Part shown: positions 1-64,000 of the stretch, in pieces | How the letters are laid out: each line of letters begins with the position of its first letter | Position numbering within the stretch: position 1 is the first letter of the stretch | Assembly: GCA_028748975.1 (NCBI GenBank) | Contig: JAQTPI010000002.1 | Coordinates: forward strand, 51,213 to 115,212 | DNA from: Patescibacteria group bacterium | GTDB lineage: Bacteria > Patescibacteriota > Patescibacteriia > UBA2196 | Direction: 5' to 3' | DNA length: 64,000 bases | Translations under genes and position numbers: made by a program | The notes under the pieces: generated by a model | Databases searched by the model: none | What the model saw: only the letters and a program-made list of their open reading frames with translations | Told to the model about the DNA's origin: nothing

Positions 1-1950
1 ATGCCAATATATAACCACGACCATGAAAATGAAGTAACATATTTTGCCGCGACTAACTTCAGAAACCAGATGAAGAAATTTGGCATTAAAACCGATGACC
101 GCCGGCGGCATATGTATGTTTTGGGTAAAACCGGTTCAGGTAAAACCACCCTCTTGGCCAACATGGCCCTGCAGGATATTGAACGCGGCCACGGAGTCGC
201 CATCACTGACCCACATGGCGATGTTTTGAATTCGCTTTTGGATTTTATTCCGAGCAATCGCGTCAACGATGTGGTCTATTTTAATCCTTCAGACACCGAA
301 CACCCCATTGCCTTTAATGTTTTGGAAAACGTCAATCCGGACCATAAACATCTGGTGGCTTCGGGACTGATGAGTGTTTTTAAAAAGATTTGGGCCAATC
401 TGTGGTCGGCCAGAATGGAATATATTTTGAATAATACTATTTTGGCTCTTTTGGATTCTCCGGGCAATACGCTCCTCGGAATTATGCGCATGCTTTCGGA
501 CAAGGATTTTCGCAGAAAAATTGTGGATAACATCAATGATCCGGTGGTGAAATCTTTTTGGATTAATGAATACGCCAATTACAGCGATAAATTCCGGCAG
601 GAAGCCATCGCGCCAATCCAAAATAAGGTTGGCCAGTTTTTGTCTTCTTCTATTATTCGAAATATTGTCGGCCAGCCCAAGTCCACCATTGACCCGCGAA
701 AAATTATTGATGAGGGCAAGATTTTGCTTTTGGATTTGTCTAAAGGAAAAATTGGCGAAGATAATTCGGCACTACTGGGCGCGATGATGGTAACCAAGTT
801 GTGGCTCGCGGCGATGTCGCGGGTGGATATTCCAGAAAAAGAGCGGTTGGATTTTTATCTCTATGTTGATGAATTCCAGAATTTTGCCACCGAATCTTTT
901 GCCGACATTTTGTCGGAGGCGAGAAAATATCATTTGAATTTGCTAATCGCGCATCAATACATCAACCAGTTGATTTCGCCGGATTCCAAAAAAGTGAAAG
1001 AAGCGGTGTTTGGCAACGTGGGCACCTTGGTTTGTTTTCGGGTCGGCGCGGCTGACGCGGAAGAGTTGGTGACTGAATTTGAGCCGACTTTTGAAGAAAA
1101 TGATCTGGTTAACATCGGCAAGCATGAGATTTTTTTGAAATTAATGATTAATGGCATGGCCACTTCGCCCTTTACGGCCAAGACCTTGCCGCCATTGTCG
1201 CAGGGTAAAGAAAATGATAATCGTGATAAAATTATCGCGGTTTCGCGCGAACGCTATTCCAATCCGCGCGCGGAAGTGGAAGAAAGAATCGTGCGCTGGA
1301 GCGGCATGGAAAAAATGTTTAAAGGCACGGCGGAAGAAGAATATATCGACGAAGAAGAACTTGTTTTTAAAGAAGGCAAAGTTAAGAAAGAAAAACCCAG
1401 CGGGCCGAGTTTTAAGGCCTATTGCGATAATTGCGGCGCCACCACGGCGATTAATTTTATTCCGGATTTAAGCAAGGCGATTTTTTGCAAGAATTGTCTG
1501 CCGGAATTTAAGCGCGGCGCCATTGATCCTCGGAAATTGAAATCAAAAAATCCGCATCTGAAGGCGGAGATTGAGAAATATCAGAAGAGCTTAGTGACAG
1601 CGAATAGTGAAGAGGGAAGAGAGAAGAGCGAACCCGCTTCATCAGTGAGTAAACCGGAAACTGGAAATCAGAAAACAGAAATTGGAAATCAGAAACCAGT
1701 CGTTGCAATTAGTGAAGAGAGAATAGAGAAGAGTGAAAAGAAAATAGAAATTAAAAAGAAAGAAATTACACCGGAGCCGGCGCCAAAAAAAACCGCCAAG
1801 GCGAATTTTATGGCGGATAAAAGGGAAGAAGCGGAAGGGGTGAGTTTAGCGAATTTAAAAGATGATAATCGCGTAGTTGGTTTTAATAATCGGCGCGGTG
1901 GAACAGGAAAAAGTGTGAAGCCGGGGGAAGTGGTAAGGATTAAGGAATAG
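1..1950 (+). CDS. P-loop ATPase, TraD/VirD4 (type IV secretion coupling protein)-like, with C-terminal zinc ribbon and low-complexity tail
   Basis: Walker A GKTGSGKTT near N-terminus. hhhhDE-like YVDEFQNF. CDNCG...CKNC Cys4 near aa 475-498. Tail contains NQK tandem insert. ORF starts at window base 1, so the N-terminus may be incomplete. Confidence 0.5.
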   Translation: MPIYNHDHENEVTYFAATNFRNQMKKFGIKTDDRRRHMYVLGKTGSGKTTLLANMALQDIERGHGVAITDPHGDVLNSLLDFIPSNRVNDVVYFNPSDTEHPIAFNVLENVNPDHKHLVASGLMSVFKKIWANLWSARMEYILNNTILALLDSPGNTLLGIMRMLSDKDFRRKIVDNINDPVVKSFWINEYANYSDKFRQEAIAPIQNKVGQFLSSSIIRNIVGQPKSTIDPRKIIDEGKILLLDLSKGKIGEDNSALLGAMMVTKLWLAAMSRVDIPEKERLDFYLYVDEFQNFATESFADILSEARKYHLNLLIAHQYINQLISPDSKKVKEAVFGNVGTLVCFRVGAADAEELVTEFEPTFEENDLVNIGKHEIFLKLMINGMATSPFTAKTLPPLSQGKENDNRDKIIAVSRERYSNPRAEVEERIVRWSGMEKMFKGTAEEEYIDEEELVFKEGKVKKEKPSGPSFKAYCDNCGATTAINFIPDLSKAIFCKNCLPEFKRGAIDPRKLKSKNPHLKAEIEKYQKSLVTANSEEGREKSEPASSVSKPETGNQKTEIGNQKPVVAISEERIEKSEKKIEIKKKEITPEPAPKKTAKANFMADKREEAEGVSLANLKDDNRVVGFNNRRGGTGKSVKPGEVVRIKE

Positions 1951-2055
1951 GGATTAAGGAATATAAAAATTATAGAGGCGGTTCAATGGTCATTGGACCG
2001 CTTTTTGTTTATAAAAAAACCGCTCAAATGAGAGCGGTTTATTATTGAAATATTG

Positions 2056-2475
2056 TTAACACAGATTTTTGGCCAGAGCGGTATATCTGATACGGGCAAA
2101 AAGCCATGATTTATCTGACAGGAACCAAAGCCACCAATTTTCATTCTCGCGTTCTTCTATATAATGTTTTACACGCCAGGGAATTTTGCTACATATTTTT
2201 TTGATTTCCAGCGGTGTCCCATTGAGATTTGTGCTGGTAGATACCAAAAAACTTTTGCCTGGTATAAAACACCCATCATTAACGGCAATCTTGCGTCTAT
2301 CATAAGTCGCGATTTTTCCATAAGCAGATTTTTCCAAAAGATTCGGATAATTGTGTTTGGATTCTGGCAAAGGATTTTGTGAGATTATTGTAGTATGATA
2401 TAAATACCTGGTAGTAAATAACCTGACGATTTTGTGGCGTGAGTCATAAACATAATATCTTTTTTTTCGTTCCAT
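2056..2475 (-). CDS. hypothetical protein
   Basis: 139-aa ORF convergent with the upstream gene. Two hairpins (1986-2045) lie between the convergent 3' ends. No recognisable motif. Confidence 0.3.
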   Translation of the reverse strand: MERKKRYYVYDSRHKIVRLFTTRYLYHTTIISQNPLPESKHNYPNLLEKSAYGKIATYDRRKIAVNDGCFIPGKSFLVSTSTNLNGTPLEIKKICSKIPWRVKHYIEERENENWWLWFLSDKSWLFARIRYTALAKNLC

Positions 2476-2692
2476 TTTTGATACCTCTTTTGGTTTTTTT
2501 GGAACGTTTATTTGTGTTGAAGAGGTTCAAGTATGTTCATTTTAGCATGGTTGAATTTTTTTGTCAAATGGCGGATTTTATGCTAAATTTAGAATGCGAA
2601 TTAGTACAAATTTCGTGCGAATTTTGCGAACATAATATTTCGTGTTTATTCGCATAATTCGCAGGTAATTTGCCAATAATTCGTATATAAAT

Positions 2693-4624
2693 ATGCCTTC
2701 TAATCCCTTTCAAATTGAAGCCAGCCCGAGAAAAATTAAGAATCACCATTTGAGCCGTTTTGGCAGAGGTTCTGGCGGCGAAATTTTTGATTACAGCGGC
2801 GCCAAAGAGGGGCTGAAAGCCTCTATCAGTAATCGGCGAGTGGCTTATTTTTTTCTATTGGCCGCGGTAGTTGGGGCGGTGTTTTTGGGGCGTGTTTTTT
2901 ATTTGCAAATCATCCGGGGCGATTATTGGTTTCAAATTGCCGAGGGCAACCGCATTCGAGTGGAGGAAACTTTGGCGCCGCGCGGCATAATTTTTGACAG
3001 AGAGATGGAACCGTTGGTAAAAAATAAACCGAATTTTGTGTTGTCTTTTATACCGGCTGAATTTATCAATCAAAATTCGGAAGTGGAACCCTTTTTGAAA
3101 TTTTTAACAACAGAGATACCGGAAGTTAATGTTAATGAAGTTAAAGACGAAATTAGCCAAGCCAAACAATATTCGGGCGAAGACGAAGAAATTTTGGATA
3201 ACATTCCTTATGAACGGGCGCTCAGTTTGATGATGAAAATAAAAATTTGGCCGGAGTTGAGATTGTCATATTTTTCCAGCCGAAATTATGTGGCGGCTGA
3301 TTATGGACTTTCCAATGTTTTGGGTTATTTGGGAAAAATTGGACCGGAAGAGTGGCCAGGCTTAAAAAATCAGGGCTATCTTTTGATTGAGCGCGTGGGA
3401 AAAACCGGTTTGGAGCGTATTTATGAAAAAGAATTGCGCGGTAACCCAGGTGAAAAAAAGATAGAAGTGGATGTTAAGGGCAATATTAAAAAAATAATCA
3501 GCGAGAGCGAGCCGAAAAAAGGCGCCAATTTGGTCTTGGCTTTGGATGGAAATTTAAATCAGTTTTTAACAAGGCGTCTGTGCGCGGCGGCCGTGCCTTA
3601 CGGTGGCAAAGCCGCGGCCGTGGCGCTTAATCCCCAAAACGGAGAAATTTTAGCTTTGGTTTCCTGCCCGGTGTTTGACAATAATTTATTCAGTAACACC
3701 AAAATTAACAGTGAAAAAATAGAAGTGCTTTTAAATGACGCCAAACAGCCATTTTTTAATCGACCGATTCAGGGTGAATATCCGGCTGGTTCGGTTTTCA
3801 AACTGGTGATAGCGGCGGCGGGACTGCAGGAAAAAATTATTACTTCTTTGACAACGGTTTTATCGATTGGCGGATTAAAAATTGATCAATGGTTTTTTCC
3901 TGATTGGAAAGCTGGCGGGCATGGAATAACTAATGTTACTAAAGCCATTGCCGAGTCTATTAATACTTTTTTCTATTACGTGGGCGGAGGGTTTGATAAG
4001 TTTAGCGGTTTGGGTGTGGATAAAATTATTGAATATGCCAAAAAATTTCATTTTAATCAAAAATTAGGCATTGATTTGCCTGGTGAAAAGGAAGGATTTT
4101 TACCCAGTCGTGATTGGAAATTTCAGACTAAGGGCGAAGAATGGTATATTGGTGACACTTATCATCTAGCAATCGGACAGGGCGATTTGACCGTGACACC
4201 GCTTCAGGTTGCCGCCATGACTTCTTTTTTTGCCAATGGCGGAAGGCTCTATCAACCACACCTGGTCAAAGAATTTTTATTGGAGCGCGGAGAAAAACAA
4301 GAAGTTAAACCGATGATTTTGGAAAATGATATTATTGATCAAGAAAATATTGAGATTGTGCGGCGGGGCATGCGCCAAGCCGTGACCAGTGGCTCCGCTA
4401 AAATTCTTTTGGATTTACCGGTTAAGGCAGCGGCTAAAACCGGCACGGCCCAAGTTGGTGGTAATAAAAATCCACACGCTTGGTTTACTTCGTTTGCGCC
4501 ATTTGATAATCCAGAAATTGTTTTGACGGTTTTGATTGAGAATGGAGTGGAGGGAAGCGTGACGGCGGCGCCAGTGGTGAAGGATACTTTACAATTTTAT
4601 TTTAATAATAAAATTGTAAAGTAG
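2693..4624 (+). CDS. mrdA: penicillin-binding protein 2 (peptidoglycan D,D-transpeptidase)
   Basis: N-terminal transmembrane helix. SxxK (SVFK) and KTGT motifs. Length and domain order typical of class B PBP. mrdA versus ftsI cannot be strictly resolved from sequence alone. Confidence 0.75.
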   Translation: MPSNPFQIEASPRKIKNHHLSRFGRGSGGEIFDYSGAKEGLKASISNRRVAYFFLLAAVVGAVFLGRVFYLQIIRGDYWFQIAEGNRIRVEETLAPRGIIFDREMEPLVKNKPNFVLSFIPAEFINQNSEVEPFLKFLTTEIPEVNVNEVKDEISQAKQYSGEDEEILDNIPYERALSLMMKIKIWPELRLSYFSSRNYVAADYGLSNVLGYLGKIGPEEWPGLKNQGYLLIERVGKTGLERIYEKELRGNPGEKKIEVDVKGNIKKIISESEPKKGANLVLALDGNLNQFLTRRLCAAAVPYGGKAAAVALNPQNGEILALVSCPVFDNNLFSNTKINSEKIEVLLNDAKQPFFNRPIQGEYPAGSVFKLVIAAAGLQEKIITSLTTVLSIGGLKIDQWFFPDWKAGGHGITNVTKAIAESINTFFYYVGGGFDKFSGLGVDKIIEYAKKFHFNQKLGIDLPGEKEGFLPSRDWKFQTKGEEWYIGDTYHLAIGQGDLTVTPLQVAAMTSFFANGGRLYQPHLVKEFLLERGEKQEVKPMILENDIIDQENIEIVRRGMRQAVTSGSAKILLDLPVKAAAKTGTAQVGGNKNPHAWFTSFAPFDNPEIVLTVLIENGVEGSVTAAPVVKDTLQFYFNNKIVK

Positions 4625-4653
4625 TTTTTGCCCAACTTTTTATAATTGCAGAC

Positions 4654-4987
4654 GCCACTTTCTTTGGACAAAGATTTTCTTTCGTTCTTTTTTTAGAAAA
4701 AAGAACCAAAAAAGCGCCGCTGGCAAAAAAGCTTCCACAAAATCGGCTGCGTCCTCGCTAAACCCGTTAACTCCTTGTTCCGCCTCTCCGCCGGCTGGCG
4801 GATCGGCGGAACTTCGTCAGACAGAAGCGGGTTTTTCAGCGCTGCGGCACTGAATCGCTCCGACTTAGCTCGATTTTGTCTGGAACCTTTTTTGAGGCGG
4901 CAGTCGCAACGACGGTTTATTTCTCGTGTTTTGTTAATTGTGTTTTGAGTTTTGTTTTAATGTTTTTATGTTTTAATGCTTTCATGG
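4654..4987. repeat. Element A copy 1 (about 330-nt structured intergenic repeat, candidate ncRNA)
   Basis: Collinear with 18890-19187. Begins gccactttctttggacaaagatttt. Helices gttccgcc/ggcggaac and ttcag/ctgaa are conserved with compensatory changes. Ends in gttttaatg(ttt)tatg motif. Confidence 0.6.
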
Positions 4988-5016
4988 TATAATAAAGTAA
5001 ATAATTGTGAATATCT

Positions 5017-6264
5017 ATGCTTAAAAATAAAACAAAAGACGCAACCTTAAGATTTCCCAAAGGTTTTCTTTGGGGTACGGCCACCGCCGCTCATCAGGTG
5101 GAGGGAAATAATATCAATTCCGATTGGTGGCAATATGAAGAACAGGGAAAAATACTTTATCGCTCTGGGCGTGCCTGTGACAGTTATAATCGTTTTAAAG
5201 ACGATCATGATTTGATTGAAAAAATGAATAATAATGTTTATCGCTTGTCAATTGAATGGGCGCGGATTGAACCGGAAAAGGGAAAATTTGATCATGAGGC
5301 GATGAAACATTACGTGGAAGTTCTTTCTGATTTGAAGAAACGCGAGATAAAAGTCATGCTGACGTTGCATCATTTTTCCAGTCCCACCTGGATCGCCGCT
5401 TTGGGCGGCTGGGCCAATCATTTTGTGGCTATTTATTATTTTCGGCGTTATGCCAAATTTGTTTTGGAAAATGTCGGCGGTTTGGTTGATTTTTGGGTAA
5501 CCATCAACGAACCGGGGGTTTATACCGACCAGGGTTATGATAAGGGCATCTGGCCACCCATGCAGGTTAATTACTGGAAGGCATTTTTGTGTTATGTTAA
5601 TATGGCGTTCGCTCATCGCTTGGTCTATCGCCTGATTCATAAGAAAATTCGAAACGCGCAAGTGGGTTTGGCCATGAATGTGATGTCTTTTGCTTCTTAC
5701 CGCAAACACAAGCTGATGGAACTTCTTTTTGTCCATTTTGCCGACCGCTTTGTTAACCATTCTTTTTATGATTTAACCAAACACAAGCATGATTTTTTAG
5801 GTATTAACTATTATTTTCGCGTGCGTCTCAAACAAAAAGGCCACAGTTTGGTGCCAGAAGTGGAAGACGTGACCGAAGGCGAACGCGAACTTTCCGATGT
5901 CGGCTGGCTGATTTATCCGCATGGGCTTTATGATGTTTTAATGGATTTGGCCGATTTTAAAGAGCCGATTTATATCACCGAAAACGGTATCGCGGCGGAA
6001 GATGATACTAAGCGTGAAAAATTTATAGTCAATCATCTGGCGGAAATTTATCACGCCATCAAAGGCGGGGTGGATGTGCGCGGTTATTTTCACTGGTCGC
6101 TACTTGATAATTTTGAATGGGAAAAAGGCTTTAGTCCAAAATTCGGTTTAGCCAGCGTTGACCATAAAACTTTTGAGCGCAAACTTAAACCCAGCGGAAT
6201 TTTATATGGCGAAATCGCTAAGAATAATTGCATTGCGGAGGAATTGGTGAAGAAATATCAGTAA
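5017..6264 (+). CDS. glycoside hydrolase family 1 (beta-glucosidase/beta-galactosidase type)
   Basis: Acid/base TINEP and nucleophile YITENG motifs of GH1. N-terminal FLWGTATAAHQVEG signature. Confidence 0.85.
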   Translation: MLKNKTKDATLRFPKGFLWGTATAAHQVEGNNINSDWWQYEEQGKILYRSGRACDSYNRFKDDHDLIEKMNNNVYRLSIEWARIEPEKGKFDHEAMKHYVEVLSDLKKREIKVMLTLHHFSSPTWIAALGGWANHFVAIYYFRRYAKFVLENVGGLVDFWVTINEPGVYTDQGYDKGIWPPMQVNYWKAFLCYVNMAFAHRLVYRLIHKKIRNAQVGLAMNVMSFASYRKHKLMELLFVHFADRFVNHSFYDLTKHKHDFLGINYYFRVRLKQKGHSLVPEVEDVTEGERELSDVGWLIYPHGLYDVLMDLADFKEPIYITENGIAAEDDTKREKFIVNHLAEIYHAIKGGVDVRGYFHWSLLDNFEWEKGFSPKFGLASVDHKTFERKLKPSGILYGEIAKNNCIAEELVKKYQ

Positions 6265-6397
6265 TTTTTATAAGCACCAAATCCCAAATTACAAAATACA
6301 AACAAATTTCAAATATCAAATTTCAAATTCTAAATAAATTGGCGCTCCGCGCCAACCGTTTGTAATTTGGTGCTTGTAATTTGTCATTTACTCTTTT

Positions 6398-7369
6398 ATG
6401 AGTTGGTTTCTCGTCGCCCTCATCGCTTACTTTCTAAACGCCGTTGCCATGACGGTGGATAAAACGCTTTTAAAAAAAGGCGGGATTAAAAATCCTGTCG
6501 TTTATACTTTTTATATCGCCGCTTTGGGTTCGGTTTTGATGCTTTTTGTAATTCCTTTTGGTTTTTTTGTGCCAGCAGTTATAACTGCCATCGCGGCGCT
6601 TATTTCCGGCGCGGTTTTTGCTTGGGCCTTGATTTTAATGTTTGACGCTTTAGGCAAAGATGACGCCACGCGCGTGACCGCGGCCATTGGCGGACTGGTG
6701 CCGGTTTTTGTTTTTATTTTGGCCTGGTTTGTTTTGGAAGAAGCGTTTTCCACGCGCCAAATAATTGCCGCCGTACTTTTAATTGCCGGCGCTTTTTTGA
6801 TGTCACTGGATTTTCAAACCCATGGCGCCCTGTCTTGGCTTAAAAAGAAATTGGGTTTAAGCCAAGGATTGATTTTGCCGCACATTCGCAAAGCGCTTTG
6901 GTTGGCGCTGCCTTCGGCCGCTCTTTTCGGCGTTTCTCATATTTTGACCAAATTTGTTTATAATAATACTACTTTTTTAAATGGTTTCATTTGGACGCGC
7001 CTGGGTTCTTTCGTGGTGGTGCTTTTGCTTTTATTTTCTGTTAAAAATCGCCGTGATCTGAAGAATAGTTTGAAAAGAAATAAAAAAGGAAAGTCCAGCG
7101 CGGAACAAAAAAAGTCCGGCTTGCGTTTTCTTTTTGGTCAGGCCTGCGGCGGGGCCTCCGCACTTTTACAACAGTATGCCATTTTTTTGGGTTCAGTGGC
7201 CTTGGTCAATGCTGTTTCCGGCGTGCAGTATGCCATAGTTTTCATTTTGGTTATCATTTTAACCAAAACCGCGCCGAAGCTCTTGAAAGAAAAATTGACA
7301 CGGGAGGTGGTGATTCAGAAAGTTTTGGCGATTATTATTATTGCCGCGGGACTTTATTTGATTAGATAG
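6398..7369 (+). CDS. polytopic membrane protein, EamA/DMT-like transporter
   Basis: About ten hydrophobic helices arranged as two halves. No catalytic motifs. Confidence 0.5.
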   Translation: MSWFLVALIAYFLNAVAMTVDKTLLKKGGIKNPVVYTFYIAALGSVLMLFVIPFGFFVPAVITAIAALISGAVFAWALILMFDALGKDDATRVTAAIGGLVPVFVFILAWFVLEEAFSTRQIIAAVLLIAGAFLMSLDFQTHGALSWLKKKLGLSQGLILPHIRKALWLALPSAALFGVSHILTKFVYNNTTFLNGFIWTRLGSFVVVLLLLFSVKNRRDLKNSLKRNKKGKSSAEQKKSGLRFLFGQACGGASALLQQYAIFLGSVALVNAVSGVQYAIVFILVIILTKTAPKLLKEKLTREVVIQKVLAIIIIAAGLYLIR

Positions 7370-7370
7370 T

Positions 7371-7498
7371 TTCCCAAACAACCCCTCCGTCCCGTTGCTA
7401 CGGGACACCTCCCCTTCGAAAGGGGAGGATAGTGACGGCGTTATCCCCTCCTTTCGAAGGAGGGGTGGCCGATAGCAATCGGCCGGGGTGGTTGTAAA
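7371..7498. repeat. P-family palindromic repeat cluster (cccctcctttcgaaggagggg hairpins)
   Basis: Inverted GC-rich stem-loops. The same units recur at 13081-13112, 33017-33150, 38161-38270, 41821-41960, 44007-44110 and 46145-46190. Confidence 0.7.
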
Positions 7499-7515
7499 AG
7501 ACAAATAATATTACT

Positions 7516-8235
7516 ATGACCATCTCCATCGTTATTCCTTGTTACAACGAAGAAGAAAATATTCCGCCGTGTTTGGTAGCGATTTTGGGGCAAACGGAGC
7601 CGCCGGAAGAGGTGATTTTTGTAAATAATAATTCCACCGATAATTCGCGCGCCGTGGCGGAAAGTTTTATGCCGAAGTTTCAAGAAAAAGGAATAAATTT
7701 TCAAATTTTTGATGTGGCGGAGCAGGGAATTGTGCCAGCAAGAATTGTCGGTTATGGAGCGGTAGAAAATGATTTAATTGGTTCAATAGACATAGATACA
7801 ATAATAGACAGAAATTGGGTAAAAACCGCGAAGAATTATTTTTTTAATAATTTAGAGATAGTCGGTTGTGGCGGACCATTATTTTTTTCCAATCGTGGTT
7901 TGGTGTCAAAAATTCGCCTCATGTTAAATTTTTTTCTTTATAAGATTATAAATAAGTCCCTAATCTTATGGGGATGCAACAGTATCTTTAGAAAAAATAT
8001 CTATAAAAATATTTCTGGTTTTAACGGTTATAATATATTTTTTTCCGCCCTACATCTTGATTATCCGTACAGTGATAATTTTTTGACGGAAAGATTCAGG
8101 AGATGCGGAAAAATATCTTTTATCTTTTCTTTGCGGGCTTCCGGCGTGGCGCGTGGTGGAATGGGGAGACCGTGGCGCCAATCAATAGATTTTTGGCGAA
8201 TAAAATATTATTTCTGGAAAAAATACAAAGTATGA
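7516..8235 (+). CDS. glycosyltransferase family 2
   Basis: SIVIPCYNEE N-terminal GT2 signature. Acidic DxD-like region. 239 aa. Confidence 0.7.
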   Translation: MTISIVIPCYNEEENIPPCLVAILGQTEPPEEVIFVNNNSTDNSRAVAESFMPKFQEKGINFQIFDVAEQGIVPARIVGYGAVENDLIGSIDIDTIIDRNWVKTAKNYFFNNLEIVGCGGPLFFSNRGLVSKIRLMLNFFLYKIINKSLILWGCNSIFRKNIYKNISGFNGYNIFFSALHLDYPYSDNFLTERFRRCGKISFIFSLRASGVARGGMGRPWRQSIDFWRIKYYFWKKYKV

Positions 8236-9242
8236 AATTCAAACCTACTAAAACTCATTACACTATTTTTTTTGTCGTGGTGGCAGTTTTTGTGGCGATC
8301 ATTATTATCTCCAGTTGGAATTTTGGCGATGACCAGGAAATTATTTGGGGCGTGAATTTCAGCAAAAAACAGGCAGACAATTTAGGCGTGAATTGGAAAC
8401 TGGTCTATTGGAAAATGCTGGATGAATATAAATTTATAAAAATAATCAGGATGCCGATTTATTGGGATGAGGTGGAACAAGCCGCGGGCAAATACGTTTT
8501 TATGGATTATACCTGGATGATTGAAGAAGCGGCCAAAAAAAATATCAGTGTTATTCCAGTTTTGGGGCGCCGCGTGCCGCGCTGGCCAGAGTGCCACGAA
8601 CCCTGGTTTTATGGTTTAAAAAGTGAAGCAGAAAAAGAGCAGTTAATTTTAAATTTTGTGAGGGCGGAAGTGGAAGCTTTAAAAAAATATCCAAATGTAA
8701 TTCGCTGGCAAGTTGATAATGAACCGTTTTTGGACGTTTTTGGCGAATGTCCGGTGGGTAAAGATTTATTGGTACAAAAAGAAGTGGAGCTGGTGCGTTC
8801 ACTGGACAGCCGCCCCATTGTTATCACGGAGTCGGGCGAACTTTCCAGCTGGATGAAAGGCGCCAAATTGGCGGATGTTTTGGGCGTTTCTCTTTATCGT
8901 AAGACTTGGAATCCCAATTGGGGCTGGTTTCAATATCCACTGCCGCCGGCTTTTTATTATTACAAAGCAAAAATCGTGAAATTATTATCTGGTGTCAAGA
9001 AAATCATTAATACCGAATTGCAGGTGGAACCTTGGGCGCAAGACGGCGATTTGACCAAAATGCCTTTGGTGGACCAGCGTTATGCCATGGACTTAATCGG
9101 CGTAAAAAACAGCGTTAAGTTCGCCAAACACACCGGTTTTGACGAAATCTACCTTTGGGGTGTAGAATGGTGGTGGTGGCTGGGGCAGAAACAGGGGGAT
9201 TGGAGTTATTGGGAATTCGGCAAAACAATGAATAATGAATAA
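8232..9242 (+). CDS. membrane-anchored glycoside hydrolase-like protein (TIM-barrel, GH5-like NEP motif)
   Basis: Start moved to the MKFKPTK ATG that overlaps the stop of the upstream gene. N-terminal transmembrane helix. VDNEPF acid/base-like motif. Family assignment is tentative. Confidence 0.4.
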   Translation: MKFKPTKTHYTIFFVVVAVFVAIIIISSWNFGDDQEIIWGVNFSKKQADNLGVNWKLVYWKMLDEYKFIKIIRMPIYWDEVEQAAGKYVFMDYTWMIEEAAKKNISVIPVLGRRVPRWPECHEPWFYGLKSEAEKEQLILNFVRAEVEALKKYPNVIRWQVDNEPFLDVFGECPVGKDLLVQKEVELVRSLDSRPIVITESGELSSWMKGAKLADVLGVSLYRKTWNPNWGWFQYPLPPAFYYYKAKIVKLLSGVKKIINTELQVEPWAQDGDLTKMPLVDQRYAMDLIGVKNSVKFAKHTGFDEIYLWGVEWWWWLGQKQGDWSYWEFGKTMNNE

Positions 9243-9320
9243 TGAAAAATGAATAATGTGTTGTACTTTTAAAACTAAAAACAAGCCCGTCCCTTTGGGT
9301 CGAGGCAGGGAGGAAAAAAA

Positions 9321-9743
9321 ATGAAGAAATATCATATAGTTTTTATATTTTTATTTTTCTCCAATCTTAACGCCGCGCAAAATTCTAAAGAAAGTTTTTA
9401 TCCCTGGCGAGATATTAGAAGGGCACTGACAAAGCAACGATCCAACTCTTTGTCTGGCCAGACCAAAGTCTTAAAAGTAAATTACTCTTTACTTAAGGGA
9501 GCCAGTGATATTACCGAAACAGAGCGCTTAGTGATATTAGCAAAAGAATTTGGCCTGCCACAGTCAGTCATTGATGCGATGCTTTGGTTTTACGAAATAA
9601 ATCAGAATGTTCAGAAAATCAGAGCAACTAAATTTATCATCTGTCAAAACGAACGCTGGTGCGCCTATTTTATGGAAGCCGATAAATCCTTCAAGTATGA
9701 TTATGGTAAAATATTTCTTTCTTTAACCGTAGAATTTAAATAA
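9321..9743 (+). CDS. secreted hypothetical protein
   Basis: Signal-peptide-like N-terminus. Strong SD gggagg 7 nt upstream. Confidence 0.45.
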   Translation: MKKYHIVFIFLFFSNLNAAQNSKESFYPWRDIRRALTKQRSNSLSGQTKVLKVNYSLLKGASDITETERLVILAKEFGLPQSVIDAMLWFYEINQNVQKIRATKFIICQNERWCAYFMEADKSFKYDYGKIFLSLTVEFK

Positions 9744-9757
9744 AAGAAGGAGGAACC

Positions 9758-9916
9758 ATGGAACGGCGAAAGTTTTTCAGACGGCTGGGCCATGGTAGTG
9801 CCCGGCCAACAAAGTGCCGTGTTTTTTCAAAAGCGGCAATAGGAGAAGAACTTATGATAAATTCATGGGTTGAAGATATGTTTTGTGGAGTTGAGGAAAA
9901 AGTTGACAAAAAATAG
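9758..9916 (+). CDS. small hypothetical protein (52 aa)
   Basis: Below the ORF-track cutoff. Perfect aaggagga SD 5 nt upstream. First of five consecutive small ORFs. Confidence 0.3.
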   Translation: MERRKFFRRLGHGSARPTKCRVFSKAAIGEELMINSWVEDMFCGVEEKVDKK

Positions 9917-9937
9917 TATTTTTTAGAAGGAGGAAAA

Positions 9938-18880: not shown

Positions 18881-18889
18881 TCTTTTTAT

Positions 18890-19187
18890 GCCACTTTCTT
18901 TGGACAAAGATTTTTTGCCACCTTTTTATAAAGGTGGCGCCAAAAGCGCCGCTGTAAAAAAGTTTTGACAAAAGCGGCCTCGTCGTCACTAATTTTGTTA
19001 ACTCCTTGTTCCGCCTCGTTGCGCTCAACTCGGCGGAACTGCGTCAGACAGAAGCAAAATTTTTTTGACTGCGGTCAAAAATCGTTCCGACTCAGCTCGC
19101 TTTTATACCAAAACTTTTTTAAGGCGGCAGTCACGACGATAACGTAATTGTTTTAATGTTTTCATGTTTTAATGTTTTAATGCTTTT
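18890..19187. repeat. Element A copy 2
   Basis: Collinear with 4654-4987. Occupies the whole mreB-mreC spacer. Confidence 0.6.
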
Positions 19188-19973
19188 ATGTCTCACCGTC
19201 GAACTTTTTACATTATTTTGGCAATAGTTATTATCCTGGGCGGGCACTATTTGGGTTTGTGGCGGCCAATTGAGCGGCTGGCGACCAGAGCTTTGAGTTA
19301 TCCTTTAACCGCCGGCTATTCCTGGGGCCGTGATTTTTTTTCTTTTTTTGGCCGTTTCCAAAATAACGCCGATCTAAAAAAAGAAAACCAAGATCTAAAA
19401 GAACGAACAGCGGTTTTGGATGGAGAAATAATTTCTCTGAAGGAAGCCCTGCGCCAGAAAGGCATAACCGATGAGCAATTGGAATTTTTAAAGCAAGAAA
19501 AATTAAAAGCGGTTTTGGCGCGGGTGATTACTCGAGGCGTGGAAAATAATCCTAACCAGCTGATTATCGATAAGGGCGCGCGTGATGGGATTAAAAATGG
19601 TTTGGTAATTTTGGGCCGGGGCGGAGTGGTGGTTGGCAGGGTGACAAGAGTTGAAGACACCAGCGCCCAGATTTTACTTTTAACCGATACAAGCGTGGAG
19701 ATGGGCGCGGCAGATGTTGATGGCGGGCTTTTGGGCGTTGTTAAAGGCAATAAAGATTTAAGCTTGCGCCTTAATTATGTTTTGAAAGAGAAAAAAATAA
19801 CTAAAGGCGATATCATCATAACTTCCGGCGAGAAAGATTTGATACCGGCCGGACTTTTAATCGGAGAAATTGACCAGGTTTTTGAAGATGAGCGGGAAAT
19901 TTTTAAATCCGCTCGTTTGACGCAGCCGGTTGATGTTGCCAATACGGATATTGTGAGTGTAATTTTATTTTGA
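19188..19973 (+). CDS. mreC: rod shape-determining protein MreC
   Basis: N-terminal transmembrane helix, coiled coil, MreC beta-domain pattern. Operon position. Confidence 0.8.
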   Translation: MSHRRTFYIILAIVIILGGHYLGLWRPIERLATRALSYPLTAGYSWGRDFFSFFGRFQNNADLKKENQDLKERTAVLDGEIISLKEALRQKGITDEQLEFLKQEKLKAVLARVITRGVENNPNQLIIDKGARDGIKNGLVILGRGGVVVGRVTRVEDTSAQILLLTDTSVEMGAADVDGGLLGVVKGNKDLSLRLNYVLKEKKITKGDIIITSGEKDLIPAGLLIGEIDQVFEDEREIFKSARLTQPVDVANTDIVSVILF

Positions 19974-20476
19974 TTATGCTGAAAAAAATTATCATAAATT
20001 TAATTCTTTTATTTTTTGTCTTTTGGCTCTCGTTTACTTTTTTTTCTTCCAGAGCCATCTATTTTAATCCGTTTTTGGTAATTTTGGTTTATCTTCTAAT
20101 GTTTTCGGAAAGTGAAATTCAATTATTATGGATTTTGGGGGCGGGGATTTTATTTGACCTGTTTTCAGCCTTGCCTTTTGGTTCGCATCTGATTATTTTT
20201 TGTTTGTTGTTTTTGGGCGGAACATATTTGTTGGAACATTTTTTCACCAAGCGTGCTTTTTCCACCATGGTAATTTTAATTTTAATTGTCAATTCGGTTT
20301 TTTTGATTTTTTTACAATTGGAAAAAATATTACTGGGGTTCTTTAATGTTTCTTCTCCTTTTGTTTGGAATTGGTCTGGGGTTTTGCTGCAAATTTTAAG
20401 CAATCTTATTATAGGAGCAATCATGTTCGCGGTTACTAAATTTTTTACTTCACGGTTGAGAATGAACACTATTTAA
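19970..20476 (+). CDS. mreD: rod shape-determining protein MreD
   Basis: Polytopic small membrane protein overlapping the mreC stop. Confidence 0.65.
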   Translation: MIMLKKIIINLILLFFVFWLSFTFFSSRAIYFNPFLVILVYLLMFSESEIQLLWILGAGILFDLFSALPFGSHLIIFCLLFLGGTYLLEHFFTKRAFSTMVILILIVNSVFLIFLQLEKILLGFFNVSSPFVWNWSGVLLQILSNLIIGAIMFAVTKFFTSRLRMNTI

Positions 20477-20616
20477 GAAATAAGGATATAGGGATATAAA
20501 GATGTGTGAAGCTAACCTGTTATATCCTTATTTCCTTATATCTTTATTATCCATCGCTTCGACCATGGGATCCTTCTCCGCCAACTGGCGGATCAGGATG
20601 ATATTTAATTAAAGGT

Positions 20617-21708
20617 ATGAAAAAACTAAAAATTCTAGTCGCCATGTCCGGCGGAGTGGATTCAGCAGTGACCGCGGCATTATTAAAAAAACAAGGCCAG
20701 GAAGTGACTGGCGTTTTTATGATTAATTGGCGCGAAGACGAAGAAAATTTACGAGGCACTTGCGGCTGGGAGAAAGACCAGGCTGATGCGCGCCTGGCGG
20801 CGCAAAAAATCGGCATTAATCTTTTTACTTGGGATTTCAGCGCGGAATACAAGAAATTTGTGTTTGAATATTTTTTAAGCGCTTACCAAGATGGATTAAC
20901 ACCCAATCCCGATACCCTTTGCAATAAACATATAAAATTTGGCGTTTTTTTGGCTAAGGCCCGGGCGCTGGGGTTTGATAAGATTGCCACTGGCCATTAT
21001 GCGCAAATAAAAGAAAAAGACGGGAAACTGGAACTTTTCGCCGGCCGCGACCAGGGCAAAGACCAATCATATTTTTTATATGAACTCGGCCAAAAGGAAT
21101 TGGCGCAAACCCTGTTTCCTTTGGGCAAGATGAAAAAAGAAAAAGTACGCCGGTTGGCCAAAAAATTTGGTTTAAGCGTGGCGGAAAAAAAAGACAGTTA
21201 CGGCATTTGCTATATTGGCGAGAAAAACATGAAAGAATTTTTGGGGCAGTTTATTAAAAAAAATCCGGGGAAAATTGTTGATCAGCAGGGCCAAGTTTTA
21301 GGCGAACACGAGGGCCTCTTTACTTATACTTTGGGGCAGCGGCAGGGAATCGGAGTTGGCGGCCGTGGGCCATTTTATGTGGTGAAAAAGCAGACTGATG
21401 ATAATACCCTGATCGTCACCGATGACCAGAATGATCCGGCGCTGTATAAAAAAGAAGTGATGGTTGATAAGTTAAACTGGACCGCTGGTTGGCCGCCACA
21501 AACACCTTTTAAATGTTGGGCGCGTTTTCGGCATTTACAGGATTTATTTAAGGTTCACACGGAGAACATTAATAATAACCAAATTAGAGTAATTTTTGAT
21601 AAACCAGCGCGCGCGGTGGCCGCTGGACAAGCGTTGGTATTTTATGAGAGAATGGGGTGGTGGCGGAAGGAGTGGAAGGTGATGGGGGGAGGAATTATTA
21701 GCATTTAG
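20617..21708 (+). CDS. mnmA: tRNA-specific 2-thiouridylase
   Basis: PP-loop SGGVDS. Catalytic cysteine pattern. Confidence 0.9.
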   Translation: MKKLKILVAMSGGVDSAVTAALLKKQGQEVTGVFMINWREDEENLRGTCGWEKDQADARLAAQKIGINLFTWDFSAEYKKFVFEYFLSAYQDGLTPNPDTLCNKHIKFGVFLAKARALGFDKIATGHYAQIKEKDGKLELFAGRDQGKDQSYFLYELGQKELAQTLFPLGKMKKEKVRRLAKKFGLSVAEKKDSYGICYIGEKNMKEFLGQFIKKNPGKIVDQQGQVLGEHEGLFTYTLGQRQGIGVGGRGPFYVVKKQTDDNTLIVTDDQNDPALYKKEVMVDKLNWTAGWPPQTPFKCWARFRHLQDLFKVHTENINNNQIRVIFDKPARAVAAGQALVFYERMGWWRKEWKVMGGGIISI

Positions 21709-21714
21709 TATAAT

Positions 21715-21870
21715 CCTGAGGAGGCTCGATAACAATCGGGCCGACGAAGGATCCCGTGGCAGAAAGATAAAATTTACAAAATACTGTCTGCCCATGTTCG
21801 CAGGGTGCCCTTCGTCGCTCGCCTCGCTTCGCTTGAGGCGAAGCGGGCTCCCGCTCCTCAGGGCAGGCTA
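21715..21870. mobile_element. MITE-like element (cctgaggagg...cctcagg variant)
   Basis: Long inverted termini. Internal gatccc / gggatcc motifs as in the gtcatcccgag family. Confidence 0.5.
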
Positions 21871-21876
21871 TAAAAT

Positions 21877-23376
21877 ATGTCCAACAAAACCAAATACCGC
21901 ATCCTGGAAATCATCCCTGGCACCACTTTGTGGCTGACTTTTATTTTGGCCATTGTTTTATCTTTCATCAAACCGCTCTGGGTGATCTATTTTATTATTC
22001 TTTATGATCTTTATTGGTTCATTCGCATTATCTATTTTGTCACTTATCTTTTTATTTCCTGGAAAAGATATCACGATGTCAATAAAATTAATTGGTTTAA
22101 TGAAATTAAAAAAATCGGCGGTTACGAAAAATATTACCATTTGATTGTTTTGCCGACATATAAAGAGGGAATGAAGGTTTTTCGCGATACTTTAAATGGT
22201 TTAGTGGCGGCGGATTACGACAGTAAAAAATTTATTATTATTTTGTCGCGCGAATTGCGCGCCGGCGAAGATTACACCAAAAAATTTTTAGCAGACGCGG
22301 AAATTTTACACCGCGAATTTGATGATAAATTTTATAAATTTTTTACCATAATTCATCCGGTGCCGCCAAAAGAGGAATTGCCGGGCAAGGGTTCCAACGC
22401 TACTTGGGCGGTTAAAAAAATTAAAGAAGAATTCATTGATCCCGAGCACATTCCTTACGAAGATATCATTGTTTCCAATTTTGACAGTGACACGGCGGTC
22501 TATCCGCAATATTTTTCGCGTTTGGTTTACCTTTGGATGACCGCTGACAATCCACACCGCCATTCCTATCAACCATTAACCCTATATAATAATAATATTT
22601 GGGACGCGCCATCTTTTGCGCGCGTGGTGGCTAATTCCACCACCTTTTGGCTGATGGCGGAAAAAGCACGGCCAGAGCGTCTGTTTACTTTTTCGTCGCA
22701 CTCCATGAGTTTCAAGACTTTGGTGGAAGTGAATTATTGGGAAACAGACATTGTGACTGAGGATTCGCGCATTTTTTTGCAATGTTTTGATCATTTTAAC
22801 GGCGAATATTCCACCATCCCGATGTATATTCCCATTTCCATGGATACGGTCATGGGCAAGAATCTTTGGGGCACGATTCAGGGCCAGTATAAGCAAATGC
22901 GGCGCTGGGCCTGGTCAGTGGAGCATTTTCCCTGGATGACGATGCATTTTTCGCGCAACAAAAAAATTCCTTGGGGTAAAAAACTTAAATATTTAATCAA
23001 TCAATCAGAGGGCCAATACAGCTGGGCCACTGGACCGATTTTTATCACGCTTTTGGGACGACTGCCATTATATATTGCTTCCCGCGAGCATTTGTCGTTT
23101 GCGATCATACAAAACGCGCCATTTATTCTGGAGGTACTGATGGCTTTGGCCATGCTCGGGGTGGTGGTAGCTGGATTTATTAACATTTTCTTTTTACCGG
23201 GGCGGCCAGCAAAATACAAAAAAATTAAATGGCTGGCGATGGCCCTGCAATGGCTGCTTTTGCCGATTACCATGATATTTTTTGGTTCAGTGCCGGCTTT
23301 GGACGCGCAGACGCGATTAATGCTCGGCGGTAAATATCGCCTCGGTTTTGACGTGACGGAGAAACATAGAAAATAA
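21877..23376 (+). CDS. polytopic membrane glycosyltransferase-like protein (GT2-like)
   Basis: N- and C-terminal transmembrane helices flank a cytoplasmic domain with an FDSDT DxD-like motif. Confidence 0.45.
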   Translation: MSNKTKYRILEIIPGTTLWLTFILAIVLSFIKPLWVIYFIILYDLYWFIRIIYFVTYLFISWKRYHDVNKINWFNEIKKIGGYEKYYHLIVLPTYKEGMKVFRDTLNGLVAADYDSKKFIIILSRELRAGEDYTKKFLADAEILHREFDDKFYKFFTIIHPVPPKEELPGKGSNATWAVKKIKEEFIDPEHIPYEDIIVSNFDSDTAVYPQYFSRLVYLWMTADNPHRHSYQPLTLYNNNIWDAPSFARVVANSTTFWLMAEKARPERLFTFSSHSMSFKTLVEVNYWETDIVTEDSRIFLQCFDHFNGEYSTIPMYIPISMDTVMGKNLWGTIQGQYKQMRRWAWSVEHFPWMTMHFSRNKKIPWGKKLKYLINQSEGQYSWATGPIFITLLGRLPLYIASREHLSFAIIQNAPFILEVLMALAMLGVVVAGFINIFFLPGRPAKYKKIKWLAMALQWLLLPITMIFFGSVPALDAQTRLMLGGKYRLGFDVTEKHRK

Positions 23377-23409
23377 TTTTTAATTTTAAATTTTTAATTT
23401 TTAAACGAT

Positions 23410-23445
23410 CGGTTTTCTGTTTTTAGACAGAAAACCGATTTTTTG
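23410..23445 (+). terminator. rho-independent terminator
   Basis: cggttttctg...cagaaaaccg hairpin followed by a T-run. Confidence 0.6.
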
Positions 23446-23498
23446 ACTTTTCCTCTAAAAACCAGTAAAATATAGATATCTTAATTATATATAAAAAC

Positions 23499-26225
23499 AT
23501 GTCTTTTTTGACCAAAATTTTCGGCGATGCCAATAAAAGAGTGACGGATAAACTGCGCGGGCGCGTGGAGGGGTTTTTAGTTTGGGAAGAAAAAGTAAAA
23601 AAATTAAAAGAAGAAGATTTTAAGAAAAAAACAGAAGAATTTAAGAAAAAACTGGCGGACAAAGAGTTTGAGGAACAGCAAAAAATTATGGACGAGATTT
23701 TGCCGGAGTGTTTTGCCCTGGTGCGCGAAGCGGCGCGGCGCACTTTGGGACAGCGCCACTATGACGTGCAGTTAGTTGCCGGTATGGTTTTGCATCAGGG
23801 TAATATCGCGGAAATGAAAACCGGTGAAGGCAAAACTTTGTCAGCCACGGCCGCGGTATATCTAAACGCGCTCTCCGGACGCGGGGTGCATGTCATCACT
23901 GTTAATGATTATTTGGCGCGGCGCGACATGGTCTGGATGGGACAGATTTATGATTATCTTGGTTTGACGGTTGGTTGCTTAAATCATGAAAGTGCTTTTT
24001 TATATGATTCGGAATTTAAAGGAAATCAGAAATCAGAAATCAGAAATCAGGGAGAAAAATTAGATATCAAACGCGACTCTGTCGGAGCTTTTAAAGTGGT
24101 GGAGGAATTTTTGCGGCCGGTGGAAAGAAGATTGGCGTACGCGGCGGACATTACCTATGGCACCAACAACGAATATGGTTTTGATTATCTGCGCGACAAC
24201 ATGGTGGCGGATTTGGAACAGAAAGTTCAGCGCGAACTGCATTACTCAATCGTGGATGAAGTTGACTCCATTTTGATTGATGAAGCGCGGACGCCACTGA
24301 TTATTTCGGCGCCAGACAGCGAGGCGACGGACAAATATCGCCAGTTTGCCGAATTGGTTTCGCGCTTGAGTGAAGGCGAGGATTACAATATTGATGAAAA
24401 AATGCGCGCGGCCACCTTGACGGAAGAGGGAATTAAAAAGATGGAAAAAATGCTCGGCGTGGAAAATATTTATACCGACCGCGGGGTGCGCGAAGTCCAT
24501 CACATTGAAAACGCGCTTAAGGCGCGCGTGCTTTTCAAATTAGACCGCGATTATGTGGTCAAAGACGGGGAAGTGATTATCGTGGATGAGTTTACCGGAC
24601 GACTGATGCTTGGCCGGCGTTATTCTGACGGGCTTCATCAGGCGATTGAGGCCAAGGAAGGCGTAAAAATTCAGCAGGAATCGGTGACCATGGCCACCAT
24701 CACTTTTCAAAATTATTTCCGCATGTATAAAAAATTGGCGGGCATGACGGGCACGGCGGCCACGGAAGCGGAAGAATTTGCCAAAATTTATAATCTTGAC
24801 GTGATTCAGATTCCAACCAATAAGCCGATGATTCGGGAAGATCTGGGGGATATAATTTTAAAAACAGAAAAAGAAAAATACGGCGCTATCGTGGAAGAAA
24901 TAAAAACGCGCCACCAATTGGGCCAGCCGGTTTTGGTCGGCACAATTTCCATTGAAAATAATGAACGTCTGGCCGAATTGCTTTCCCGCGAGGGTGTGGA
25001 ACACCGCGTCTTGAATGCCAAACAGCATGAAAAAGAAGCGGAAATTATCGCACAAGCCGGCCGTCTTAAGGCCGTAACCATTGCCACCAACATGGCTGGC
25101 CGCGGCGTGGACATAATTCTTGGTGGCAATCCTTCAACAGAAGAAGAACAGGAGGAAGTGAAGAAATTGGGCGGACTTTGTGTCATTGGCACCGAGCGGC
25201 ACGAAAGCCGGCGCATTGACAATCAACTGCGCGGCCGCACTGGGCGCCAGGGCGACCCGGGTTCTTCCCAATTTTTTGTTTCCATGGAAGATGATTTAAT
25301 GCGTATTTTCGGCGGGGAGAGAATGAAAAATTTGATGAACAGTTTGGGTTTGCCCGAGGGCATGCCGATTAAAAACAGGATGATTTCCAATTCCATTGAA
25401 AAAGCCCAACAAAAAGTAGAGGGGCATAATTTTGATATCAGAAAACACCTGGTGGAGTATGACGATGTGATTAATAAACACCGGGAAGTGATTTATAAGA
25501 AACGGAATCAAATACTAACAACTGACAATAAACAACTAACAACTGACAATAAACAACTAACAACTGACAATAAACAACAAATTTTATCATACGTGAAAGA
25601 AGAAATTGAGACAGTGGTTAAATTTCATACGCAAAGCGAAAATAATTGGAACTTGAAAGAAATCTATGAAGTGATGGATACGGTTTTTCCATTAACAGGC
25701 GAAGAAAAGATAGATTATGAAAGCATTAAAGCATTAAAACATGAAAACAAAACAGAGCAAGAAAAATTAATAGATTATCTTTTTGGCTTGGCGGAAAAAC
25801 AATATAATTTATTGGAAAATAAAATAAACAGCGATGAAAATTTGAAAAAGCAATTTAACGGCGCGGAACCGATGCGTTTGGTGGAACGGTCAATATTACT
25901 CCGCGCGATTGATATGCTGTGGGTGGAACACATTGACCAAATGGATCACATGCGCACGGGCATCGGACTCGTGGGTTATGGGCAAAAAGATCCGCTGGTG
26001 GAATATAAGCGCGAGGCCTACCGGATGTTTAATGATCTTCTAACTAATATCAGAAAACAGGTGGTATACAGTATTTTCAAAATATCTATTACTAACAACC
26101 AACAAACAACTAACAACTTACAACAACCATCAGCAGTTGATAAAAATCAAAAACACAAAGTCGGCAGAAACGATCCATGCCCATGCGGATCTGGCAAGAA
26201 ATACAAAAAGTGCTGTGGAAAATAA
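23499..26225 (+). CDS. secA: preprotein translocase subunit SecA (with lineage-specific low-complexity inserts)
   Basis: DEAD-like motor motifs. C-terminal zinc-binding [13 protein letters not shown]. Inserts at 24021-24053, 25512-25578, 25717-25750 and 26089-26128. Confidence 0.9.
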
Positions 26226-26561
26226 AAAGTCCTTAGACCGAAGTCTAAGGACGAATGAGTGGATCCCCTGGGAGCCAGTTATTCCCCGCCTGGGGCTCCT
26301 CCGCGCCTGGGATTTTTCACCCTCTTTCGAGAGACCTCAGGTTAAAAAGAGGTGGCGGGCCAGATGCTGCCTGCATAGGGATCCGTTGGCAGCCCACGCT
26401 CTAAACCAGTTAAAGCTTAACTGACTTAGAGCGTGGGCCATCCTGATCTGGCATGTTCCGGTAAGTATAGCATACTAGATATACACCTGTCAAGTACTTA
26501 GTGTGGATTCATCATTGAACATAAAAAATACCACAGGGCTTAAGAATTAAAAAATAAACAT

Positions 26562-27194
26562 ATGACTAAAAATAAAAAAAATGACATCTACAAACAACTG
26601 GCGGATTTTGTGTATGAAACCAGCATCCACAGTAAAACGCCGCGGTCCGGGTTTTGGTTTTTGGGCAGCGGCACGCAGTCAGTGGCGGAACATTTGTTTC
26701 ACACAGCCATGATTGCCTACACCCTGACCTATCTGGAACCCAAAGCCGATAAGCAAAAAGTAATTTTGATGGCCTTGCTCCATGACATTGGCGAAGGGCG
26801 GGTTTCTGACCATAATTACGTGCACCAGCGTTATGGAAAATTGGCGGAAACGGAGGCGGTGAGAGACATTTCACTCAGCGTGCCTTTTGGCGGGGAAATT
26901 TTAAAACTATTTGAGGAAGAAAAAGAACGGAAGACTCTGGAAGCAAAATTGGTCAGAGACGCCGATCAGTTGGAATGGATCGCGACTTTGCGCGGGGAAG
27001 AGGTGAAGGGAAATGGCAAAGCCAAAGAATGGATTTTTATTGCTTCCAAAAGATTAAAAACCGAGGCTGGCCAGAAATTAGGCGAGGTTTTAATGAAAAA
27101 TCATCCGGATTCTTGGTTTTTTGATGCGAAAGATGCTTGGTTTGTTGACCGGAAAGTTAAACATCAAAAATGGGGTGTTAAAGGAAAAAAATAA
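26562..27194 (+). CDS. HD-domain phosphohydrolase
   Basis: H...HD motif LLHDIGE. Confidence 0.65.
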   Translation: MTKNKKNDIYKQLADFVYETSIHSKTPRSGFWFLGSGTQSVAEHLFHTAMIAYTLTYLEPKADKQKVILMALLHDIGEGRVSDHNYVHQRYGKLAETEAVRDISLSVPFGGEILKLFEEEKERKTLEAKLVRDADQLEWIATLRGEEVKGNGKAKEWIFIASKRLKTEAGQKLGEVLMKNHPDSWFFDAKDAWFVDRKVKHQKWGVKGKK

Positions 27195-27195
27195 A

Positions 27196-27217
27196 ACTCA
27201 CCAACAAGGTGGTGAGT
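27196..27217. terminator. bidirectional hairpin terminator (T-run on the minus strand)
   Basis: actcacc aacaa ggtgagt. Confidence 0.45.
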
Positions 27218-27236
27218 GATAACTGATGAATATGGA

Positions 27237-27431
27237 TTAATCGCTCTGTTTCTTAAATACAACTGGAAACAATTTACCATGATTCAGATAATTAAGCGTT
27301 GAACAGGTTACTGCCAACAAAATAAAGAAAAAAACAATAGCCCATGTGTTTTTTATACCCCCCTCAATATGCAAGACAAGGGCAAAAATAGTGCATACCA
27401 CAGAAAGAGCCAAAAAATCACTGAGACGCAC
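27237..27431 (-). CDS. small membrane protein
   Basis: Hydrophobic 64-aa ORF with a minus-strand terminator downstream. Confidence 0.3.
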   Translation of the reverse strand: MRLSDFLALSVVCTIFALVLHIEGGIKNTWAIVFFFILLAVTCSTLNYLNHGKLFPVVFKKQSD

Positions 27432-27521
27432 TTTAGCCTCCTTTCAGGTTATATTATTAGTATATTTAGTATATTAAGTATATTATAGCGCATCTAGATT
27501 TTTTTGTCAATACCTTAAAAT

Positions 27522-28190
27522 ATGGCCAGAATTAAAGTGAAAAAAGAAAAATTAGTGGACTTCAGTTTTATGCCAAGCTTGAAATGCACGCTTGCTTGCG
27601 CGCACTGCATGTATGAGGCCGCGCCGGAGAATAAAATAGTTTTAGATATTGAGAAAACCAAAAAATTTATTACCACAATTGATTTTAGTAAAATTAATGC
27701 CATGGGGTTTTATGGCGGTGAAATTTCAACAGATTACAAAAGATACCAAAGTTTTATTGATTTGATACCCAAAAATGTTATCAAATTTACCATTACTAAT
27801 GGCGCGTGGTCGACTAATAAAAAAAAGATTAAAGAATTTATTACTTTCGTGCGCAAAAATAAATTACAGGTATTTATTAGTAAGACTAAATTTCATAAAC
27901 CATTTCAAAACAGCGCAGTTTTGAGGGAGCTGGCCAAAAAATATAATTTTACCCTGAAAGATGAGGATCAAATTATTCCTATGGGCCGGGCCAGGAAGAA
28001 AAAATGGACCTGTTCAAAAAAGTGCTTGACTTATGCTGGTCCAACGAGATTAACACTGAATCCAAGAGGAGAAATTATGTTTTGTAACTGCGACGGTGTT
28101 TATCCAATAATCGGCACAGCTAATGAAAATTTTAGTATGGTGGTGGAAAGGGGACTTAACATTAAAAATTTTTGTGAGAAGTTACGATAA
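27522..28190 (+). CDS. radical SAM protein (small, single 4Fe-4S cluster domain, NrdG/QueE-like)
   Basis: CxxxCxxC (CTLACAHC) near the N-terminus. Additional C-terminal cysteines. Confidence 0.55.
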   Translation: MARIKVKKEKLVDFSFMPSLKCTLACAHCMYEAAPENKIVLDIEKTKKFITTIDFSKINAMGFYGGEISTDYKRYQSFIDLIPKNVIKFTITNGAWSTNKKKIKEFITFVRKNKLQVFISKTKFHKPFQNSAVLRELAKKYNFTLKDEDQIIPMGRARKKKWTCSKKCLTYAGPTRLTLNPRGEIMFCNCDGVYPIIGTANENFSMVVERGLNIKNFCEKLR

Positions 28191-28219
28191 AATGATTTTA
28201 TAAATTAATTATTATTCAT

Positions 28220-29053
28220 ATGAAAATAGGATTTATTGGCCAGGGCTGGATTGGAAAAAATTACGCGGATAATTTTGAATATCGCGGTTTTAATATTGTG
28301 CGCTATGGCTTGGAGCCGGAATATGCCGGCAATAAAGAAAAAATTAAGGAGTGCGACATTGTTTTTCTGGCCGTGCCGACGCCAAGCACGCCCACCGGCT
28401 TTGATTTCAGTATTGTGGACCAAGCGCTAAATTTGATTGGCCAGGGCAAAACAGCGGTCATCAAATCCACAATTTTGCCGGGCACAACCGAAGAATTGCA
28501 AAGAAAGCACCCCGATATCATTGTTTTGCATTCGCCGGAATTTTTAACCGAAGCCACGGCCAAATTTGACGCCTGGTATCCGGACAGGAATATTGTTGGT
28601 TACGTTGATAAAAAGGGGGCGGAGGCGGCGGACAAAGTCATGGATGTTTTACCAGTCGCTTCTTTTAAAGCGATTATTCCGGCCAAAGCGGCGGAATTAA
28701 TCAAGTATGGCGGCAATTGCTGGTTTTATCTTAAAATCATCTATATCAATATGCTGTATGATTTGTGCCAAGAAATGGGAATTGATTATGAGTTGGTAAA
28801 AAGGGGGATGAGTTATGACACGCGTATTGGTTATACTCATTTAGATCCCATTCATAAAACTGGTCGGGGAGCGGGCGGACATTGTTTTATCAAGGATTTT
28901 GCCGCTTTCCGGCGTTTGTACGGGGAAATGAAAAAAGATGATGTTTGGGGCAATAAATTTTTGGAGGATTTGGAAAAGAAAAACATTGAGCTATTGAAAT
29001 CAACAAATAAAGATTTGGATTTGTTAAAAGGCGTCTGCGGAGAGAATATCTAA
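28220..29053 (+). CDS. UDP-glucose/GDP-mannose dehydrogenase family protein, short form
   Basis: Rossmann GFIGQGWIG. Catalytic-Cys motif GGHCFIKD (compare GGSCFPKD). At 277 aa it lacks the usual C-terminal domain. Confidence 0.5.
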   Translation: MKIGFIGQGWIGKNYADNFEYRGFNIVRYGLEPEYAGNKEKIKECDIVFLAVPTPSTPTGFDFSIVDQALNLIGQGKTAVIKSTILPGTTEELQRKHPDIIVLHSPEFLTEATAKFDAWYPDRNIVGYVDKKGAEAADKVMDVLPVASFKAIIPAKAAELIKYGGNCWFYLKIIYINMLYDLCQEMGIDYELVKRGMSYDTRIGYTHLDPIHKTGRGAGGHCFIKDFAAFRRLYGEMKKDDVWGNKFLEDLEKKNIELLKSTNKDLDLLKGVCGENI

Positions 29054-29079
29054 TAAATAATTATTATTAAGAAAAATTT

Positions 29080-29259
29080 ATGAAAAAAAATAACATGTTA
29101 GGTTTCTTAGGGTTTCTTGGTTTTTTGGGTTTTTTAGGATTTTTGGGAAAGTATAATGGCTGGAATTATTTAAATTTCCTCCATTTCCTGCATTTCCTCC
29201 ATTTTTTAAGATTTTTACCATCCAAAAAATCTGAAAATAAATTAAATGAAAACTCTTAA
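29080..29259 (+). CDS. possible repeat peptide (LGF)x5 (FLH)x3, 59 aa
   Basis: Open frame through the tandem-repeat DNA at 29101-29206. No SD. May be non-coding. Confidence 0.15.
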   Translation: MKKNNMLGFLGFLGFLGFLGFLGKYNGWNYLNFLHFLHFLHFLRFLPSKKSENKLNENS

Positions 29260-29578
29260 GTTTTATCATAATTTAGTAGAAAAAATTTTAGATGGTGAGA
29301 AAACTGTCACTTGGCGGATGTTTGATGATAAAAATTTAACTATTGGCGACCAATTGGAATTTATAGAAACAGAAACCGGTGAAAAATTCGCCGAAGCGGA
29401 AATTACCAAGATAGTGGAAAAGAAATTGGGAGCGGTGGAGGAAAAAGGTTTTGACGGTCATGAAACCTATAAAAATCCGGAAGAAATGCTGGCGCAATAC
29501 CAAAAATATTATGGCAATAAAGTAACCAAGGAAACTCTCGTAAAAGTTATTAGTTTTAAATTATTAAAACATGCCTAA
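29246..29578 (+). CDS. ASCH (PUA-like) domain protein
   Basis: TWR...GD pattern typical of ASCH. 110 aa. Confidence 0.5.
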   Translation: MKTLKFYHNLVEKILDGEKTVTWRMFDDKNLTIGDQLEFIETETGEKFAEAEITKIVEKKLGAVEEKGFDGHETYKNPEEMLAQYQKYYGNKVTKETLVKVISFKLLKHA

Positions 29579-30656
29579 ACTTAAAATTGCCATTCTTTTT
29601 GGCGGAAAATCGGTGGAGCATGAGGTTTCCATCCAGTCGGCTAAAAACGTTTTTTCGGCTTTGAATAAAAAGAAATATCTGCCGATTTTGATTTATCTTG
29701 ATAAAAATAATCACTGGTTTTTGGCAAACGAAAAATCTTTAATTAATTTTGCTTATCATTCAAAATTCAAAAATATTGGCGCGGAAGTTGCTCTAGTTCC
29801 CGGCGGTAATGGAAAAATTATTAATCTGGCCAAGCCCAGACAAACAATTAAAGTTGATGTAGTTTTTCCGGTGCTTCACGGAACTTTTGGCGAAGACGGC
29901 ACAATTCAAGGACTTTTAAAATTAGCAGGGATTCCTTTTGTCGGCGCTTCAGTTTTAGGTTCGGCCGTGGGCATGGATAAAGAAATTACTAAAAATCTTT
30001 TAAAAAATGCTGGCTTGCCAATCGGCAAATTTTTAACTTTTAGAAAAAAAGAAAAAATTAATCTGAAAGAAATAATAAAAAAATTAGGTTTGCCACTTTT
30101 TATCAAACCAGTTGCATTAGGTTCGTCTGTTGGTATAAGTAAAGCCAAGAAGGAAAAAGAATTGGCAGTGGCAATCAAAAATGCTTTTAAATATGATAGT
30201 AAAATTTTAGTGGAGGAGTTCGCGAATGGTCGTGAAATTGAGTGCGCGGTTTTGGGTAATGAAAACCCAAAAGCCTCGCCGCCGGGAGAAATTATTTCCA
30301 CTCACGAATTTTATTCTTATGAAGCAAAGTATCTGGATGAAAACGGGGCGCGATTAGCAATTCCAGCCAAACTGCCAAAAAATATAGCGGAAAAAATAAA
30401 AAAATTGGCCGTGGAGGCATTTGGGGTTTTATCTTGCGAAGGCATGGCGCGTGTTGATTTTTTTCTAAAAAAAGACGGTGAAATTTTAATTAATGAAATT
30501 AATACTATCCCTGGTTTTACTAAAATCAGCATGTATCCAAAACTCTGGCAATTAACTGGCTTGAGTTACCCACAATTAATTGATGAATTGATAGGATTAG
30601 CCAGAGAAAGATTTGAAAAAGAAAAGAAATTAGAAACAAATTTTAAACTTAAATAA
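29571..30656 (+). CDS. ddl: D-alanine--D-alanine ligase
   Basis: ATP-grasp motifs. N-terminal KIAILFGGKSVEHEVS. Confidence 0.9.
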   Translation: MPKLKIAILFGGKSVEHEVSIQSAKNVFSALNKKKYLPILIYLDKNNHWFLANEKSLINFAYHSKFKNIGAEVALVPGGNGKIINLAKPRQTIKVDVVFPVLHGTFGEDGTIQGLLKLAGIPFVGASVLGSAVGMDKEITKNLLKNAGLPIGKFLTFRKKEKINLKEIIKKLGLPLFIKPVALGSSVGISKAKKEKELAVAIKNAFKYDSKILVEEFANGREIECAVLGNENPKASPPGEIISTHEFYSYEAKYLDENGARLAIPAKLPKNIAEKIKKLAVEAFGVLSCEGMARVDFFLKKDGEILINEINTIPGFTKISMYPKLWQLTGLSYPQLIDELIGLARERFEKEKKLETNFKLK

Positions 30657-30662
30657 AAATTT

Positions 30663-30899
30663 ATGATAGATTTTGAAAAAGAAAACAAAAGACAAGAAAG
30701 GGCGGAGAAGGCGACTGGTTTTTGTGTTACGGAAAAAGTCAAAGTGCCAAATGAGCGGGGCAAGTTTGAGGATTGGGTGGTGGCTGTTCTTGATAAAGAA
30801 ATAGAATTAGCCAAAATCGGCGACGACAGTCAAATCAGGAAAGTTTCGCCTGAAGATTTACGCGCTTGGCAAGAGCAGGCGGAGAGAAATAGAAATTAA
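30663..30899 (+). CDS. hypothetical protein
   Basis: 78-aa ORF. Confidence 0.35.
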   Translation: MIDFEKENKRQERAEKATGFCVTEKVKVPNERGKFEDWVVAVLDKEIELAKIGDDSQIRKVSPEDLRAWQEQAERNRN

Positions 30900-30910
30900 A
30901 AAATAAAATT

Positions 30911-32248
30911 ATGAAAACACCATCAATGGAAAAACCAAAGTCCGTGGAAGCGGGAGTGGAAAAAGAGGCAAAAAAAGAAACCTGGGAAAGCGCCTTGGAT
31001 TCTTGGGTTGAGCAAAAAATTCAAAAAGAACTGGACCGGGTTGTGCGCGAAAAATATAAAGGCAAAAATGAAAGTGTTGTTGCCAGCATGAAAAAAGAAT
31101 GGCCCAATCGAGTGGAAGCAGAGGATAGATTAAAAGCAAAATTAAAAACTGTTTTGCCGCGGGCTTTCCATAACTTTGCAGTCCACGGCACGCCAATGGT
31201 TAATGGAGAGGGGAAAAGAATAATTTCTAAATATACGGATTTGGATGCGAAAACGTGTTTGGGGCTCATTCAGTTGGTAGAGAAAGATTTACCGATAAAA
31301 GCAAAAAATAAAATAAACTCGGAAAGAATATCACACGTGGATTTTTCCGATCGTCCGGCAGCCACCGTTCTTTTGGATGTGGGACAATATGATGGCGTGG
31401 CGCTTTTAAAAGAAGTTGATGAGGGATTGGAGACCATTGATTTGGCAGAAAAAGAAAAAATTTTACAAAAAAAGAGACATGATTTTTTCTTAAAATTAGG
31501 CTTGATTATTGATCATCACCCGGAAAGCGAAACACCATCAGCCACCGGCATGCTGTTTAAAATTCTGGATAAACTGGCGATGTTTGACGGGCAAAAAGAA
31601 ATCAGTCGGGAAGATAAAGCCAAATTAAAAAAGATGATTGAATTTGTCAATGTTGTTGACAGTAACGGTTTTCAGGCCGTTGGCGCGCCTGATCATTTCC
31701 AAAAATCAGACCGGACGCTTTTGGGCTTAAATCGTTTCCTTAATTTCAACGCTCTTTGGGACTACTTTAAAAATACCAGCGGAAATTTTACCAGAGAGCT
31801 CGGTGACGGTGAATTACAGAGATTGGGTTTAATTTATAAAGATAAAAACGGAAAAATAATTAATCGCCAGGAACAGCAAAGAAAAGTTATTGATAGTTCA
31901 CGGGAAAAAATTCAGGAATTGGAAAAAGGCGGTTTTGTGATTGAGACAAAATTTGGCAAAGTAATTATTGATATTGACAGTAAATTAGGCGGTGGAACTT
32001 TTGCTGCGCAGTCAATTGGCGCCGGTTATCTAAAATGGGATTCAAAGACAGATACTTTGTTTTTGTTTATTGATAAGGAATTGCCGGAAGATTTGTTTGA
32101 TTATGGCACGAGAGTGAGAAAATCATTGTGGGTTATGTCAGCTGGCAGTGGAAAAACAAAACTGGGTTTAAAAGGAGTGATTGAACGCTTGGGTGGCCAA
32201 GTCGCGCCTGGCAGCAAACTGGAAGAATATTTAAATCAAAATCAATAA
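30911..32248 (+). CDS. DHH/DHHA1-like phosphoesterase family protein with long Lys-rich N-terminal extension
   Basis: IDHHPE (DHH-like) and LGGGTFAAQS (GGGH-like DHHA1) motifs. Tentative. Confidence 0.4.
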   Translation: MKTPSMEKPKSVEAGVEKEAKKETWESALDSWVEQKIQKELDRVVREKYKGKNESVVASMKKEWPNRVEAEDRLKAKLKTVLPRAFHNFAVHGTPMVNGEGKRIISKYTDLDAKTCLGLIQLVEKDLPIKAKNKINSERISHVDFSDRPAATVLLDVGQYDGVALLKEVDEGLETIDLAEKEKILQKKRHDFFLKLGLIIDHHPESETPSATGMLFKILDKLAMFDGQKEISREDKAKLKKMIEFVNVVDSNGFQAVGAPDHFQKSDRTLLGLNRFLNFNALWDYFKNTSGNFTRELGDGELQRLGLIYKDKNGKIINRQEQQRKVIDSSREKIQELEKGGFVIETKFGKVIIDIDSKLGGGTFAAQSIGAGYLKWDSKTDTLFLFIDKELPEDLFDYGTRVRKSLWVMSAGSGKTKLGLKGVIERLGGQVAPGSKLEEYLNQNQ

Positions 32249-32253
32249 AAAGA

Positions 32254-32347
32254 ATGTCATTCCGAGCGAAGCCCGCTTCGACTGCGAAGCGAGGCGAGCG
32301 ATGGAATCTCTTATAGTTAAAAGACGAGATCCTTCCCCCGCATTTGC
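32254..32347. mobile_element. MITE-like element, gtcattccgag ... tcaggatgac
   Basis: Terminal inverted repeats. Overlaps the first in-frame ATG of the downstream PduL ORF. Confidence 0.55.
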
Positions 32348-32373
32348 GGGGTCAGGATGACACCACCATTAAT

Positions 32374-32964
32374 ATGAAAAACCAAAAAAGAACTATTATA
32401 TCGGTCGAAGTGTCGGCGCGGCACATCCACTTAAGCCAAAAAGATTTGGAAAAACTTTTTGGCCAGAAGTATAAATTGAATAAATTGCGCGACCTGTCGC
32501 AAAAAGGCGAATTTGCCAGTAAAGAAACGGTTTCCCTGGCTTCGCGTGTTAAGGGTTTTATTGATAAAGTTAGGGTTTTGGGCCCGGTGCGCAAGGAAAC
32601 GCAGGTGGAGCTGGCGCAAACAGACGTTATTAAATTGGGGATTGAGGCACCGCTCGCGGTTTCCGGCGATTTACAAAAAGTTAAACCGGTTTTGGAAGTG
32701 CGCGGGCCAAAAGGAAAAATTATGGCCAAGGCCATTGTGGCCAAACGGCATGTGCATTGTTCGCCAGCGGAAGCAAAAAAAATTGGTTTAAAAAACGGGC
32801 AAAAAGTTAAAATTGAAATAATGGGGGAGCGGGGATTGGTTTTTGACAACGTCGTGGTGCGCGTGGCGCCAAAAATGGTGATGTCTTGCCACATTGATAC
32901 GGATGAAGCCAATGCAGCCGGGCTTGGCAAAATTTGTGGAGTAGGAAAGTTAATTAGTTCTTAA
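32374..32964 (+). CDS. pduL: phosphate acyltransferase PduL-type (phosphotransacetylase)
   Basis: Two PduL repeats with ARHIHL / KRHVHC. Also RVLGPVRKETQVELAQTD and HIDTDEANAAGL, matching Salmonella PduL. Confidence 0.8.
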   Translation: MKNQKRTIISVEVSARHIHLSQKDLEKLFGQKYKLNKLRDLSQKGEFASKETVSLASRVKGFIDKVRVLGPVRKETQVELAQTDVIKLGIEAPLAVSGDLQKVKPVLEVRGPKGKIMAKAIVAKRHVHCSPAEAKKIGLKNGQKVKIEIMGERGLVFDNVVVRVAPKMVMSCHIDTDEANAAGLGKICGVGKLISS

Positions 32965-33189
32965 AGTTATTTAAAAGCTACGAATGTACTAATAAAACGA
33001 ATGTACGAATCCGTCGTTATCCCCTCCTTTCGAAGGAGGGGTGCGAGCGAGAGCGAGCGGGGTGGTTGTGGTGAAATACTTTTTACAACCCCTCCCTCCG
33101 ACTGCTGTCGGAGACCTCCCCTTCGAAAGGGGAGGATAACCAACGCACAATTAGTATATTCGTACGATTCGTAAATTCGTAGATATTTT

Positions 33190-34311
33190 ATGGAAACATT
33201 ACTTGTTCTCAACCTTGGTTCCACTTCCTTCAAATACGAATTATTCAATGCGGAAGATTTGGCGACCATAAATAAAGGCCAGTATGACCTACAATTAACA
33301 ATTAATAGACAACAGACAACAGACAACAGACAACCGAGCGACGAACTACAGGAAGAAGTGGACAGACTTTTTCGCGAGGTTTTACGCCAAGCTGGTGATA
33401 TTAGCGAACTAATGGCGGTTGGCCACCGCGTGGTCCACGGCGGCGACAAATTTTTTGCCACGCAGAAAATTAAGGAAAATGAAATTACGGAATTGGAACA
33501 GCTGAATTCTTTGGCGCCGTTGCACAATCCTTTCAATCTTGCCGGCATCAAGGCGGCCTTTGGCTATCTGCCAGAGACGCCAAATTTCGCTGTTTTTGAC
33601 ACGGGCTTTTTTAAAGATTTGCCGGAAGCGGCTAAAGTTTACCCGATTCCATACGAATATTATGAAAAAGGAATTCATAAATTTGGCTTTCATGGCATTT
33701 CGCATAAATTCGCAGCGGAAGAAGCAGCCAAAGAAATTAATAAGCCTTTGGAAAAAATAAATGTCATCAGCGTGCACCTCGGCGGCGGCGCTTCTGTTTC
33801 CGCCACGCACCATGGCAAACCAATTGACACCTCCATGGGTTTTACGCCAATGGAAGGACTGATGATGGCGACGCGGCCGGGCGATTTAGATCCGGGGGTA
33901 ATAATACAGATGCTCACAGATTTATTACAGATGGACACAGATACACAGATAAATGACGCAAAAACAATTATAGAAAAAATAAATTATATCTTAAATTATG
34001 AATCCGGCGTTAAAGGCATTTGCGGGCAAACCGATTATCTGGAACTTTTAAAAGCCGCGACCTTTGACCCCAGAGCCAAACTGGCTTTTGATATGTTTAT
34101 TAACCGGATTAAAAAATATATCGGCGCCTATGCCGCTTTGCTTGGCGAAGTTGATGCCCTGGTTTTCACCGGCAAAATCGGCGCGGGCAAACCGGAGACA
34201 AGAAAAAAGATTTGTGATAAAATGGGTATACTTAAAGACGTGCCAGTAATAGTGGTGGAGCCGCACGAGGAGTTGGAAATAGCGAGAGAAATTGCAAGTA
34301 AAAACAGATAG
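33190..34311 (+). CDS. ackA: acetate kinase
   Basis: LVLNLGSTSFKYELF N-terminus. ASKHS-family motifs. Carries low-complexity inserts at 33291-33337 and 33905-33952. Confidence 0.85.
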   Translation: METLLVLNLGSTSFKYELFNAEDLATINKGQYDLQLTINRQQTTDNRQPSDELQEEVDRLFREVLRQAGDISELMAVGHRVVHGGDKFFATQKIKENEITELEQLNSLAPLHNPFNLAGIKAAFGYLPETPNFAVFDTGFFKDLPEAAKVYPIPYEYYEKGIHKFGFHGISHKFAAEEAAKEINKPLEKINVISVHLGGGASVSATHHGKPIDTSMGFTPMEGLMMATRPGDLDPGVIIQMLTDLLQMDTDTQINDAKTIIEKINYILNYESGVKGICGQTDYLELLKAATFDPRAKLAFDMFINRIKKYIGAYAALLGEVDALVFTGKIGAGKPETRKKICDKMGILKDVPVIVVEPHEELEIAREIASKNR

Positions 34312-34389
34312 ACACAGATTGAATACGGATTTTCACAGATACACAAATAATAAAATAAATCTACATAAATAAAAACAAAAAATTATTTT

Positions 34390-34809
34390 ATGGATACCGA
34401 TAATTTTTTAGAAAAAGATTTAAGTTATGAAATAGTCGGTTGTTTTTTTGATGTTAGAAACAAATATGGTTCGGCTCACAATGAAAGAGTCTATCATCGC
34501 ACGCTCGCAGAACAGTTTGATATTAAAAAAATAAAATATATTTCTGAGCCAAAAATAGAAGTTTTTTCTCTTGATACTGGGAGAGTAATTGCCCAATACG
34601 TGCCGGACTTTTTAGTGGAAGATAAAATAGTGATAGAATTAAAAGCCAAGGATTTTAATAGTAGTAAATCTTATAGACAAACATTGGAATATTTGAAGGC
34701 CTCAAAATATGAAATTGCTTATTTAGTAAATTTTGGAGAGGAAAATTTTAAACCAGTTAGATTGATTTACACAAATAATAGAAAAAATTTTATATCATTA
34801 ATTAAATAA
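34390..34809 (+). CDS. GxxExxY family protein (PD-(D/E)XK-like)
   Basis: EIVGCFFDV...GSAHNERVY and DFLVEDKIVIELKA motifs typical of the GxxExxY family. Confidence 0.6.
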   Translation: MDTDNFLEKDLSYEIVGCFFDVRNKYGSAHNERVYHRTLAEQFDIKKIKYISEPKIEVFSLDTGRVIAQYVPDFLVEDKIVIELKAKDFNSSKSYRQTLEYLKASKYEIAYLVNFGEENFKPVRLIYTNNRKNFISLIK

Positions 34810-34856
34810 AAACAGATCTGTGTATCTGTGCAAATCTGTTTTTTATCTGTGAAAAT

Positions 34857-36698
34857 ATGTTAAGTATCAAAATCGCCGGACCCGCGGGGTTCGGAATAAA
34901 AGTCACTGGTTCAATTTTAGCCAAGGTATTTTTACGCCTTGGATATTCTGTTTTTGCCTACACCGAATATCCGTCATTAATTCGTGGCGGGCATAACACT
35001 TTTCAAGTGGACGTTAATGGAGAATGTCATCCCGAGGACTCCGACATCACGTCGGAAGACGAGGGATCTCGTAAGTTTTCTGGTGTCAACTCTCCCAGCT
35101 CCAAAGTGGACATTCTCATCGCTTTGACAGGTGAAGCTATAGAAAAAGAAAAAGATAATTTAAAGAAAGACAGCCTGGTCATTTGTGATGATACATTAAA
35201 ACATGAAAGCATTAAAACATTAAAACAAAAGGGAACAAATATTATTGATATTCCCTTAATTGAATTCGCCAAAAAAAATGGCGGAGAATTAATGAAAAAT
35301 ACAGTCGCGCTTGGAGCTTTGTTTGCCATCATCGATAATGTCATTCCGAGGAGCGGGGCGACGAGGAATCTCGTCGAAACATTAAATAAAGTACTCGAAG
35401 ATACTTTTGGTCATAAGGGCGTCGTGGCAGAACAAAACGTAAAAGCAGCGGCAGAGGGCTACGAGTGGCTAAAAAACAATAAAGACAAAATAAAATCTAC
35501 GAGATCCCTCGTCATTCCGACTGCGGCCGGAACTCCTCGGGATGACATTTTACTGCTCATCTCTGGCAACCAGGCCTGCGCTCTCGGCGCCGTGGCCGCC
35601 GGCTGCCAACTCTATTCTGCCTACCCCATGACTCCGGCCACGGAAATTTTGCATTATTTGGAAGCCAAACAAAAAGAAACAAAAATGATTGTGCACCAGC
35701 CCGAAGATGAAATTGCCGCCATTCACGCCGCGCTGGGCGCTTCTTTTGCCGGCGCGAGATCCGCAGTAGGCACTTCTGGCGGCGGTTTTGCCTTAATGAC
35801 CGAGGGACTGTCCTTGGCAGGGCAATTAGAGCTTCCTTTGGTCATTTTTGAGGTTATGCGCCCGGCTCCGGCCACGGGACTACCCACCTGGACCGAACAA
35901 GGCGATTTATCTTTTGTCCTTAATGCCGGCCATGGTGATTTTGCCAGAGCAATTCTGGCTCCCGGCAATCCGGCTGAATGTTTTGAATTAACTCAAAAAG
36001 CCTTCAACCTCGCTGACCAGTTTCAAATTCCGGTTTTTGTCATGACTGATAAATTGCTTGGTGAATCATATTACACCACTGATGAAAAAATATTTAATAA
36101 TATTGAAAAAGTGAATCGGGGAAAAATTATTGGTAATCAGAAATTAGAAATCGGAAATCAGGGACTAAACGAATTATTTGCTCGCTACAAACTGGAAAAA
36201 GATGGCGTGTCACCGCGCACCATACCAGGTACTGAAGGCGGCGAATATGTTGCCAATTCTGATGAACACGATGAGTTTGGAATCTCCAGCGAAAGCGCGG
36301 AAATAAGAAAAGAACAAATGGACAAACGCCTGAAAAAACTGGCGGAATTGCAAAAAGAAATTCCTCTGCCGACTTTGTATGGCCCGAAAGACGCGAAGAC
36401 GACTTTGGTTTGCTGGGGTTCAATGCTGGGAGCTTGTTTGGATACATTAAAACATGAAAGCATTAAAGCATTAAAGCAAAATAACATAAACATCCTGCAT
36501 TTTTCCTATATTTATCCGCTGCCAATGGGATTAACGGAATTTTTAAAGAAATTTAATAATTTAGTGCTGGTGGAAAACAACGCCAGCGGCCACTTTGGCA
36601 AACTCTTGCGCCAAGAAACCGGCATAGAGATTAAAGATAAATTATTAAAGTATGATGGGAGACCTTTCTGGTCAGACGAGATAGCCAAACTTTTATAA
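34857..36698 (+). CDS. 2-oxoacid:ferredoxin oxidoreductase, fused gamma-alpha subunit (carries six in-frame repeat insertions)
   Basis: Gamma domain N-terminus (AGPAGFGIKVTGSIL) followed by alpha domain (GNQACALGAVAAGC...YPMTPATEIL). Inserts at 35035-35081, 35193-35229, 35339-35374, 35500-35547, 36131-36162 and 36443-36476. Confidence 0.8.
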   Translation: MLSIKIAGPAGFGIKVTGSILAKVFLRLGYSVFAYTEYPSLIRGGHNTFQVDVNGECHPEDSDITSEDEGSRKFSGVNSPSSKVDILIALTGEAIEKEKDNLKKDSLVICDDTLKHESIKTLKQKGTNIIDIPLIEFAKKNGGELMKNTVALGALFAIIDNVIPRSGATRNLVETLNKVLEDTFGHKGVVAEQNVKAAAEGYEWLKNNKDKIKSTRSLVIPTAAGTPRDDILLLISGNQACALGAVAAGCQLYSAYPMTPATEILHYLEAKQKETKMIVHQPEDEIAAIHAALGASFAGARSAVGTSGGGFALMTEGLSLAGQLELPLVIFEVMRPAPATGLPTWTEQGDLSFVLNAGHGDFARAILAPGNPAECFELTQKAFNLADQFQIPVFVMTDKLLGESYYTTDEKIFNNIEKVNRGKIIGNQKLEIGNQGLNELFARYKLEKDGVSPRTIPGTEGGEYVANSDEHDEFGISSESAEIRKEQMDKRLKKLAELQKEIPLPTLYGPKDAKTTLVCWGSMLGACLDTLKHESIKALKQNNINILHFSYIYPLPMGLTEFLKKFNNLVLVENNASGHFGKLLRQETGIEIKDKLLKYDGRPFWSDEIAKLL

Positions 36699-36715
36699 AA
36701 ACAAAAAAAATAAGT

Positions 36716-36780
36716 TTATCCGCCGTAGTCCAATAGGGTTGAAAGTCCTCTATGGTTGATGGGGCGAAGGCGGATAAACA
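36716..36780 (+). repeat. Element C copy, followed by a duplicated gene 3' end (36795-36835)
   Basis: tttatccgccgtagt...gaaggcggataaac. Then atgatggccggccgttttggagcgatgagataa mimics the last codons of the upstream gene. Confidence 0.5.
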
Positions 36781-37063
36781 CAGAAAATATTAAAATATGA
36801 TGGCCGGCCGTTTTGGAGCGATGAGATAATAAAAGTAATAAGTAATAAGTAACTAGTAATAAGGGAGTTGTTAGAGACCCCTCTCCTTACCAAGGAGAGG
36901 GCAGGGTGAGGTTTATACACTTCGCCGATAGGCGCATATAATTTATTATTCGTACATTCGTCCCGAGTACTCGGGATTTGTAATTCGTAGTAGGCCGCTT
37001 TAGCGGCCAAAAAAAATCCGGCCACCAGAGATACTGGCAGCCGGTAAGGAGGAGGAAATTTGT

Positions 37064-37387
37064 TTAATTGTTTTCGGAATTTTCGAAACCGAGCATTTTG
37101 CTGACGGTCTCGGCGATTCCTTTTTCCGCCCAGATCCCCACGCAGCCGGGCATTTCAAGATCTGGCCGGTGCGGGGCGTAAACTCGTACGTATTCAAGAA
37201 AGATTCCTTGAATGCCCCCTTGGCGCAGTGCCATGATTTGTTTTATAGTGTCTCCACCAACCCTGGCATTGCGCAGAAAGACAAAAGAAGCGCCCTCCAG
37301 AACATCTGTTCTGGGTTCTGGCCAAGGGTGACGGTGGCACAAGGGACAACCACCAGGTTTGCCTTCTTCTCGGCACTTTGGACACAT
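37064..37387 (-). CDS. hypothetical protein with N-terminal Cys4 zinc ribbon
   Basis: CPKC...CPLC. Confidence 0.35.
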   Translation of the reverse strand: MCPKCREEGKPGGCPLCHRHPWPEPRTDVLEGASFVFLRNARVGGDTIKQIMALRQGGIQGIFLEYVRVYAPHRPDLEMPGCVGIWAEKGIAETVSKMLGFENSENN

Positions 37388-37555
37388 ATACCCTCCTTAA
37401 AAGCGTTATTTGAGCTTATTTTTACCCTCTTTTTGGGGATAATATTAATTATAGCATATCTAAAAATTATTGTCAAGCGAGTTATCCACAAAAAAATGGC
37501 CGGACAACTGAATATTGTCCGGCCAAAGAGTAGTGCTTAAATTAGGATGCTTATT

Positions 37556-37771
37556 TCATCTTTTATTAATGATGGCTGAAATGTATGAAACATCAATGAA
37601 AAGACCGATAATCGTGACTATAATTAGGAGAGGAAGCCAGCTGCCTCCAATTATCACGCATAGATATATTACCAGAACGGTTCTTGGGAGAAAGAAAGCA
37701 ACAATTAACCAAAAACAGATTCCCCAAAAAGTAAACATAGTTTCCTCCTTCTTGTTTGTGTGAATGTTCAA
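37556..37771 (-). CDS. small membrane protein
   Basis: Two hydrophobic helices. Hairpin terminator at 37497-37523. Confidence 0.3.
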   Translation of the reverse strand: MNIHTNKKEETMFTFWGICFWLIVAFFLPRTVLVIYLCVIIGGSWLPLLIIVTIIGLFIDVSYISAIINKR

Positions 37772-37807
37772 TTTAATCTAAAATAACCCTATCATATCTA
37801 AAATTTT

Positions 37808-38161
37808 ATGTCAAACCCTAAAATAGTAAAAGACAAAATTAAATTGTTGGAAATTGAAGAAATGGCAAAAAATCGTTTTGGCAACCTGGTTAAGGCCGTG
37901 GTTGATGTGGAACAAAATTTAATGGCGCTGGATGCCGAAATGCATGTGGACGAAGAACAGTTGCTTTTGAGTTCCGGTTCCAAACAAGAAAATCTTTGGG
38001 GTATAAATTTGTATCCAGAATTTTTTGGCAGGCCGGATTTTGTGGAATTTGATTCCATGATTAATCTGCGTCCCAATCAAAACAATCGCAGTCGGGGAGT
38101 GGAGAGTGTGGAAGTACAAAAAAAGATTATTGAAATTGTAAATAATTTAATAGAAAAATAG
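37808..38161 (+). CDS. hypothetical protein
   Basis: 117-aa ORF. Its promoter region is duplicated at 43020-43065. Confidence 0.45.
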   Translation: MSNPKIVKDKIKLLEIEEMAKNRFGNLVKAVVDVEQNLMALDAEMHVDEEQLLLSSGSKQENLWGINLYPEFFGRPDFVEFDSMINLRPNQNNRSRGVESVEVQKKIIEIVNNLIEK

Positions 38162-38278
38162 TATCCCCTCCTTTCGAAGGAGGGGTGGCCGATCGCAATC
38201 GGCCGGGGTGGTTGTGGTAAAATGTTTTTACAACCCCTCCGCGCCTCCCCTTCGAAAGGGGAGGATAATATAACGATT

Positions 38279-38608
38279 ATGTCGCAACAACACAAACAAA
38301 TGGCCGCCGGCCGCTGGCTGGAATTTTCTTTAATGGAACAACTCGCCAACATCGGCAGTGAAATTGAACGCGCCATTAAATGGAAAAACAAAAATAATTT
38401 GCCTTATAGCCAAAGCGCTTTTGAAAGAGGATTGGAACTTTTGGATTTGACCGTGGCTGATGAAAAAAACAAAACCCGCCTGAAAGAATTATTGCGCCTA
38501 AGAGAAATGCTCGCTGATTATTTTTTCTTTAATAATGAATATAAAACAGATGACCAAAGCTGGCAAAAATATTTTTACGCCTTCAACTACGCCGCGAGAA
38601 ATAAATAA
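38279..38608 (+). CDS. hypothetical protein
   Basis: Start moved past the P-family repeat to MSQQHKQ. Confidence 0.4.
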   Translation: MSQQHKQMAAGRWLEFSLMEQLANIGSEIERAIKWKNKNNLPYSQSAFERGLELLDLTVADEKNKTRLKELLRLREMLADYFFFNNEYKTDDQSWQKYFYAFNYAARNK

Positions 38609-38615
38609 AAAAAAT

Positions 38616-38641
38616 CGGCTGGCCAGATGGCTGGCCAGCCG
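38616..38641 (-). terminator. terminator hairpin cggctggccagatggctggccagccg
   Basis: T-run on the minus strand. The same hairpin recurs at 41984-42010 and 42694-42720. Confidence 0.6.
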
Positions 38642-38650
38642 AAAGATGAA

Positions 38651-38998
38651 TTAAAACCCAAGGAGTTGTAATGTTAACTTTGCAGCATCTTCCTTTTCGT
38701 CCACTTTATGGGTTGCCCCGTGGGCCAGTAATTCGTCATTAGAACGGGGCGTACCGGAAGAGGCGATAATGATTTTTAAACCAGATCGTGATAGTTTTTC
38801 TACAAAAGGGACGGTGCTCAGTGTTTCATTGTTGATACAGGCGTCTATAATCGCCGCGGCGATGTTAAGGTTTTCTTCAAAAAAGTGATTACACTCATAC
38901 ACCCTGGTAAATCTAACGACTTCAACCTTGCCAGAAAGTATTTTGTTAATCTTTTCGAAGTAAACATCTTCATCTTCTACAACTAGTACCTTTTTCAT
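38651..38998 (-). CDS. stand-alone receiver (REC)-like domain protein, paralogue 1
   Basis: KVLVVEDED acidic pocket. IIDAC (phospho-Asp position). IIASSG and HKVDK. 115 aa. Confidence 0.45.
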   Translation of the reverse strand: MKKVLVVEDEDVYFEKINKILSGKVEVVRFTRVYECNHFFEENLNIAAAIIDACINNETLSTVPFVEKLSRSGLKIIIASSGTPRSNDELLAHGATHKVDEKEDAAKLTLQLLGF

Positions 38999-39051
38999 CC
39001 TATTTTCCTCCTTGGTTTTTATAGGTTAATAAATTATTTGATTAATAAATA

Positions 39052-39080
39052 AGTATAGCACAATTAAAATTTTCTGTCAA
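39052..39080 (-). promoter_or_regulatory. minus-strand promoter ttgaca-17-tatact for REC paralogue 1
   Basis: Read on the reverse complement. About 90 percent identical to 42436-42464. Confidence 0.5.
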
Positions 39081-39157
39081 ACCGTGGTGAAAATAGAAAC
39101 TCGTTAACCCGTTAACTCGTTAATAAAATAATAATTAATTTTTTATATATTAAATCT

Positions 39158-41776
39158 ATGAGCGAACAAAAGCAATTCGTCTTCTCCTTTGAGGAAGGCA
39201 ACGCCAAAATGAAAGAAACTCTCGGCGGCAAGGGCGCCTATTTGGCCGAGATGACCCAATTTGGAATTCCGGTTCCGCCGGGCTTCACCATTTCAACCGA
39301 AGTGTGTGATTTGTATTACAAAAACAATCAAAAACATTCGGAAGAAATAATTAATCAAATTAACGCCAACCTTAAAAAGTTGGAAGAAAAAACCGGCAAA
39401 ACTTTAGGCGAGGCTATTGATCCTCTTTTGGTTTCCGTCCGCTCCGGCGCCGCGGTTTCCATGCCTGGCATGATGGACACGGTTTTAAACTTGGGCCTAA
39501 ACGACGAATCGGTGGCGGGTCTTGCAAAAAAAACTGGCAATGAACGCTTTGCCTGGGATTCCTATCGCCGTTTCATCCAGATGTTTGGCAGCGTGGTCAT
39601 GGGCTTGGAACATAATAAATTTGAAACCGAGCTTGATGCCATTAAACATAAAAATAATTTACTCGTGGACACTGATTTGGAAGCTCCGCATTTGAAAGAA
39701 TTGGTCGCCAATTACAAAACATTAATTCAAAAAGAAACCGGCAAGCTTTTTCCGAGTGATCCGCGCGAACAATTGCAAATGTCAATTGACGCTGTGTTTC
39801 GTTCCTGGAACAACGACCGCGCCATAACCTATCGCCGGCTAAATAACATCAAGGGACTCCTCGGCACTGCCGTCAATGTCCAGGCCATGGTTTTTGGCAA
39901 TTTGGGCGAAACCTCCGGCACCGGCGTTTGCTTTACCAGAAATCCGGCCACGGGCGAGAAAAAATTATATGGCGAATTCTTAATGAACGCGCAAGGCGAA
40001 GACGTGGTGGCGGGCATCCGCACCCCTCGGCCAATTGAAGAATTAAAGAGTATCATGCCCGACTGCTATAATCAGTTTGATAAAATTTATCATCAACTGG
40101 AAAATGATTATAAGGACATGCAGGATATGGAATTCACCATTCAAGAAGGAAAATTATACATTCTCCAAACCAGAAACGGCAAACGCACAGCCGCGGCTTC
40201 GGTTAAAATCGCGGTGGACATGGTTAAAGAAAATTTAATTGATGAAAAAACCGCCATCAAACGCGTTCTCGCCAATCAACTTGATCAATTGTTGCATAAA
40301 CAACTTGATCCGGTGGCCAAAAAAACAGCGGAAGTCTTAACCAAGGGTTTACCGGCGAGTCCCGGCGCCGCGGTGGGCCAGGCAGTATTTTCCGCCAAGA
40401 TGGCGCATGACTGGAACGCTGAAGGCAAAAAAGTTGTGCTAGTGCGCGCGGAAACTTCACCAGAAGACATTGAAGGCATGCACGCGGCCCAAGGAATTCT
40501 AACAGCGCGCGGCGGCATGACTTCTCACGCCGCAGTGGTGGCGCGCGGTATGGGCAAATGCTGCGTGGCCGGCGCCGGCGATGTCAAAATTAATGAACAT
40601 GAAAATTATTTTACTGTCGGCTCAATCAGAATCAATGAAGGCGATGTCATAACTTTGGACGGCTCCACTGGCGAAGTTTTTGCCAAGGCTTTGGGCGTGG
40701 TTGACCCCGAACTTTCCAACGACTTTAATGAACTCATGATTTGGGCCGATAAATACCGGAAACTGGGCGTGCGCACCAATGCCGACACTCCGCATGACGC
40801 TGAAGTGGCGCGCAAATTTGGCGCCGAAGGCATCGGCCTTTGCCGCACCGAACATATGTTTTTTAATGGCGACCGCATCAAAGCCGTGCGCGAAATGATT
40901 TTGGCGGACGATGTTGACGGCCGCAAACGCGCGCTTAAAAAACTCCTGCCATATCAAAAAGATGATTTTATTGGTTTATTTAAAGCCATGGACGGCTACA
41001 GCGTTACCATTAGATTATTAGATCCGCCGCTTCACGAATTTTTGCCGCAAACCGAAGAGGAAATTTTGGAATTGGCAGGCGAAATGAATGTCACGGTGGA
41101 ACACATCAAAAACAGAATTGAAGATTTAAGAGAATTCAATCCGATGCTAGGCCACCGCGGCTGCAGTGTGGTTGTGACTTATCCCGAAATTGCTGAAATG
41201 CAAACCGAGGCCATAATTTCCGCTGCCTGCGAACTCGCTAAAACCGGACAAAAAATCGTGCCGGAAATTATGATTCCATTGGTTGGTTTGAAACAGGAAT
41301 TGGATTTCAATGCCGAGATTGTCAGGCGCGTGGCGGAAGAAACCATGGAAAAATTCGGCGTGGAATTGGATTATAAAATTGGCACCATGATCGAAGTGCC
41401 TCGCGGCGCCTTGATTGCCGATAAACTGGCCGAAACCGCGGAATTTTTCTCTTTTGGCACCAATGATTTAACACAGATGGGTTTTGGATTTTCGCGCGAT
41501 GACGCTGGTAAATTTATTAAAGAATATCTGGCCAAAGGTTTATTTGAACATGATCCTTTTCAAACTTTGGACACTGAAGGTATTGGACAATTGATTAAAA
41601 TGGCAACAGAGTTGGGAAGAGCGACTCGCCCTGAAATCAAACTTGGCATTTGCGGCGAACACGGCGGCGACCCGGAATCCATCAAATTCTGCCACGCTGT
41701 TGGTTTGAATTATGTCAGTTGTTCTCCCTTCCGTGTGCCCATCGCCCGCCTCGTCGCCGCGCAGGCAGCTTTGTAA
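39158..41776 (+). CDS. ppdK: pyruvate, phosphate dikinase
   Basis: PEP-utilising enzyme motifs. Phospho-His region GGMTSHAAVVARG. Length 872 aa. Confidence 0.92.
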   Translation: MSEQKQFVFSFEEGNAKMKETLGGKGAYLAEMTQFGIPVPPGFTISTEVCDLYYKNNQKHSEEIINQINANLKKLEEKTGKTLGEAIDPLLVSVRSGAAVSMPGMMDTVLNLGLNDESVAGLAKKTGNERFAWDSYRRFIQMFGSVVMGLEHNKFETELDAIKHKNNLLVDTDLEAPHLKELVANYKTLIQKETGKLFPSDPREQLQMSIDAVFRSWNNDRAITYRRLNNIKGLLGTAVNVQAMVFGNLGETSGTGVCFTRNPATGEKKLYGEFLMNAQGEDVVAGIRTPRPIEELKSIMPDCYNQFDKIYHQLENDYKDMQDMEFTIQEGKLYILQTRNGKRTAAASVKIAVDMVKENLIDEKTAIKRVLANQLDQLLHKQLDPVAKKTAEVLTKGLPASPGAAVGQAVFSAKMAHDWNAEGKKVVLVRAETSPEDIEGMHAAQGILTARGGMTSHAAVVARGMGKCCVAGAGDVKINEHENYFTVGSIRINEGDVITLDGSTGEVFAKALGVVDPELSNDFNELMIWADKYRKLGVRTNADTPHDAEVARKFGAEGIGLCRTEHMFFNGDRIKAVREMILADDVDGRKRALKKLLPYQKDDFIGLFKAMDGYSVTIRLLDPPLHEFLPQTEEEILELAGEMNVTVEHIKNRIEDLREFNPMLGHRGCSVVVTYPEIAEMQTEAIISAACELAKTGQKIVPEIMIPLVGLKQELDFNAEIVRRVAEETMEKFGVELDYKIGTMIEVPRGALIADKLAETAEFFSFGTNDLTQMGFGFSRDDAGKFIKEYLAKGLFEHDPFQTLDTEGIGQLIKMATELGRATRPEIKLGICGEHGGDPESIKFCHAVGLNYVSCSPFRVPIARLVAAQAAL

Positions 41777-41983
41777 GCCAGAGTAATGTCATCCCGAGGA
41801 GTAGCAACGACGAGGGATCTCGCGGTTATCCTCCCCTTTCGAAGGGGAGGTGGTCCGATGTCGCATCGGACCAGAGGGGTTGTAATGTAGCGACGACAAC
41901 CACCCCGGCCGATTGCTATCGGCCACCCCTCCTTCGAAAGGAGGGGATAGCGACCGCCTAGTTAAAAAATAAATAAAAAAAAT

Positions 41984-42010
41984 CGGCCAACCAGATTTGC
42001 TGGCCAGCCG
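41984..42010 (-). terminator. terminator hairpin copy 2
   Basis: cggccaaccagatttgctggccagccg. Confidence 0.55.
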
Positions 42011-42019
42011 AAAGATGAA

Positions 42020-42382
42020 TTAAAACCCAAGAAATTGCAGTGCTAATTTCACCGCCTTGTATTTGTCCGCTTTGTGCGTCGCGCCGGCAGTGATTAATTC
42101 ATCGTTGTTTAAGGAAGAACCGGAAGCAGCGATGATTGGCTTTTTAAATCCGGATTTGACAATTTTTTCGATGAGCGGCATGGAATCTGGTTCGTCGCCT
42201 TCCACACAAGCGTCCATGATAATCACTTCAACGTCAGGATTGGCAAAAAAGAGATTTTCTCCTTCTTTCAACGTCTTGGCATGAAGAATTTCAATTTCAC
42301 TGTTCTTGTCGTGAAATTTGAATACTCGCTCCATTGGCGAAAAATCACTGTCCCTGTCTTCCACCACCAATACCTTTTTCAC
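42020..42382 (-). CDS. stand-alone receiver (REC)-like domain protein, paralogue 2 (GTG start)
   Basis: N-terminal MKKVLVVED and C-terminal LQFLGF conserved with paralogue 1. Middle region diverged. Confidence 0.45.
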   Translation of the reverse strand: MKKVLVVEDRDSDFSPMERVFKFHDKNSEIEILHAKTLKEGENLFFANPDVEVIIMDACVEGDEPDSMPLIEKIVKSGFKKPIIAASGSSLNNDELITAGATHKADKYKAVKLALQFLGF

Positions 42383-42435
42383 TTAATTTTCCTCCTTGGT
42401 TTTTATGGGTTAATAAATTATTTGATTAATAAATA

Positions 42436-42464
42436 AGTATAGCATAACTAAAATTTTCTGTCAA
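42436..42464 (-). promoter_or_regulatory. minus-strand promoter ttgaca-17-tatact for REC paralogue 2
   Basis: Near-identical to 39052-39080. Confidence 0.5.
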
Positions 42465-42470
42465 TTAGTT

Positions 42471-42683
42471 TGTCATCCCGGGCCGTGACCCGGCCTGCCT
42501 GCCCGCTTCGCAACGAGGCGAGCCGGCGAGGCAGGGATCCAATAGTTTGTCATTCCGACCGACCTCTATGGCCGCTTTGAGTGGAGGAATTCCTCCGTCG
42601 TCGTAAAACCACGAAGGGATCCTTCGACTTCGGCCTCTCCGCCAGCTGGCGGAGAGGCCTCCGCTCAGGATGACAAAAAATAA
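42471..42683. mobile_element. composite MITE-like elements (gtcatcccgg ... ctcaggatgac)
   Basis: Two nested units, each with terminal inverted repeats. Confidence 0.55.
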
Positions 42684-42730
42684 TAAAAAAAATCGGCTGG
42701 CCAGATTGGCTGGCCAGCCGAAAGGATTCT

Positions 42731-42961
42731 TTAAAGATTGATCGACACCTCTTGTTTTTCGGGGTTGTATGTGGTGTATCGCAGAACATCTCTTTTGAGT
42801 TCGGCTGACAATACTCCGTTTTCAAGTAAGCCCCGTTCTTCTAGTAGTCGTCTCATTTTTTCTGATATGACATAAGTGTCATCATTGCTTTTTCTTACCA
42901 AGACATGCAGAATTGCTGGTGTTTCATACACCATTCCAGCGAAATCTTTTTTCGTTAACAT
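42731..42961 (-). CDS. hypothetical protein (76 aa from an internal start)
   Basis: Same terminator hairpin (42694-42720). Promoter related to 37775-37815. Confidence 0.35.
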   Translation of the reverse strand: MLTKKDFAGMVYETPAILHVLVRKSNDDTYVISEKMRRLLEERGLLENGVLSAELKRDVLRYTTYNPEKQEVSINL

Positions 42962-43130
42962 GTTACCCCCCTCTTTTTGTCGTTTGCCCGTTCTTGGGCG
43001 GTTGTAAAAATGAACTATTTTATATAAAATAACCCTATCATATCTAAAATTTTTTGTCAAACCATTCGCTATCCAGTCTGTCATTTTTCACTTTTCATTA
43101 TTCATTTTTCATTATTTATAATACAAACCT

Positions 43131-44003
43131 ATGCCAACTCAAACAAAGCAAACAACCCCAGTCGAAGCCTATAACACCCAAGCCAAACCGACGTGGTGCC
43201 CCGGCTGCGGCGATTTTGGAATTTGGATGGGAATCAAAAGCGCCCTGAGCGAATTAAACCTGCCACCGCACATGGTCGCAATCGTCTATGGCATCGGCTG
43301 CGCCGGCAACATGGCCTCCACCCTGAAATGCTACGGCTTTCATTCTCTTCACGGCCGAACCCTGCCCGTCGCCACCGGCATCAAACTCGCCAATCCCAAG
43401 CTCGCGGTTTTGACCGTGGCCGGCGACGGCGATTTCTATGGCGAAGGCGGCAATCATTTTCTCCACGCCGCGCGCTATAATTCTGACATCAATGCCATTG
43501 TTTGTGACAACCGCCTGTTTTCTCTGACCACGGGCCAGGCCTCGCCAACTTCCGCGGTCGGCATGATTTCCAAAACCACTCCTTTTGGCGAAATCAAAGA
43601 ACCCCTAAATCCCGTGGCTTTAGCAATTATTGCCGGCGCGACTTTTGTGGCGCGCGTGCCGGCTTTTGATCCGGCGCTCCTTAAAGAGACGATCAAACAA
43701 GCCATCAATCACAAAGGTTTTGCTTTGATTAATGTTTTGCAGCAATGCGTCACTTTCAACAAAACCAACACTGTGGAATGGTATAAAGAAAGAATTTATA
43801 ATCTGAATGATGCCAAGCATGATATTAATAATAAAGAGCAAGCACTCGCCAAAGCTTTGGAAACCGAAAAAATTCCAGTCGGAGTTTTCTATAAAGTTGA
43901 AAGGCCAAGTTATGAAGAAAAGTTAGACCTGTCTCCCGCCGCCTCCGCCAAAGACGAAAAAATAGTTTTCCCTTGGGCAGAGTTAAAGAAAGAATTTATT
44001 TAG
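43131..44003 (+). CDS. 2-oxoacid:ferredoxin oxidoreductase beta subunit (TPP-binding)
   Basis: CPGCGDFG Fe-S / TPP region. GDGD TPP-binding motif. Confidence 0.85.
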   Translation: MPTQTKQTTPVEAYNTQAKPTWCPGCGDFGIWMGIKSALSELNLPPHMVAIVYGIGCAGNMASTLKCYGFHSLHGRTLPVATGIKLANPKLAVLTVAGDGDFYGEGGNHFLHAARYNSDINAIVCDNRLFSLTTGQASPTSAVGMISKTTPFGEIKEPLNPVALAIIAGATFVARVPAFDPALLKETIKQAINHKGFALINVLQQCVTFNKTNTVEWYKERIYNLNDAKHDINNKEQALAKALETEKIPVGVFYKVERPSYEEKLDLSPAASAKDEKIVFPWAELKKEFI

Positions 44004-44311
44004 TTAGTCATCCCCTCCTTTTCAAGGAGGGGCAAGGGGTGGTTATTTATTTCGCCGTTAGGCGCGTCGTTTCCCCCCTCTCCTTAACAAGGAGAGGTCG
44101 GGGTGAGGTAGATCGCCAATAGGCGCATCTAATTATGTCATCCCCGCCTTAGGCGGAAATTTGGAAAAACTCGCCCAACCAGCGGGTTTTGTTTTTAGAA
44201 GTATGATTTTTTATGGAACCATTCGCGCGAATGGGTAAATGGATTTTTTTCTAAAATAAAAAAAATCCCCGTCCCAAGTTTTTCCAGGGGCGGGGAAGAT
44301 CATTTTTGTGA

Positions 44312-44713
44312 CTATTTGTGGATGCAAACCATCCGAGTATTGGCAGAAAAATTATAATGAAGAAAGGAGAAGATTAAATTCCATCTCCAGTCATTAGTGC
44401 AAATCCATTTTAAAGTCGGGATGAGCAGATTTCCGTTCGGAGCGCGCCACACCGTGCCAGGAAAGATCAGTTCAAAATCTTGCCATTCTTGGGGAATTTC
44501 TTCCCTTCGTTTTTGTCCAATGCTAAAAAGTTGATTAATGAGTTGGTTAAGAAGCAGGCGTTCGGCATGAAGCTGGCCCGCGGAGTTCATTTTCTTGGCG
44601 TATTTCAGCAAGGTTGGTCCAAAAATATTGCCATTGCCAATCATTCCATCACAGCGGGAAAGATCATCCAACTCAAGAGAAATTTCGCCTTTTTCCAAAG
44701 CGACATTTTCCAA
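44312..44713 (-). CDS. hypothetical protein
   Basis: Minus-strand terminator at 44250-44290. May be the C-terminal part of a gene disrupted at 44714-44772. Confidence 0.35.
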   Translation of the reverse strand: MENVALEKGEISLELDDLSRCDGMIGNGNIFGPTLLKYAKKMNSAGQLHAERLLLNQLINQLFSIGQKRREEIPQEWQDFELIFPGTVWRAPNGNLLIPTLKWICTNDWRWNLIFSFLHYNFSANTRMVCIHK

Positions 44714-44772
44714 GAGTTCATAGCCTTCTTTGCCTTCTTGGCGCCGGTCATAGATGAAGTCGGTTTGGGGCT

Positions 44773-45183
44773 TTAGAACCAGGAGGGATAATTCTTGGGG
44801 GTGTTTGTGATTTTCTCTTCCTTTTTATTTTCCTCAACGTCAATCAGATGAAGTTCGGTGCCAGGAATGATAATGGTCGCCATCCGGCTTTCAAGCGCAT
44901 GGGTTTCACAACGGGAGACAGATAGGGCGATTGAACAAGAATCAGAATCGCTGGCGAAAGGTTTATCGAAACCTGTAATTTTTACTTTTTCTCCATGGAG
45001 TCCACTGTCTTTATTGATGATTAAAAACCGTTTATCCTTTACCCCTTCCACCGCGTTTTTTATCAGTATTTCTCTGTCACTGCGGAATTTGTTTTCAAGG
45101 TTATTCATTTCTTCCCGAAAAGCTCTTTTTAGCGCATAAAGTTGTTGGTTCAGCTCTTCTGACCAACAAAGTGTTTTTGCCAT
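44773..45183 (-). CDS. hypothetical protein
   Basis: ggagg SD on the minus strand at 45190. Tandem 25-nt repeats immediately upstream. Confidence 0.4.
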   Translation of the reverse strand: MAKTLCWSEELNQQLYALKRAFREEMNNLENKFRSDREILIKNAVEGVKDKRFLIINKDSGLHGEKVKITGFDKPFASDSDSCSIALSVSRCETHALESRMATIIIPGTELHLIDVEENKKEEKITNTPKNYPSWF

Positions 45184-45196
45184 GTTTGCCTCCTTG

Positions 45197-45268
45197 CCCC
45201 GAGCTTGTTTGGGGTGGTTTACCCCGAGCTTGTTCGAGGTGGTTTACCCCGAGCTTGTCGAGGGGTTT
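45197..45268. repeat. 3 x 25-nt tandem repeat (ccccgagcttgt..ggtggttta)
   Basis: Direct tandem copies immediately upstream of the minus-strand ORF start. Confidence 0.65.
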
Positions 45269-45442
45269 AATTGTGAGCGAACTGGGTATTGTTTTATCTT
45301 ATACCCAATCCCGAGGGTTTGTCAAATGGTTTTTCTTTTTGGCTTTCATGGACTTATTCGCGCGAATGGGTAAATGGATTTTTTTCTAAAATAAAAAAAT
45401 CCCCGCGAATTTTTGTTCGCGGGGTGTTTGTTTCAGATGTGT

Positions 45443-45874
45443 TTAGTTGGCAGGCACTTTGACCGGCACCGCTTTCCAGGGACTGATGCGATAGTATGCC
45501 TTCATGGTGAAATATTTTACCAGGCGTTCATGTTTGTGCAAAAACCAGTGGGCGCCTTTTTCTTCCAGGTGGTAGCCTTCGGTTTCGGGGCATATCGGCG
45601 TTTTCAGAAGCGCCAGCCCGGCTGTTTTTTCTGGATTCGGGTCATTTTGGCCCTGTATTTTTGTACCGACCCATTTGGAAAGGTTTTCCCACTGTTCCAA
45701 AACAGTGTACGTTTCATAGCCAGGCAGGGCGATGTGTTTGGCCACACAAAGCGTTTTTTGACCGTTTATCACTTGGTAGCCGTGCCGTTGGTAGGTGTTG
45801 AGGGCGATATAGACACCGATTGAGAGCAGGAACAGATAACCCAGAATAAACAACACTGTTGGTTTTGTCAGCAT
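45443..45874 (-). CDS. membrane-anchored hypothetical protein
   Basis: N-terminal transmembrane helix. Terminator at 45395-45425 shares a 50-nt module with 44190-44260. Confidence 0.4.
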   Translation of the reverse strand: MLTKPTVLFILGYLFLLSIGVYIALNTYQRHGYQVINGQKTLCVAKHIALPGYETYTVLEQWENLSKWVGTKIQGQNDPNPEKTAGLALLKTPICPETEGYHLEEKGAHWFLHKHERLVKYFTMKAYYRISPWKAVPVKVPAN

Positions 45875-46017
45875 TTTTGCCTCCTTTGGCTTTTTGTTGT
45901 TGGTTTGGGTTGATGGAATGTACTAAAGGCATTGTAGCATGTTTAAAAAATCCTGTCAAGTGGTTTTTGTGTCATCTCGGTTTTAGGTCGACTTGCCGAT
46001 AGGCAAGAACCATAAGT

Positions 46018-46074
46018 TTATCCGCCGGAGTATCAAAAGACTTTTAGAGAACGCAGGCGGAGAAACTTAATTTT
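46018..46074 (+). repeat. Element C copy
   Basis: tttatccgccggagt...gcaggcggagaaacttaatttt. Confidence 0.55.
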
Positions 46075-46268
46075 GACTTTCAGGGCTAAAAGTGGGAGAA
46101 TTAAAGTATAAAAACAAGAGGGCGCTCGCTCCGCTCGTCGCGTTTCGTCCCCTCTCCTTAACAAGGAGAGGAAGGGTGAGGTAGATCGCCGATAGGCGAC
46201 ATCTAATTTCGTTCGCGCCCACCTAATTCTTACTTCCGTACGTAAAGTATTACGTACTCAAAAAATAT

Positions 46269-46445
46269 ATGTCAACGCAAAAATTAATTAATAAAAACAT
46301 CCGCAAACTGACCAAAGTCGGCCAGCACAGTTTTGCTGTTACCCTGCCGATGGAAATGGTTAAAAAATTGAATTGGCGCGAAAAACAAAAAGTAGTGGTT
46401 ACTTTAAAAAGCAAAACTATAACTATTAAAGATTGGAAGAAATAA
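46269..46445 (+). CDS. AbrB/MazE/SpoVT-family small DNA-binding protein (58 aa)
   Basis: KVGQHSFAVTLPMEMVKKL swapped-hairpin motif. Below the ORF-track cutoff. Confidence 0.45.
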   Translation: MSTQKLINKNIRKLTKVGQHSFAVTLPMEMVKKLNWREKQKVVVTLKSKTITIKDWKK

Positions 46446-46523
46446 ATTAAAAAAATTTGTGTAAAAAATAGCCGTCATTCCGAGCGCAATAATGGAATCA
46501 TTTATAGTGTTTTAATTTTAAAT

Positions 46524-47978
46524 ATGGATAAACAAAAACAAAAAAACTTAGGTGCTTTTTATACTCCCGTCAGCGCCGTAGAGTATATGGTTAGTAAACT
46601 GACTGGTTTTTGTGATAAAAGTAAATTATTAGAACCAAGCGGTGGTGATGGAGCTTTTGTTTCTGTAATTTTAAAGAGGGGATTACTAAAATCGGAACAA
46701 ATTACGGTTTGGGATATCAATCCGGAGGTTAAAAATTATATTGAAAATTTGGGCATAAAAAATATAGTAATAAAAGACACGCTTTTATCAACCAATTTTG
46801 CCAGTAATTCTCTCTTTAGAGGAGAATTATTTTCTCATATTATTGGCAACCCTCCGTATTTAAACAAACAAAGTGCTTATATAAAAAAGAATAAACACAG
46901 ATTAGGAGATCTTTTTAAAGAAATCGGTGCTAATGATACCTATGCCATGTTTTTATATTTAGGTTGTAAATTACTAGAAGAAAATGGCGAACTCTGTTTT
47001 ATTATCAGCGACACCTATTTGACTTTAGGAATTCATAAAAAGTTAAGAAAATTTTTATTAAAAAATTATACCATTAATGAAATCACGCTTTGTTCCAAAA
47101 AATTATTTAGAGATAGTGGTGCTTTGGTTAATACAAGTATAATTTATTTAACCAACAAAAAATCATCCGATAGCCACAAAATAATTTTTAATGATTGTCG
47201 AGAAAACGAAGCCGATAACTATATTGGTAAAAAATTTAAAACTATACAAAAAAATATTTTATCATACCCCGATTATGTTTTTGATTTTAATGGTGGGGCA
47301 AAATTACTTGGTAAAATAAACGAACTTAAAAAAATGGTAAGTCTTTTAGATGGTGGTCTAGGAATGCACACGACAGATAATAATGAATTTTTAGCCATTG
47401 TTGATTATGGTGGAAAAAAATATGCTAGCAATAATGGTATAAACAAGATTGTTTCTGCAACAGATATTGATGGGAAAAAATGGAAATTTTATCATAAAAA
47501 GGGTGGTAATAATAAATATTATCTACCGACCGAATATGCCATTCGTTGGGACAAAGAAGCGGTTTCTCACTACAAAATGCCTAAAAATTACGACATTGAT
47601 ATTAAAAGAATAGGATTTGTTGTTTCCGGCATTTGTTCAAACCTAACAGCCAGACTATCAACGCCCGGTGCTCTTTGGGAAAGCAATAAGGCTATGTGTT
47701 TTTTCCCAAAAGACCCTCAAAAATATCCGCCAGAACTTTTTGTCGGCGTTTTAAATAGTGATATTTATAACAAAATGATAAAGTTATTAAATCATACCAA
47801 TTCTTTACAAATTAGAGATATTAAAAAGTTACCCTGGCCTGATTTTACCAATGAAGATGTAAACAAAATAATAACAATCTCTAAAAATATAATTGCCAAA
47901 ATTAAAGAAAACATGGATTATAGTTTCAACGGAGAACAGGAAAAAATTAATCAAATTGTTAATAATTATTTTTTATAG
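46524..47978 (+). CDS. gamma-class N6-adenine DNA methyltransferase (TaqI/Eco57I-like)
   Basis: GAFYTP (motif X). EPSGGDGAF (motif I). NPPY (motif IV). C-terminal TRD-sized extension. Confidence 0.75.
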   Translation: MDKQKQKNLGAFYTPVSAVEYMVSKLTGFCDKSKLLEPSGGDGAFVSVILKRGLLKSEQITVWDINPEVKNYIENLGIKNIVIKDTLLSTNFASNSLFRGELFSHIIGNPPYLNKQSAYIKKNKHRLGDLFKEIGANDTYAMFLYLGCKLLEENGELCFIISDTYLTLGIHKKLRKFLLKNYTINEITLCSKKLFRDSGALVNTSIIYLTNKKSSDSHKIIFNDCRENEADNYIGKKFKTIQKNILSYPDYVFDFNGGAKLLGKINELKKMVSLLDGGLGMHTTDNNEFLAIVDYGGKKYASNNGINKIVSATDIDGKKWKFYHKKGGNNKYYLPTEYAIRWDKEAVSHYKMPKNYDIDIKRIGFVVSGICSNLTARLSTPGALWESNKAMCFFPKDPQKYPPELFVGVLNSDIYNKMIKLLNHTNSLQIRDIKKLPWPDFTNEDVNKIITISKNIIAKIKENMDYSFNGEQEKINQIVNNYFL

Positions 47979-47982
47979 AATT

Positions 47983-48864
47983 ATGAAAAACAGAAAAGTA
48001 AAATCAAATAGAGCCCAAGCCGATTATTTTGAGTTATTAGTTTGTCAATATATTTGCCACTTGTATAATGTCACATTTTCTTACAGTCAAGATTTGGCCA
48101 AGCTATCAAACAAGATCCTTGTTTTACCGGATGGCAAAGCGAGATTAAAACTACAAAATGATAATTTTATAAAAATACAGCCCAAAATCAAAGAGATTTT
48201 AGATTTTGAAATAGGTCAAAAAGGAAAAGTAATAAGCGTGGTTTGGGTTGGTAGAAATCTTTTAATTGAAACGACCTCCGATGTTGACGCCGAACACATT
48301 AATAAGCAAAAAACAAGGTTTTCCATTAAATCAATAGCCAGCACCGGCACTGGTACATTGAAAAATTTGGGTGCAAGACAAATCAAAAAATTTTTAGGAA
48401 TTGATTTTTCACGACAATATAACGAAATGTGGCGAAAACTAAGAGATCATTTAAAGGATTTTGATTTATCACAATCAAGACTGAAAAAGAAAGTGCAAAA
48501 AAATAAAAAATTATTGAAGTGGGCGACAGAAAACGGAAAAAAATATCAAACGAAATTAAATGAATTATGTCTTAATTCTTTTAATAAACTTTCTTTAAAG
48601 GAAAAGATTAATTTTCTTAATTATATTACTGACTGCAATGACGAGGATTTATATGTTATTATTGTAAATTCTGTCGACGTTATAATTTATAAACCGGTAG
48701 ATAAAAAATTAAAAATTATAAAGAATATAAAGGCCAAAAAAAATAATATGGCAGGTGCTGGTTACACAATTTATATTGACGATAAACCAACTTATCGCGT
48801 CCAAACCAACAACACAAATGGAATCGGCATCAGCGCTTATTGTCAAAGAATTTTCTGGATTTAA
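47983..48864 (+). CDS. hypothetical protein, candidate cognate restriction endonuclease
   Basis: Starts 5 nt after the MTase stop. No recognised motif. Assignment by position only. Confidence 0.3.
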   Translation: MKNRKVKSNRAQADYFELLVCQYICHLYNVTFSYSQDLAKLSNKILVLPDGKARLKLQNDNFIKIQPKIKEILDFEIGQKGKVISVVWVGRNLLIETTSDVDAEHINKQKTRFSIKSIASTGTGTLKNLGARQIKKFLGIDFSRQYNEMWRKLRDHLKDFDLSQSRLKKKVQKNKKLLKWATENGKKYQTKLNELCLNSFNKLSLKEKINFLNYITDCNDEDLYVIIVNSVDVIIYKPVDKKLKIIKNIKAKKNNMAGAGYTIYIDDKPTYRVQTNNTNGIGISAYCQRIFWI

Positions 48865-48961
48865 TTGAAAAGACGAATAAAGAAATTGACGAAAAAGTCT
48901 ATGGCTTTTACGGCCTGACGGAGGAGGAAATAAAAATTATAGAAATTAATAAATAGATAAT

Positions 48962-49828
48962 ATGAACAGTGAAGAATTTAAAAATCTCTATTCAATGCAA
49001 AGTTTGGATGAATCAATTACGCCGTTTACAAACAATGTTGGCTTTTCATTAATTCGCAAATATCCTGAAAATACAACCTATTTTAAAGACGGAAGAATGA
49101 TGTTTATTAAAGTTGCCATACTTGATGGAGGATTTTTTTACGGAGTGGATATGACTAAACCCGAAAAAAGAGGAGGAACAACCGATTATGTTATTGTTGA
49201 CGGAGAAGAATATAAGAAAAAAATTACAAATTTTTTTTCAAATGATAACGAATTTATATTTGATAATACGACTCAAAAAATAATTTATCAGCCGACAAAC
49301 AAAAGTTTTACGATGAACAAGTTTGTAGAAATTTTAGTAGCAAACCATCTTTCAGACAGACTATTCTTGAAGCGTATCTGGAACGAACTTGCTGATAGAA
49401 TTTTAAAATTTTTATTTTGGCTGTCAGATGCCCATTATGAACGAGCTCAGGTGATGATTGATAAATACGATTATGATAGGGGTGAAATTTTACCCCCAAA
49501 AGATGAAAAGAAAAATATTGAACCATTTTTTAAATATTTTTATATTTCAAAAAATATTTTGTTTTCAATTTTATTAATAACCTTTCCATCCGCCTTTTTT
49601 CTCGGTATTTATTGGGTACGCGGAGATTTTTCATTATCAAACCCAACTTTAGTTTTACTATTTTTTTTAATTTTATTTACATGCGAGAAATTGTCTATCT
49701 GGTTAGATAAAAAAATAAAAAAATTCCTTATACCACCAAAAGATCTCTTTACCGAGAAAAAAATAAACTTTATAGAAAAACTACACAATTATCAGTATCG
49801 AAACAATTTTCAGCTTAAAATAAACTAA
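48962..49828 (+). CDS. hypothetical protein with two C-terminal transmembrane helices
   Basis: Soluble N-terminal domain and hydrophobic C-terminus. Confidence 0.4.
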   Translation: MNSEEFKNLYSMQSLDESITPFTNNVGFSLIRKYPENTTYFKDGRMMFIKVAILDGGFFYGVDMTKPEKRGGTTDYVIVDGEEYKKKITNFFSNDNEFIFDNTTQKIIYQPTNKSFTMNKFVEILVANHLSDRLFLKRIWNELADRILKFLFWLSDAHYERAQVMIDKYDYDRGEILPPKDEKKNIEPFFKYFYISKNILFSILLITFPSAFFLGIYWVRGDFSLSNPTLVLLFFLILFTCEKLSIWLDKKIKKFLIPPKDLFTEKKINFIEKLHNYQYRNNFQLKIN

Positions 49829-49890
49829 TTTATTTTAAAATTTTATTGGATGCTAAAGTTTTCAAAAAATAAAAATTTAAACAAGAAATT

Positions 49891-50559
49891 ATGAACGAAA
49901 AAATATATTATCATTTTTTATCTTCAAAAAATGCAATTGATGATCTTGAGCAAAAAAGAATAAAAATTAGTTTAATAGATGAATTGAACGATCCATTTGA
50001 ATTATTGCCATATCTAAGATATAAAGAAGCTAAAAAAAGAAAAACCTATCACAACATTCGTAAAATAGTTTCAAAAAAATATGGTCTCCTGTGTTTTTCA
50101 AAAAAATGGGAGGAACCGCTTTTATGGGGGCACTATGCTGATAAACATCGGGGAATAGCAATAGGTTTTGAAATTTTAAAAGATAAAATATTGAGAGTAA
50201 AATATAATACTGTACCAAAAAGAATAGAATTTGAACTGACAAAAAATCAAGAAAAAAATATAAAATTATTTCTTGATTTGGCTAAAACAAAATATAAAGT
50301 ATGGTCATATGAAGAGGAATACAGAATATTAGTAGAACTTAATAATCGTAATGATGGTCATTATTTCATTCAGTTTGGAGATAGACTAAAAGTAAAAGAA
50401 ATAGTTTTGGGCTGTAATTTTGATAAAAAAAAGTACAAGAAGATAAAAAAATTAGCAAATCGATTACACGCCAAAGTTATACCAACTAGACAAGGCTGGG
50501 AAGATTACAAAATACGCCAATGTGGAACGAAAACTAAAGAATTTCAAAATATAAAATAA
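49891..50559 (+). CDS. DUF2971-like protein
   Basis: YHFLS...LNDPFE motif recalled as characteristic of DUF2971. Confidence 0.45.
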   Translation: MNEKIYYHFLSSKNAIDDLEQKRIKISLIDELNDPFELLPYLRYKEAKKRKTYHNIRKIVSKKYGLLCFSKKWEEPLLWGHYADKHRGIAIGFEILKDKILRVKYNTVPKRIEFELTKNQEKNIKLFLDLAKTKYKVWSYEEEYRILVELNNRNDGHYFIQFGDRLKVKEIVLGCNFDKKKYKKIKKLANRLHAKVIPTRQGWEDYKIRQCGTKTKEFQNIK

Positions 50560-50757
50560 TTTCCTCCGCCGCGCCGCGGAAAAAAACGGAGCAGAAAAAC
50601 GGAGCAGGGGATTGTCAAATTTAAAAATCAAAACCCCAAACCCTAATCCTTGGTTAATTTAGCTATAGCTAATTTAACCAAGGATTGAAAAACAGTAAAA
50701 TTAATAATGTTTGATTAATTCTGCTATAGCAAATTTAATCAAAGATTGAAAAAATAA
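50560..50757. repeat. Intergenic module R1 with 36-bp near-perfect palindrome (50648-50683) and second palindrome (50710-50744)
   Basis: tttcctccgccgcgccgcgg leader. ccttggttaatttagctatagctaatttaaccaagg. tttgattaattctgctatagcaaatttaatcaaag. Confidence 0.7.
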
Positions 50758-50923
50758 GCGGGGAGCAGACCTTTGTCAAAACTGGTTGCCCCGCTTTTTG
50801 TTTTGGGAGCTTATTTTTAAGTATAATCTAATTATAGACAAGTACAATACCCTTGTCAATTTTTTGTCAAGTCCAAATTTGACAAATTACCTTCACTGGA
50901 TGTATAATTAAGTTATCCACAAT

Positions 50924-51676
50924 ATGGCTATCCATAAAACCCAAACAAAGCTCCTGGAATTGGCCGAAAAACAAAATTTGGCTGGTTTAACTTTGCGCAA
51001 AATAGGGGAATTAATCGGCGAACCAAACAGCCCGCAAAAAATTAAACACCACCTCAACAAACTCTTTGAAAAGGGCTTATTAGTTAACAGTCTTGATAAC
51101 AAAAAAATAAGCAAAACTTCCACCGGCTTTAATTCCGAGATGAAATTAATTTCCTTGCCAATTTACGGCTCGGCCAACTGCGGCCAGGCTTTGGAATTGG
51201 CTGATGACAAAATTCAGGGCTATTTAAAAATTTCTCCCTCGATTCTAAAAGAAAAATTTAGAAAAAAAATAAAAGATTTGTATATTCTCAAAGCCATTGG
51301 CTATTCCATGAACCGCGCCAATATCAACAACAACAATATTGAACATGGTGATTATTTGATTATTGATAAAAGCCAAAATGTTCCCGAAGACAACGATTAT
51401 GTCGTTTCCGTCATCGATGGCGCGGCCAATATTAAAAAGTTTTATTCAGATAAAAAAAATCAAAGAATAATTTTAAAATCGGAATCAACTAATGATTTCG
51501 CGCCGATTTATATTCATGCCAACGATCTGGAACAATATGCGATTTGCGGCAAAGTCATTGATGTTTTAAAAGAACCCGAGGATTTTAATGACTGGCAAGA
51601 CGCCGGTTTGTCTGACACTTTGAAAGCGCTTGGTCCAATGAGCGATGAAGAACACAACTACTACATGAATTTATGA
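50924..51676 (+). CDS. LexA-like repressor (winged HTH + S24 peptidase domain)
   Basis: N-terminal LexA-type wHTH. AIGYSM (Ser nucleophile) and downstream Lys (NIKKF). Length 250 aa. Confidence 0.7.
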   Translation: MAIHKTQTKLLELAEKQNLAGLTLRKIGELIGEPNSPQKIKHHLNKLFEKGLLVNSLDNKKISKTSTGFNSEMKLISLPIYGSANCGQALELADDKIQGYLKISPSILKEKFRKKIKDLYILKAIGYSMNRANINNNNIEHGDYLIIDKSQNVPEDNDYVVSVIDGAANIKKFYSDKKNQRIILKSESTNDFAPIYIHANDLEQYAICGKVIDVLKEPEDFNDWQDAGLSDTLKALGPMSDEEHNYYMNL

Positions 51677-52011
51677 AACAAAAAGAAATTTGGATCGTTA
51701 AATATCCGGACGACGCGGCCGGCCATGAATATAAAAAAGAAAGGCCTGGTTTGATAATTGAATCTGACCAACAAATACAAAAAACCAACATCTTTACGGT
51801 GGTGCCTTTAACTTCCAATTTAAGCAACGTAACGGCCGACGATATTTTAATAAAAAAAGACCAGGAAAATAATCTTTTTGCCAATTCAGTTTTAAAAACA
51901 CACCACATCCAATCTTTTGATCGTTCTCGCTTTATCAAAGGAATTGGTAAAATTAACGAAAACACGTTGGAAAAAGTAAAAACATACCTCAAAAAACATT
52001 TCGATTTATAA
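51673..52011 (+). CDS. MazF/PemK-family endoribonuclease toxin
   Basis: KERPGLIIESD ... NIFTVVPLTSN ... IQSFDRSRF PemK signature. ATGA stop/start overlap with the upstream gene. Confidence 0.75.
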   Translation: MKQKEIWIVKYPDDAAGHEYKKERPGLIIESDQQIQKTNIFTVVPLTSNLSNVTADDILIKKDQENNLFANSVLKTHHIQSFDRSRFIKGIGKINENTLEKVKTYLKKHFDL

Positions 52012-52098
52012 CCCTATTGCTTTTCTAAGTTGACTAACCATCATTTTTTTTATTCCCGGTTTAGTGCTAAAATTAAACCATCATAACCACCACAAAAA

Positions 52099-52285
52099 TT
52101 TCCTCCGCCGCGCCGCGGAAAAAAACGGAGCAGAAAAAACAGAGCAGGGGATTAAAAAAATTAAAATAATTAAATCCCCAAATCCTTGGTTAATTTAGCT
52201 ATAGCTAATTTAACCAAGGATTGAAAAACAGTAAAATTAATAATGTTTGATTAAATTTGCTATAGCAGAATTAATCAAACATTAA
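52099..52285. repeat. Intergenic module R2 (palindromes at 52184-52219 and 52244-52280)
   Basis: Same leader and palindromes as R1. Confidence 0.7.
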
Positions 52286-52345
52286 AAATAACATAAAAAA
52301 ATCATATTCTCTAATTCGCGCGAATAGGCGAATAGTTAAAAAAAC

Positions 52346-52684
52346 ATGCAAAAATATCAAAAAATATTTTGGGCGATTATTATTCTTATAGCCGTGACCG
52401 CACCAATAATTGTTTTGGCACTCCAGCCACCAGGCGAAAGAGTGGCCGGAGTAACCATTTTACCCCAAGCCAAACACTCCTTTGCCTATATTTTTTCTAC
52501 CTATAAGATACATTTCTTCTTTTTAGTGATATTAGCTATTTTATTAATAACTCCCCTTGATTTTGTCAAAAGAGAAAAAGTTATTAAAATAATTTTTTTA
52601 AGCATCTTTCTAATTCTTCTTGTGCTGACCGGTAAGACTTTGTATACCGATATGACCATGCCCACTATTATAATTTATCAATAA
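52346..52684 (+). CDS. small polytopic membrane protein
   Basis: Three hydrophobic helices. Confidence 0.4.
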   Translation: MQKYQKIFWAIIILIAVTAPIIVLALQPPGERVAGVTILPQAKHSFAYIFSTYKIHFFFLVILAILLITPLDFVKREKVIKIIFLSIFLILLVLTGKTLYTDMTMPTIIIYQ

Positions 52685-52687
52685 GTA

Positions 52688-52812
52688 TTTCCTCCGCTGC
52701 GGCGCGGCGCAAAAAAACGAAAAAAAAACGGAGCAGGGGACTAAAAAAATTAAAATAATCCAAAACCCTAATCCTTGGTTAATTTAGCTATAGCTAAATT
52801 AACCAAGGATTT
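52688..52812. repeat. Intergenic module R3 (perfect 36-bp palindrome 52773-52808)
   Basis: ccttggttaatttagctatagctaaattaaccaagg. Confidence 0.7.
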
Positions 52813-52821
52813 AAAAAATAT

Positions 52822-53694
52822 ATGAAAAAAACCATTCTCTATTCTGTTTTGGCTCTGGTCATAATCGTTTTAATTATCGGGGCTATTCGCTTTTTAACGC
52901 CGGAAGACACCTGGCTTTGCCAAAAAGGCGAGTGGGTGAAACATGGCAATCCCTCCGCGGCGGCGCCCACCACCGGTTGCGGCGAAGCAAAAGCTTGCAC
53001 CACGGAAGCAAAAGTTTGTCCGGATGGTTCGGCTGTGGGACGAACCGGCCCCAATTGCGAATTTTCGCCTTGTCCCGGGGAAAAATCAGTGACTTTTTTC
53101 TGCGATAACAATAGAAAAATTCAGGCCAAATTCTATTTGCCGCAGGACACCTATGTTGATTTGGTTTTAAGCGACGGCCGCAGTTTACAATTGCCGCACG
53201 CCATTTCGGCAAGCGGCGCCCGCTATGCCAATGCTGACGAAAGTCTGGTTTTTTGGAACAAAGGCGACACTGCTTTTCTGACCGAAAATGCCACTACCAC
53301 CTTTGCCAATTGCGTGCTTTACACCGACAATAACACCGGTCTGGCCAACCCCGCCTCGGTCAATTGCACGGCCAAGGGCGGCACACTCAAAATTCAAAAG
53401 AACAGCAAGGGCGGCGAATACGGAGTTTGTTTTTTTGAAGATAATCGCCAATGCGAAGAGTGGGCGCTCTTGCGCGGACAATGTCCGGTGGGCGGATTAA
53501 AAGTCACTGGCTATCAAACCGACGCGCAGATCTATTGCGCTATTACCGGTGGCACTGTTGAAGGCATGGACTCGCCGGTTCCGATGTGCAAAAGAATTGA
53601 CGGAACATATTGCAACGCCGAATCTAATTTTAATGGCGACTGCCCAGACCCCAATGACCCCAACCCCAGCGCCGGCAATGTGGAAGCGCCATAA
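52822..53694 (+). CDS. secreted MliC-like + DUF333-like cysteine-rich protein
   Basis: Signal anchor. FFCDNN...YANADESLVF (MliC-like). NPASVNC..GG..C.FEDN.QCEEWA (DUF333-like), present twice. Confidence 0.5.
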   Translation: MKKTILYSVLALVIIVLIIGAIRFLTPEDTWLCQKGEWVKHGNPSAAAPTTGCGEAKACTTEAKVCPDGSAVGRTGPNCEFSPCPGEKSVTFFCDNNRKIQAKFYLPQDTYVDLVLSDGRSLQLPHAISASGARYANADESLVFWNKGDTAFLTENATTTFANCVLYTDNNTGLANPASVNCTAKGGTLKIQKNSKGGEYGVCFFEDNRQCEEWALLRGQCPVGGLKVTGYQTDAQIYCAITGGTVEGMDSPVPMCKRIDGTYCNAESNFNGDCPDPNDPNPSAGNVEAP

Positions 53695-53845
53695 ATAAAA
53701 TTTTAAAAAACTTTTAAAACGGGAAATTAAAAATAAAATCTGCGTTTTTTAGAATCCGCCCTGGTTTTAAGCCGGAGCGGATTTTTTGTTTTGACTTTGT
53801 CGCCTAAAAGCGGGATAATAAAAGTATAAATTAAAAAATAAACCT

Positions 53846-55081
53846 ATGAAAAAACTCCTAATTATTATTGGCATTGTGGTTGTGGTGATTGGCGCGGCCG
53901 GATTTTTTGTCCTGCCTAAAATAGCCGGTCAAAGACAGGGCGGTCCAGGGCAGGGCGGATCTCCTTGTGCTGTCGCGGCAGGCGAATGGGTGCCCCAAAG
54001 AGGCGAATGCCCGGGTACGGGCGTGGAAATGAGGACGAAATGCAACGAATTCTGCGAAAAACATCCGGATTGCTGCGGTGAAAGAAATGAAAACGCCGGT
54101 GGAAGTTTTGGCGGACGGGAAGAAATTTTGCCCCTGCCAGCTGATAAAGTTATTTCAAGATTGAAAAGAAATTATCCGGCAACAATTAAAGCGCTGAATG
54201 AGGGCCCAAATATTTATACCCGCGAAGGTCCCGCGGAAATTTTCAGTGAGGAAAAGCTGGAAAAAATAAAAGCGATCGGCTTTAATACCATTCAGGTTTT
54301 ATTAATTGGCAAAAAAGAAAATGGCCAACTCGTTTTCAACGAAGTCAATAACGCCGTCCTACTGAATGACATCGTGGCCATAAAGAAACAGGGTTTGGCG
54401 GTCTGGGTGGCGCTGGACATTGCCGGCGTGCCGGCGAACATGGGCGTGGGCAATAGTTTGGGAGATTATGAAATTTTTAAGGCGTCTTTTTTGGAATTTA
54501 CAAAAAAATCCGCTGAATTGATGGAGCAATACAAGGTGGAATATTTTACTCCCAACAATGAACCGGACAAGCCCTTTAAAGAGCAAAAAAATTGGAGCGC
54601 AACCGAGGTTAATAATAATTTGGCTGATTTTCTTCCGGCTACCAATGCCGCGGCGCGTGAAAAATTCAGCGGCAAACTGATTAATAAAATTACCCAGGCG
54701 GAGCATCACGCCCAAAAAGTGATTGATGCTTCTTTTCAAAACGTGGACATTGCCGGAGTTGATGTCGGCCCAGCCATGGATGAACATACAAACCTGACCA
54801 GGTACAAAGAAGAATTTGAATCTTACCAATATTATGCCACTCTGGCGGAAAAAGCCGGCGTGCCCTGGATGAACGCGGAATACTGGCAGGGAGATTTTGA
54901 TTCGGGTTACAGTAATTTTGCCAAAAACAATGAATTGGAATATTCAAAAATTTCTTTTGATGCCTATTTGAAAGTCGTGCCCAAGGGAAAGGGTTATGTT
55001 TGGAATGACATCAGGACATTTTCTCTGCCGCAAGGCGAAGAGACCAAAAATGCTTTAACTGAATTTTTTAACAAAATATAA
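53846..55081 (+). CDS. secreted glycoside hydrolase-like protein (GH5-like TIM barrel)
   Basis: Signal anchor. YFTPNNEPD acid/base-like motif. Confidence 0.4.
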   Translation: MKKLLIIIGIVVVVIGAAGFFVLPKIAGQRQGGPGQGGSPCAVAAGEWVPQRGECPGTGVEMRTKCNEFCEKHPDCCGERNENAGGSFGGREEILPLPADKVISRLKRNYPATIKALNEGPNIYTREGPAEIFSEEKLEKIKAIGFNTIQVLLIGKKENGQLVFNEVNNAVLLNDIVAIKKQGLAVWVALDIAGVPANMGVGNSLGDYEIFKASFLEFTKKSAELMEQYKVEYFTPNNEPDKPFKEQKNWSATEVNNNLADFLPATNAAAREKFSGKLINKITQAEHHAQKVIDASFQNVDIAGVDVGPAMDEHTNLTRYKEEFESYQYYATLAEKAGVPWMNAEYWQGDFDSGYSNFAKNNELEYSKISFDAYLKVVPKGKGYVWNDIRTFSLPQGEETKNALTEFFNKI

Positions 55082-55084
55082 ATT

Positions 55085-55561
55085 ATGTACGCGTTATTAA
55101 TAATTGGGGCAGTACTTATGATTTTGGGAATTATCGGCAGTGTCATGCCCGCCATGCCCGGGCCGATTTTGGGTTTCTTAGGAATTATTTTTTTGCATTA
55201 TGGTAAACCAGACTCCGTTTCCATTTCTTCCTTAATAGTTTTCGGTTCCATCGTGGTGTTTTTACTTTTAATTGATTATTTTGTTCCTATCTTCGGCGCG
55301 AAATTTTCCGGCGCATCCAAAAGGGGGCTGTTCGGAGCATTTTTGGGAAGTTTAATCGGTCTCGTCTACTTTCCGCCACTGGGAATTTTTGTCGGCGCAT
55401 TCCTGGGCGCGGTGGCGGGAGAATTAATCGGCGGTAAAAAGGGGCCGCAGGCACTCAAAGCCGGAGTTGGAACTTTGGTTGGCAGCGCGTCCATGATAAT
55501 TTTGCAGACGATTTTTTCCCTGTTTTTGGCAGTTTATTTTTTTATTAAATTATTCAGTTAA
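55085..55561 (+). CDS. DUF456-like small membrane protein
   Basis: [11 protein letters not shown] motif. Four helices. Confidence 0.4.
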
Positions 55562-55572
55562 AAATTAGCTAT

Positions 55573-56502
55573 ATGGCAAAAATATTAATTACCGGCGGGG
55601 CGGGATTTATCGGCGCGCACCTCTGCCAAAAATTATTAACTCAAGGCAACGAAATTATCTGCCTTGATAATTTTTTTACCGGCAATAAAAATAATGTCGC
55701 CGAACTATTAAGTAATCCAAATTTCAAATTAGTGGAGCATGATGTGGAAGAATCATATAATTTTGAAGTTGACCAAATTTATAATTTGGCTTGTCCGGCC
55801 GCGCCCATCTGGTACCAAAAGGATCCGGTCAAGACAGTCCGGACAAATATTATGGGCGCCATTAACGCTTTGGAGCTGGCGAAAAAAATCGGCTGCCGGG
55901 TTTTACAGGCTTCCACTTCCGAGGTTTATGGCGACCCTTTGGTTCATCCCCAAAATGAAAAATATTGGGGCAATGTCAATCCGATTGGTCGGCGCGCCTG
56001 CTATGATGAAGGCAAAAGATGCGCCGAAACATTATTTTTTGATTATTATCGCGAATATGGAATTGATATAAAAGTAGTCAGAATTTTTAATACTTATGGC
56101 CCGAAAATGGCGGTGGAAGACGGCCGGGTCATTTCCAGTTTTATTGTGCAGGCGCTGCAAAATAAAGATTTATTGGTTTTTGGCGAAGGCAAGCAAACCA
56201 GAAGTCCTTGCTTTGTGGCAGATACGGTTGACGGCCTTGTGGCCATGATGGCGAGCGAAAATTTTGTCGGCCCGGTAAATATTGGCAAGGATGATGAATA
56301 TACGATTAAAGAACTGGCGGAAAAAATAATTCAATTAACTGACAGTAAATCAAAAATTGTTTTTAAACCCCTACCGGAAGATGATCCAATCAGGCGTCGG
56401 CCGGATTTGAATTTAGCTAAAGAAAAATTAAATTGGTCGCCACAAATCAGTTTGGAGGAAGGATTGTTAAAAACAACCGAGTATTTTAAAAAGGTTTTAT
56501 AA
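55573..56502 (+). CDS. UDP-glucuronate decarboxylase (UDP-xylose synthase)
   Basis: TGGAGFIG. Yxxx[11 protein letters not shown] typical of UXS. Confidence 0.85.
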
Positions 56503-56505
56503 ATT

Positions 56506-58326
56506 ATGCCAAAATGGATTTTGAAAGAAAAATACACTTCCGAATTTGCGGAAAAACTGCCGGGATACTCCCCGGTGGTTTGGCAATTGTTATATGACCG
56601 CGGATTAGATAATCAGGAAAAAATCGACGAATTTTTCAATCCTGACTATTTGAGTGATATTCACGACCCATTCCTGTTTAAAGACGCTAAAAAGGCCTCT
56701 AAATGCGTTTTAGAGGCCATTGAAAAGCAGGAAAGTATCCTTGTTTTCGGCGATTATGACGCTGACGGCGTTACCGCCAGTGTTGTTATGGAAAAAACTT
56801 TGCGCAAGCTGGGCGCCCAAAATGTTGATGTTTTTATCCCGCACCGCGAATTGGACGGCTATGGCCTAAATTTGGAAAAAGCAGAAGAGTTGGCCAAAGA
56901 AAAAAAATATAATTTAATCATTACAGTTGACTGTGGTATTACCAATTTTGAGGCGATAGAAAAATTAAATTCCGCGGGGATTGATACGATTGTCACCGAC
57001 CATCATTTGGCCACCGAAAAACTGCCACCGGCTTTTGCCATTCTTAACCCGTCAGTGGAAAGTGAAATTTATCCTTTTAAAAAATTGGCTGGCGTGGGCG
57101 TGGCATTCAAATTGGCGCAAGCGCTGTTTCGGGAGAAACAAGAAAAACAAGAAAAAAGTGAAAAACAAGAAAAGGGGAAAAAAGAAAAAAAGGAATTACA
57201 TAGTTACGAAGCTTTTGAAAAATGGCTTTTGGATTTGGTCACGCTCGGCACTATCGGTGATGTGTCACCGATTCTGGGCGAGAACCGCACCCTGGTAACC
57301 TATGGCCTGAAAGTTTTAAACAAAACTCCGCGCAAAGGTTTGCAGGAATTAATCCGCGTTTCCAGTTTGTCCGATGGCGAAGAATTAAAAAATCTTCCGC
57401 TCGGCGCGGATTTGTATGATTTAAATATCAGAAATATTTCTTTTCAACTTGTTCCGCGCATCAATGCTGCCGGCCGAATTGACCATGCTTCCTTGGCGTT
57501 GGAATTATTATCTACCGAAGATGAAATTGAAGCTATTGCCTTGGCGCGCGACATTCAGGAAAAAAATTTACAGCGCCAAAAAATTGTGGAAGTTGCCATG
57601 AAAGAAGCCAAAGAAATTTTGGGCGAAGTTACGGACGATAAAAAAATTCTCATTGCGGCGAGCGCCAATTGGCCAGTGGGCATTGTCGGTTTGATTTCCG
57701 GCAAATTAATGGATGAATTTGCCCGGCCGGTAATTTTGATGAATCAGGACGGTGAAAATTATGCCGGTTCCGCGCGCAGTATTGCTGAATTTAATATTAC
57801 CGAGGCTTTAGGCGAATGCGGCGAATTTTTAGAAAGATTTGGCGGCCATGCCAAAGCTGCCGGATTTGGCATCAAAGGCAAAAAGAATTATAATAAATTC
57901 ATTGCCAAAATGGAGGCGTTGGCAGAGGAAAAATTAAAAGACGTGGAACTTACGCCGACGATTGAAATTGACACGGAAATTAAATTTTCAGATTTGAATT
58001 GGGAACTTTGGGATGAAATTAAAAAATTTGAACCCTTTGCCGAAGCCAACCCCTTGCCATTATTTTTGGTAAAAAATTTGAAAGTGGAAAGCGTAGAAGA
58101 AATGGGCAAAAACGGCGGGCACCTGCGTTTTTATTTTTCTGACGGTGCTCTGGCGCATAAAGCCATTTCTTTTGGCACGGCCGTTGAGTGGAAAGATAAA
58201 ATTAAAAGCGGCGACATAATTGACGCTGTGATGGAATTCGGAATAAATGAGTGGAATGGCAACAGGGAATTGCAGTTTAAACTGGTGGACTTTAAGCCGG
58301 AGGGTTGTCATCCCGAGAAGGCCTGA
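56506..58326 (+). CDS. recJ: single-stranded-DNA-specific exonuclease RecJ
   Basis: DHH motifs (DYDADG, DHH). DHHA1 GGGH-like. EKQ repeat insert at 57134-57193. Last 6 codons and stop lie inside a MITE. Confidence 0.85.
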   Translation: MPKWILKEKYTSEFAEKLPGYSPVVWQLLYDRGLDNQEKIDEFFNPDYLSDIHDPFLFKDAKKASKCVLEAIEKQESILVFGDYDADGVTASVVMEKTLRKLGAQNVDVFIPHRELDGYGLNLEKAEELAKEKKYNLIITVDCGITNFEAIEKLNSAGIDTIVTDHHLATEKLPPAFAILNPSVESEIYPFKKLAGVGVAFKLAQALFREKQEKQEKSEKQEKGKKEKKELHSYEAFEKWLLDLVTLGTIGDVSPILGENRTLVTYGLKVLNKTPRKGLQELIRVSSLSDGEELKNLPLGADLYDLNIRNISFQLVPRINAAGRIDHASLALELLSTEDEIEAIALARDIQEKNLQRQKIVEVAMKEAKEILGEVTDDKKILIAASANWPVGIVGLISGKLMDEFARPVILMNQDGENYAGSARSIAEFNITEALGECGEFLERFGGHAKAAGFGIKGKKNYNKFIAKMEALAEEKLKDVELTPTIEIDTEIKFSDLNWELWDEIKKFEPFAEANPLPLFLVKNLKVESVEEMGKNGGHLRFYFSDGALAHKAISFGTAVEWKDKIKSGDIIDAVMEFGINEWNGNRELQFKLVDFKPEGCHPEKA

Positions 58327-58365
58327 TAACAATCAGGCCGACGAGGGATCTCGCGGATGACAATT
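58305..58365. mobile_element. MITE (ttgtcatcccgag ... gggatctcgcggatgacaa) supplying the recJ stop
   Basis: Perfect terminal inverted repeats. A second related unit lies at 58400-58440. Confidence 0.6.
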
Positions 58366-58440
58366 AAATTATAATAAAATTAATTTGTGGCATAAGCTAC
58401 GAGATTCCTCGTCGCTCTCGCTCCTCGGAATGACAATCAC

Positions 58441-58863
58441 ATGAGTAATATAAAAAAACTAATCATCTTTACCGATGGCGGCGCGCGCAATAACCCAGGG
58501 CCAGCCGGCATCGGCGTGGTCATCTGTGATGGCGCTGATGAACATAAAGTCCTCGCCACCCACAAGAAATACATTGGTGAAACCACCAATAACCAGGCCG
58601 AATACAAAGCCGTGGTTTTGGGCTTGGAGGAAGCCAAACAAATGAAAGCGGAAGAGGTGGAAGTGCGCTTGGATTCAGAACTTGTTTGCCAGCAAATCAA
58701 TGGCGAATATAAACTCAAAAATAAGGATTTTCAAGAGAGTTTCATTAAAATTTGGAATCTGCGCCAGAGCTTTAAAAAAGCGACTTTCAAACATATTTTA
58801 CGCGAGAAAAACAGATTGGCGGATAAATTGGTGAATCAGGCGATTGATGGAAGAAGTGAATAG
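58441..58863 (+). CDS. rnhA: ribonuclease HI
   Basis: TDGG...GPAG. TNNQAEYKA. Asp/Glu catalytic pattern. Confidence 0.8.
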   Translation: MSNIKKLIIFTDGGARNNPGPAGIGVVICDGADEHKVLATHKKYIGETTNNQAEYKAVVLGLEEAKQMKAEEVEVRLDSELVCQQINGEYKLKNKDFQESFIKIWNLRQSFKKATFKHILREKNRLADKLVNQAIDGRSE

Positions 58864-58985
58864 AGAAGAGAGAATAGTGGAGAGTGAATAATAACTAAAT
58901 TACTCCTCACTATTCACTAATTATTAATGCCACTTGACACGATTTTTAATAGGGTGTATGATTTATGTATTGTTTTTTAAAAATG

Positions 58986-64000: not shown

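Follow-up and report, generated by a model that had tools for sequence, protein, structure and literature searches.

Element A is a genuine family of non-coding repeats of ~250 nt with a strongly conserved fold, and it has spread into the intergenic gaps of one narrow clade of Patescibacteria. The family was previously uncatalogued, while the type of object to which it belongs, the structured interspersed intergenic repeat, is already well known. We found at least seven copies, distributed over six loci and three related organisms; two of them are in the window, the 64-kb stretch of DNA that was analysed. In our estimate, the chances are somewhat better than even (probability about 0.55) that Element A is, like the ERIC, Correia and REPIN repeats, a structured intergenic repeat that moves or recombines, and that it is probably transcribed as part of operons. 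For RNA biology, it provides a well-supported fold of ~220 nt that is new to Rfam and contains 33 covarying pairs; its reach is limited by a very narrow distribution so far. Patescibacteria have genomes of ~1 Mb, on which a strong pressure towards small size is assumed to act. This clade nonetheless tolerates structured insertions of 250–300 nt in essential operons such as mreBCD. Element A is a concrete case for asking how a repeat spreads without a recognisable transposase, and how downstream translation continues when a 4-nt junction is split in the absence of a Shine-Dalgarno (SD) sequence.

Copies in the window and in related organisms

In the window, copy 1 occupies positions 4654–4916 and copy 2 positions 18890–19140. 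The two copies are collinear (nhmmer E about 1e-36), with a mean column identity of 79% over the extended region of a MAFFT alignment. With either copy as the query against the 64-kb window, nhmmer recovered its counterpart with E-values between 5e-36 and 9e-36. A covariance-model search of the window with the filters off scored copy 2 at 242.8 bits and copy 1 at 221 bits, and gave at most 28 bits elsewhere (self-antisense). No further copy was detected in the window by nhmmer, by blastn with a word size of 7, or by the covariance model with the filters off. Each copy also matches its own opposite strand in nhmmer, indicating a long internal inverted repeat. The initial annotation had described two collinear copies at 4654–4987 and 18890–19187; both are present as placed and are collinear by MAFFT. 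Its extent for copy 1 holds from 4654 to about 4916, and the part from 4917 onward has to be removed from the element. This segment (4917–4995), which contains GTGTTTTGTTAATTG..., T-rich octamers and TGGTATAAT, is ancestral spacer, since an element-less relative (L016) carries CTTGTGTTTTGTTAATTGGGTTTTGGGTTTTG...TGCTATAAT in the same spacer. The features of both copies are collected in Table 1.

Table 1. Features of the two window copies of Element A, with positions numbered along the window.
Feature	Position	Strand	Remarks
Copy 1, 5' block ACGCCACTTTCTTTGGACAAAGATTTT	4652–4678	+	Small hairpin 4661–4674; 25-nt block identical in copy 2
Copy 1, hairpin H0, GTTCTTTTTTT AG AAAAAAGAAC	4684–4707	+	Two unrelated stem alleles among copies, both of which pair
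Copy 1, P1 5' arm	4716–4758	+	Partner 4857–4901; self-reverse-complement nhmmer match; RNAalifold helices 2–4, 12 covarying pairs
Copy 1, inner domain	4760–4834	+	P1a 4760–4768 with 4826–4834; P2 hairpin 4777–4812
Copy 1, internal loop	AACTCCTT at 4769–4776, TTCGTCAGACAGA at 4813–4825	+	Strands invariant in 6 of 7 copies
Copy 1, hairpin P3	4835–4854	+	Apex CTGCGG 4842–4847, C(UGCG)G as RNA, invariant
Copy 1, P1 3' arm and 3' end	4857–4916	+	Arm 4857–4901, then ...GGCGGCAGTCGCAACGACGG; ACGACG end common to most copies
Copy 1, ancestral spacer outside the inserted core	4917–4995	+	GTGTTTTGTTAATTGTGTTTTGAGTTTTG module; (TGTTTTAA)n array 4953–4986 (tandem repeat call)
Extended -10-like TGGTATAAT	4985–4993	+	Upstream of GH1 (start 5017)
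Copy 2, 5' block ATGCCACTTTCTTTGGACAAAGATTTTTT	18888–18914	+	Hairpin 18897–18910; begins 8 nt past the mreB stop codon (18878–18880)
Copy 2, hairpin H0, GCCACCTTTTT ATA AAGGTGGC	18916–18939	+	
Copy 2, core	18948–19128	+	P1 18948–18989 with 19084–19128; P1a 18991–18999 with 19053–19061
Copy 2, inner parts of the core		+	Internal loop 19000–19007 and 19040–19052; P2 19008–19039; P3 19062–19081, apex CTGCGG 19069–19074
Copy 2, 3' end AGTCACGACGAT followed by a U-rich tail, AACGTAATTG(TTTTAATG)n	19129–19190	+	Tandem repeat, 5.4 copies; tail runs into the mreC start codon, 19188–19190

Copies beyond the window were sought with an exact pattern derived from the conserved internal loop, TAACTCCTT-N20-50-GTCAGACAGAAG. 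Among the 185,579 species-representative genomes of GTDB, this pattern retrieved no copies; its two matches were both due to chance, one lying inside a coding region and the other being unrelated. The same pattern gave six matches in the JGI metagenomes. Four of these (L010, L011, L012 and L014) are true copies, all from sample 3300029288, with covariance-model scores of 230–255 bits, L012 lying on the reverse strand; the remaining two (L013 and L015) are chance matches. The covariance model R1, constructed from six of the copies, gives 221–255 bits for the true copies, and nothing else exceeds 28 bits. A seventh copy (L023), from JGI 3300037067, scores 189.5 bits and lies downstream of a gene for a PBP2 that is 76% identical to that of the window. 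Sample 3300029288 also holds a relative of the window organism (L004) with an MreC 77% identical to that of the window, and both copy-bearing JGI metagenomes contain close relatives of the window organism. Three patterns were run against viral contigs: the internal-loop pattern had no matches, and the other two had only matches that fail the covariance model. Phage and plasmid collections gave no blastn match, and the literature available for searching contained nothing on MITE-like or structured repeats in Patescibacteria.

Pairwise identity is 69% between copies 1 and 2, 86% between copy 2 and L014, 82% between copy 2 and L012, 88% between L010 and L011, and 80% between L023 and L010. The pair occupying the same site between mrdA and the GH1 gene, copy 1 and L023, is only 67% identical. 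Judged from these values, the similarity of the copies is governed by neither host nor locus.

Secondary structure and covariation

The fold was predicted by RNAalifold on MAFFT alignments, was fitted to no model, and comprises 74 predicted pairs. From the 5' side, hairpin H0 is followed by P1, an imperfect stem of ~45 bp with small bulges that closes the internal loop and the two hairpins P2 and P3; P1a is an inner helix. The internal loop is asymmetric and near-invariant, with AACUCCUU opposite U-K-CGUCAGACAGA. The apex of P3 is a C(UGCG)G tetraloop that is invariant in all seven copies, and five of the eight pairs in its stem covary. Across six copies, 96.2% of the cells are paired and 29 of the 74 pairs are doubly changed, as compared with 13.5 ± 2.3 in shuffled controls (0 of 500 reaching the observed value) and 3–9 in slid registers. 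Inclusion of the seventh copy brings the pairs with double compensatory changes to 33 of 74, with about 96% paired. The compensatory pairs therefore exceed both the shuffled and the slid-register controls, as is required of a structured RNA in general. Single-sequence folds are also much more stable than shuffles (z of -4.6 to -6.7). The substitution pattern shows that the predicted fold of Element A is under selection.

Individual helices illustrate this variation. P1a occurs as CCC/GGG, UUU/AAA, GUC/GAC and AAC/GUU. P2 covaries once L023 is added, changing from GUUCCGCC/GGCGGAAC to GUUUUGC/GCAAAAC, and its apical extension is variable. The two self-pairing stem sequences of H0 are GTTCTTTTTT and GCCACCTTTTT. 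The 5' block (block 1) is present in five of the seven copies, being absent from L010 and L014, and its small hairpin carries a compensatory change from C-G to T-A in L012. Stem differences between copies 1 and 2 are mostly compensatory. From these two copies, the initial annotation had proposed a secondary structure conserved by compensatory change, and the seven copies support this proposal much more strongly. The helices that it named are real: GTTCCGCC/GGCGGAAC is P2, whose supposedly variable loop is a covarying apical helix; TTCAGCG..CACTGAA, replaced by TTTTTGAC..GTCAAAAA in copy 2, is P3 around the invariant CTGCGG; and the identical hairpin TCTTTGGACAAAGA is that of the 5' block. The ~45-bp P1, the covarying AAACCCGTT/AGCGGGTTT versus AATTTTGTT/AGCAAAATT, and H0 were absent from it. 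It had also held that a lack of homologues together with random variation would speak against the structure; homologues do exist, and they vary in a compensatory manner.

A protein-binding surface, either for a mobilising enzyme or for a host factor, is the most likely meaning of the invariant loop sequences. We also observe that invariant loops combined with covarying stems are typically seen in functional RNAs, and less so in selfish repeats that are decaying. A coding reading was considered and rejected: a short ORF that begins MPLSLDK opens at the block-1 ATG in four copies, its ends vary, copy 1 has no start codon for it, and the substitutions are not codon-like. Indels that are not multiples of three, together with the covarying stems, also speak against a coding role.

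Several features bear on which strand folds. Read on the + strand, the alignment contains 24 G.U cells versus 7 A.C cells; two U.G pairs are otherwise invariant, and one of them becomes C-G in L023. The P3 apex reads C(UGCG)G on the + strand, a UNCG-type loop with a C-G closing pair, and C(CGCA)G on the other. A UNCG-type tetraloop closed by C-G is an RNA-specific stabilising motif. Six of the seven copies run in the same direction as the genes beside them; L014 is antisense to its neighbours, ybaB and recR. In each of the seven cores, the minus strand has a minimum free energy lower by 3–11 kcal/mol; the consensus-structure energies are about equal. We favour the + strand at roughly two to one, and only tentatively, because the energies slightly favour the minus strand, opposite to the wobble-pair and tetraloop evidence.

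Genomic context, ends and the proposed insertion mechanism

Pfam confirmed the genes flanking the window copies as PBP2/MrdA (2693–4624) and a GH1 glycosidase (5017–6264), and as MreB (17840–18880; MreB_Mbl, E = 1.8e-136) and MreC (19188–19973). Copy 1 thus follows mrdA and copy 2 lies in the mreB-mreC spacer, as initially annotated. The genes of the window are almost all on the + strand, and no transposase, integrase or reverse transcriptase occurs among its large ORFs. In relatives, the corresponding junctions differ in content. Between mreB and mreC, L004 and L005 (MreC 77% identical) have GAATAA-TTTT-ATG, a spacer of 4 nt; L024 (MreC 69%) has a spacer of 8 nt; and L006 (MreC 76%) has an unrelated palindromic filler of 82 nt. 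In L007, a different gene lies upstream of mreC. The mrdA-GH1 gene order is kept in relatives. The mrdA-GH1 spacer of L016 (PBP2 74%) measures 104 nt and includes the GTGTTTTGTTAATTG... module and TGCTATAAT without the core, and L019–L022 (PBP2 61%) have about 190 nt of an unrelated AT-rich palindrome there and no element. In L023 (PBP2 76%), a complete copy occupies the junctions that copy 1 occupies in the window, flanked by TTTTTATAAT-N7 on the left and ACGACG-TTTAT... on the right, and a partial second copy (3' fragment AACTTTTTTAAGGCGGCAGCTACA) lies beside it. Of the four copies from sample 3300029288, which belong to one related organism, one lies between an HlyD-like gene and an ABC ATPase gene, one between the genes for a 128-aa membrane protein and a CofE-like protein, one downstream of the gene for a 253-aa membrane protein, and one (L014) between ybaB and recR. 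No orthologues of the genes flanking L010–L014 were found in the window.

Since orthologous sites are empty, the neighbours are unrelated, one copy is antisense and copy similarity is incongruent with host and locus, Element A is better understood as a dispersed insertion than as a regulator of peptidoglycan or rod-shape genes. Its position beside rod-shape and peptidoglycan genes, to which the initial annotation had attached meaning, does not keep that meaning when the relatives and the other copies are considered; on this comparison of sequences, the association is coincidental. A cis-regulatory RNA of mre and mrd would accompany one gene class across relatives, and the copies do not.

Five copies begin with R-Y-G-CCRCTTTC, in which the triplet is ATG in copy 2, L012 and L023, ACG in copy 1 and GTG in L011, and most cores end in ...GGCGGCAG-N4-7-ACGACG. 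An inverted repeat of ~45 nt is formed by the P1 arms, which start ~60 nt in from the conserved 5' end and ~15 nt in from the 3' end. This long inverted repeat is internal, block 1 and H0 being outside it, and the termini show no inverted repeat of the canonical kind. In copy 2, L010 and L011, a tail, (A)ATTG(TTTTAATG)n, follows and stops precisely at the start codon of the next gene; L012 carries a degenerate form. Since relatives have only TAA-TTTT-ATG at the mreB-mreC junction, the tail of copy 2 arrived with the insertion or after it. TTTT(T)ATG stands on both sides of copy 2 and of L012, either because the stop-start junction was duplicated over 7 nt or because the motif belongs to the element. 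No duplication is visible at the mrdA-GH1 site when filled (copy 1 and L023) and empty (L016) versions are compared, and none is visible for L011.

No promoter or terminator of Element A's own is conserved among the copies. Two isolated motifs were noted, TTGACA in the + arm and, in five copies, an extended -10-like TGGTATAAA in the minus strand; neither has a partner hexamer. The source genome does not use Shine-Dalgarno sites: an SD-like 4-mer precedes 3 of 38 genes, which equals the random rate, and the 12 nt before the ATG are 84% A+T.

The copies sit in short gaps between genes, for the most part stop-to-start junctions within operons, and in the reading that we prefer Element A has colonised these gaps. 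The unit would move or be copied between sites, either by transposition through an enzyme encoded elsewhere or by recombination between copies. Because six of the seven copies are co-oriented with their neighbours and neither a promoter nor a terminator of its own was detected, the element is probably carried passively and co-transcribed with the host operon. In the transcript, the RNA would fold into the ~45-bp imperfect duplex that closes a three-way core. By analogy with ERIC and Correia repeats, this duplex may act as a natural RNase III-type site and as a protective 3' hairpin for the upstream message. The U-rich, ATG-bearing tail would allow initiation at the downstream gene to continue once a tight stop-start junction has been split, and insertions into essential operons may survive because the tail maintains downstream initiation in an SD-less genome. 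Several points weigh against this reading: no mobilising gene was found in the large ORFs of the window, the element lacks a canonical terminal inverted repeat, the target duplication is inconsistent, the strand evidence is divided, the invariant loops beside covarying stems suit a functional RNA better, and the seven copies come from three organisms only.

Relation to known families and alternative explanations

At the gathering thresholds of Rfam 15, only a tRNA passes in the window, and scans of both copies and four related loci in E-value mode returned only sub-threshold noise (GA-cis, mir-*, Histone3). The Rfam comparison suggested in the initial annotation thus matched no family. The weak likeness to GA-cis (RF02987) consists of a two-hairpin resemblance on the minus strand of Element A, including CCGCCGAG...CGAGGCGG. 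It scores 18–20 bits against a gathering threshold of 34.7, affects two of the six tested copies and covers under half of the element, and we attribute it to chance.

The closest known systems are repeats of comparable habit. Like Element A, ERIC (enterobacterial repetitive intergenic consensus) sequences and the Correia repeat-enclosed elements of Neisseria are non-coding imperfect palindromes of 100–300 nt, occupy transcribed intergenic regions, are polymorphic in site and form long hairpins in mRNA. They have been reported to alter mRNA processing and stability, through RNase III for Correia and RNase E for ERIC. Element A shares no sequence similarity with either family and differs in its asymmetric three-way core, its invariant loops and a 5' hairpin outside the long stem. 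Neither the TA duplication nor the terminal inverted repeats of Correia type were found in it, and its host is a Patescibacterium with a tiny genome, in which few copies have been found so far. REP sequences and REPINs resemble Element A in the compensatory conservation of their structure, in their intergenic location, in being vertically persistent yet dynamic, and in forming families common to related genomes. However, REPs measure 20–40 nt (REPINs ~100 nt), carry a GTAG head, form inverted doublets and reach tens to hundreds of copies, whereas Element A measures ~250 nt; no GTAG head occurs in its alignment and no RAYT-like ORF in the window. With MITEs, Element A has in common that it is short, non-coding and multi-copy, has filled and empty sites between relatives, and contains a long inverted repeat. 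Because this repeat is internal rather than terminal, Element A does not satisfy the strict definition and is not filed as a MITE; the signs of a target duplication differ between sites. The window's large ORFs yielded no parent insertion sequence with a transposase. An integron attC site was also rejected. Such sites are imperfect palindromes of 57–141 nt with R''/L''/L'/R' boxes (R' = GTTRRRY) and lie near intI, whereas Element A measures ~250 nt, its GTTAACT does not fit and no integrase is present in the window; moreover, its flanks are core housekeeping operons (mreBCD, ybaB-recR) and not promoterless cassettes.

Element A might instead be a cis-acting RNA cassette that benefits the host, acting as an intercistronic element for processing or stability, or as a module for translation re-start with the U-rich tail as a ribosome landing pad. 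We consider this rather unlikely. The invariance of the loops beside covarying stems and the termination of the tail, in four copies, at downstream start codons in a genome without SD sites are both in accord with it. Between copy 1 and L023, which share a site, 17 pairs have changed on both sides and still pair, versus 9 that are broken. Yet each of these two copies is closer to copies at other loci than to the other, and their differences may for that reason reflect replacement or gene conversion rather than compensation in place. Moreover, 4–8 nt suffices at the mreB-mreC junction of relatives, no shared trait links the genes beside the copies, and L014 is antisense to its neighbours, all of which argue against a host function at these sites.

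The repeat could also act at the DNA level, with single-stranded hairpins read by an HUH/Y1 enzyme, as a non-autonomous IS200/IS605-type or REP/RAYT-like element, possibly with a TnpB/IscB guide-RNA scaffold. The R-Y-G left flank before CCRC in five copies, the mrdA-GH1 site without a clear target duplication, the hairpin-rich architecture and the orientation bias, which follows the genes and so probably also replication, would all suit such an element. The conserved three-way structure of ~220 nt is, however, far larger than known Y1 recognition hairpins, and two features point to RNA, namely the invariant apex of UNCG type and the conservation of G.U pairs. No TnpA, TnpB or RAYT gene was found in the window, and Rfam gave no match to its HEARO or IS605-orfB models. 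We therefore hold this explanation to be unlikely.

A bolder proposal, to which we assign a low likelihood, is that Element A represents a new class of ORF-less mobile structured RNA. Its ~220-nt three-way fold, including the invariant internal loop and the UNCG-capped hairpin, would itself be active, for example as a ribozyme or as a scaffold for RNA-level or RNA-guided mobility, and the element would bring its own SD-independent re-start leader. If this were true, essential operons in ultra-small genomes could be split harmlessly, and the many locus-specific tandem arrays of 7–8 nt that precede start codons could record its repeated arrival at those sites.

A multi-copy gene for a trans-acting sRNA, transcribed from either strand, seems improbable. 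Single-stranded CUCCUU (anti-SD-like, + strand) or AAGGAG (SD-like, minus strand) would then pair with targets or with the ribosome. These unpaired motifs are invariant, and the minus strand offers the extended -10-like motif in five copies, the lower minimum free energy and the sub-threshold GA-cis matches. No promoter-terminator pair is conserved, however, the copies fill stop-start junctions inside operons, and the genome lacks SD pairing; the two copies that match GA-cis belong to one subfamily and score far below the threshold. Least probable by far, and contradicted by the observations, is a regulatory RNA dedicated to the genes for rod shape and peptidoglycan: both window copies adjoin the genes for PBP2 (mrdA) and MreB/MreC, but the same junctions are empty in relatives, four of the five additional copies lie beside unrelated genes, and no copy was found in more distant Patescibacteria with the same gene order.

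Element A also leaves a mark on genome assembly. In SRR22315508, Logan contigs approaching copy 2 from either side break off within it, and a contig encoding an 86%-identical PBP2 stops 8 nt past the stop codon; the element explains contig breaks at these loci.

Repeated modules in the mrdA-GH1 and mreB-mreC spacers

Element A, the structured non-coding repeat that follows mrdA (copy 1) and separates mreB from mreC (copy 2), is accompanied by a fragment of itself at one metagenome locus of a related organism. At positions 1890-1960 of this locus (L023), a full copy is adjoined by the 3' fragment of a second copy, AACTTTTTTAAGGCGGCAGCTACA, which is identical across 24 nt to the 3' arm of P1, the closing stem of the element, in another related locus (L014). 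The adjoining 3' fragment suggests that insertion or rearrangement occurred at the L023 site more than once. In independent Logan assemblies of the same organism as the window (SRR22315508), the contigs break within copy 2 on both sides; the contig carrying mreB (L030) ends 62 nt past the mreB stop codon, and the other (L001) starts at window position 19103. These breaks fit a core that is present more than once in that genome.

Another repeated module, GTGTTTTGTTAATTGTGTTTTGAGTTTTG, is present in the mrdA-GH1 spacer of both the window and L016, a related locus whose spacer lacks the Element A core. The mreB-mreC junction of a further relative, L006, is occupied by an 82-nt palindrome of which the GTGTTTTGTTAATTGTGTTTTGAGTTTTG module forms a part. 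Two different palindromic modules have therefore invaded the same stop-start junction independently.

Coordinates of the repeats and the tRNA (window positions unless a locus is named)
Feature	Location	Positions	Score
GTGTTTTGTTAATTGTGTTTTGAGTTTTG module	window	4926-4954	
GTGTTTTGTTAATTGTGTTTTGAGTTTTG module	L016	2048-2080	
GTGTTTTGTTAATTGTGTTTTGAGTTTTG module	L006	857-950	
tRNA	window	11113-11185	64 bits
Period 7/8 arrays (examples among many)	window	14091-14120, 17800-17836, 33149-33181, 39098-39123, 43081-43113	
Short tandem repeats within long ORFs	window	1609-1748, 24022-24050, 25514-25578, 25717-25749, 33307-33334, 35193-35227, 36445-36478	
GC-rich hairpin repeats	window	7378-7495, 33018-33139, 38162-38268, 41830-41950; also 13076, 36878, 44010-44109, 46149	
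Two further dispersed families	window	50562-50752, 52098-52288, 52687-52817; 37756-37817, 38973-39083, 42357-42467, 43002-43063	

Translation starts and short tandem arrays

No Shine-Dalgarno signal was detected at the gene starts of the window, such as those of mrdA (2693), GH1 (5017), mreB (17840), and mreC (19188). GGAG, GAGG, or AGGA occurs at -20 to -5 in 3 of the 38 window genes, which equals the random rate (9%). The 12 nt upstream of each ATG are 84% A+T, compared with 59% across the window.

Dozens of tandem arrays with a period of 7 or 8 nt are distributed in the window, each with a different unit sequence, and in many of them a start codon lies 3-34 nt downstream of the array end. 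The mreB ATG is reached by one such array, (ATGCTAAA)x4.6. Intergenic TAACTGA heptamer repeats of Beggiatoaceae are reportedly the subject of one paper (PMC4679880).

Short tandem repeats are also contained in long ORFs (TrwB-like, SecA, acetate kinase, and POR). SecA harbors a 21-nt repeat (x3.1) encoding LTTDNKQ, and an octamer array of the TGTTTTAA type, in reverse complement, lies within SecA and twice within the POR gene (coding ...TLKHESIKTLKQ...).

tRNA-associated and dispersed repeats

A 54-nt unit, repeated 1.9 times at 11145-11249, overlaps the 3' half of the tRNA and may represent a partial tRNA duplication, for example an integration scar. GC-rich hairpin families, exemplified by CCTCCCCTTCGAAAGGGGAGG and CCCCTCCTTTCGAAGGAGGGG with adjacent stems, recur in intergenic regions; at approximately 32979-33181, inverted octamer arrays (TACGAATG / AATTCGTA) flank such hairpin repeats on both sides. 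Two more dispersed families comprise repeats of 60-190 nt, some copies of which are 85-94% identical to each other.

Follow-up and report, generated by a model that had tools for sequence, protein, structure and literature searches.

A structured ~250-nt repeat in the mreB–mreC spacer of a Patescibacteria genome, probably a secondary insertion from an interspersed family

What fills the long spacer between mreB and mreC in a Patescibacteria genome? Genomes of Patescibacteria (CPR) are small and streamlined, and a large insert within an essential cell-shape operon therefore matters, both for annotation and for judging how much insertion such genomes tolerate. We investigated this spacer in a 64-kb stretch of DNA (hereafter the window), in which mreB and mreC are separated by 307 nt (18881-19187). 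The MreC protein of the window is a 100% match to a Patescibacteria MAG protein.

The mreB–mreC spacer, its element and the related copies

The spacer contains two features, a 249-nt element (18890-19138) and a separate (TGTTTTAA)n tandem repeat (19149-19187). The locus is made up as follows.

17840-18880 (+): mreB, 346 aa, stop codon TAA at 18878-18880 (ORF; Pfam MreB_Mbl, E 1.8e-136)
18881-18889 (+): 9-nt T-rich remnant of the original spacer, TCTTTTTAT (from the sequence, and from the empty L001 site, TAA TTTT ATG)
18890-18916 (+): Block A, an optional 5' module, GCCRCTTTYTTTGGACAAAG plus a T-run
18917-18938 (+): P1 hairpin, GCCACC...GGTGGC, five of its ten pairs with compensatory changes
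18948-19128 (+): rod, helices P2-P4 around a three-way junction (RNAalifold and pair counts)
19000-19008 and 19039-19055 (+): near-invariant junction strands, AACTCCTTG and CTGCGTCAGACAGAAGC respectively
19009-19038 (+): P6, in the P5/P6 branch of the rod
19060-19081 (+): P7, the other rod branch, with tetraloop UGCG at 19070-19073 and closing pair C19069-G19074
19129-19138 (+): 3' linker ending ACGACG, the 3' end of the inserted unit
19139-19187 (+): junction ATAACGTAATTG and the (TGTTTTAA)n tandem repeat abutting the mreC ATG, outside the core
19188-19973 (+): mreC, 261 aa (ORF; Pfam MreC PF04085)
19970-20476 (+): mreD-like ORF, directly after mreC

The repeated sequence begins at G18890, 10 nt past the mreB stop codon, and similarity to a second copy in the window extends to 19186, adjoining the mreC ATG (blastn, 18890-19186 versus 4654-4982, 72% identity, E 5e-40). 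The spacer also folds well beyond shuffled sequences (z = -5.8 for the + and -7.2 for the - strand). An earlier note on this DNA had reported, with correct coordinates, an element filling the mreB–mreC spacer, which these comparisons bear out, and had treated 18890-19187 as one element. The latter holds for 18890-19138, but 19149-19187 is a separate tandem repeat, seen without the element in relatives.

We located the 3' boundary of the unit by a three-way comparison at the pbp2–GH1 spacer, between window copy 1, L036 (filled) and L034 (empty). The unit runs from Block A (GCCRC...) to ...GGCGGCAG-N4-6-ACGACG, corresponding to 18890-19138 in the mreB–mreC spacer (copy 2) and to 4654-4915 in copy 1. 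The ACGACG end motif is kept in five of seven copies. Block A is also present in five of the seven (both window copies, L019, L020 and L036) and missing from L018 and L022, and was never encountered alone, without the element.

For the tail repeat, TRF reports 19149-19191 with a period of 8 and 5.4 copies, and the motif (TGTTTTAA) has 15 matches in the window versus 0.67 expected. We saw repeats of this type in two relatives, L003 and L034, whose corresponding spacers have no element. Where the tail of copy 1 sits, the element-free pbp2–GH1 spacer of L034 reads CTTGTGTTTTGTTAATTGGGTTTTG... (36/39 identity, L034 2043-2081), followed after the tail repeat by a TATAAT/AAAGTAAATA region, as in the window; the element-free 82-nt mreB–mreC spacer of L003 contains 29 nt identical to the tail of copy 1, together with an inverted copy. 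Because the spacers of element-free relatives carry this type of repeat, the tail is of a resident upstream type and was not co-inserted with the core. The L003 spacer (857-948) is composed of inverted and direct copies of the tail-type repeat (AACACAAAACTCAATTAGCAAAAC ... GTGTTTTGTTAATTGTGTTTTG). Within 19149-19190, every ATGTTTTA unit can be read as a mini-ORF, ATG-TTT-TAA, whose stop codon overlaps the next ATG (TAATG), and this stop-start ladder reaches the mreC start codon.

We identified seven copies of the element at six different junctions, a total pooled over the window and two metagenomes and not a count per genome. The second window copy and the remaining sites are listed below.

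4654-4915 (+): copy 1 of the element; Block A 4654-4679, P1 4680-4710, rod 4716-4901, linker 4902-4915; pbp2 (2693-4624) upstream, GH1 glycosidase gene (5017-6264) downstream
4923-4987 (+): tail-type repeat downstream of copy 1, homologous to resident L034 sequence
L036: pbp2/GH1 junction, as for window copy 1
L018: HlyD/MacA-like / MacB-like ATPase junction
L019: membrane ORF / CofE-like junction
L020: membrane ORF / unknown gene junction
L022: ybaB/recR junction, element antisense to both genes

In the 64-kb window, a covariance model of the element recovers only the two known copies (250 and 227 bits), the next + strand match scoring ~14 bits. A scan of metagenomes for two conserved junction strings matched 11 loci, comprising four true homologs (L018, L019, L020 and L022, all from JGI metagenome 3300029288) and seven chance matches. 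The seventh copy, L036 (metagenome 3300037067, 193 bits), shares with window copy 1 not only the pbp2–GH1 junction but an identical left boundary: TTTTTATAAT, then 7 nt, then GCCRC. Core pairwise identity among the copies is 63-87%.

Six of the seven copies lie between co-directional genes. For the seventh, L019, the upstream ORF is co-directional, as is the downstream reading frame, which runs off the contig. Six of the seven copies, all but L022, point in the same direction as their flanking genes and start no more than ~30 nt from the upstream stop codon. The genes flanking the metagenome copies L018, L019, L020 and L022 have no counterparts in the window. In four of the seven copies (both window copies, L018, and L019 in shortened form), the 3' end abuts a (TGTTTTRW)n-type repeat, which suggests an insertion preference beside such repeats. 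P1 occurs in two sequence versions, whose distribution is independent of the rest of the element; L018 and L019 are 95% identical outside P1 yet carry different versions of it, suggesting exchange between copies. We additionally identified a solo 3'-arm and linker fragment (GCACGACGACGG...AACTTTTTTAAGGCGGCAGCTACAGACG) at 1914-1954 of L036, ~60 nt beyond the full copy in that spacer and possibly the product of a further, truncated insertion or of a rearrangement.

Two independent Logan contigs, assembled from short reads of this organism or a very close one, stop at the element, L028 starting at window position 19103, inside it, and L033 ending 8 nt after the pbp2 stop codon, beside it. Such breaks are as expected for a multi-copy repeat, and the element thus breaks short-read assemblies.

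We could not find the element in a phage collection (blastn) or, in three scans, in viral contigs. The pattern CTCCTTGTTCCGCCN{8,38}GGCGGAAC gave nine matches in GTDB genomes, all unrelated (Rhodobacteraceae, Dehalococcoidia and others) and none similar by blastn or by the covariance model. The model likewise detected no copies near secA in three relatives whose SecA is 71-79% identical (~54 kb in all), and a full-text search of the literature on CPR/Patescibacteria retrieved no description of such an element. The 249-nt repeat is a previously undescribed, small, lineage-restricted family.

Orthologous sites without the element are known at two loci. The mreB–mreC spacer measures 4 nt in L001 and L002 (TAA TTTT ATG) and 8 nt in L007, without the element, and 82 nt in L003, without the core; MreC of these relatives is 69-77% identical to that of the window, and the MreC-proximal MreB sequence ~90% identical. 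The covariance model detected no copies on the mreC contigs of relatives. The pbp2–GH1 spacer, filled in L036, is 104 nt long without the core in L034 (PBP2 74% identical).

These sites bear directly on the possibility, raised by the earlier note, that the element is a cis-regulatory leader of mreC. A dedicated leader, riboswitch or attenuator for mreC/mreD would account for a highly structured sequence that fills the whole spacer directly upstream of mreC, but four relatives (L001, L002, L003 and L007) have the same spacer without it, the element is present at other, unrelated junctions, and it has neither a terminator/antiterminator pair nor an Rfam match. Short mreB–mreC spacers without the element are the pattern that, by the earlier note's own reckoning, speaks against a leader. 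Empty spacers in relatives and copies at unrelated junctions thus refute a dedicated mreC leader, a reading that we now consider scarcely credible, and support an inserted interspersed element. Another reading in the earlier note, which also named a possible processing site, is an inserted mobile element, and this one gains support from presence and absence at two loci and from the dispersed copies. The spacer is probably the product of a secondary insertion of one member of a ~250-nt non-coding interspersed repeat family, non-autonomous and passively co-transcribed.

Fold, strand and signals of the element

RNAalifold predicts a consensus fold common to the seven copies, with the 5' hairpin P1 and a ~190-nt three-branched rod, in which P2-P4 form a long closing helix with bulges that leads to a three-way junction and two branches. 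The P5/P6 branch has near-invariant internal-loop strands (AACUCCUUG and CUGCGUCAGACAGAAGC), and in P7 the stem varies and covaries while the loop is invariably C(UGCG)G.

The seven sequences give 74 pairs with 96.1% of cells paired, and 32 of the 74 are changed on both sides yet kept, versus 14.8±2.4 in shuffles (0/500 reach 32) and 4-12 in slid-structure controls. A six-sequence MAFFT alignment, not fitted to the model, gives 29 double-changed pairs versus 13.4±2.3. L036, which was left out of model building, has new compensations in P6, a stem otherwise invariant, where two pairs change from C-G to U-A. Between window copy 1 and L036, which occupy the same locus and are 65% identical outside P1, 43 pairs are unchanged, 17 are double-changed and kept, 2 are single-changed and kept, and 12 are broken in one copy. 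Compensations at the same locus imply that the fold of a single strand has been maintained by selection, or by conversion from intact copies.

An Rfam 15 search of the whole window at gathering thresholds, covering among others riboswitches, ribozymes, 6S, RNase P, tmRNA, HEARO and IS605-orfB motifs, returned tRNA-Pro only, and permissive scans of six copies, two from the window and four from metagenomes, gave sub-threshold noise only. Weak minus-strand matches of the GA-cis RNA (RF02987) over P6-P7 in two copies (18.1 bits, E 0.31; 20.2 bits, E 2; gathering score 34.7 bits) span ~90 of ~250 nt, are not found in the other copies, and were taken as chance. With covariation unusually clean for so few sequences and no Rfam match, the element is a candidate new RNA family. 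A coding function was considered and rejected: the small reading frames of the two strands have residues in common solely at stretches of conserved DNA, and indels of the element are not multiples of three, including 1-nt indels, so that every frame is broken.

No sigma-70-like promoter was found in either window copy. Block A contains a -35-like hexamer (TGGACA), which was rejected as the element's own promoter, having no acceptable -10 after 17 nt and being missing with Block A from two of the seven copies; the tail units (TGTTTTAAT) were rejected as -10 boxes, as they are without A at hexamer position 2. A search for intrinsic terminators or attenuators gave a single weak site, at 18974-18986 of copy 2; copy 1 had none, and the count is no higher than in shuffles. 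The earlier note's view that the element is part of the mreBCD transcript would be a reasonable one from the sequence, neither window copy having a promoter-like or conserved terminator-like site. The same observations weigh against a further reading, in which the copies are free-standing genes for trans-acting small RNAs that chance to sit between other genes. The conservation pattern is typical of non-coding RNA, and the antisense copy in L022 could have its own transcription; however, besides having no such signals, the copies fill junctions of tightly packed co-directional genes, and we consider this origin very unlikely.

The strand on which the fold operates is less directly read. Counted on the + strand, the 68 pairs common to the best structures of both strands include 4 cells with G·U and 7 with A·C. 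Both strands gain a few invariant G·U pairs at helix ends, and by alifold score the minus strand folds no worse than the + strand (-89 versus -78). A strand call by G·U versus A·C counts was indecisive, since each strand can shift register at helix ends. The loop C(UGCG)G fits the UNCG pattern on the + strand only, and cUNCGg loops are especially stable in RNA. The pair U47·G225 of six copies is C-G in L036, which also has G·U at pair 54-219. Because of the UNCG-pattern loop, the change of U47·G225 to C-G and the co-directionality of six of the seven copies with their flanking genes, + strand RNA is favoured, and the element likely folds in this form.

These features bring in a different reading of the family, as a host-beneficial RNA module (a processing or stability determinant, an insulator uncoupling cistrons, or a protein-binding domain) whose spread is secondary. 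Consistent with this are the 17 double compensations between diverged copies of one locus, the near-invariance of the junction strands and the C(UGCG)G loop while stems vary, the position of six co-directional copies close behind an upstream stop codon, and the lack of a terminator, so that the element would be read through. A fold long kept at one locus, with near-invariant junction strands, is also more like a functional RNA than decaying selfish DNA, and to this extent counts against a mobile repeat. However, the flanking genes have no common function, the L022 copy is antisense to its operon, close relatives are without the element at both window sites, and ongoing gene conversion from active copies could equally keep the fold. 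We rate a host-beneficial module as unlikely. To a bolder proposal we give a similarly low probability: that the element belongs to a new class of functional mobile structured Patescibacteria RNA. In this view the ~250-nt domain, built on a conserved three-way junction and with one arm capped by UNCG, would move from one operon junction to another and be kept for an RNA-level activity; it would not be inert MITE-like DNA. Candidate activities may include protein binding, programmed mRNA processing or insulation, catalysis, and mobility via an RNA intermediate. A functional-RNA reading is kept alive because conservation like that of non-coding RNA persists at an old shared insertion.

Likeness to known repeats and a proposed course of events

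The published definition of bacterial MITEs (PMC3049150; PMC3184786) asks for terminal inverted repeats and target-site duplications, and further for multiple copies, a small size and extensive base pairing. The element resembles them in being small, non-coding, multi-copy, dispersed, and present or absent among relatives, but terminal inverted repeats are absent: its inverted arms of 35-45 nt (P2-P4) are internal and sub-terminal, and outside them lie conserved non-complementary modules, Block A and P1 on the left and the ...ACGACG linker on the right. The arms covary with no single sequence kept, whereas MITEs keep a transposase-binding sequence. We found no convincing target-site duplication. 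Comparison of copy 1 with the empty L034 site (...ATCACAAAC|ATTCTTTTC...) gives none, and the TTTT(T)AT(T)ATG-like strings on both sides of copy 2 and of L020 are low-complexity and, in copy 2, correspond to the last 8-nt repeat unit. There is no common short target motif 5' of the element, the left flanks being TCTTTTTAT, TTGCAGAC, GGCCTGT and CACCAAT. A Pfam scan of 20 neighbouring ORFs identified no transposase, reverse transcriptase or integrase, and no cognate insertion sequence or autonomous partner among them. Together with the absence of copies in the ~54 kb of three relatives, and with only seven copies known in all, the lack of terminal inverted repeats, of a convincing target duplication and of a neighbouring mobility enzyme or partner counts against a mobile repeat.

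Some of these observations would suit an element that moves as single-stranded DNA, either a non-autonomous IS200/IS605-type (HUH) derivative or an attC-like structure-specific recombination site, with the hairpins read in the single strand. Such an origin would be compatible with selection on structure rather than sequence and with both strands folding about equally well, and the orientation bias could then track replication and not transcription. IS200/IS605-derived (PATE-like) elements would be compatible with the absence of terminal inverted repeats and of a clear target duplication. However, they insert 3' of a short target motif and have small sub-terminal hairpins, whereas the element has no conserved motif in its 5' flank and forms one branched rod of 190 nt. 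The invariant U·G pairs and the UNCG-type loop are more fitting for RNA, the scanned neighbouring ORFs encode no Y1 transposase or integrase, and the flanks are not cassettes but core genes whose order is conserved. We consider a single-stranded DNA element improbable, somewhat more so than an RNA module.

Among described repeats, bcr1 of the Bacillus cereus group is ~155 bp long, transcribed with its neighbours, and non-conserved in distribution, with compensatory changes (PMC3184786). The element is like it as a small non-coding interspersed repeat, patchy between relatives, whose RNA-level fold is kept by compensatory changes; the likeness is one of description, to a repeat from a different host phylum, and bcr1 has flanking 5-bp direct repeats, whereas no target duplication could be made out for the ~250-nt element. 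The BOX repeats of Streptococcus pneumoniae lie between genes, are co-transcribed, and are predicted to alter expression via extensive secondary structure (PMC3049150). They consist of modules of ~45-60 nt, boxA, boxB(n) and boxC, with mutually pairing terminal modules and optional ones; the element, again by description, is comparably modular, with Block A, P1, the rod and the adjoining tandem repeat. BOX elements are enriched downstream of convergent genes and depleted between co-transcribed ones, whereas six of the seven copies studied here lie between co-directional genes. ERIC elements, like BOX, are co-transcribed and affect mRNA (PMC3184786; PMC3049150), and ERIC/Correia repeats create RNase E/RNase III sites or change mRNA stability in an orientation-dependent manner (PMC3049150; PMC3184786). 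They share with the element a short, non-coding, multi-copy and highly base-paired form and insertion in transcribed intergenic regions, but are defined by terminal inverted repeats and a TA target duplication, and our comparisons gave no convincing instance of either in the element. The element is a new family of a known general kind, nearest in behaviour to bcr1, BOX and ERIC/Correia.

Under the preferred reading, secondary insertion of an interspersed repeat, the non-autonomous element would be spread in trans by some enzyme or by recombination, and would tend to land just upstream of resident (TGTTTTRW)n-type repeats. The insert stretches a junction of 4-8 nt in relatives to 307 nt without adding a terminator. 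RNA polymerase would read from mreB through the element, which would be carried passively in the mreBCD mRNA and fold in the transcript into the hairpin and rod, most likely as + strand RNA. The 4-8 nt junction is probably translationally coupled, and coupling of mreB and mreC would be lost through the insert; mreC may then initiate independently from the U-rich tandem repeat, which is largely unpaired in the consensus fold. Tail-type repeats lie directly before the start codons of other genes in L018, L019 and L034 (3408-3436). The long helices might provide an RNase cleavage site or affect mRNA stability.

We know of almost no regulatory RNA in the Patescibacteria phylum. If its fold is functional, the element would represent a portable RNA module in this group. 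Relatives that differ at the mreB/mreC and pbp2/GH1 junctions additionally provide a natural experiment on how a large structured insert affects operon expression.

Other repeats and features of the window

We additionally identified the reverse complement of the (TGTTTTAA)n tail in frame within + strand ORFs, as minus-strand matches at 25717-25749, 35193-35227 and 36445-36478. One lies inside SecA, in a linker that is hypervariable among homologs, and a 2-oxoacid:ferredoxin oxidoreductase-like ORF contains it twice, encoding the amino acids DTLKHESIKTLKQ and DTLKHESIKALKQ.

The 64-kb window contains 43 tandem arrays with a period of 6-12, for example at 14091-14120, 17800-17836, 33149-33181 and 43081-43113. 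Many occupy spacers and stop 4-40 nt short of a start codon, with units that differ by locus; a (ATGCTAAA)x4.6 array ends 4 nt before the mreB ATG. No evident Shine-Dalgarno-like sequence was found at the array-preceded starts.

Within secA, a perfect 21-nt x3.1 repeat (25514-25578) gives three copies of LTTDNKQ at a position where the linker of homologs is short and variable, and a perfect 7-nt x4.1 array (GAAATCA, 24022-24050) is placed such that a change in copy number would shift the frame of this essential ORF. An ORF cut by the window start (1-1950) encodes a VirD4/TraG-like type IV coupling protein (TrwB_AAD_bind, 5e-12), and carries three heptamer tandem arrays near its 3' end (1609-1748). 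The tRNA-Pro(CGG) gene at 11112-11186 is followed by a near-duplicate of its 3' half at ~11199-11240, which, judged from the sequence, would match the trace of a mobile element that integrated into the tRNA gene. Finally, an intergenic region at 45197-45269 contains a 25-nt unit (CCCCGAGCTTGTTCGAGGTGGTTTA) repeated three times head to tail, with 92% matches.

Follow-up and report, generated by a model that had tools for sequence, protein, structure and literature searches.

Short tandem arrays within the secA gene

The secA gene described here lies in a 64-kb window (the whole stretch of DNA that was analysed) of a Patescibacteria (CPR) MAG. Gene identities were confirmed by Pfam and NCBIfam, and 21.5% of the window is non-coding. 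The encoded SecA is a 100% match to the SecA of a Patescibacteria MAG and its gene carries four arrays of short tandem units:

23499–26225, + strand: secA host gene (908 aa), with Pfam SecA_DEAD, PP_bind, P-loop, SW and SEC-C
24021–24053, + strand: site 1, heptamer array of four GAAATCA units (TRF: 4.1 copies, 100%, 24022–24050)
25512–25578, + strand: site 2, 21-nt unit repeated 3.1 times (TRF: 100% identity, score 130, 25514–25578)
25716–25749, + strand: octamer array TATGAAAG CATTAAAG CATTAAAA CATGAAAA
26091–26127, + strand: A/C-rich heptamer array (AACAACY) in the C-terminal linker, family D4

As neither 7 nor 8 is divisible by three, every array of such units is read in all three frames, as seen for the GAAATCA array at site 1; (GAAATCA)n encodes EIRNQKS and the octamer encodes LKHESIKT. 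The 21-nt array at site 2, which encodes (TTDNKQL)3 and had been described as a threefold TTDNKQ repeat, is a perfect repeat whose unit consists of three degenerate heptamers (ACTAACA/ACTGACA/ATAAACA). The array in the C-terminal linker forms family D4 together with the arrays at 25513 and 33290. The structure model of SecA has a low global confidence (pTM 0.34) and only local pLDDT values were used; these are <50 at residues 176–189 (site 1), 677–688 (site 2) and 864–886 (C-terminal linker).

The loop at site 1 is hypervariable among orthologues and contains GAAATCA in the window, (CAAATCC)3 in L005, AACTTAC/AACAAAC in L002 and ATAAAAAT in L001. The 21-nt unit of site 2 is missing in L001 and L002, which carry GAAATCA-type units at this site; relative to the window, the units of sites 1 and 2 are swapped in L002.

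Census of arrays in the window

A total of 14 period-7 and 20 period-8 arrays were identified by TRF in the window, compared with 2.7 and 3.4, respectively, in third-order Markov shuffles (~5 times the Markov null for both periods together). The arrays typically consist of ~4 units (28–40 nt, range 2–7 units) and each family is represented by 3–6 loci inside the 64 kb. Units are common to several loci: among 43 period-7/8 arrays, 9 pairs share an exact unit (0.64 expected, rotation and strand allowed) and 40 pairs share a unit with at most one mismatch (10 expected), and none of 300 simulations reached 9 exact or 40 near pairs. Within-window sharing of units corresponds to a 14-fold excess over a composition-matched null.

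Non-coding DNA, which makes up 21.5% of the window, contains 52% of the arrays (p = 2e-6), and arrays often adjoin start or stop codons there. Inverted array pairs fold with z-scores of −3 to −4.4, and canonical terminators stand apart beside some arrays (1974–2040 and 23407–23440). A search of the whole window against Rfam at the gathering threshold, and of positions 36600–37200 at E ≤ 1, returned only a tRNA-Pro, indicating that the arrays and mosaic spacers correspond to no known RNA family. No transposase, integrase or RAYT gene was found by Pfam among ~60 ORFs of the window. Literature searches on CPR tandem or heptanucleotide repeats, literal repeat strings and GxxExxY returned nothing relevant.

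Families shared with secA

Two of the secA families, the GAAATCA heptamers and the octamers, have further copies in the window:

1657–1699, + strand: GAAATCA-type array in the tail of a VirD4/TraD-like ORF (ORF1), encoding TGNQKTEIGNQK, with a 21-nt higher-order unit
4953–4986, − strand: non-coding octamer array, 31 nt upstream of a GH1 gene; its + strand reads TGTTTTAATG...
19149–19191, − strand: non-coding octamer array directly adjoining the start codon of mreC
35193–35227, + strand: octamer array at site A of the oxidoreductase gene, encoding TLKHESIKTLKQ
36131–36162, + strand: GAAATCA-type array at site B of the oxidoreductase gene (2-oxoacid:acceptor oxidoreductase alpha), encoding IGNQKLEIGNQG
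36445–36478, + strand: octamer array at site C of the oxidoreductase gene, encoding TLKHESIKALKQ

The GAAATCA versions in ORF1 and in the oxidoreductase gene (36135–36161) are degenerate (72–90% matches). The ORF1 array aligns with the arrays of the oxidoreductase gene, secA and site 2 of the L002 secA, and the ORF1 and oxidoreductase arrays have a 21-nt higher-order pattern in common. At site B, the array forms a clean 9-aa insert relative to the Sulfolobus OFOR 5b46 (pLDDT <50 at residues 427–438), and four genomes contain four unrelated array families at this position: GAAATCA, GACAAGA, AGTRTCM and CATTAAAA.

The octamer family CAT[T/G]AAA[A/G], which the preliminary description had overlooked, is found at five loci: in secA, twice in the oxidoreductase gene and twice in non-coding DNA on the opposite strand. 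The 18-mer CATGAAAGCATTAAARCA has 11 matches at these five loci, compared with 0.01 expected. The coding copies are identical at the DNA level: the peptide HESIK is always encoded by CAT GAA AGC ATT AAA (p ~0.04 per site under the codon usage of the genome), including, at each site, the same choice among the six Ser codons. The region of the site C array is 76% identical to positions 35183–35261 at site A over 79 nt, flanks included (family D7). Different sites of the oxidoreductase gene hold the octamer in the window, L003 and L004. In the structure models, octamer arrays are placed in predicted helices (helix 117–124 for site A) and heptamer arrays in low-confidence loops (pLDDT <50). The oxidoreductase gene also contains GC-rich palindromic modules of 30–45 nt.

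Other array families in the window

The window also contains the following arrays, together with one run in recJ:

14091–14120, + strand: CTTATTAC family, four units, one of them a TAGTTAC variant
17708–17737, + strand: CTTATTAC family, further copy
36833–36863, − strand: CTTATTAC family, further copy
20480–20552, + strand: inverted pair of ATAAGGAT and TTATATCC arrays forming a hairpin (−25.1 kcal/mol, z −4.35)
32979–33181, + strand: gene-less arm pair, an ACGAAT array (32979–33010) and an ATTCGT array (33149–33181)
57134–57193, + strand: K/E-rich run in recJ, period 9/18, EKQEKQEKSEKQEK... (TRF periods 9, 16 and 18)
58858–58925, + strand: GAATAGA/GAAGAGA array at the stop codon of the RNase H gene; it has an inverted partner (family D9, fold z −2.98)

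A three-way alignment of the CTTATTAC family places the irregular TAGTTAC unit in all three copies. Together with ATTCGTA and ACACAGAT, CTTATTAC/TAGTTAC is one of the non-coding families that are under no coding filter. Family D9 is also found within the VirD4-like ORF (1609–1632 and 1710–1748). The gene-less arm pair surrounds ~140 nt of GC-rich hairpin modules, and strain L325 carries an arm-only hairpin in the matching spacer.

All of the runs listed in the preliminary description were found at the coordinates given there. The description had grouped them into a single family, and this grouping does not hold: it combined the 7/8-nt arrays, the recJ run and the ACAGAT arms discussed below. 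The recJ run, with its codon-based period of 9/18, has a unit that is common to no other locus, and it encodes an unaligned segment that makes the protein ~25 aa longer than the PDB RecJ. It is ordinary codon-level low complexity outside the 7/8-nt families.

Complementary arms around a GxxExxY gene

Two adjacent heptamer arrays lie in ackA, and arrays with an ACAGAT core are found within ackA and on both sides of the nuclease gene that follows it:

33291–33337, + strand: two ACAATTA and four AGACAAC units (33291–33334) in the N-terminal variable region of ackA, encoding LQLTINRQQTTDNRQ (TRF 100%)
33905–33952, + strand: cluster of five ACAGAT cores at a spacing of 8–11 nt inside ackA, encoding QMLTDLLQMDTDTQI
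34303–34348, + strand: upstream arm, array of AC[AG][AG]AT motifs, which supplies the ackA stop codon
34390–34809, + strand: GxxExxY/PD-(D/E)XK (PDDEXK_3) gene between the arms (Pfam, NCBIfam TIGR04256)
34816–34861, + strand: downstream arm, array of AT[CT][CT]GT motifs, ending at the oxidoreductase start codon

The segment at 33291–33337 is missing or different in L005, L322 and L325. The ACAGAT cluster inside ackA adds ~11 aa relative to the Thermotoga AckA and is conserved at the DNA level in the L322 lineage. The two arms are 78% complementary over 46 nt, with three ACAGAT cores at 34304–34340 and four in reverse orientation at 34812–34850. The arm duplex of the window (−40 kcal/mol, z −8.2) is predicted as a stem by the MFE fold as well as by the centroid fold. 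ACAGAT runs had been noted on both sides of the gene as members of a family of inserts. Their presence was confirmed, with the downstream array matching the upstream array in reverse complement, but they are not recent inserts, being conserved in a relative with an oxidoreductase of only ~58% protein identity; the order ackA–GxxExxY–oxidoreductase and the arms are stably inherited between lineages at ~58–64% protein identity.

Inverted arrays bracket a nuclease gene in eight loci at seven different genomic positions, wedged between operon partners (pheS|pheT, oxidoreductase alpha|beta, RRF|aaRS, ABC ATPase|permease and ackA|oxidoreductase). All eight cassettes lie between protein-coding genes and none in a 23S rRNA gene. 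Over the eight loci, 29 AC[RR]AT motifs were found in 651 nt upstream of the GxxExxY gene (0.85 expected) and 26 AT[YY]GT motifs in 409 nt downstream (0.42 expected). Arm duplexes have z-scores of −4 to −9 in six of the eight loci, with energies of −25 to −48 kcal/mol. The AC[AG][AG]AT/AT[CT][CT]GT family is, in addition to being repetitive, structural: it forms the arms of a predicted long-range stem that encloses the GxxExxY genes. Mismatches between the arms on the sense strand are more often transitions of the G.U type than of the A.C type (21 vs 8), and the arms may have a role at the RNA level. Recognition of a cognate arm motif by each GxxExxY protein was considered and set aside, as A/G variants are mixed within single arms and wobble pairing fits better.

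Turnover among relatives and wider distribution

The comparison of orthologues shows a turnover of arrays at hot spots: two loops of SecA and one of the oxidoreductase are occupied by unrelated array families. Strains were also found to differ. An indel of 24 nt (three octamers) at site B of the oxidoreductase gene distinguishes two strains that are ~97% identical, and in one ~97% identical strain the PTAC–ackA spacer is wholly replaced. The array at site A is 24 nt (three units) longer than in P0124, and the array at site C is present in P0124 and missing in P0125. Three Logan assemblies of the source population are identical over 33163–34925 (ackA–GxxExxY), so that no polymorphism is detectable over this segment. 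Among the relatives compared, empty and filled sites revealed neither constant ends nor target duplications.

Sharing of units between the window genome and three relatives is modest (7 vs 2.6, P = 0.04). The density of period-7 arrays is 2.0 per 10 kb across 25 CPR loci, compared with 0.41 across 80 non-CPR loci. Octamer arrays form inverted hairpins in many CPR genomes, and the 18-mer array was found there in genes for ribosomal protein L3, TGT, TsaD, a Mur ligase, SecA, PolA, AlaRS, a GT4 glycosyltransferase and a C39-like peptidase; the distribution of octamer arrays is CPR-restricted in a scan that had no matched control. (GAAATCA)3 was found in at least 120 metagenome contigs of 25–72% GC, often with inverted partners. 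In viral contigs, perfect 3-unit arrays of real and composition-matched scrambled units are about equally common (octamers 24 vs 5 and 26, heptamers 7 vs 5 and 7), and some of the recurrence could therefore be compositional. GAAATCA and CATTAAAA were accordingly rejected as globally special units. Phages were rejected as a source of the arrays, since the 18-mer matches in viral contigs are single and not part of arrays.

Origin of the arrays

The explanation that we favour, and hold to be somewhat probable, is that short 7/8-nt arrays are generated and copied by slippage and template switching and then pass a selective filter. Arrays would arise and change length through replication slippage, and microhomology with arrays already present would allow template switching or short-patch conversion to place copies at new sites and to form inverted partners. 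Most copies would survive in non-coding DNA, often as inverted hairpin-forming pairs. In essential genes, a copy would survive only if its sense strand is A-rich and stop-free in three phases, if its length changes in steps of three units (21/24 nt) and if it lies in a permissive loop or a replaceable helix. Such a filter is in part directly visible in the surviving copies and in part presumed. The T-to-G variant CATGAAA sits exactly where CAT TAA would give a stop; in coding arrays, selection forces both this variant and the sense orientation, so that neither counts as separate evidence for copying. The near-constant length of four units is not predicted by simple slippage.

The preliminary description had left the choice between a mobile and a slippage-generated class. 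Slippage agrees with the perfect, recent tandem expansions and the three-unit indel, and copying between loci agrees with the shared irregular variants and the common higher-order arrangement of units; neither an element with fixed ends nor a target duplication was found, nor a transposase among ~60 ORFs of the window.

It is less likely that the arrays grew independently by purely local slippage and resemble each other because few A-rich heptamers and octamers are stop-free and encode hydrophilic peptides. The scrambled units in viral contigs, the weak sharing between genomes and the unit-like native sequence at empty oxidoreductase sites (TCT TTG AAA CAA at site A, GCG CTT AAA at site C) all agree with this explanation. 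However, the 14-fold excess of sharing within the genome was measured against a composition-matched null and includes the non-coding families free of a coding filter. Tripling of ACATTAAA would furthermore put an in-frame TAA into essential genes, and all coding copies are of the CATGAAAG variant, which is also found in non-coding DNA. The 76% identity between two oxidoreductase sites extends into their flanks.

A similarly doubtful alternative is that the arrays are functional cis-elements, such as RNA stems, processing or terminator-like hairpins or protein-binding iterons, and that the coding copies are incidental spill-over. The enrichment beside start and stop codons, the significant folding of inverted pairs (seen for octamer arrays in many CPR genomes), the conservation of the ACAGAT arms and of the cluster inside ackA across lineages and the bias of arm variation towards wobble-compatible changes are consistent with such a function. 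It is difficult to reconcile with coding arrays that are not positionally conserved, the same loop being occupied by unrelated units in close relatives, with the many unrelated families within 64 kb, with canonical terminators that stand separately and with the lack of an Rfam match.

Spread by dedicated enzymes can be envisaged in two forms. In the first, which we regard as possible but improbable, the GxxExxY genes are the cargo of an undescribed selfish cassette with transcript-pairing "zipper" arms, and the 7–8-nt arrays of CPR bacteria, including those in secA, the oxidoreductase gene and ackA, are its cis-elements, empty arms and repair scars, spread by the nuclease rather than by passive slippage. 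In the second, which seems less probable again, the arrays are a class of non-autonomous mobile elements (MITE-, REPIN- or SDR-like) that depend on an enzyme such as the GxxExxY or GIY-YIG nucleases, whose genes are found at the same intergenic hot spots. The dispersal of the families, their presence and absence between relatives and the near-constant array length would fit a mobile class, as would the inverted pairs around nuclease genes at seven genomic positions, the gene-less arm pair at 32979–33181 and the GIY-YIG genes that follow the oxidoreductase gene in L004, L005 and L322. The arrays nevertheless lack the fixed length, terminal inverted repeats and target-site duplication of MITEs or REPINs, copy number and unit sequence vary continuously, and no transposase, integrase or RAYT is present among ~60 ORFs of the window. 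Furthermore, the ackA–GxxExxY–oxidoreductase arrangement is inherited stably, and the heptamer families of secA and the oxidoreductase gene are not associated with a nuclease gene.

Heptanucleotide repeats are known as phase-variation switches in neuO and HMW1A, and units of 7 and 8 could in principle toggle genes by the gain or loss of one unit. Contingency loci of this kind involve dispensable genes that are usually surface-related. Such a role is very improbable here, as the arrays lie in essential housekeeping genes that are present in a single copy (secA, ackA and the oxidoreductase gene, and in other CPR those for ribosomal protein L3, PolA and AlaRS), the arrays are short (3–5 units) and mostly degenerate, and the sole strain-level indel seen consists of three units in frame. 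Finally, convergent selection for hydrophilic linkers or an assembly artefact is scarcely credible, despite the hydrophilic peptides and the location of heptamer arrays in disordered loops: the arrays are shorter than a read and recur in unrelated assemblies from JGI, NCBI and ENA as well as in the three independent Logan assemblies, and the identical HESIK codons together with the reverse-strand non-coding copies exclude convergence at the protein level. The unrelated families in orthologous loops also support an origin at the DNA level. The preliminary description was thus correct in placing the units at the DNA level.

Relation to known repeat systems

The 7/8-nt arrays are closest to the heptameric SSR/STRR repeats of cyanobacteria and Xanthomonas. 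Polymerase slippage was proposed as the origin of the heptameric SSRs in Calothrix/Nostoc and Xanthomonas (GGGAATC) (Rehm et al. 2015, PMC4692102). As in these repeats, head-to-tail units of 7 and 8 nt, within the 5–11 nt typical of this class, are over-represented in the window, one unit is found at many dispersed loci, the arrays are mainly intergenic near gene ends with frequent inverted pairs of stem-loop potential, and length and sequence vary extensively at one locus among close relatives. The units GGATTAA/GGAATAG and TAGGGAA of the window and L002 resemble the SSR units GGGAATC/GGGGATT. The arrays differ in that many A-rich families co-exist here instead of one G-rich, G4-prone unit, that octamers are as common as heptamers, that about half of the window arrays lie in frame within conserved or essential genes and that they are carried by a member of the CPR whose genome is tiny.

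The SDR repeats of Nostoc punctiforme (21–27 nt) are reportedly near-palindromic unique sequences inserted within heptamer tracts. They share with the arrays the dispersed repeats of <40 nt tied to heptamer arrays, the sporadic occurrence at orthologous sites, the occasional location inside genes and the lack of an encoded enzyme, but in the window it is the array itself that is dispersed, and no SDR-like insert was identified. Rickettsia palindromic elements are palindromes of 100–150 bp and defined length that lie in frame in protein genes. They are similar as selfish-looking non-coding repeats that are tolerated in frame at the surface of conserved proteins and vary in presence among orthologues, whereas the arrays are non-palindromic tandem units of variable length (28–65 nt); the GC-rich palindromic modules in the oxidoreductase gene are a nearer analogue, but measure only 30–45 nt.

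Intervening sequences of 23S rRNA can carry small ORFs (PF05635, 23S_rRNA_IVP family) and are excised through a stem that is cut by RNase III. The ACAGAT arms likewise enclose a small ORF within long complementary flanks, as a cassette inside a host transcript, and an IVP gene lies in the neighbourhood of the L335 cassette. Unlike these sequences, the cassette lies between protein-coding operon partners and its arms consist of repeated 6-nt motifs. The tandem repeats of Borgs have ORF units that are divisible by three, perfect and locus-specific (Schoelmerich et al. 2023, PMC9879509). They are also A-rich, occur in intergenic DNA and in ORFs without breaking the frame, create disordered regions and turn over rapidly with slippage suspected. 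In the window, only the 21-nt repeat in secA (25514–25578) is exactly of this type, and the basic units of the arrays measure 7 or 8 nt, are read in three frames, are mostly degenerate and are shared among loci.

Implications for CPR genomes

The conserved proteins of minimal CPR genomes often hold lineage-specific insertions of unknown origin, and the 7/8-nt arrays represent a concrete source for these at the DNA level. Array inserts should consequently not be taken as functional signatures or phylogenetic markers. The bracketing of GxxExxY genes by complementary motif arrays offers a first starting point for the study of a gene family that is widespread and uncharacterised. Arrays from intergenic families repeatedly colonise permissive loops and replace one another there, in SecA and the oxidoreductase as well as in L3, PolA, AlaRS, TGT and TsaD of other CPR, which offers a testable path from "junk" repeats to protein segments, with heptamers leading to disordered loops and the octamer to amphipathic helices.

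Heptamer and octamer arrays in conserved genes and spacers

The data cover 64 kb of this metagenome-assembled Patescibacteria (CPR) genome and short flanks of relatives. The preliminary description listed short in-frame inserts in unrelated conserved genes and read them as mobile or slippage-generated. Its host gene names agree with Pfam and NCBIfam assignments, and all runs were found at the coordinates reported. The + strand carries nearly all genes of the window and the coding strand is A-rich; the SecA of the window matches a "Patescibacteria group bacterium" protein at NCBI with 100% identity. The genes and their runs are as follows.

1-1950, VirD4/TraD-like ATPase (ORF1); degenerate GAAATCA array at 1657-1699, encoding GNQKxEIGNQ
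23499-26225, secA; perfect (GAAATCA)x4.1 at 24022-24050 (site 1), encoding 11 residues; perfect 21-nt x3.1 repeat at 25514-25578, encoding (TTDNKQL)3
33190-34311, acetate kinase (ackA); (ACAATTA)2(AGACAAC)4 at 33291-33334; five ACAGAT cores at 33905-33952
34390-34809, GxxExxY / PD-(D/E)XK gene
34857-36698, fused 2-oxoacid:acceptor oxidoreductase alpha subunit; degenerate GAAATCA array at 36135-36161, encoding GNQKxEIGNQ
56506-58326, recJ

The 21-nt unit in secA consists of three degenerate heptamers. The run in recJ proved not to belong to the same class: it has a period of 9/18 (EKQEKQEKSEKQEK), is codon-based and its unit occurs at no other locus.

A total of 86 non-redundant arrays were identified in the window with TRF, compared with 24.9 in third-order Markov shuffles, and under this null the excess lies mainly at period 7 (14 vs 2.7) and period 8 (20 vs 3.4), plus multiples. 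Among the 43 arrays of period 7 or 8, nine pairs have identical units when rotation and strand are disregarded (0.64 expected) and 40 pairs match with at most one mismatch (10 expected). Non-coding DNA, which makes up 21.5% of the sequence, holds 26 out of 50 arrays (p=2e-6), and the remaining half lie in frame within ORFs. The following unit families were found in addition to GAAATCA.

CAT[T/G]AAA[A/G] octamer: secA 25716-25749; oxidoreductase 35193-35227 and 36445-36478; non-coding spacers 4953-4986 and 19149-19191, opposite strand
CTTATTAC: 14091-14120, 17708-17737, 36833-36863
ATTCGTA/TACGAAT: 13139, 32979, 33149, 36946
GAAGAGA/GAATAGA: within ORF1; at the stop codon of RNase H
ATAAGGAT/TTATATCC, inverted pair: 20480 and 20520

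These families were absent from the preliminary description. The octamer 18-mer CATGAAAGCATTAAARCA has 11 matches in the window compared with 0.01 expected. Each of the three CTTATTAC copies carries one TAGTTAC variant unit (3/3).

The claim that these units are shared as DNA, and did not arise by convergent protein evolution, is borne out by codon choice and by antisense copies. The peptide HESIK is encoded without exception by CAT GAA AGC ATT AAA, at three sites in the window and three more in two relatives (probability about 0.04 per site under the codon usage of this genome), and the octamers that encode it recur antisense in non-coding DNA. Since neither 7 nor 8 is divisible by three, arrays cycle through all three frames. 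Every coding octamer array has a G in the unit that would otherwise read CAT TAA (CAT GAA), a variant also found in non-coding octamer copies.

Array sites in orthologues and strains

When 23 CPR SecA proteins are aligned, two hypervariable loops coincide exactly with the arrays. At the DNA level the units at secA site 1 differ in every genome examined (the window and loci L005, L002 and L001 of other genomes), and L002 carries a GAAATCA array at site 2, so that the units have changed places compared with the window. In the oxidoreductase (sites A, B and C), site B holds different units among relatives and the octamer occupies different sites.

Units at equivalent array sites in the window and in loci L001-L005
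secA site 1: window (GAAATCA)4; L005 (CAAATCC)3; L002 AACTTAC/AACAAAC; L001 ATAAAAAT units
Oxidoreductase site B: window GAAATCA; L005 GACAAGA; L003 AGTRTCM; L004 CATTAAAA octamer
Octamer sites in the oxidoreductase: window A and C; L003 C and a linker site; L004 B

Compared with solved structures, the array at site B of the oxidoreductase forms a clean insert of 9 aa and the second ackA array adds approximately 11 aa; octamer arrays replace segments of equal length. In AlphaFold models the heptamer arrays fall in segments with pLDDT <50 (oxidoreductase 427-438; SecA 176-189, 677-688 and 864-886, where only local confidence was used because the SecA model as a whole is poor, pTM 0.34), and the octamer arrays fall in confident helices (oxidoreductase 117-124 and 523-538).

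The interval 33163-34925 is identical to the window in three Logan assemblies (SRR22315506/08/09), which verifies the ackA arrays. No polymorphism was seen among these three source-population assemblies over this interval. A 24-nt indel of three octamer units (TTAGAAACTGAGAAATTAAGTAAT) was found at oxidoreductase site B in a sister lineage (six samples, 94.5-100% identity). In one strain of that lineage the PTAC-ackA spacer is wholly replaced, with CCGAAT-type inverted arrays instead of GC-rich palindromic modules.

Complementary arms around GxxExxY genes

The ACAGAT runs had been grouped with the other inserts; they are a different thing, namely complementary arms that flank the GxxExxY gene. 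ACAGAT cores occur in both flanking spacers, the downstream set as the reverse complement, and the two spacers are 78% complementary over 46 nt. The same architecture was found at eight loci, representing seven genomic positions, in which a GxxExxY (PDDEXK_3) gene is wedged between same-strand operon partners and bracketed by complementary AC[AG][AG]AT / AT[CT][CT]GT arrays.

Window 34303-34861 and, in other genomes or metagenomes, L322 2895-3470: between ackA and the oxidoreductase (L322 lineage)
L005 17853-18340: between RecJ and RNase H
L328, L330, L332, L334 and L335, each at approximately position 2000
These five loci represent the remaining positions: RRF/aaRS; pheS/pheT; oxidoreductase alpha/beta; an unannotated neighbour pair; ABC ATPase/permease

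Over the eight loci the upstream flanks contain 29 AC[AG][AG]AT motifs in 651 nt (0.85 expected) and the downstream flanks 26 AT[CT][CT]GT motifs in 409 nt (0.42 expected), in an almost perfectly strict orientation. Duplexes between the flanks reach -25 to -48 kcal/mol (z -4 to -9) in six of the eight loci, and in the fold of 34296-34862 the arm stem closes the ORF in the MFE and centroid structures alike. Transition mismatches between the arms, read on the sense strand, are of the G.U type in 21 cases and of the A.C type in 8. We infer from the predicted folding and the substitution patterns that the arms may act at the RNA level. The L322 lineage, in which AckA is 64% identical and the oxidoreductase (relative's protein P0129) approximately 58%, has kept both the arms and the ACAGAT cluster inside ackA; given this conservation despite protein divergence, both are old and probably constrained. 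The ATTCGTA family of the window is built on the arm motif and forms a gene-less arm pair at 32979-33181.

Other repeated elements of the window

GC-rich palindromic modules (GTCAT[CT]CCGA...TCGG[GA]ATGAC) lie in the oxidoreductase (35026-35070, 35340-35372, 35511-35546) and at the recJ 3' end (58303-58320), where they encode in frame CHPEDSDITSEDEGS, VIPRSGATRNL, VIPTAAGTPRDD and GCHPEK; their cores also occur in spacers (17522, 32256, 41788, 42549, 46474, 58425, 58985-59057). Close orthologues differ in whether they have the oxidoreductase modules, which map to loops with pLDDT <50. Their behaviour is RPE-like at one third the size. Hairpin modules of the types CCCCTCC...GGAGGGG and CCTCCCC...GGGGAGG (duplicate-sequence families D5, D6, D13 and D14) are dispersed in the window (7378-7495, 13076-13110, 33018-33139, 36878-36912, 38162-38268, 41830-41950, 44010-44109, 46149-46183) and form, with the arrays, mosaic spacers reminiscent of BIMEs.

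The long spacers 4625-5016 and 18881-19187 have several blocks in common (75% identity over 110 nt). Each terminates in an antisense octamer array shortly before a gene (GH1 and mreC, respectively); they may represent a repeated leader or a non-coding RNA, and neither has an Rfam match at gathering score. Antisense octamer arrays adjoin start codons at 4953-5016, 17800-17839 and 19149-19190, where no Shine-Dalgarno sequence is visible and the unit on the gene strand reads ATG TTT TA(A), a minimal start-stop ORF; in four further CPR loci an octamer array occupies the very 5' end of an ORF. Downstream of the oxidoreductase, a non-coding element (36712-36830; a GTTTATCCGCC...GGCGGATAAAC hairpin and GGCCGTTTTGGAGCGATG) shows much stronger conservation with the syntenic relative (L005 11790-11905) than the flanking proteins do, and has no Rfam match even at E<=1.

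Around the PPDK and oxidoreductase-beta genes, several spacer segments of 50-110 nt occur in duplicate with 85-90% identity (families D3, D8 and D11; 38973-39080 vs 42357-42464, 37756-37817 vs 43002-43063, 41965-42014 vs 42675-42724) and may be repeated promoter or terminator modules. At 11112-11249 the 3' half of a tRNA-Pro(CGG) is repeated after the gene as a 54-nt x1.9 tandem copy (90%), a duplication of the kind left by integration at a tRNA gene. A low-GC island (46000-52800; 28-33% vs approximately 42%) encodes an Eco57I-like N6 methyltransferase, an S24 peptidase and a MazF/PemK toxin, contains a 131-nt direct repeat three times (50562, 52098, 52687) and was probably acquired horizontally.

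Occurrence outside this genome

A scan of 185,579 species genomes found the octamer 18-mer at no fewer than 113 loci. Among the matches listed, 25 loci have at least four tandem units; in raw counts for this 18-mer alone, 18 of these bear the labels Falkow-, Uhr-, Magasanik-, Morani-, Kuenen-, Saccharibacteria or Patescibacteria, the other seven are "uncultured Gammaproteobacteria" or "bacterium" MAGs, and named non-CPR genera have single matches only. At these loci approximately half of the octamer arrays lie between genes, in many cases with an inverted array after them; the rest lie inside genes for ribosomal protein L3, TGT, TsaD, Mur ligase, SecA, PolA, AlaRS, a GT4 glycosyltransferase and a C39-like peptidase. 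The density of period-7 arrays, a measure free of ascertainment bias in octamer-selected loci, is 2.0 per 10 kb in CPR loci and 0.41 in 80 non-CPR loci.

At least 120 metagenome contigs (25-72% GC) contain the heptamer run (GAAATCA)3, which often has an inverted (GATTTCC)n partner. Where GC is 60-72% (contigs L219, L130, L190, L233 and others) AT-rich (GAAATCA)n stands beside inverted (GGATTTC)n or (TGATTGC)n, and 22 out of 69 high-GC matches have an inverted partner, indicating that heptamer "zipper" hairpins exist well outside the CPR. Array units are not intrinsically special: in viral contigs scrambled control units are as frequent as real ones, and the window has only modestly more units in common with three relatives than expected (7 vs 2.6, P=0.04). 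We conclude that the families spread chiefly inside genomes and lineages.

Origin of the arrays

The most likely account combines slippage, copying and selection. Arrays of 7-8 nt would arise and vary in length through replication slippage, the existing explanation for bacterial heptameric SSRs (PMC4692102). Template switching at microhomology would then copy them to ectopic and inverted positions, and strong selection would filter the coding copies. Three alternatives each explain part of the data. That arrays function primarily as RNA or DNA cis-elements is probably true of the ACAGAT arms. A second alternative is purely local slippage, and a third is a mobile element driven by a nuclease or transposase; no transposase was found within the 64-kb window. 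Every GAAATCA array (1657-1699, 24021-24053, 36131-36162 and L002) and every CTTATTAC array has a length of about four units (28-30 nt), which open-ended slippage would not predict.

In the literature covered, no description was found of such arrays in CPR or of the GxxExxY arm architecture, a negative that carries little weight. The arrays most closely resemble heptameric SSR/STRR repeats (Nostoc, Calothrix, Xanthomonas), the Borg tandem repeats, the Rickettsia palindromic elements and, reportedly, Elhai's small dispersed repeats. The arrays of the window differ from these in their many co-existing A-rich families, in the presence of octamers besides heptamers, in being found routinely in frame within essential genes, by way of three-unit steps, and in their CPR host.

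Follow-up and report, generated by a model that had tools for sequence, protein, structure and literature searches.

A duplicated korA gene end around a 66-nt leader-type hairpin in a Patescibacteria genome: a candidate case of gene-end replacement

Introduction

How can the end of a metabolic gene come to stand twice in succession, once as the translated terminus and once more behind a small hairpin, in a version that differs mostly by synonymous codons? This question is raised by the 3' end of korA in a 64,000-nt stretch of DNA from a Patescibacteria (CPR) metagenome-assembled genome, which is referred to here as the window. The original prediction for this site described an inserted element, Element C, immediately behind the korA stop codon and, after it, a degenerate duplicate of the last codons of the gene. 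The arrangement was interpreted as a target-site duplication of about 40 nt or, alternatively, as a replacement gene end of the type that integrative elements supply at tRNA genes.

The korA locus and its two gene ends

The korA gene encodes a fused gamma/alpha subunit of a 2-oxoacid:ferredoxin (acceptor) oxidoreductase. Its product is identical to P0001, which NCBI names '2-oxoacid:acceptor oxidoreductase subunit alpha [Patescibacteria group bacterium]' and which carries the domains PF01558 and PF01855. A K[YF]DGRPF-type motif near the C-terminus is present in 108 of 120 homologues, and its loss would thus probably matter. With the first of the two gene ends (copy 1), KorA has the same length as its homologues. 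In more distant relatives (L015 and L016), the gene order is pta-ack-korA-korB-recJ, whereas in the window and closer relatives korA and korB are separated by inserted genes whose set varies, among them DUF5674, a pyruvate phosphate dikinase, small antisense genes and GIY-YIG genes. The interval between korA and korB constitutes a variable island, an insertion hotspot at an energy-metabolism locus. DUF5674 neighbors in other genomes are not adjacent to korA. The features of the site are as follows.

34857-36698, plus strand: korA, 613 aa (open reading frame call)
36639-36698, plus strand: copy 1, the translated korA end, in frame with korA, with core 36639-36683 (KLLKYDGRPFWSDEI) and, at 36684-36698, the tail AKLL plus TAA stop
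36696-36698, plus strand: the korA stop codon TAA
36699-36713, plus strand: 15-nt A-rich spacer AAACAAAAAAAATAA between stop codon and hairpin
36714-36779, plus strand: Element C, an imperfect hairpin of 66 nt
36780-36783, plus strand: junction bases ACAG between hairpin and copy 2, the same in the alignment with a second genome (L005)
36784-36831, plus strand: copy 2, the putative displaced former korA end, with core 36784-36828 (KILKYDGRPFWSDEI), in the +1 frame relative to korA
36833-36865, plus strand: heptamer-repeat element AAGTAATAAGTAATAAGTAACTAGTAATAAGGG of a repeat family of the window genome, in place of the original tail and stop of copy 2
14082-14125: inverted copy of the heptamer-repeat element
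near 17715-17745: related copy of the heptamer-repeat element
Junction string from the right arm of Element C into copy 2: GGCGGATAAAC-ACAG-AAAATWTTAAAATAYGATGG

The cores of copy 1 and copy 2 align without gaps at an offset of 145 nt, which is the best register, and agree at 34 of 45 nucleotides (76%). The same 45-mer of copy 1 reaches at most 26/45 identities, with a mean of 21.9, in 122 other 1-kb windows of the sequence searched on both strands. In a complementary test, the last 22 residues of each open reading frame with a minimum of 100 aa were matched against the translation of the 700 nt that follow it. Here, the korA tail scores 90 (BLOSUM62) and the next best independent case 33, while a score of 39 belongs to the korA repeat itself, read on the opposite strand. 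The duplicated korA end is real and statistically secure: both strings quoted in the original prediction are present, and their similarity exceeds chance on alignment. The hairpin, however, does not follow the stop codon immediately, as had been stated, since the 15-nt spacer separates the two.

Copy 1 reads KLLKYDGRPFWSDEI-AKLL*, so that the korA product ends in KLLKYDGRPFWSDEIAKLL, while copy 2 reads KILKYDGRPFWSDEI-IKVISNK* in its own frame; the peptide common to both is K[L/I]LKYDGRPFWSDEI. Ten of the 11 nucleotide differences are synonymous, and these include AGA/CGG and TCA/AGC, which require two and three changes, respectively. Copy 2 shows neither an amino-acid change nor an indel in the window or in L005. 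Its frame lacks a canonical start codon and is preceded by two in-frame stops inside Element C. The longest runs of identity between copy 1 and copy 2 measure 8 nt (TATGATGG) and 7 nt, which is short for an att core, although later divergence is possible. The stretch between the copies (100 nt in the window, about 90 nt in L005) consists of stop codon, spacer and the 66-nt hairpin, and no open reading frame, integrase or recombinase gene was found in it in either genome.

Several simple readings of copy 2 were rejected. Read-through, frameshifting or bypass from korA into copy 2 is at odds with offsets of 145 and 140 nt, which place copy 2 in different frames in the two genomes, and with the two in-frame stops. 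Copy 2 is not the remnant of a second, tandem korA either, as the 5' end of korA shares only GAAAATAT and no locus with Element C in front of korA was encountered. With the GTCATCCCGAG repeat family, copy 2 has the 10-mer TGGAGCGATG (at 17550) in common, but not the rest of that element, and an embedded promoter was not predicted. The 'ATGTCAA' repeats that had been considered as duplicated gene starts are instead assigned to the -35 boxes (TTGACA) of putative antisense-gene promoters.

Element C, a family of oriented leader hairpins

The outer stem of Element C (P1, 11 bp, GTTTATCCGCC/GGCGGATAAAC) pairs 36714-36724 with 36769-36779 and encloses a 3x3 internal loop (GTA/GAA), a second stem (P2, GTCC/GGGC) and a variable apical tip. 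The predicted fold has a free energy of -27.3 kcal/mol (z = -4.8). A metagenome scan with a core 20-mer, which gave three loci, none of them at korA, together with pattern searches of fetched loci yielded 12 copies in five sequences. In their alignment, 87% of the cells pair, in contrast to 42-51% with slid partners. Covariation among the 12 copies is weak and most pairs are invariant, and a role as RNA can therefore not be separated from a role as DNA. A covariance model built from these copies has three matches in the window, at 11601, 36708 and 46010. Rfam contains no match to Element C at gathering scores for the whole window and no relevant match at E<=10 for 36600-37100. Element C, with its many intergenic copies of 48-66 nt, is a previously undescribed family of leader hairpins.

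All eight copies with a downstream gene end 5-12 nt before the ATG of a long open reading frame on the same strand, and six of these eight occupy consecutive intergenic spaces in a ribosomal-protein operon (L012). This fixed placement characterizes Element C as an oriented leader module rather than a randomly placed repeat, and its right arm (AAGGCGGAG/T) may contain a ribosome-binding site. The copy at korA is one of three 'orphan' copies without a gene behind them. Nine other copies were inspected for flanking repeats, namely those at 11607 and 46016 in the window, one in L010 and the six in L012. Their best flank matches comprise only 6-12 nt and do not adjoin the element. The architecture observed at korA was found at none of these nine copies, and recurred only at the korA gene of L005.

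The same arrangement in a second genome

L005 (GCA_040961635.1) encodes a KorA that is about 75% identical to that of the window and displays the same series of korA end, stop codon, spacer (here AAAAATAAAA), Element C, ACAG and copy 2. The arrangement is present in two assemblies, from NCBI (L005) and from Logan (L006). The block ahead of copy 2 measures 140 nt, as compared with about 145 nt in the window, and the repeat runs over 54 nt, including a stop codon of copy 2's own. Behind it follow GTCATCCCGAACTTGTTTCGGGATC and a GIY-YIG gene, and the same followers are found at the native korA stop in L014 and L020. The GIY-YIG genes of the three genomes share an upstream hairpin; in L005 the gene comes right after copy 2, and in L014 and L020 right after the korA stop. 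In the window, homology to L005 ends downstream at 36828, and no GIY-YIG gene, no remnant of one and no copy of its hairpin was found.

The arms of Element C are identical in the two genomes (29/29 for the right arm), while the tip differs at about half of its positions. Copy 2 agrees at 41 of 45 nucleotides and copy 1 at 37 of 45. The two versions of copy 2 are set apart by four synonymous changes, each in the third position of a codon (4 of 15 third positions against 0 of 30 first and second positions; Fisher p about 0.009), and third-position identity (73%) is close to that of neighboring genes (71-72%). Within L005, copy 1 and copy 2 differ at 14 of 45 nucleotides, 12 of which lie in synonymous codon pairs.

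Acetate kinase of the window is 63% identical to that of L005 and 84.5% identical to that of L007, which indicates that the lineages of the window and L005 are not sisters. The 3' third of korA contains one lineage-specific insert common to the window and L013, and a different one common to L005 and L007. The relatives L007, L013, L014 and L009 have a single korA end and no Element C at this site. Only the two instances, in the window and in L005, were found: two viral-contig scans revealed no further case, a protein search with the reverse-strand peptide of copy 2 plus Element C gave no match, and a Logan contig of the window organism stops short of the site. Likewise, no potential donor allele turned up that would combine an end of the copy 1 type with an Element C behind it.

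Which copy is the original?

Several lines of comparison point to copy 2, which is the copy that is not translated as part of KorA. The first of these is codon choice. Among fifteen-codon windows of host genes (867 in the window), copy 1 ranks at the 5.7th percentile in the window and at the 6.3rd in L005, whereas copy 2 ranks at the 65th and the 82nd, respectively. Copy 2 uses codons that are common in the host genome (GGC, CCG, TTT, GAT), where copy 1 has rarer ones (GGG, CCT, TTC, TCA, GAC, AAG). Moreover, all six recodable core codons differ between the copies at the maximum synonymous distance (P 0.0016-0.011 under host usage).

Similarity to related korA genes leads to the same copy. Between the window and L007, two 45-nt blocks just upstream of the gene end differ at 7 and 5 positions, copy 2 at 6, but copy 1 at 14. 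The same comparison is less clear for L005, with 10 and 11 differences upstream, 15 in copy 1 and 6 in copy 2. In the window, judged from these alignments, copy 2 continues the similarity of the gene body to related korA genes, while copy 1 breaks the trend. Copy 2 of the window differs from the native korA ends of L007 and L013 at 6 of 45 positions and from its own copy 1 at 11 of 45. A 27-nt stretch of copy 2 (TTAAAATATGATGGCCGGCCGTTTTGG) is identical at 27/27 positions to the native korA end of the distant homologue L020. At the level of such alignments, copy 2 keeps the codon states of distant native korA ends. The phylogenetic signal in 45-60 nt is, however, weak.

The downstream context in L005 has the same direction. 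The GIY-YIG genes of L005, L014 and L020 are 78% and 62% identical in amino-acid sequence, compared with 77% and 65% for KorA. They hence diverge in step with korA, and the downstream context of copy 2 appears resident rather than recently mobile.

Copy 1, on the other hand, is not altogether alien in its tail. Its last four codons in the window (AAACTTTTATAA) are the same as in L013, and the L005 tail, NELI, is similar to those of L009 (NELL) and L014 (NKLI). The tails of copy 1 thus look lineage-typical and not foreign. In the core, the copies 1 of the window and L005 differ at 8 of 45 nucleotides. Agreement is limited to positions that leave a single alternative codon (TTC, GAC) or offer a common one (AGA); where several are available, the two always disagree (GGG/GGA, CCT/CCC, TCA/TCC). 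Taken with the differences in the tip of Element C, these codon choices suggest that the blocks in the window and in L005 have separate histories.

A proposed model of a displaced gene end

In our reading, to which we assign a probability of roughly 0.5, copy 2 is the displaced original korA end, and copy 1, the spacer and Element C form an inserted block with a replacement end. We infer in this way which copy came in, by what kind of recombination, and that copy 2 is not expressed. A block of about 145 nt (140 nt in L005) would have been placed ahead of the original korA end. It would have contained a differently coded but protein-identical end (copy 1) with its own stop codon, the A-rich spacer and the Element C leader hairpin. 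As the block brings a complete C-terminus, KorA would have remained unchanged and copy 2 would have been left behind as an untranslated relic.

The source may have been a diverged korA allele, in which the stop codon was followed by the Element C leader of the next gene in the operon. Since Element C normally precedes a gene, a korA allele with an Element C leader behind its stop would be the simplest donor, and an orphan Element C at korA is what would be expected if the hairpin arrived within the intergenic leader of the donor. The left side of the block could have been joined by homology within korA. The right side could have been joined illegitimately or site-specifically at a microhomology, AGAAAAT, upstream of the last ~17 codons of the recipient. 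At the junction, AGAAAAT resembles the codons AAG AAA AT of the related native genes in L007 and L013. A joint between the leader spacer and a recipient ...AAG AAA AT... is therefore a possible, sequence-based candidate for the microhomology.

Any such model has to accommodate that the junction Element C-ACAG-copy 2 is identical in two lineages, despite 8/45 differences in copy 1. This requires either recurrence directed by a site or microhomology, or spread by homologous recombination with later turnover. The pattern in copy 1 suggests separate entries at the same site or, alternatively, an old insertion allele that spreads while copy 2 is 'refreshed' from each new host. The restriction of changes between the two versions of copy 2 to third positions fits a very recent displacement, and it fits selection on copy 2 equally well. 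Conceivably, though with a rather small chance of being correct, the block of about 140 nt is a miniature mobile unit without a recombinase that repeatedly enters the same korA codon across Patescibacteria lineages, and whose deliberately recoded end makes the insertion harmless and resistant to loss or re-targeting; in a variant of this idea, copy 2 would be under selection, for instance as a micro-ORF with Element C as its translational leader.

Alternative explanations

The opposite polarity, with copy 1 as the native end, is unlikely, yet it accounts for a number of observations. Here, the right part of Element C and copy 2, originally together with the hairpin and the GIY-YIG gene, would have come in from another lineage, so that copy 2 would be a foreign korA fragment carried along at the margin of a cassette of the homing-endonuclease type that had inserted behind the Element C of the host. 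Such a cassette is suggested by the position of the GIY-YIG gene and its hairpin, which immediately follow the korA stop codon in L014 and L020, and copy 2 in L005. The lineage-typical tails of copy 1 and the variable nature of the korA-korB island agree with it as well, and between the window and L005 the right arm of Element C (29/29) and copy 2 (41/45) are more alike than copy 1 (37/45). It is nonetheless copy 2 and not copy 1 that has host codon usage in both genomes and that, in the window, continues the upstream similarity of korA to related genes. The GIY-YIG gene, furthermore, diverges in step with korA and does not look recently mobile, and the window contains no trace of the gene or of its hairpin.

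Quite improbable, too, is an old duplication in place, whether tandem or associated with an insertion, of which both copies were kept by selection. Copy 1 would then be the coding end, driven away from copy 2 at synonymous sites, while copy 2 would have adopted a second role as a micro-ORF starting at ATA/ATT, as a signal for downstream genes at the nucleotide level, or as a spare end that turns coding whenever recombination between the repeats removes Element C. The third-position pattern of copy 2 (0/30 changes at positions 1 and 2, 4/15 at position 3) with its gene-like identity of 73% is in accordance with such a role, but the statistics are based on four substitutions. An Ile codon (ATA/ATT) of copy 2 lies 9 nt past the hairpin and so falls within the start-codon spacing of 5-12 nt, yet copy 2 has no canonical start and two in-frame stops upstream, and a promoter-like site was not found in it. 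In favor of selection, copy 1 is maximally different from copy 2, as driven divergence would have it, and the 27-nt core that contains GGCCGGCC is unusually conserved in native korA ends too. Against a conserved second function stands the tail of copy 2, which the two genomes do not have in common and which, in the window, a repeat element has overwritten, and the closest available relatives possess neither the architecture nor a trace of copy 1.

A true target-site duplication of about 45-60 nt, created by transposition of Element C into the korA end and followed by divergence, is very improbable. Direct repeats do flank an element with terminal inverted repeats, and element-free sites have a single copy. 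In a target-site duplication, however, the two repeats start out without differences, and from then on the non-coding one should accumulate changes no more slowly than the coding one does at its synonymous sites. Random decay of the non-coding copy is not what is seen here: the copies are 24% divergent with near-saturated synonymous divergence, 10 of 11 differences are synonymous, and copy 2 is intact, and this coding-type divergence argues against a target-site duplication. In addition, the nine other copies of Element C that were inspected lack flanking repeats. The left repeat does not abut the element, as the 15-nt tail with stop codon and the 15-nt spacer intervene, and 4 nt separate the element from the repeat on the right. 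Copy 2 of the window has fewer differences from copy 2 of L005 (4/45) and from native korA ends in relatives (6/45) than from the copy 1 in front of it (11/45), and the codons of copy 1 are atypical. Even less credible is an assembly artefact, in which two strain variants of the korA end were joined in tandem. Both genomes are metagenome-assembled, and contigs of the window organism break at repeat elements (L023), but a different organism shows this architecture, down to the junction, in an NCBI as well as a Logan assembly, a structured 66-nt element lies between the copies, and their divergence of 24% is far above strain-level variation.

Of the two interpretations offered originally, the target-site duplication is thus contradicted by these comparisons. 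The replacement gene end holds in outline, given the atypical codons of copy 1 and the host-original appearance of copy 2, but no integrase lies between the copies, and their longest identical run, 8 nt, is short for an att core.

Comparison with known systems

The closest counterpart of the replacement-end model is the prophage-like element e14 in the icd gene of E. coli. Beyond e14 lies icdC, a pseudogene made of the displaced C-terminal part of icd, and a functional chimera arises when the two ends recombine (PMC13626634). In e14 and, under the model, at korA, an insertion in the 3' part of a metabolic gene supplies an end of its own and so preserves the protein, the original end persists as a fragment, and the two ends differ mostly at synonymous sites. 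At korA, copy 1 completes the protein, and copy 2 has native codon usage and, in L005, a native downstream context. The difference lies in what was inserted: e14 comprises 15 kb with a site-specific recombinase and a shared att core, whereas the korA site offers a stop codon, a spacer and a 66-nt hairpin. Phage 21, which also integrates in icd, is comparable to e14. Integrative elements at tRNA genes differ from the korA site in the same respect: at korA, the copies enclose nothing but a 66-nt hairpin, and no integrase.

With regard to mechanism, homology-facilitated illegitimate recombination during natural transformation combines one homologous anchor with one joint at a microhomology. At korA, it would yield a partial duplication of the recipient, and AGAAAAT is a candidate for the joint. 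It is a mechanism rather than a family of elements, however, and normally a one-off event, while the korA junction occurs in two non-sister lineages.

Element C itself invites comparison with the small palindromic repeats of bacteria, which include REP/BIME, ERIC and Correia elements, Rickettsia palindromic elements and MITEs. Like these, Element C is a multi-copy intergenic imperfect palindrome of 48-66 nt. It differs in its fixed orientation and position, in the lack of target-site duplications at the copies inspected and in having no Rfam family. To our knowledge, none of the listed repeats carries a replacement gene end. Other small repeats of the window genome sit in frame inside genes, as Rickettsia palindromic elements do.

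Free-standing GIY-YIG homing cassettes, such as the seg and mob genes of phage T4, co-convert flanking markers. The small GIY-YIG genes directly behind a conserved korA end in three related genomes, in L005 behind copy 2, are reminiscent of such cassettes, but homing replaces the flank without duplicating it. Besides, the GIY-YIG gene is absent from the window and as diverged as korA in L005, L014 and L020. Finally, a diversity-generating retroelement was dismissed, as the 11 mismatches between copy 1 and copy 2 (T/A, G/A, G/C, A/C, A/G, T/G, C/T, T/A, C/G, A/C and C/T) are not adenine-specific and are synonymous in kind; a limited scan of the neighboring open reading frames gave no reverse-transcriptase match.

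Implications

The locus is most readily viewed as a probable gene-end replacement, with the displaced original alongside, in which no element with an integrase takes part and to which a previously undescribed family of leader hairpins is linked. The analysis also characterizes Element C as a leader hairpin of fixed orientation that is placed shortly before start codons. If the proposed scenario is correct, a block of about 140 nt would suffice to exchange the end of a gene while its predecessor stays in place, even though the copies enclose no recombinase, and what is known from e14 at icd would extend to the small hairpin modules that populate Patescibacteria genomes between their genes. The arrangement would also provide a dated marker of recombination between diverged lineages at korA-korB. 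For genome annotation, a note of caution follows, in that short protein-like fragments behind genes of these organisms may be displaced originals rather than decayed paralogues.

Element C as a probable gene leader

The hairpin family Element C, one 66-nt member of which lies between the translated korA end and its second copy (c2), recurs directly before genes both in the window and in two further loci, L012 and L010:

Window 11607-11656, Element C copy before a gene
L012 136, 2848, 5213, 5576, 6211 and 7349, Element C copies before genes
L010 827, Element C copy before a gene
Window 46016-46066, orphan copy followed by neither a start codon nor a gene

In 8/8 cases of gene-leading copies, the element ends 5-12 nt ahead of the ATG that opens a long ORF on the same strand. 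Six of these eight occupy successive intergenic spaces of the ribosomal-protein operon in L012, whose Element C-holding spacers are unusually long (78-137 nt). Element C thus looks like an undescribed family of leader or translation-initiation hairpins in Patescibacteria. The orphan copy and the copy at 11607 share the spacer CTTAATTTT, and the next long ORF behind the orphan follows only after 458 nt.

Weaker matches to the Element C model were found on the reverse strand:

Window 11484-11553 (-)
L012 2739-2809, 5126-5195 and 7258-7324 (-)
L007 766-835 (-), within the acetate kinase gene (ack)

Several forward copies have such a match 50-100 nt upstream of them, so that the leader may belong to an inverted pair of larger size.

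The korA-korB interval and its neighbors

In distant relatives, korA and korB adjoin, whereas they are ~6.4 kb apart in the window. The features of this region are:

Window 36699-43130 and L005 5786-8711, korA-korB interval
Window 34390-34809, gene of the PD-(D/E)XK nuclease family (PF13366) between ack and korA
Window 37448-37476 (-), repeated promoter module
Window 37756-37817, 39022-39083, 42406-42467 and 43002-43063, repeat family of this module
L020 4434-4742, GIY-YIG gene directly behind korA
L020 6389-6697, GIY-YIG gene behind korB

The interval in the window holds genes for DUF5674 and a pyruvate phosphate dikinase, a small conserved gene, and antisense genes. Between lineages, the first three of these show 85-95% amino-acid identity and 68-77% third-position identity, compared with 61-84% and 48-62% for ack, korA and korB. 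This far greater likeness suggests that the three interval genes were either shared more recently or are under stronger constraint. Within korA itself, codons ~560-600 of L005 and L007 are 91% identical at the nucleotide level and 82% at third positions in a six-genome alignment, while the whole genes reach 78% and 61%, respectively. As this 40-codon stretch exceeds the whole-gene identity, the alignment hints at recent recombination between these lineages inside korA.

The repeated module carries a perfect TTGACA-17-TATAAT promoter directed leftward to the small antisense genes, and the antisense ORFs of L005, the second genome with this korA architecture, are flanked by the same modules. In one copy, the motif ATGTCAA gave the first impression of a duplicated gene start; it is in fact the -35 box overlapping the DUF5674 ATG.

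The PF13366 gene occupies this position between ack and korA in the window and in L020, the locus with a distant korA homologue, and not in L007 or L005. The two GIY-YIG genes of L020, a single genome, are 90% identical to each other, and the hairpin GTCATCCCGAACTTGTTTCGGGATC precedes only the first of them.

Small repeats inside and outside korA

Repeats of other families were found both between genes and in frame in korA:

Window 35183-35261 and 36434-36512, AT-rich repeat of 8-nt period (CATTAAAA/CATGAAAG units) in korA
Window 4944-5001, 17799-17843, 19140-19205 and 25705-25783, related copies
Window 35495-35547, GTCATCCCGAG-family hairpin element in frame in korA, paired with 58306-58358
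Window 17540-17563, c2-like sequence ATGGCCGTTTGGAGCGATGGGATC inside a GTCATCCCGAG-type element

The c2-like stretch is similar to ATGGCCGGCCGTTTTGGAGCGATGAGATA of c2, and the 10-mer TGGAGCGATG occurs in the window only at these two sites (chance expectation 0.09). Both in-frame CATTAAAA/CATGAAAG insertions encode TLKHESIK[T/A]LKQ; the second is common to the window and its relative L013, and L005, L007 and L014 lack it. Intergenic DNA also carries this repeat, in either orientation. The GTCATCCCGAG-family hairpin sits in the region joining PF01558 and PF01855 and encodes ...STRSLVIPTAAGTPRDDI... The coding sequence of this genome is tolerant of small repeats, as is likewise the case for the palindromic elements of Rickettsia.

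Follow-up and report, generated by a model that had tools for sequence, protein, structure and literature searches.

Concerted evolution through ectopic gene conversion is well known between bacterial paralogues, for example tufA and tufB or the rRNA operons, and in conversion of the tufA/tufB type it is coding sequence that is homogenised. Regulatory DNA can also recur within a genome: across prokaryotes, promoter regions of 50-100 nt have been recorded in pairs that average 92% identity, their conservation setting in some 5 nt ahead of the start codon (Matus-Garcia, Nijveen and van Passel 2012, PMC3488235). Putative mobile promoters were defined in that study as at least 50 nt at no less than 80% identity, lying no more than about 150 nt ahead of two start codons of one genome, in front of non-homologous coding sequences. 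Orphan single-domain response regulators, among them CheY, DivK and Spo0F and the Xanthomonas proteins McvR and VemR (PMC8995066, PMC9923393), consist of a receiver (REC) domain of about 120 residues and carry no output domain. Here we describe a locus that resembles each of these systems in part. In a 64-kb stretch of a Patescibacteria metagenome-assembled genome (MAG), hereafter the window, two minus-strand genes, A and B, lie on either side of ppdK:

38651-38998, minus strand: gene A (PHT40_01220, MDD5289805.1), 115-aa single-domain receiver (REC) protein, ATG start
42020-42382, minus strand: gene B (PHT40_01230, MDD5289807.1), 120-aa single-domain receiver (REC) protein, GTG start
39158-41776, plus strand: ppdK, pyruvate phosphate dikinase, 872 aa, an ORF identified from the earlier note and from sequence motifs

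An earlier note on this DNA had given the coordinates, strands and lengths of both receiver genes correctly and had them frame ppdK, as we confirm; ppdK is divergent from gene A and convergent with gene B. Each receiver gene is monocistronic and forms its own transcription unit. The two proteins are 40-43% identical (BLASTP 40%, E = 3e-28) and, as the note had also recognized, share their ends (N-terminal MKKVLVVED and C-terminal LQxLGF in the protein alignment) around a diverged middle: identity falls to about 18% in alpha1-beta3 and reaches about 64% in the C-terminal third. In the family alignment, the MKKVLVVED and LLG ends are conserved in all members, which rules out the identical protein ends as conversion tracts. 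The note's second proposal, gene conversion limited to the ends, is compatible with the explanation favoured below.

The conservation outside the genes resides in promoter-leader and terminator blocks, and related elements serve neighbouring minus-strand units, denoted U1, U2 and U5:

39002-39080, minus strand: gene A promoter-leader, 76/79 nt identical to 42386-42464
42386-42464, minus strand: gene B promoter-leader, with the architecture of the gene A block
38599-38650, minus strand: gene A intrinsic terminator, hairpin 38615-38642 then T8 (-25.1 kcal/mol, z -7.1)
41967-42019, minus strand: gene B intrinsic terminator, hairpin 41983-42011 then T8 (-18.9 kcal/mol, z -4.7)
42682-42724, minus strand: third terminator copy, behind U5, hairpin 42693-42721 (folding energy -25 kcal/mol)
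37448-37476, minus strand: U1 promoter (CDS 37064-37387), of the TTGACA-nAAAATTTTAGATATG-nTAnnnT type
37786-37814, minus strand: U2 promoter (CDS 37556-37738), of the TTGACA-nAAAATTTTAGATATG-nTAnnnT type
43025-43063, minus strand: U5 promoter, one of the local family of five, matching the U2 promoter (37779-37817) at 38/39 nt

Upstream, genes A and B are 96% identical over 79 nt (blastn E = 2e-33), from exactly the -35 hexamer TTGACA to 3 nt short of the start codon, and no similarity is found upstream of the -35. The gene A promoter combines its -35 (39075-39080) with a 17-nt spacer and an extended -10, TGcTATACT, and scores 11 of 12 in a promoter scan, with the TG motif. It is followed by an AT-rich leader of about 45 nt with an AAGGAGG Shine-Dalgarno sequence 8 nt before the ATG; the leader folds at the level of shuffled sequence (z -0.2), and is thus unstructured, and matches no Rfam family. 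The terminator blocks agree at 48/53 nt (91%, E = 7e-11) and form a hairpin with a 12-bp stem followed by a T-run. Shuffles of the window gave no comparable block matches. Aligned at the DNA level, the coding sequences are only 55% identical; divergence is not uniform across the two copies, and the difference between their flanks and their genes is genuine and highly significant.

Several measures indicate that this contrast is one of age. Third codon positions of A and B agree at 37%, versus about 34% expected at random for the base composition, and at the third-position rate 76 matches in 79 have a probability of about 7e-29. By the Nei-Gojobori method, pS is 0.80 (saturated) and dN is 0.48; in about nine N-terminal codons for identical residues, directly adjoining the identical leader, pS is 0.94. 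Identity drops sharply at both boundaries, no more than 3 nt from the start codon and about 12 nt from the stop codon. With synonymous sites saturated and flanks diverging by 4-9%, the history of the flank tracts disagrees with that of the coding sequence they surround, as expected of gene-conversion tracts, and the gene A terminator groups with that of U5. As judged from these alignments, saturated synonymous sites beside near-identical flanks mark the coding sequences as old and their flanking blocks as much younger. Relatives point the same way. Gene B shares 51-57% identity with homologues from other metagenomes and genomes, versus 43% with gene A; for gene A the values are 43-46% against all homologues including gene B, and it is no closer to B than to the others. 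Among 1.84 billion representatives, the best match of gene A is gene B, at 43%, and in a neighbour-joining tree B falls within a clade from which A, a divergent long branch, is excluded. Because B lies nearer to foreign homologues than to A, and A is equidistant, the A/B split is old; by this comparison A and B are ancient paralogues. Each of the 21 homologue loci is framed by promoters and terminators unrelated to these, and blastn-short found no flank match there.

The modules also shift independently of coding sequence within the window. At 37.4-43.1 kb, five minus-strand promoters form a family that includes the 29-nt promoter of A and B, and those of U2 and U5 agree at 38/39 nt inside a 62-nt stretch at 85%, in front of unrelated products. 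The gene A terminator matches that behind U5 at 42/43 nt, closer than its 48/53 match to the gene B terminator. Directly upstream of this third copy lies U5 itself (42731-42958, PHT40_01235), an orphan putative ORF for which no homologues were found and which does not match the REC family HMM. Neither promoter nor terminator type is thus confined to the REC pair. Further non-coding modules lie beside non-homologous genes at 50562-50752, 52098-52288 and 52687-52817, and as a pair at 44209-44269 and 45344-45404. U1 and U2 run on different terminators and leaders, and the A/B leader is unstructured; near-identity is therefore not required for function. The module boundaries, the terminator on a non-homologous ORF and the lack of these flanks around foreign homologues can be read directly from the alignments, and from them we infer that recombination lies behind the shared ends.

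With somewhat better than even chances, in our estimate, the flanks of A and B owe their likeness to recent intragenomic copying or homogenisation of non-coding ends. Ectopic gene conversion, or recombination of short direct repeats lying close together, would spread promoter and terminator 'bookend' modules, and the A/B flanks would have arisen by propagation of these modules and not by common descent with the coding sequence. The shared ends would give both genes a strong sigma-70-type extended -10 promoter, an AT-rich leader, AAGGAGG at equal spacing and a strong terminator. Since promoter, leader and terminator are the same, joint expression is to be expected, and matched co-expression of the two orphan receivers appears likely. 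Counted against copying is that, in the collections searched, the closest homologues of A and B are at most 57% identical. Moreover, part of the upstream identity may be shared promoter consensus, because the 29-nt promoter resembles others in the window and one in another Patescibacteria MAG (L032). Most likely, the locus is a case of regulatory-sequence reuse, which is not surprising in kind.

Copying of the ends finds partial precedents. As in tufA/tufB-type conversion, short near-identical tracts lie in diverged duplicated DNA, in direct orientation and a few kilobases apart; unlike there, only the non-coding ends are alike while the coding sequence is saturated, and one module is shared with a non-homologous unit. 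The A/B upstream block (76/79 nt, stopping 3 nt short of the start codon) has the length, identity and position of a putative mobile promoter, lies upstream of two genes, carries neither an attached transposase nor terminal repeats, and at 96% identity is typical of the published pairs (PMC3488235). Unlike published mobile promoters, A and B encode distant homologues (40%, E = 3e-28), share a terminator module as well, and have all copies within 6 kb on one strand. The U2 and U5 promoters do precede non-homologous coding sequences, and the terminator common to gene A and U5 likewise follows non-homologous ones. An integron or transposon-borne cassette is not supported: the scanned window ORFs contain no recombinase domain, and the block ends are a -35 hexamer and a T-run; no inverted repeats or target duplications occur at these ends, there were no PHROG or PADLOC matches, and no phage, plasmid or viral DNA was matched.

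Two alternatives seem to us unlikely, though worth weighing. The first is an old duplication of the whole cassette with flanks held by strong purifying selection, both genes answering the same sequence-specific regulator, either through an operator within the spacer of the promoter or by way of a leader-binding factor or small RNA. Consistent with such selection, the block edges fall on functional landmarks (-35, Shine-Dalgarno, stop codon, T-run), as selection on function would give, and the three differences of the gene B stem from that of gene A all become compensatory G-U pairs in the minus-strand RNA, structure-preserving changes that indicate purifying selection at work. The spacer shared by five neighbouring minus-strand units also holds a palindrome, AAAATTTT, and a similar promoter occurs in the other Patescibacteria MAG (L032, 35/39), as well as elsewhere in the window. 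However, 96% identity over 79 nt that include an unstructured leader would need constraint on nearly every base while synonymous sites became saturated. Terminator function depends on structure and not on sequence, as the other terminators of U1 and U2 illustrate, yet the gene A terminator is nearer to that of U5 than to that of gene B, and homologues of gene B elsewhere lack these flanks.

The second alternative, to which we give similarly low odds, is a recent duplication of the full cassette after which one coding sequence was swapped for a divergent allele, the flanks serving as recombination arms (horizontal allelic exchange or cassette swapping). It would account for the abrupt switch from 96% identity to saturated divergence at the gene edges, and the isolation of gene A, which sits on an orphan long branch and lacks close relatives in the 1.84 billion representatives, also counts in its favour. 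But protein, metagenome, genome, viral, phage and plasmid searches revealed no donor in which such flanks enclose a 40%-identical gene, and the U5 terminator and the other shared modules are left unexplained.

Recent cassette duplication followed by diversifying selection, one of the two origins suggested by the earlier note, is very improbable. Conserved flanks with diverged coding sequence are what it would produce, and divergence is focused on alpha1-beta3, the partner-specificity surface; nevertheless, synonymous sites are saturated even at codons for identical residues, and protein-level selection does not make such sites change faster. Nor does gene A lie nearer to B than to B's homologues in other genomes. 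The dN/dS ratio, inestimable at saturated synonymous sites, gives no sign of positive selection. An assembly or binning artefact, in which a collapsed or chimeric repeat fakes the flank identity, is conceivable for a MAG but hardly credible here, since the copies are told apart by particular substitutions and an indel, each lies in unique surroundings of its own on one contiguous stretch, and a third terminator copy and many other repeat families were assembled through without breaks.

Copying of the ends also admits a bolder form, which we regard as a long shot: the units at 37.0-43.1 kb (U1, U2, A, B and U5) might constitute a natural 'standard parts' system whose modules serve at once as signals for expression and as arms for recombination. 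If so, a reduced Patescibacteria genome could exchange, add or co-regulate small accessory genes, receiver variants and orphan ORFs among them, without a dedicated recombinase, and the same direct repeats around ppdK could drive changes in its copy number.

The products of both genes are CheY-like receiver domains, as established by a family profile, predicted structures and fold searches. AlphaFold2 models (pLDDT 95.4 for A and 95.7 for B) comprise five beta-alpha units in a flavodoxin-like (beta/alpha)5 fold, and the top 50 Foldseek matches of each in the PDB are almost all receiver domains (TM 0.66-0.80), the best being those of VicR, PhoP and DivK for A and of Sln1, Spo0F, PhoP and CheY for B. 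The family profile retrieves CheY-like receivers from the PDB at E of about 6e-6, and 12 of the 14 aligned family members match PF00072 at E <= 0.1 (best 1.5e-8); in the Pfam scan neither A nor B alone matches it, even at E <= 1. They are remote but genuine REC homologues below the Pfam threshold, in agreement with the REC-like character given to them in the earlier note, and their family comprises divergent stand-alone receivers, typical of Patescibacteria and found only in metagenomes. An acidic pair (E8-D9) and an Asp (D57 in B, D52 in A) are invariant in the family; this Asp directly follows predicted beta3 in both models, and the profile alignment matches it to a CheY homologue's acceptor Asp ('liimDac' versus 'vlitDWn'). 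Also invariant, near the expected REC positions, are a Ser after beta4 (S87 in B, S81 in A) and a Lys (K107 in B, K102 in A), which lies 2-3 residues past a short predicted beta5, with no Pro after it; both are candidate pocket residues. Family motifs are IIMDACVPG and GATHExxK.

Retaining the phospho-acceptor Asp and putative pocket residues, A and B are probably phosphorylatable single-domain response regulators that work through protein-protein contacts. They share with the orphan regulators above the domain size, the lack of an output domain, the acidic pocket with acceptor Asp, and the absence of an adjacent kinase, and probably also the pocket Ser/Thr and Lys. Unlike CheY, DivK, Spo0F, McvR and VemR, their pocket opens with E-D instead of D-D and the Lys is not followed by Pro, and no chemotaxis, phosphorelay or cell-cycle partners are encoded nearby. 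Divergence concentrated in alpha1-beta3, on the partner-docking side, would fit different phospho-donors or insulation against cross-talk. As the earlier note had observed, the window offers no kinase partner: Pfam scans of about 45 window ORFs found no kinase domain, so that none of these supplies the HisKA or HATPase_c neighbour of a classical two-component operon; nor does a kinase lie within 10 kb of the homologues at two further loci (L001 and L005). The receiver pair does neighbour genes for a PduL-type phosphotransacylase and acetate kinase, in a pyruvate/acetyl-phosphate/acetate gene neighbourhood, a linkage that the sampled relatives do not share. Some response regulators are known to be phosphorylated by acetyl phosphate independently of any kinase (PMC12471899). 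We can only speculate that the donor for A and B is an unlinked kinase, or acetyl phosphate from these neighbouring enzymes.

The A/B pair provides a quantifiable case in which the regulatory ends and the coding sequence of paralogues differ in age, and it warns against reading conserved flanks around a diverged middle as diversifying selection. It also brings to light a metagenome-only family of orphan single-domain receivers, together with the testable idea of acetyl phosphate as donor. The 79-nt and 53-nt direct repeats between which ppdK sits could allow this gene to be deleted or amplified. More broadly, the Patescibacteria (candidate phyla radiation), with their tiny genomes and few regulators, join the organisms in which reuse of promoters and terminators may replace dedicated regulation.

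Genes A and B, two minus-strand genes for stand-alone receiver-domain (REC) proteins, lie on either side of ppdK on a 116,821-bp contig of a Patescibacteria metagenome-assembled genome.

38651-38998, minus strand: gene A, 115 aa, ATG start (PHT40_01220, MDD5289805.1)
39158-41776, plus strand: ppdK, between genes A and B
42020-42382, minus strand: gene B, 120 aa, GTG start (PHT40_01230, MDD5289807.1)

Gene A is divergent and gene B convergent relative to ppdK, and each is monocistronic. Both have the promoter TTGACA-17-TGcTATACT, with transcription predicted to begin ~7 nt past TATACT, an AT-rich leader and AAGGAGG 8 nt ahead of the start codon, and both end in a hairpin and T8 terminator. The upstream blocks (39002-39080 and 42386-42464) are identical at 76 of 79 positions; identity runs from exactly the -35 hexamer to 3 nt short of the start codon, and upstream of the hexamer A and B show no similarity. 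The downstream blocks (38599-38650 and 41967-42019) are identical at 48 of 53 positions, and shuffled windows gave no comparable flank matches. By contrast, the coding sequences share 55% nucleotide identity, so that the pattern described in the earlier note, conserved flanks around diverged coding sequence, is borne out far beyond chance. Two copies of the promoter-leader block and three of the terminator block occur in the 64-kb window, and a degenerate promoter scan of a species-representative genome collection returned 26 single, scattered matches in unrelated genomes. Between the -35 of gene A and the ppdK start, three tandem 8-mers at 39100-39125 (TTAACGAG TTAACGGG TTAACGAG, minus-strand reading) may be where a regulator binds in this divergent promoter region; the conserved block also includes, at 39042-39070, a weak promoter-like match on the reverse strand, directed to ppdK.

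The enclosed coding sequences are old. Third codon positions of A and B agree in 37% of cases; for this composition, ~34% would be expected at random. Nei-Gojobori estimates were pS 0.80 and dN 0.48; because this pS exceeds the saturation limit, dN/dS, a check that the earlier note had suggested, is undefined. pS was 0.94 over codons 2-9, whose residues are identical in A and B and which adjoin the 96%-identical leader. Synonymous divergence is not something that positive selection on the protein can increase, and a recent cassette duplication with diversifying selection, along the lines first proposed, is therefore rejected. Homologues from other genomes share 51-57% identity with gene B, which shares 43% with gene A; gene A stands at 43-46% to all of the compared homologues, and a neighbour-joining tree places B within a clade and A outside it. 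These distances and the tree make the A/B split at least as old as that of B from the homologues of other organisms. The homologues at loci L001-L006 and L033-L047, from other metagenomes and genomes, are single-copy, stand-alone genes (L038 carries a fused two-domain ORF) with promoters and terminators of their own, unrelated to the A/B flanks. The shared flanks thus originated in this lineage, long after the genes that they enclose.

The REC fold attributed to A and B is supported by remote homology and predicted structure. The two proteins are 40% identical, and with E relaxed to <= 1 neither of them matched the Pfam Response_reg model. The 12 relatives of gene B (42-54% identity) all come from metagenomes, and most match PF00072 weakly. 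A family profile matched CheY-like receivers in the PDB (E ~6e-6), with the invariant Asp of the family aligned to the phospho-acceptor Asp. AlphaFold2 predicted a (beta/alpha)5 fold for both proteins (pLDDT ~95), for which nearly all Foldseek matches were receiver domains (TM 0.66-0.80). E8, D9 and D57 (gene A: D52) are invariant in the family, as are one Ser following beta4 and one Lys following beta5. Searched exhaustively, gene A matched 151 representative clusters at E <= 0.001, mostly of ~115-125 aa, the best match being gene B at just 43%. As MKKVLVVED and a C-terminal LLG motif are conserved family-wide, the identical termini of A and B reflect family constraint rather than conversion tracts. 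Tandem duplication does occur in the family: at L038 (10001-10705), a single 264-aa ORF joins two modules head to tail (MKKVLIVED...LLESL-KKVLIVEDD...VLGL). With this exception, the relatives' loci held single copies only.

The REC pair is not alone in having these flanks, and part of them recurs at an unrelated ORF.

42682-42724: third terminator copy, 3' of U5
42731-42958, minus strand: U5 (PHT40_01235), an unrelated orphan ORF

The U5 terminator matches that of gene A at 42 of 43 positions, closer than the terminator of gene B does. U5 was rejected as a degenerate REC cassette, having no match to the family HMM and no homologues. A 29-nt promoter is common to five minus-strand units at 37.0-43.1 kb (the small units U1, U2 and U5, together with A and B; 21-28 of 29 positions), with no other site within three mismatches in the 64 kb. 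The U2 and U5 promoters agree at 38 of 39 nt, inside a 62-nt stretch at 85% identity, and their products are unrelated. The five promoters carry less weight as proof of copying, since promoters close to consensus, with spacers that are similar in part, exist at other sites of the window and in other genomes; a similar one is found in another Patescibacteria MAG (L032), and part of the promoter identity may be clade-level consensus. U1 and U2 have leaders and terminators other than those of A and B, the A/B leader folds no better than shuffled sequence, and the A/B flanks belong to no Rfam family, the sole Rfam match across 36.5-44.5 kb being a sub-threshold, off-target CyaR at 37492-37571. A riboswitch or leader RNA was accordingly rejected, and function does not demand this particular sequence.

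Other modules of this kind were seen. An intergenic module of ~130-190 nt, with 64-94% identity among its copies (50562-50752, 52098-52288 and 52687-52817), precedes three non-homologous plus-strand genes, for an S24/LexA-like peptidase, a membrane protein and an MliC/DUF333 protein; within it are two related palindromes that may be operators, one of them nearly perfect over 34 nt (CCTTGGTTAATTTAGCTATAGCTAATTTAACCAAGG). A 3' flank of ~55 nt, GGGGATTTTTTTATTTTAGAAAAAAATCCATTTACCCATTCGCGCGAATGG, is 90% identical between 44209-44269 and 45344-45404 and serves non-homologous small minus-strand ORFs (44312-44713 and 45443-45874) whose terminator stems differ. Another genome also has a shared 5' module: at L005, a ~75-nt repeat (9925-10000 and 10400-10480) consisting of a hairpin, GGGAGGCAAGATCTCGCCTCCC, and a leader, GCATTTTCAAAGCTTGTCACC.TTGGGGTGGC.GGTTGTGACTGATGCG, lies upstream of the REC homologue and of the next, unrelated gene.

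The contrast in age between flanks and coding sequence, together with the occurrence of flank elements outside the REC pair, favours copying or homogenisation within the genome. Non-coding end modules would have been propagated or homogenised around two old paralogues, which we consider the best explanation and a somewhat probable one. Promoter propagation has been catalogued previously (PMC3488235); here, by comparison, a terminator is also included and the process would have acted on two old paralogues. If selection on function had instead simply held old flanks unchanged, block edges should coincide with functional edges, as they do, and the three stem differences in the gene B terminator, all G-U-preserving on the transcribed strand, do indicate selection acting. 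However, almost every base of an unstructured leader would have to stay fixed while synonymous sites saturate, and pure constraint appears improbable. Cassette exchange, with the flanks serving as recombination arms, would account for boundaries this sharp and for gene A being an orphan, but it requires an unseen donor with the same flanks and we assign it a low probability. Since the copies sit in unique contexts and differ from one another at specific positions, they are unlikely to be an assembly artefact. A phage, defence, plasmid or viral origin was rejected: PHROG and PADLOC gave no matches, nor did blastn against phages and plasmids, and viral contigs had no exact match to the leader or the terminator pattern. 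Reuse of promoters and terminators and orphan single-domain receivers are both already known, and the A/B pair is a new example.

Repeat elements are found elsewhere in the window. Short AT-rich repeat DNA lies in frame within essential genes, those for SecA, acetate kinase (AckA) and the gamma/alpha component of pyruvate:ferredoxin oxidoreductase (PorGA), as well as between genes.

4944-5001 and 19140-19205: AT-rich repeat sites, intergenic
25492-25576, 25705-25783 and 26087-26129: AT-rich repeat sites, SecA ORF
33290-33332: AT-rich repeat site, AckA ORF
35183-35261 and 36434-36512: AT-rich repeat sites, PorGA ORF
12928, 13044, 17522, 41788-41960, 42472-42670, 44007, 44137, 58307 and 58985: GC-rich hairpin sites

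A 21-nt tandem repeat gives SecA three TTDNKQL motifs, and AckA contains 'QQTTDNRQ'. Ahead of the GH1 and mreC genes, the intergenic DNA has an element with an 8-nt period, ATGTTTTAATGCTTTCATG; read as reverse complement, it encodes 'ESIKALKHE' or 'KHESIKxLKQ' at one place in SecA and at two in PorGA. The in-frame AT-rich repeats resemble in-frame insertions of Rickettsia palindromic elements. A GC-rich hairpin family, GTCATCCCGAG...CGAGGGATC(TCG), often arrayed with CCCCTCCTTCGAAAGGAGGGG-type hairpins, fills intergenic spacers, including those on both sides of gene B; one copy lies in frame in porGA (35026-35075), encoding 'HPEDSDITSEDEGSRK'. Two regions may be mobile or defence islands: 1-1950, whose first ORF matches type IV secretion coupling-protein and HerA-like ATPase families, and 46524-50559, where an Eco57I-type N6 methylase heads an AT-rich stretch (GC 0.23-0.33, 46.4-50 kb) whose subsequent ORFs have no Pfam match.

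Large genes of the window lie almost exclusively on the plus strand; those on the minus strand are without exception small, and most are orphans. With ppdK, the following genes make up a pathway by which pyruvate is converted to acetyl-CoA, acetyl phosphate and acetate.

32344-32964: PduL-type phosphotransacylase
33190-34311: acetate kinase (AckA)
34857-36698: pyruvate:ferredoxin oxidoreductase (POR) gamma/alpha (PorGA)
43131-44003: POR beta (PorB)

Immediately upstream of POR gamma/alpha come the genes for the phosphotransacylase, acetate kinase and a member of the PD-(D/E)XK nuclease family. The POR genes are split, 6.4 kb apart, by five small minus-strand units, a DUF5674 gene, a 128-aa ORF and ppdK. 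As the earlier note observed, the receivers have no kinase partner in the window, no histidine kinase being found among ~45 window ORFs scanned with Pfam. Searches by tblastn with PduL, AckA, PorGA, PorB, PpdK and the small ORFs gave no matches at the 21 homologue loci; a conserved gene neighbourhood was thus rejected (metabolic genes absent near 21/21), and the ppdK/acetyl-phosphate linkage is not a family trait. Some receivers can take their phosphate from acetyl phosphate, no kinase being needed, and protein contacts are a common mode of action of orphan regulators (PMC12471899; PMC8995066), so that a role for A and B as acetyl-phosphate-responsive single-domain regulators is a reasonable hypothesis, made weak by that absence. 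Identity between A and B is ~18% across alpha1-beta3 and ~64% in the C-terminal third. In response regulators, alpha1 is the main kinase-docking and specificity helix, and divergence focused on alpha1-beta3 would fit different or insulated partners for the two receivers.
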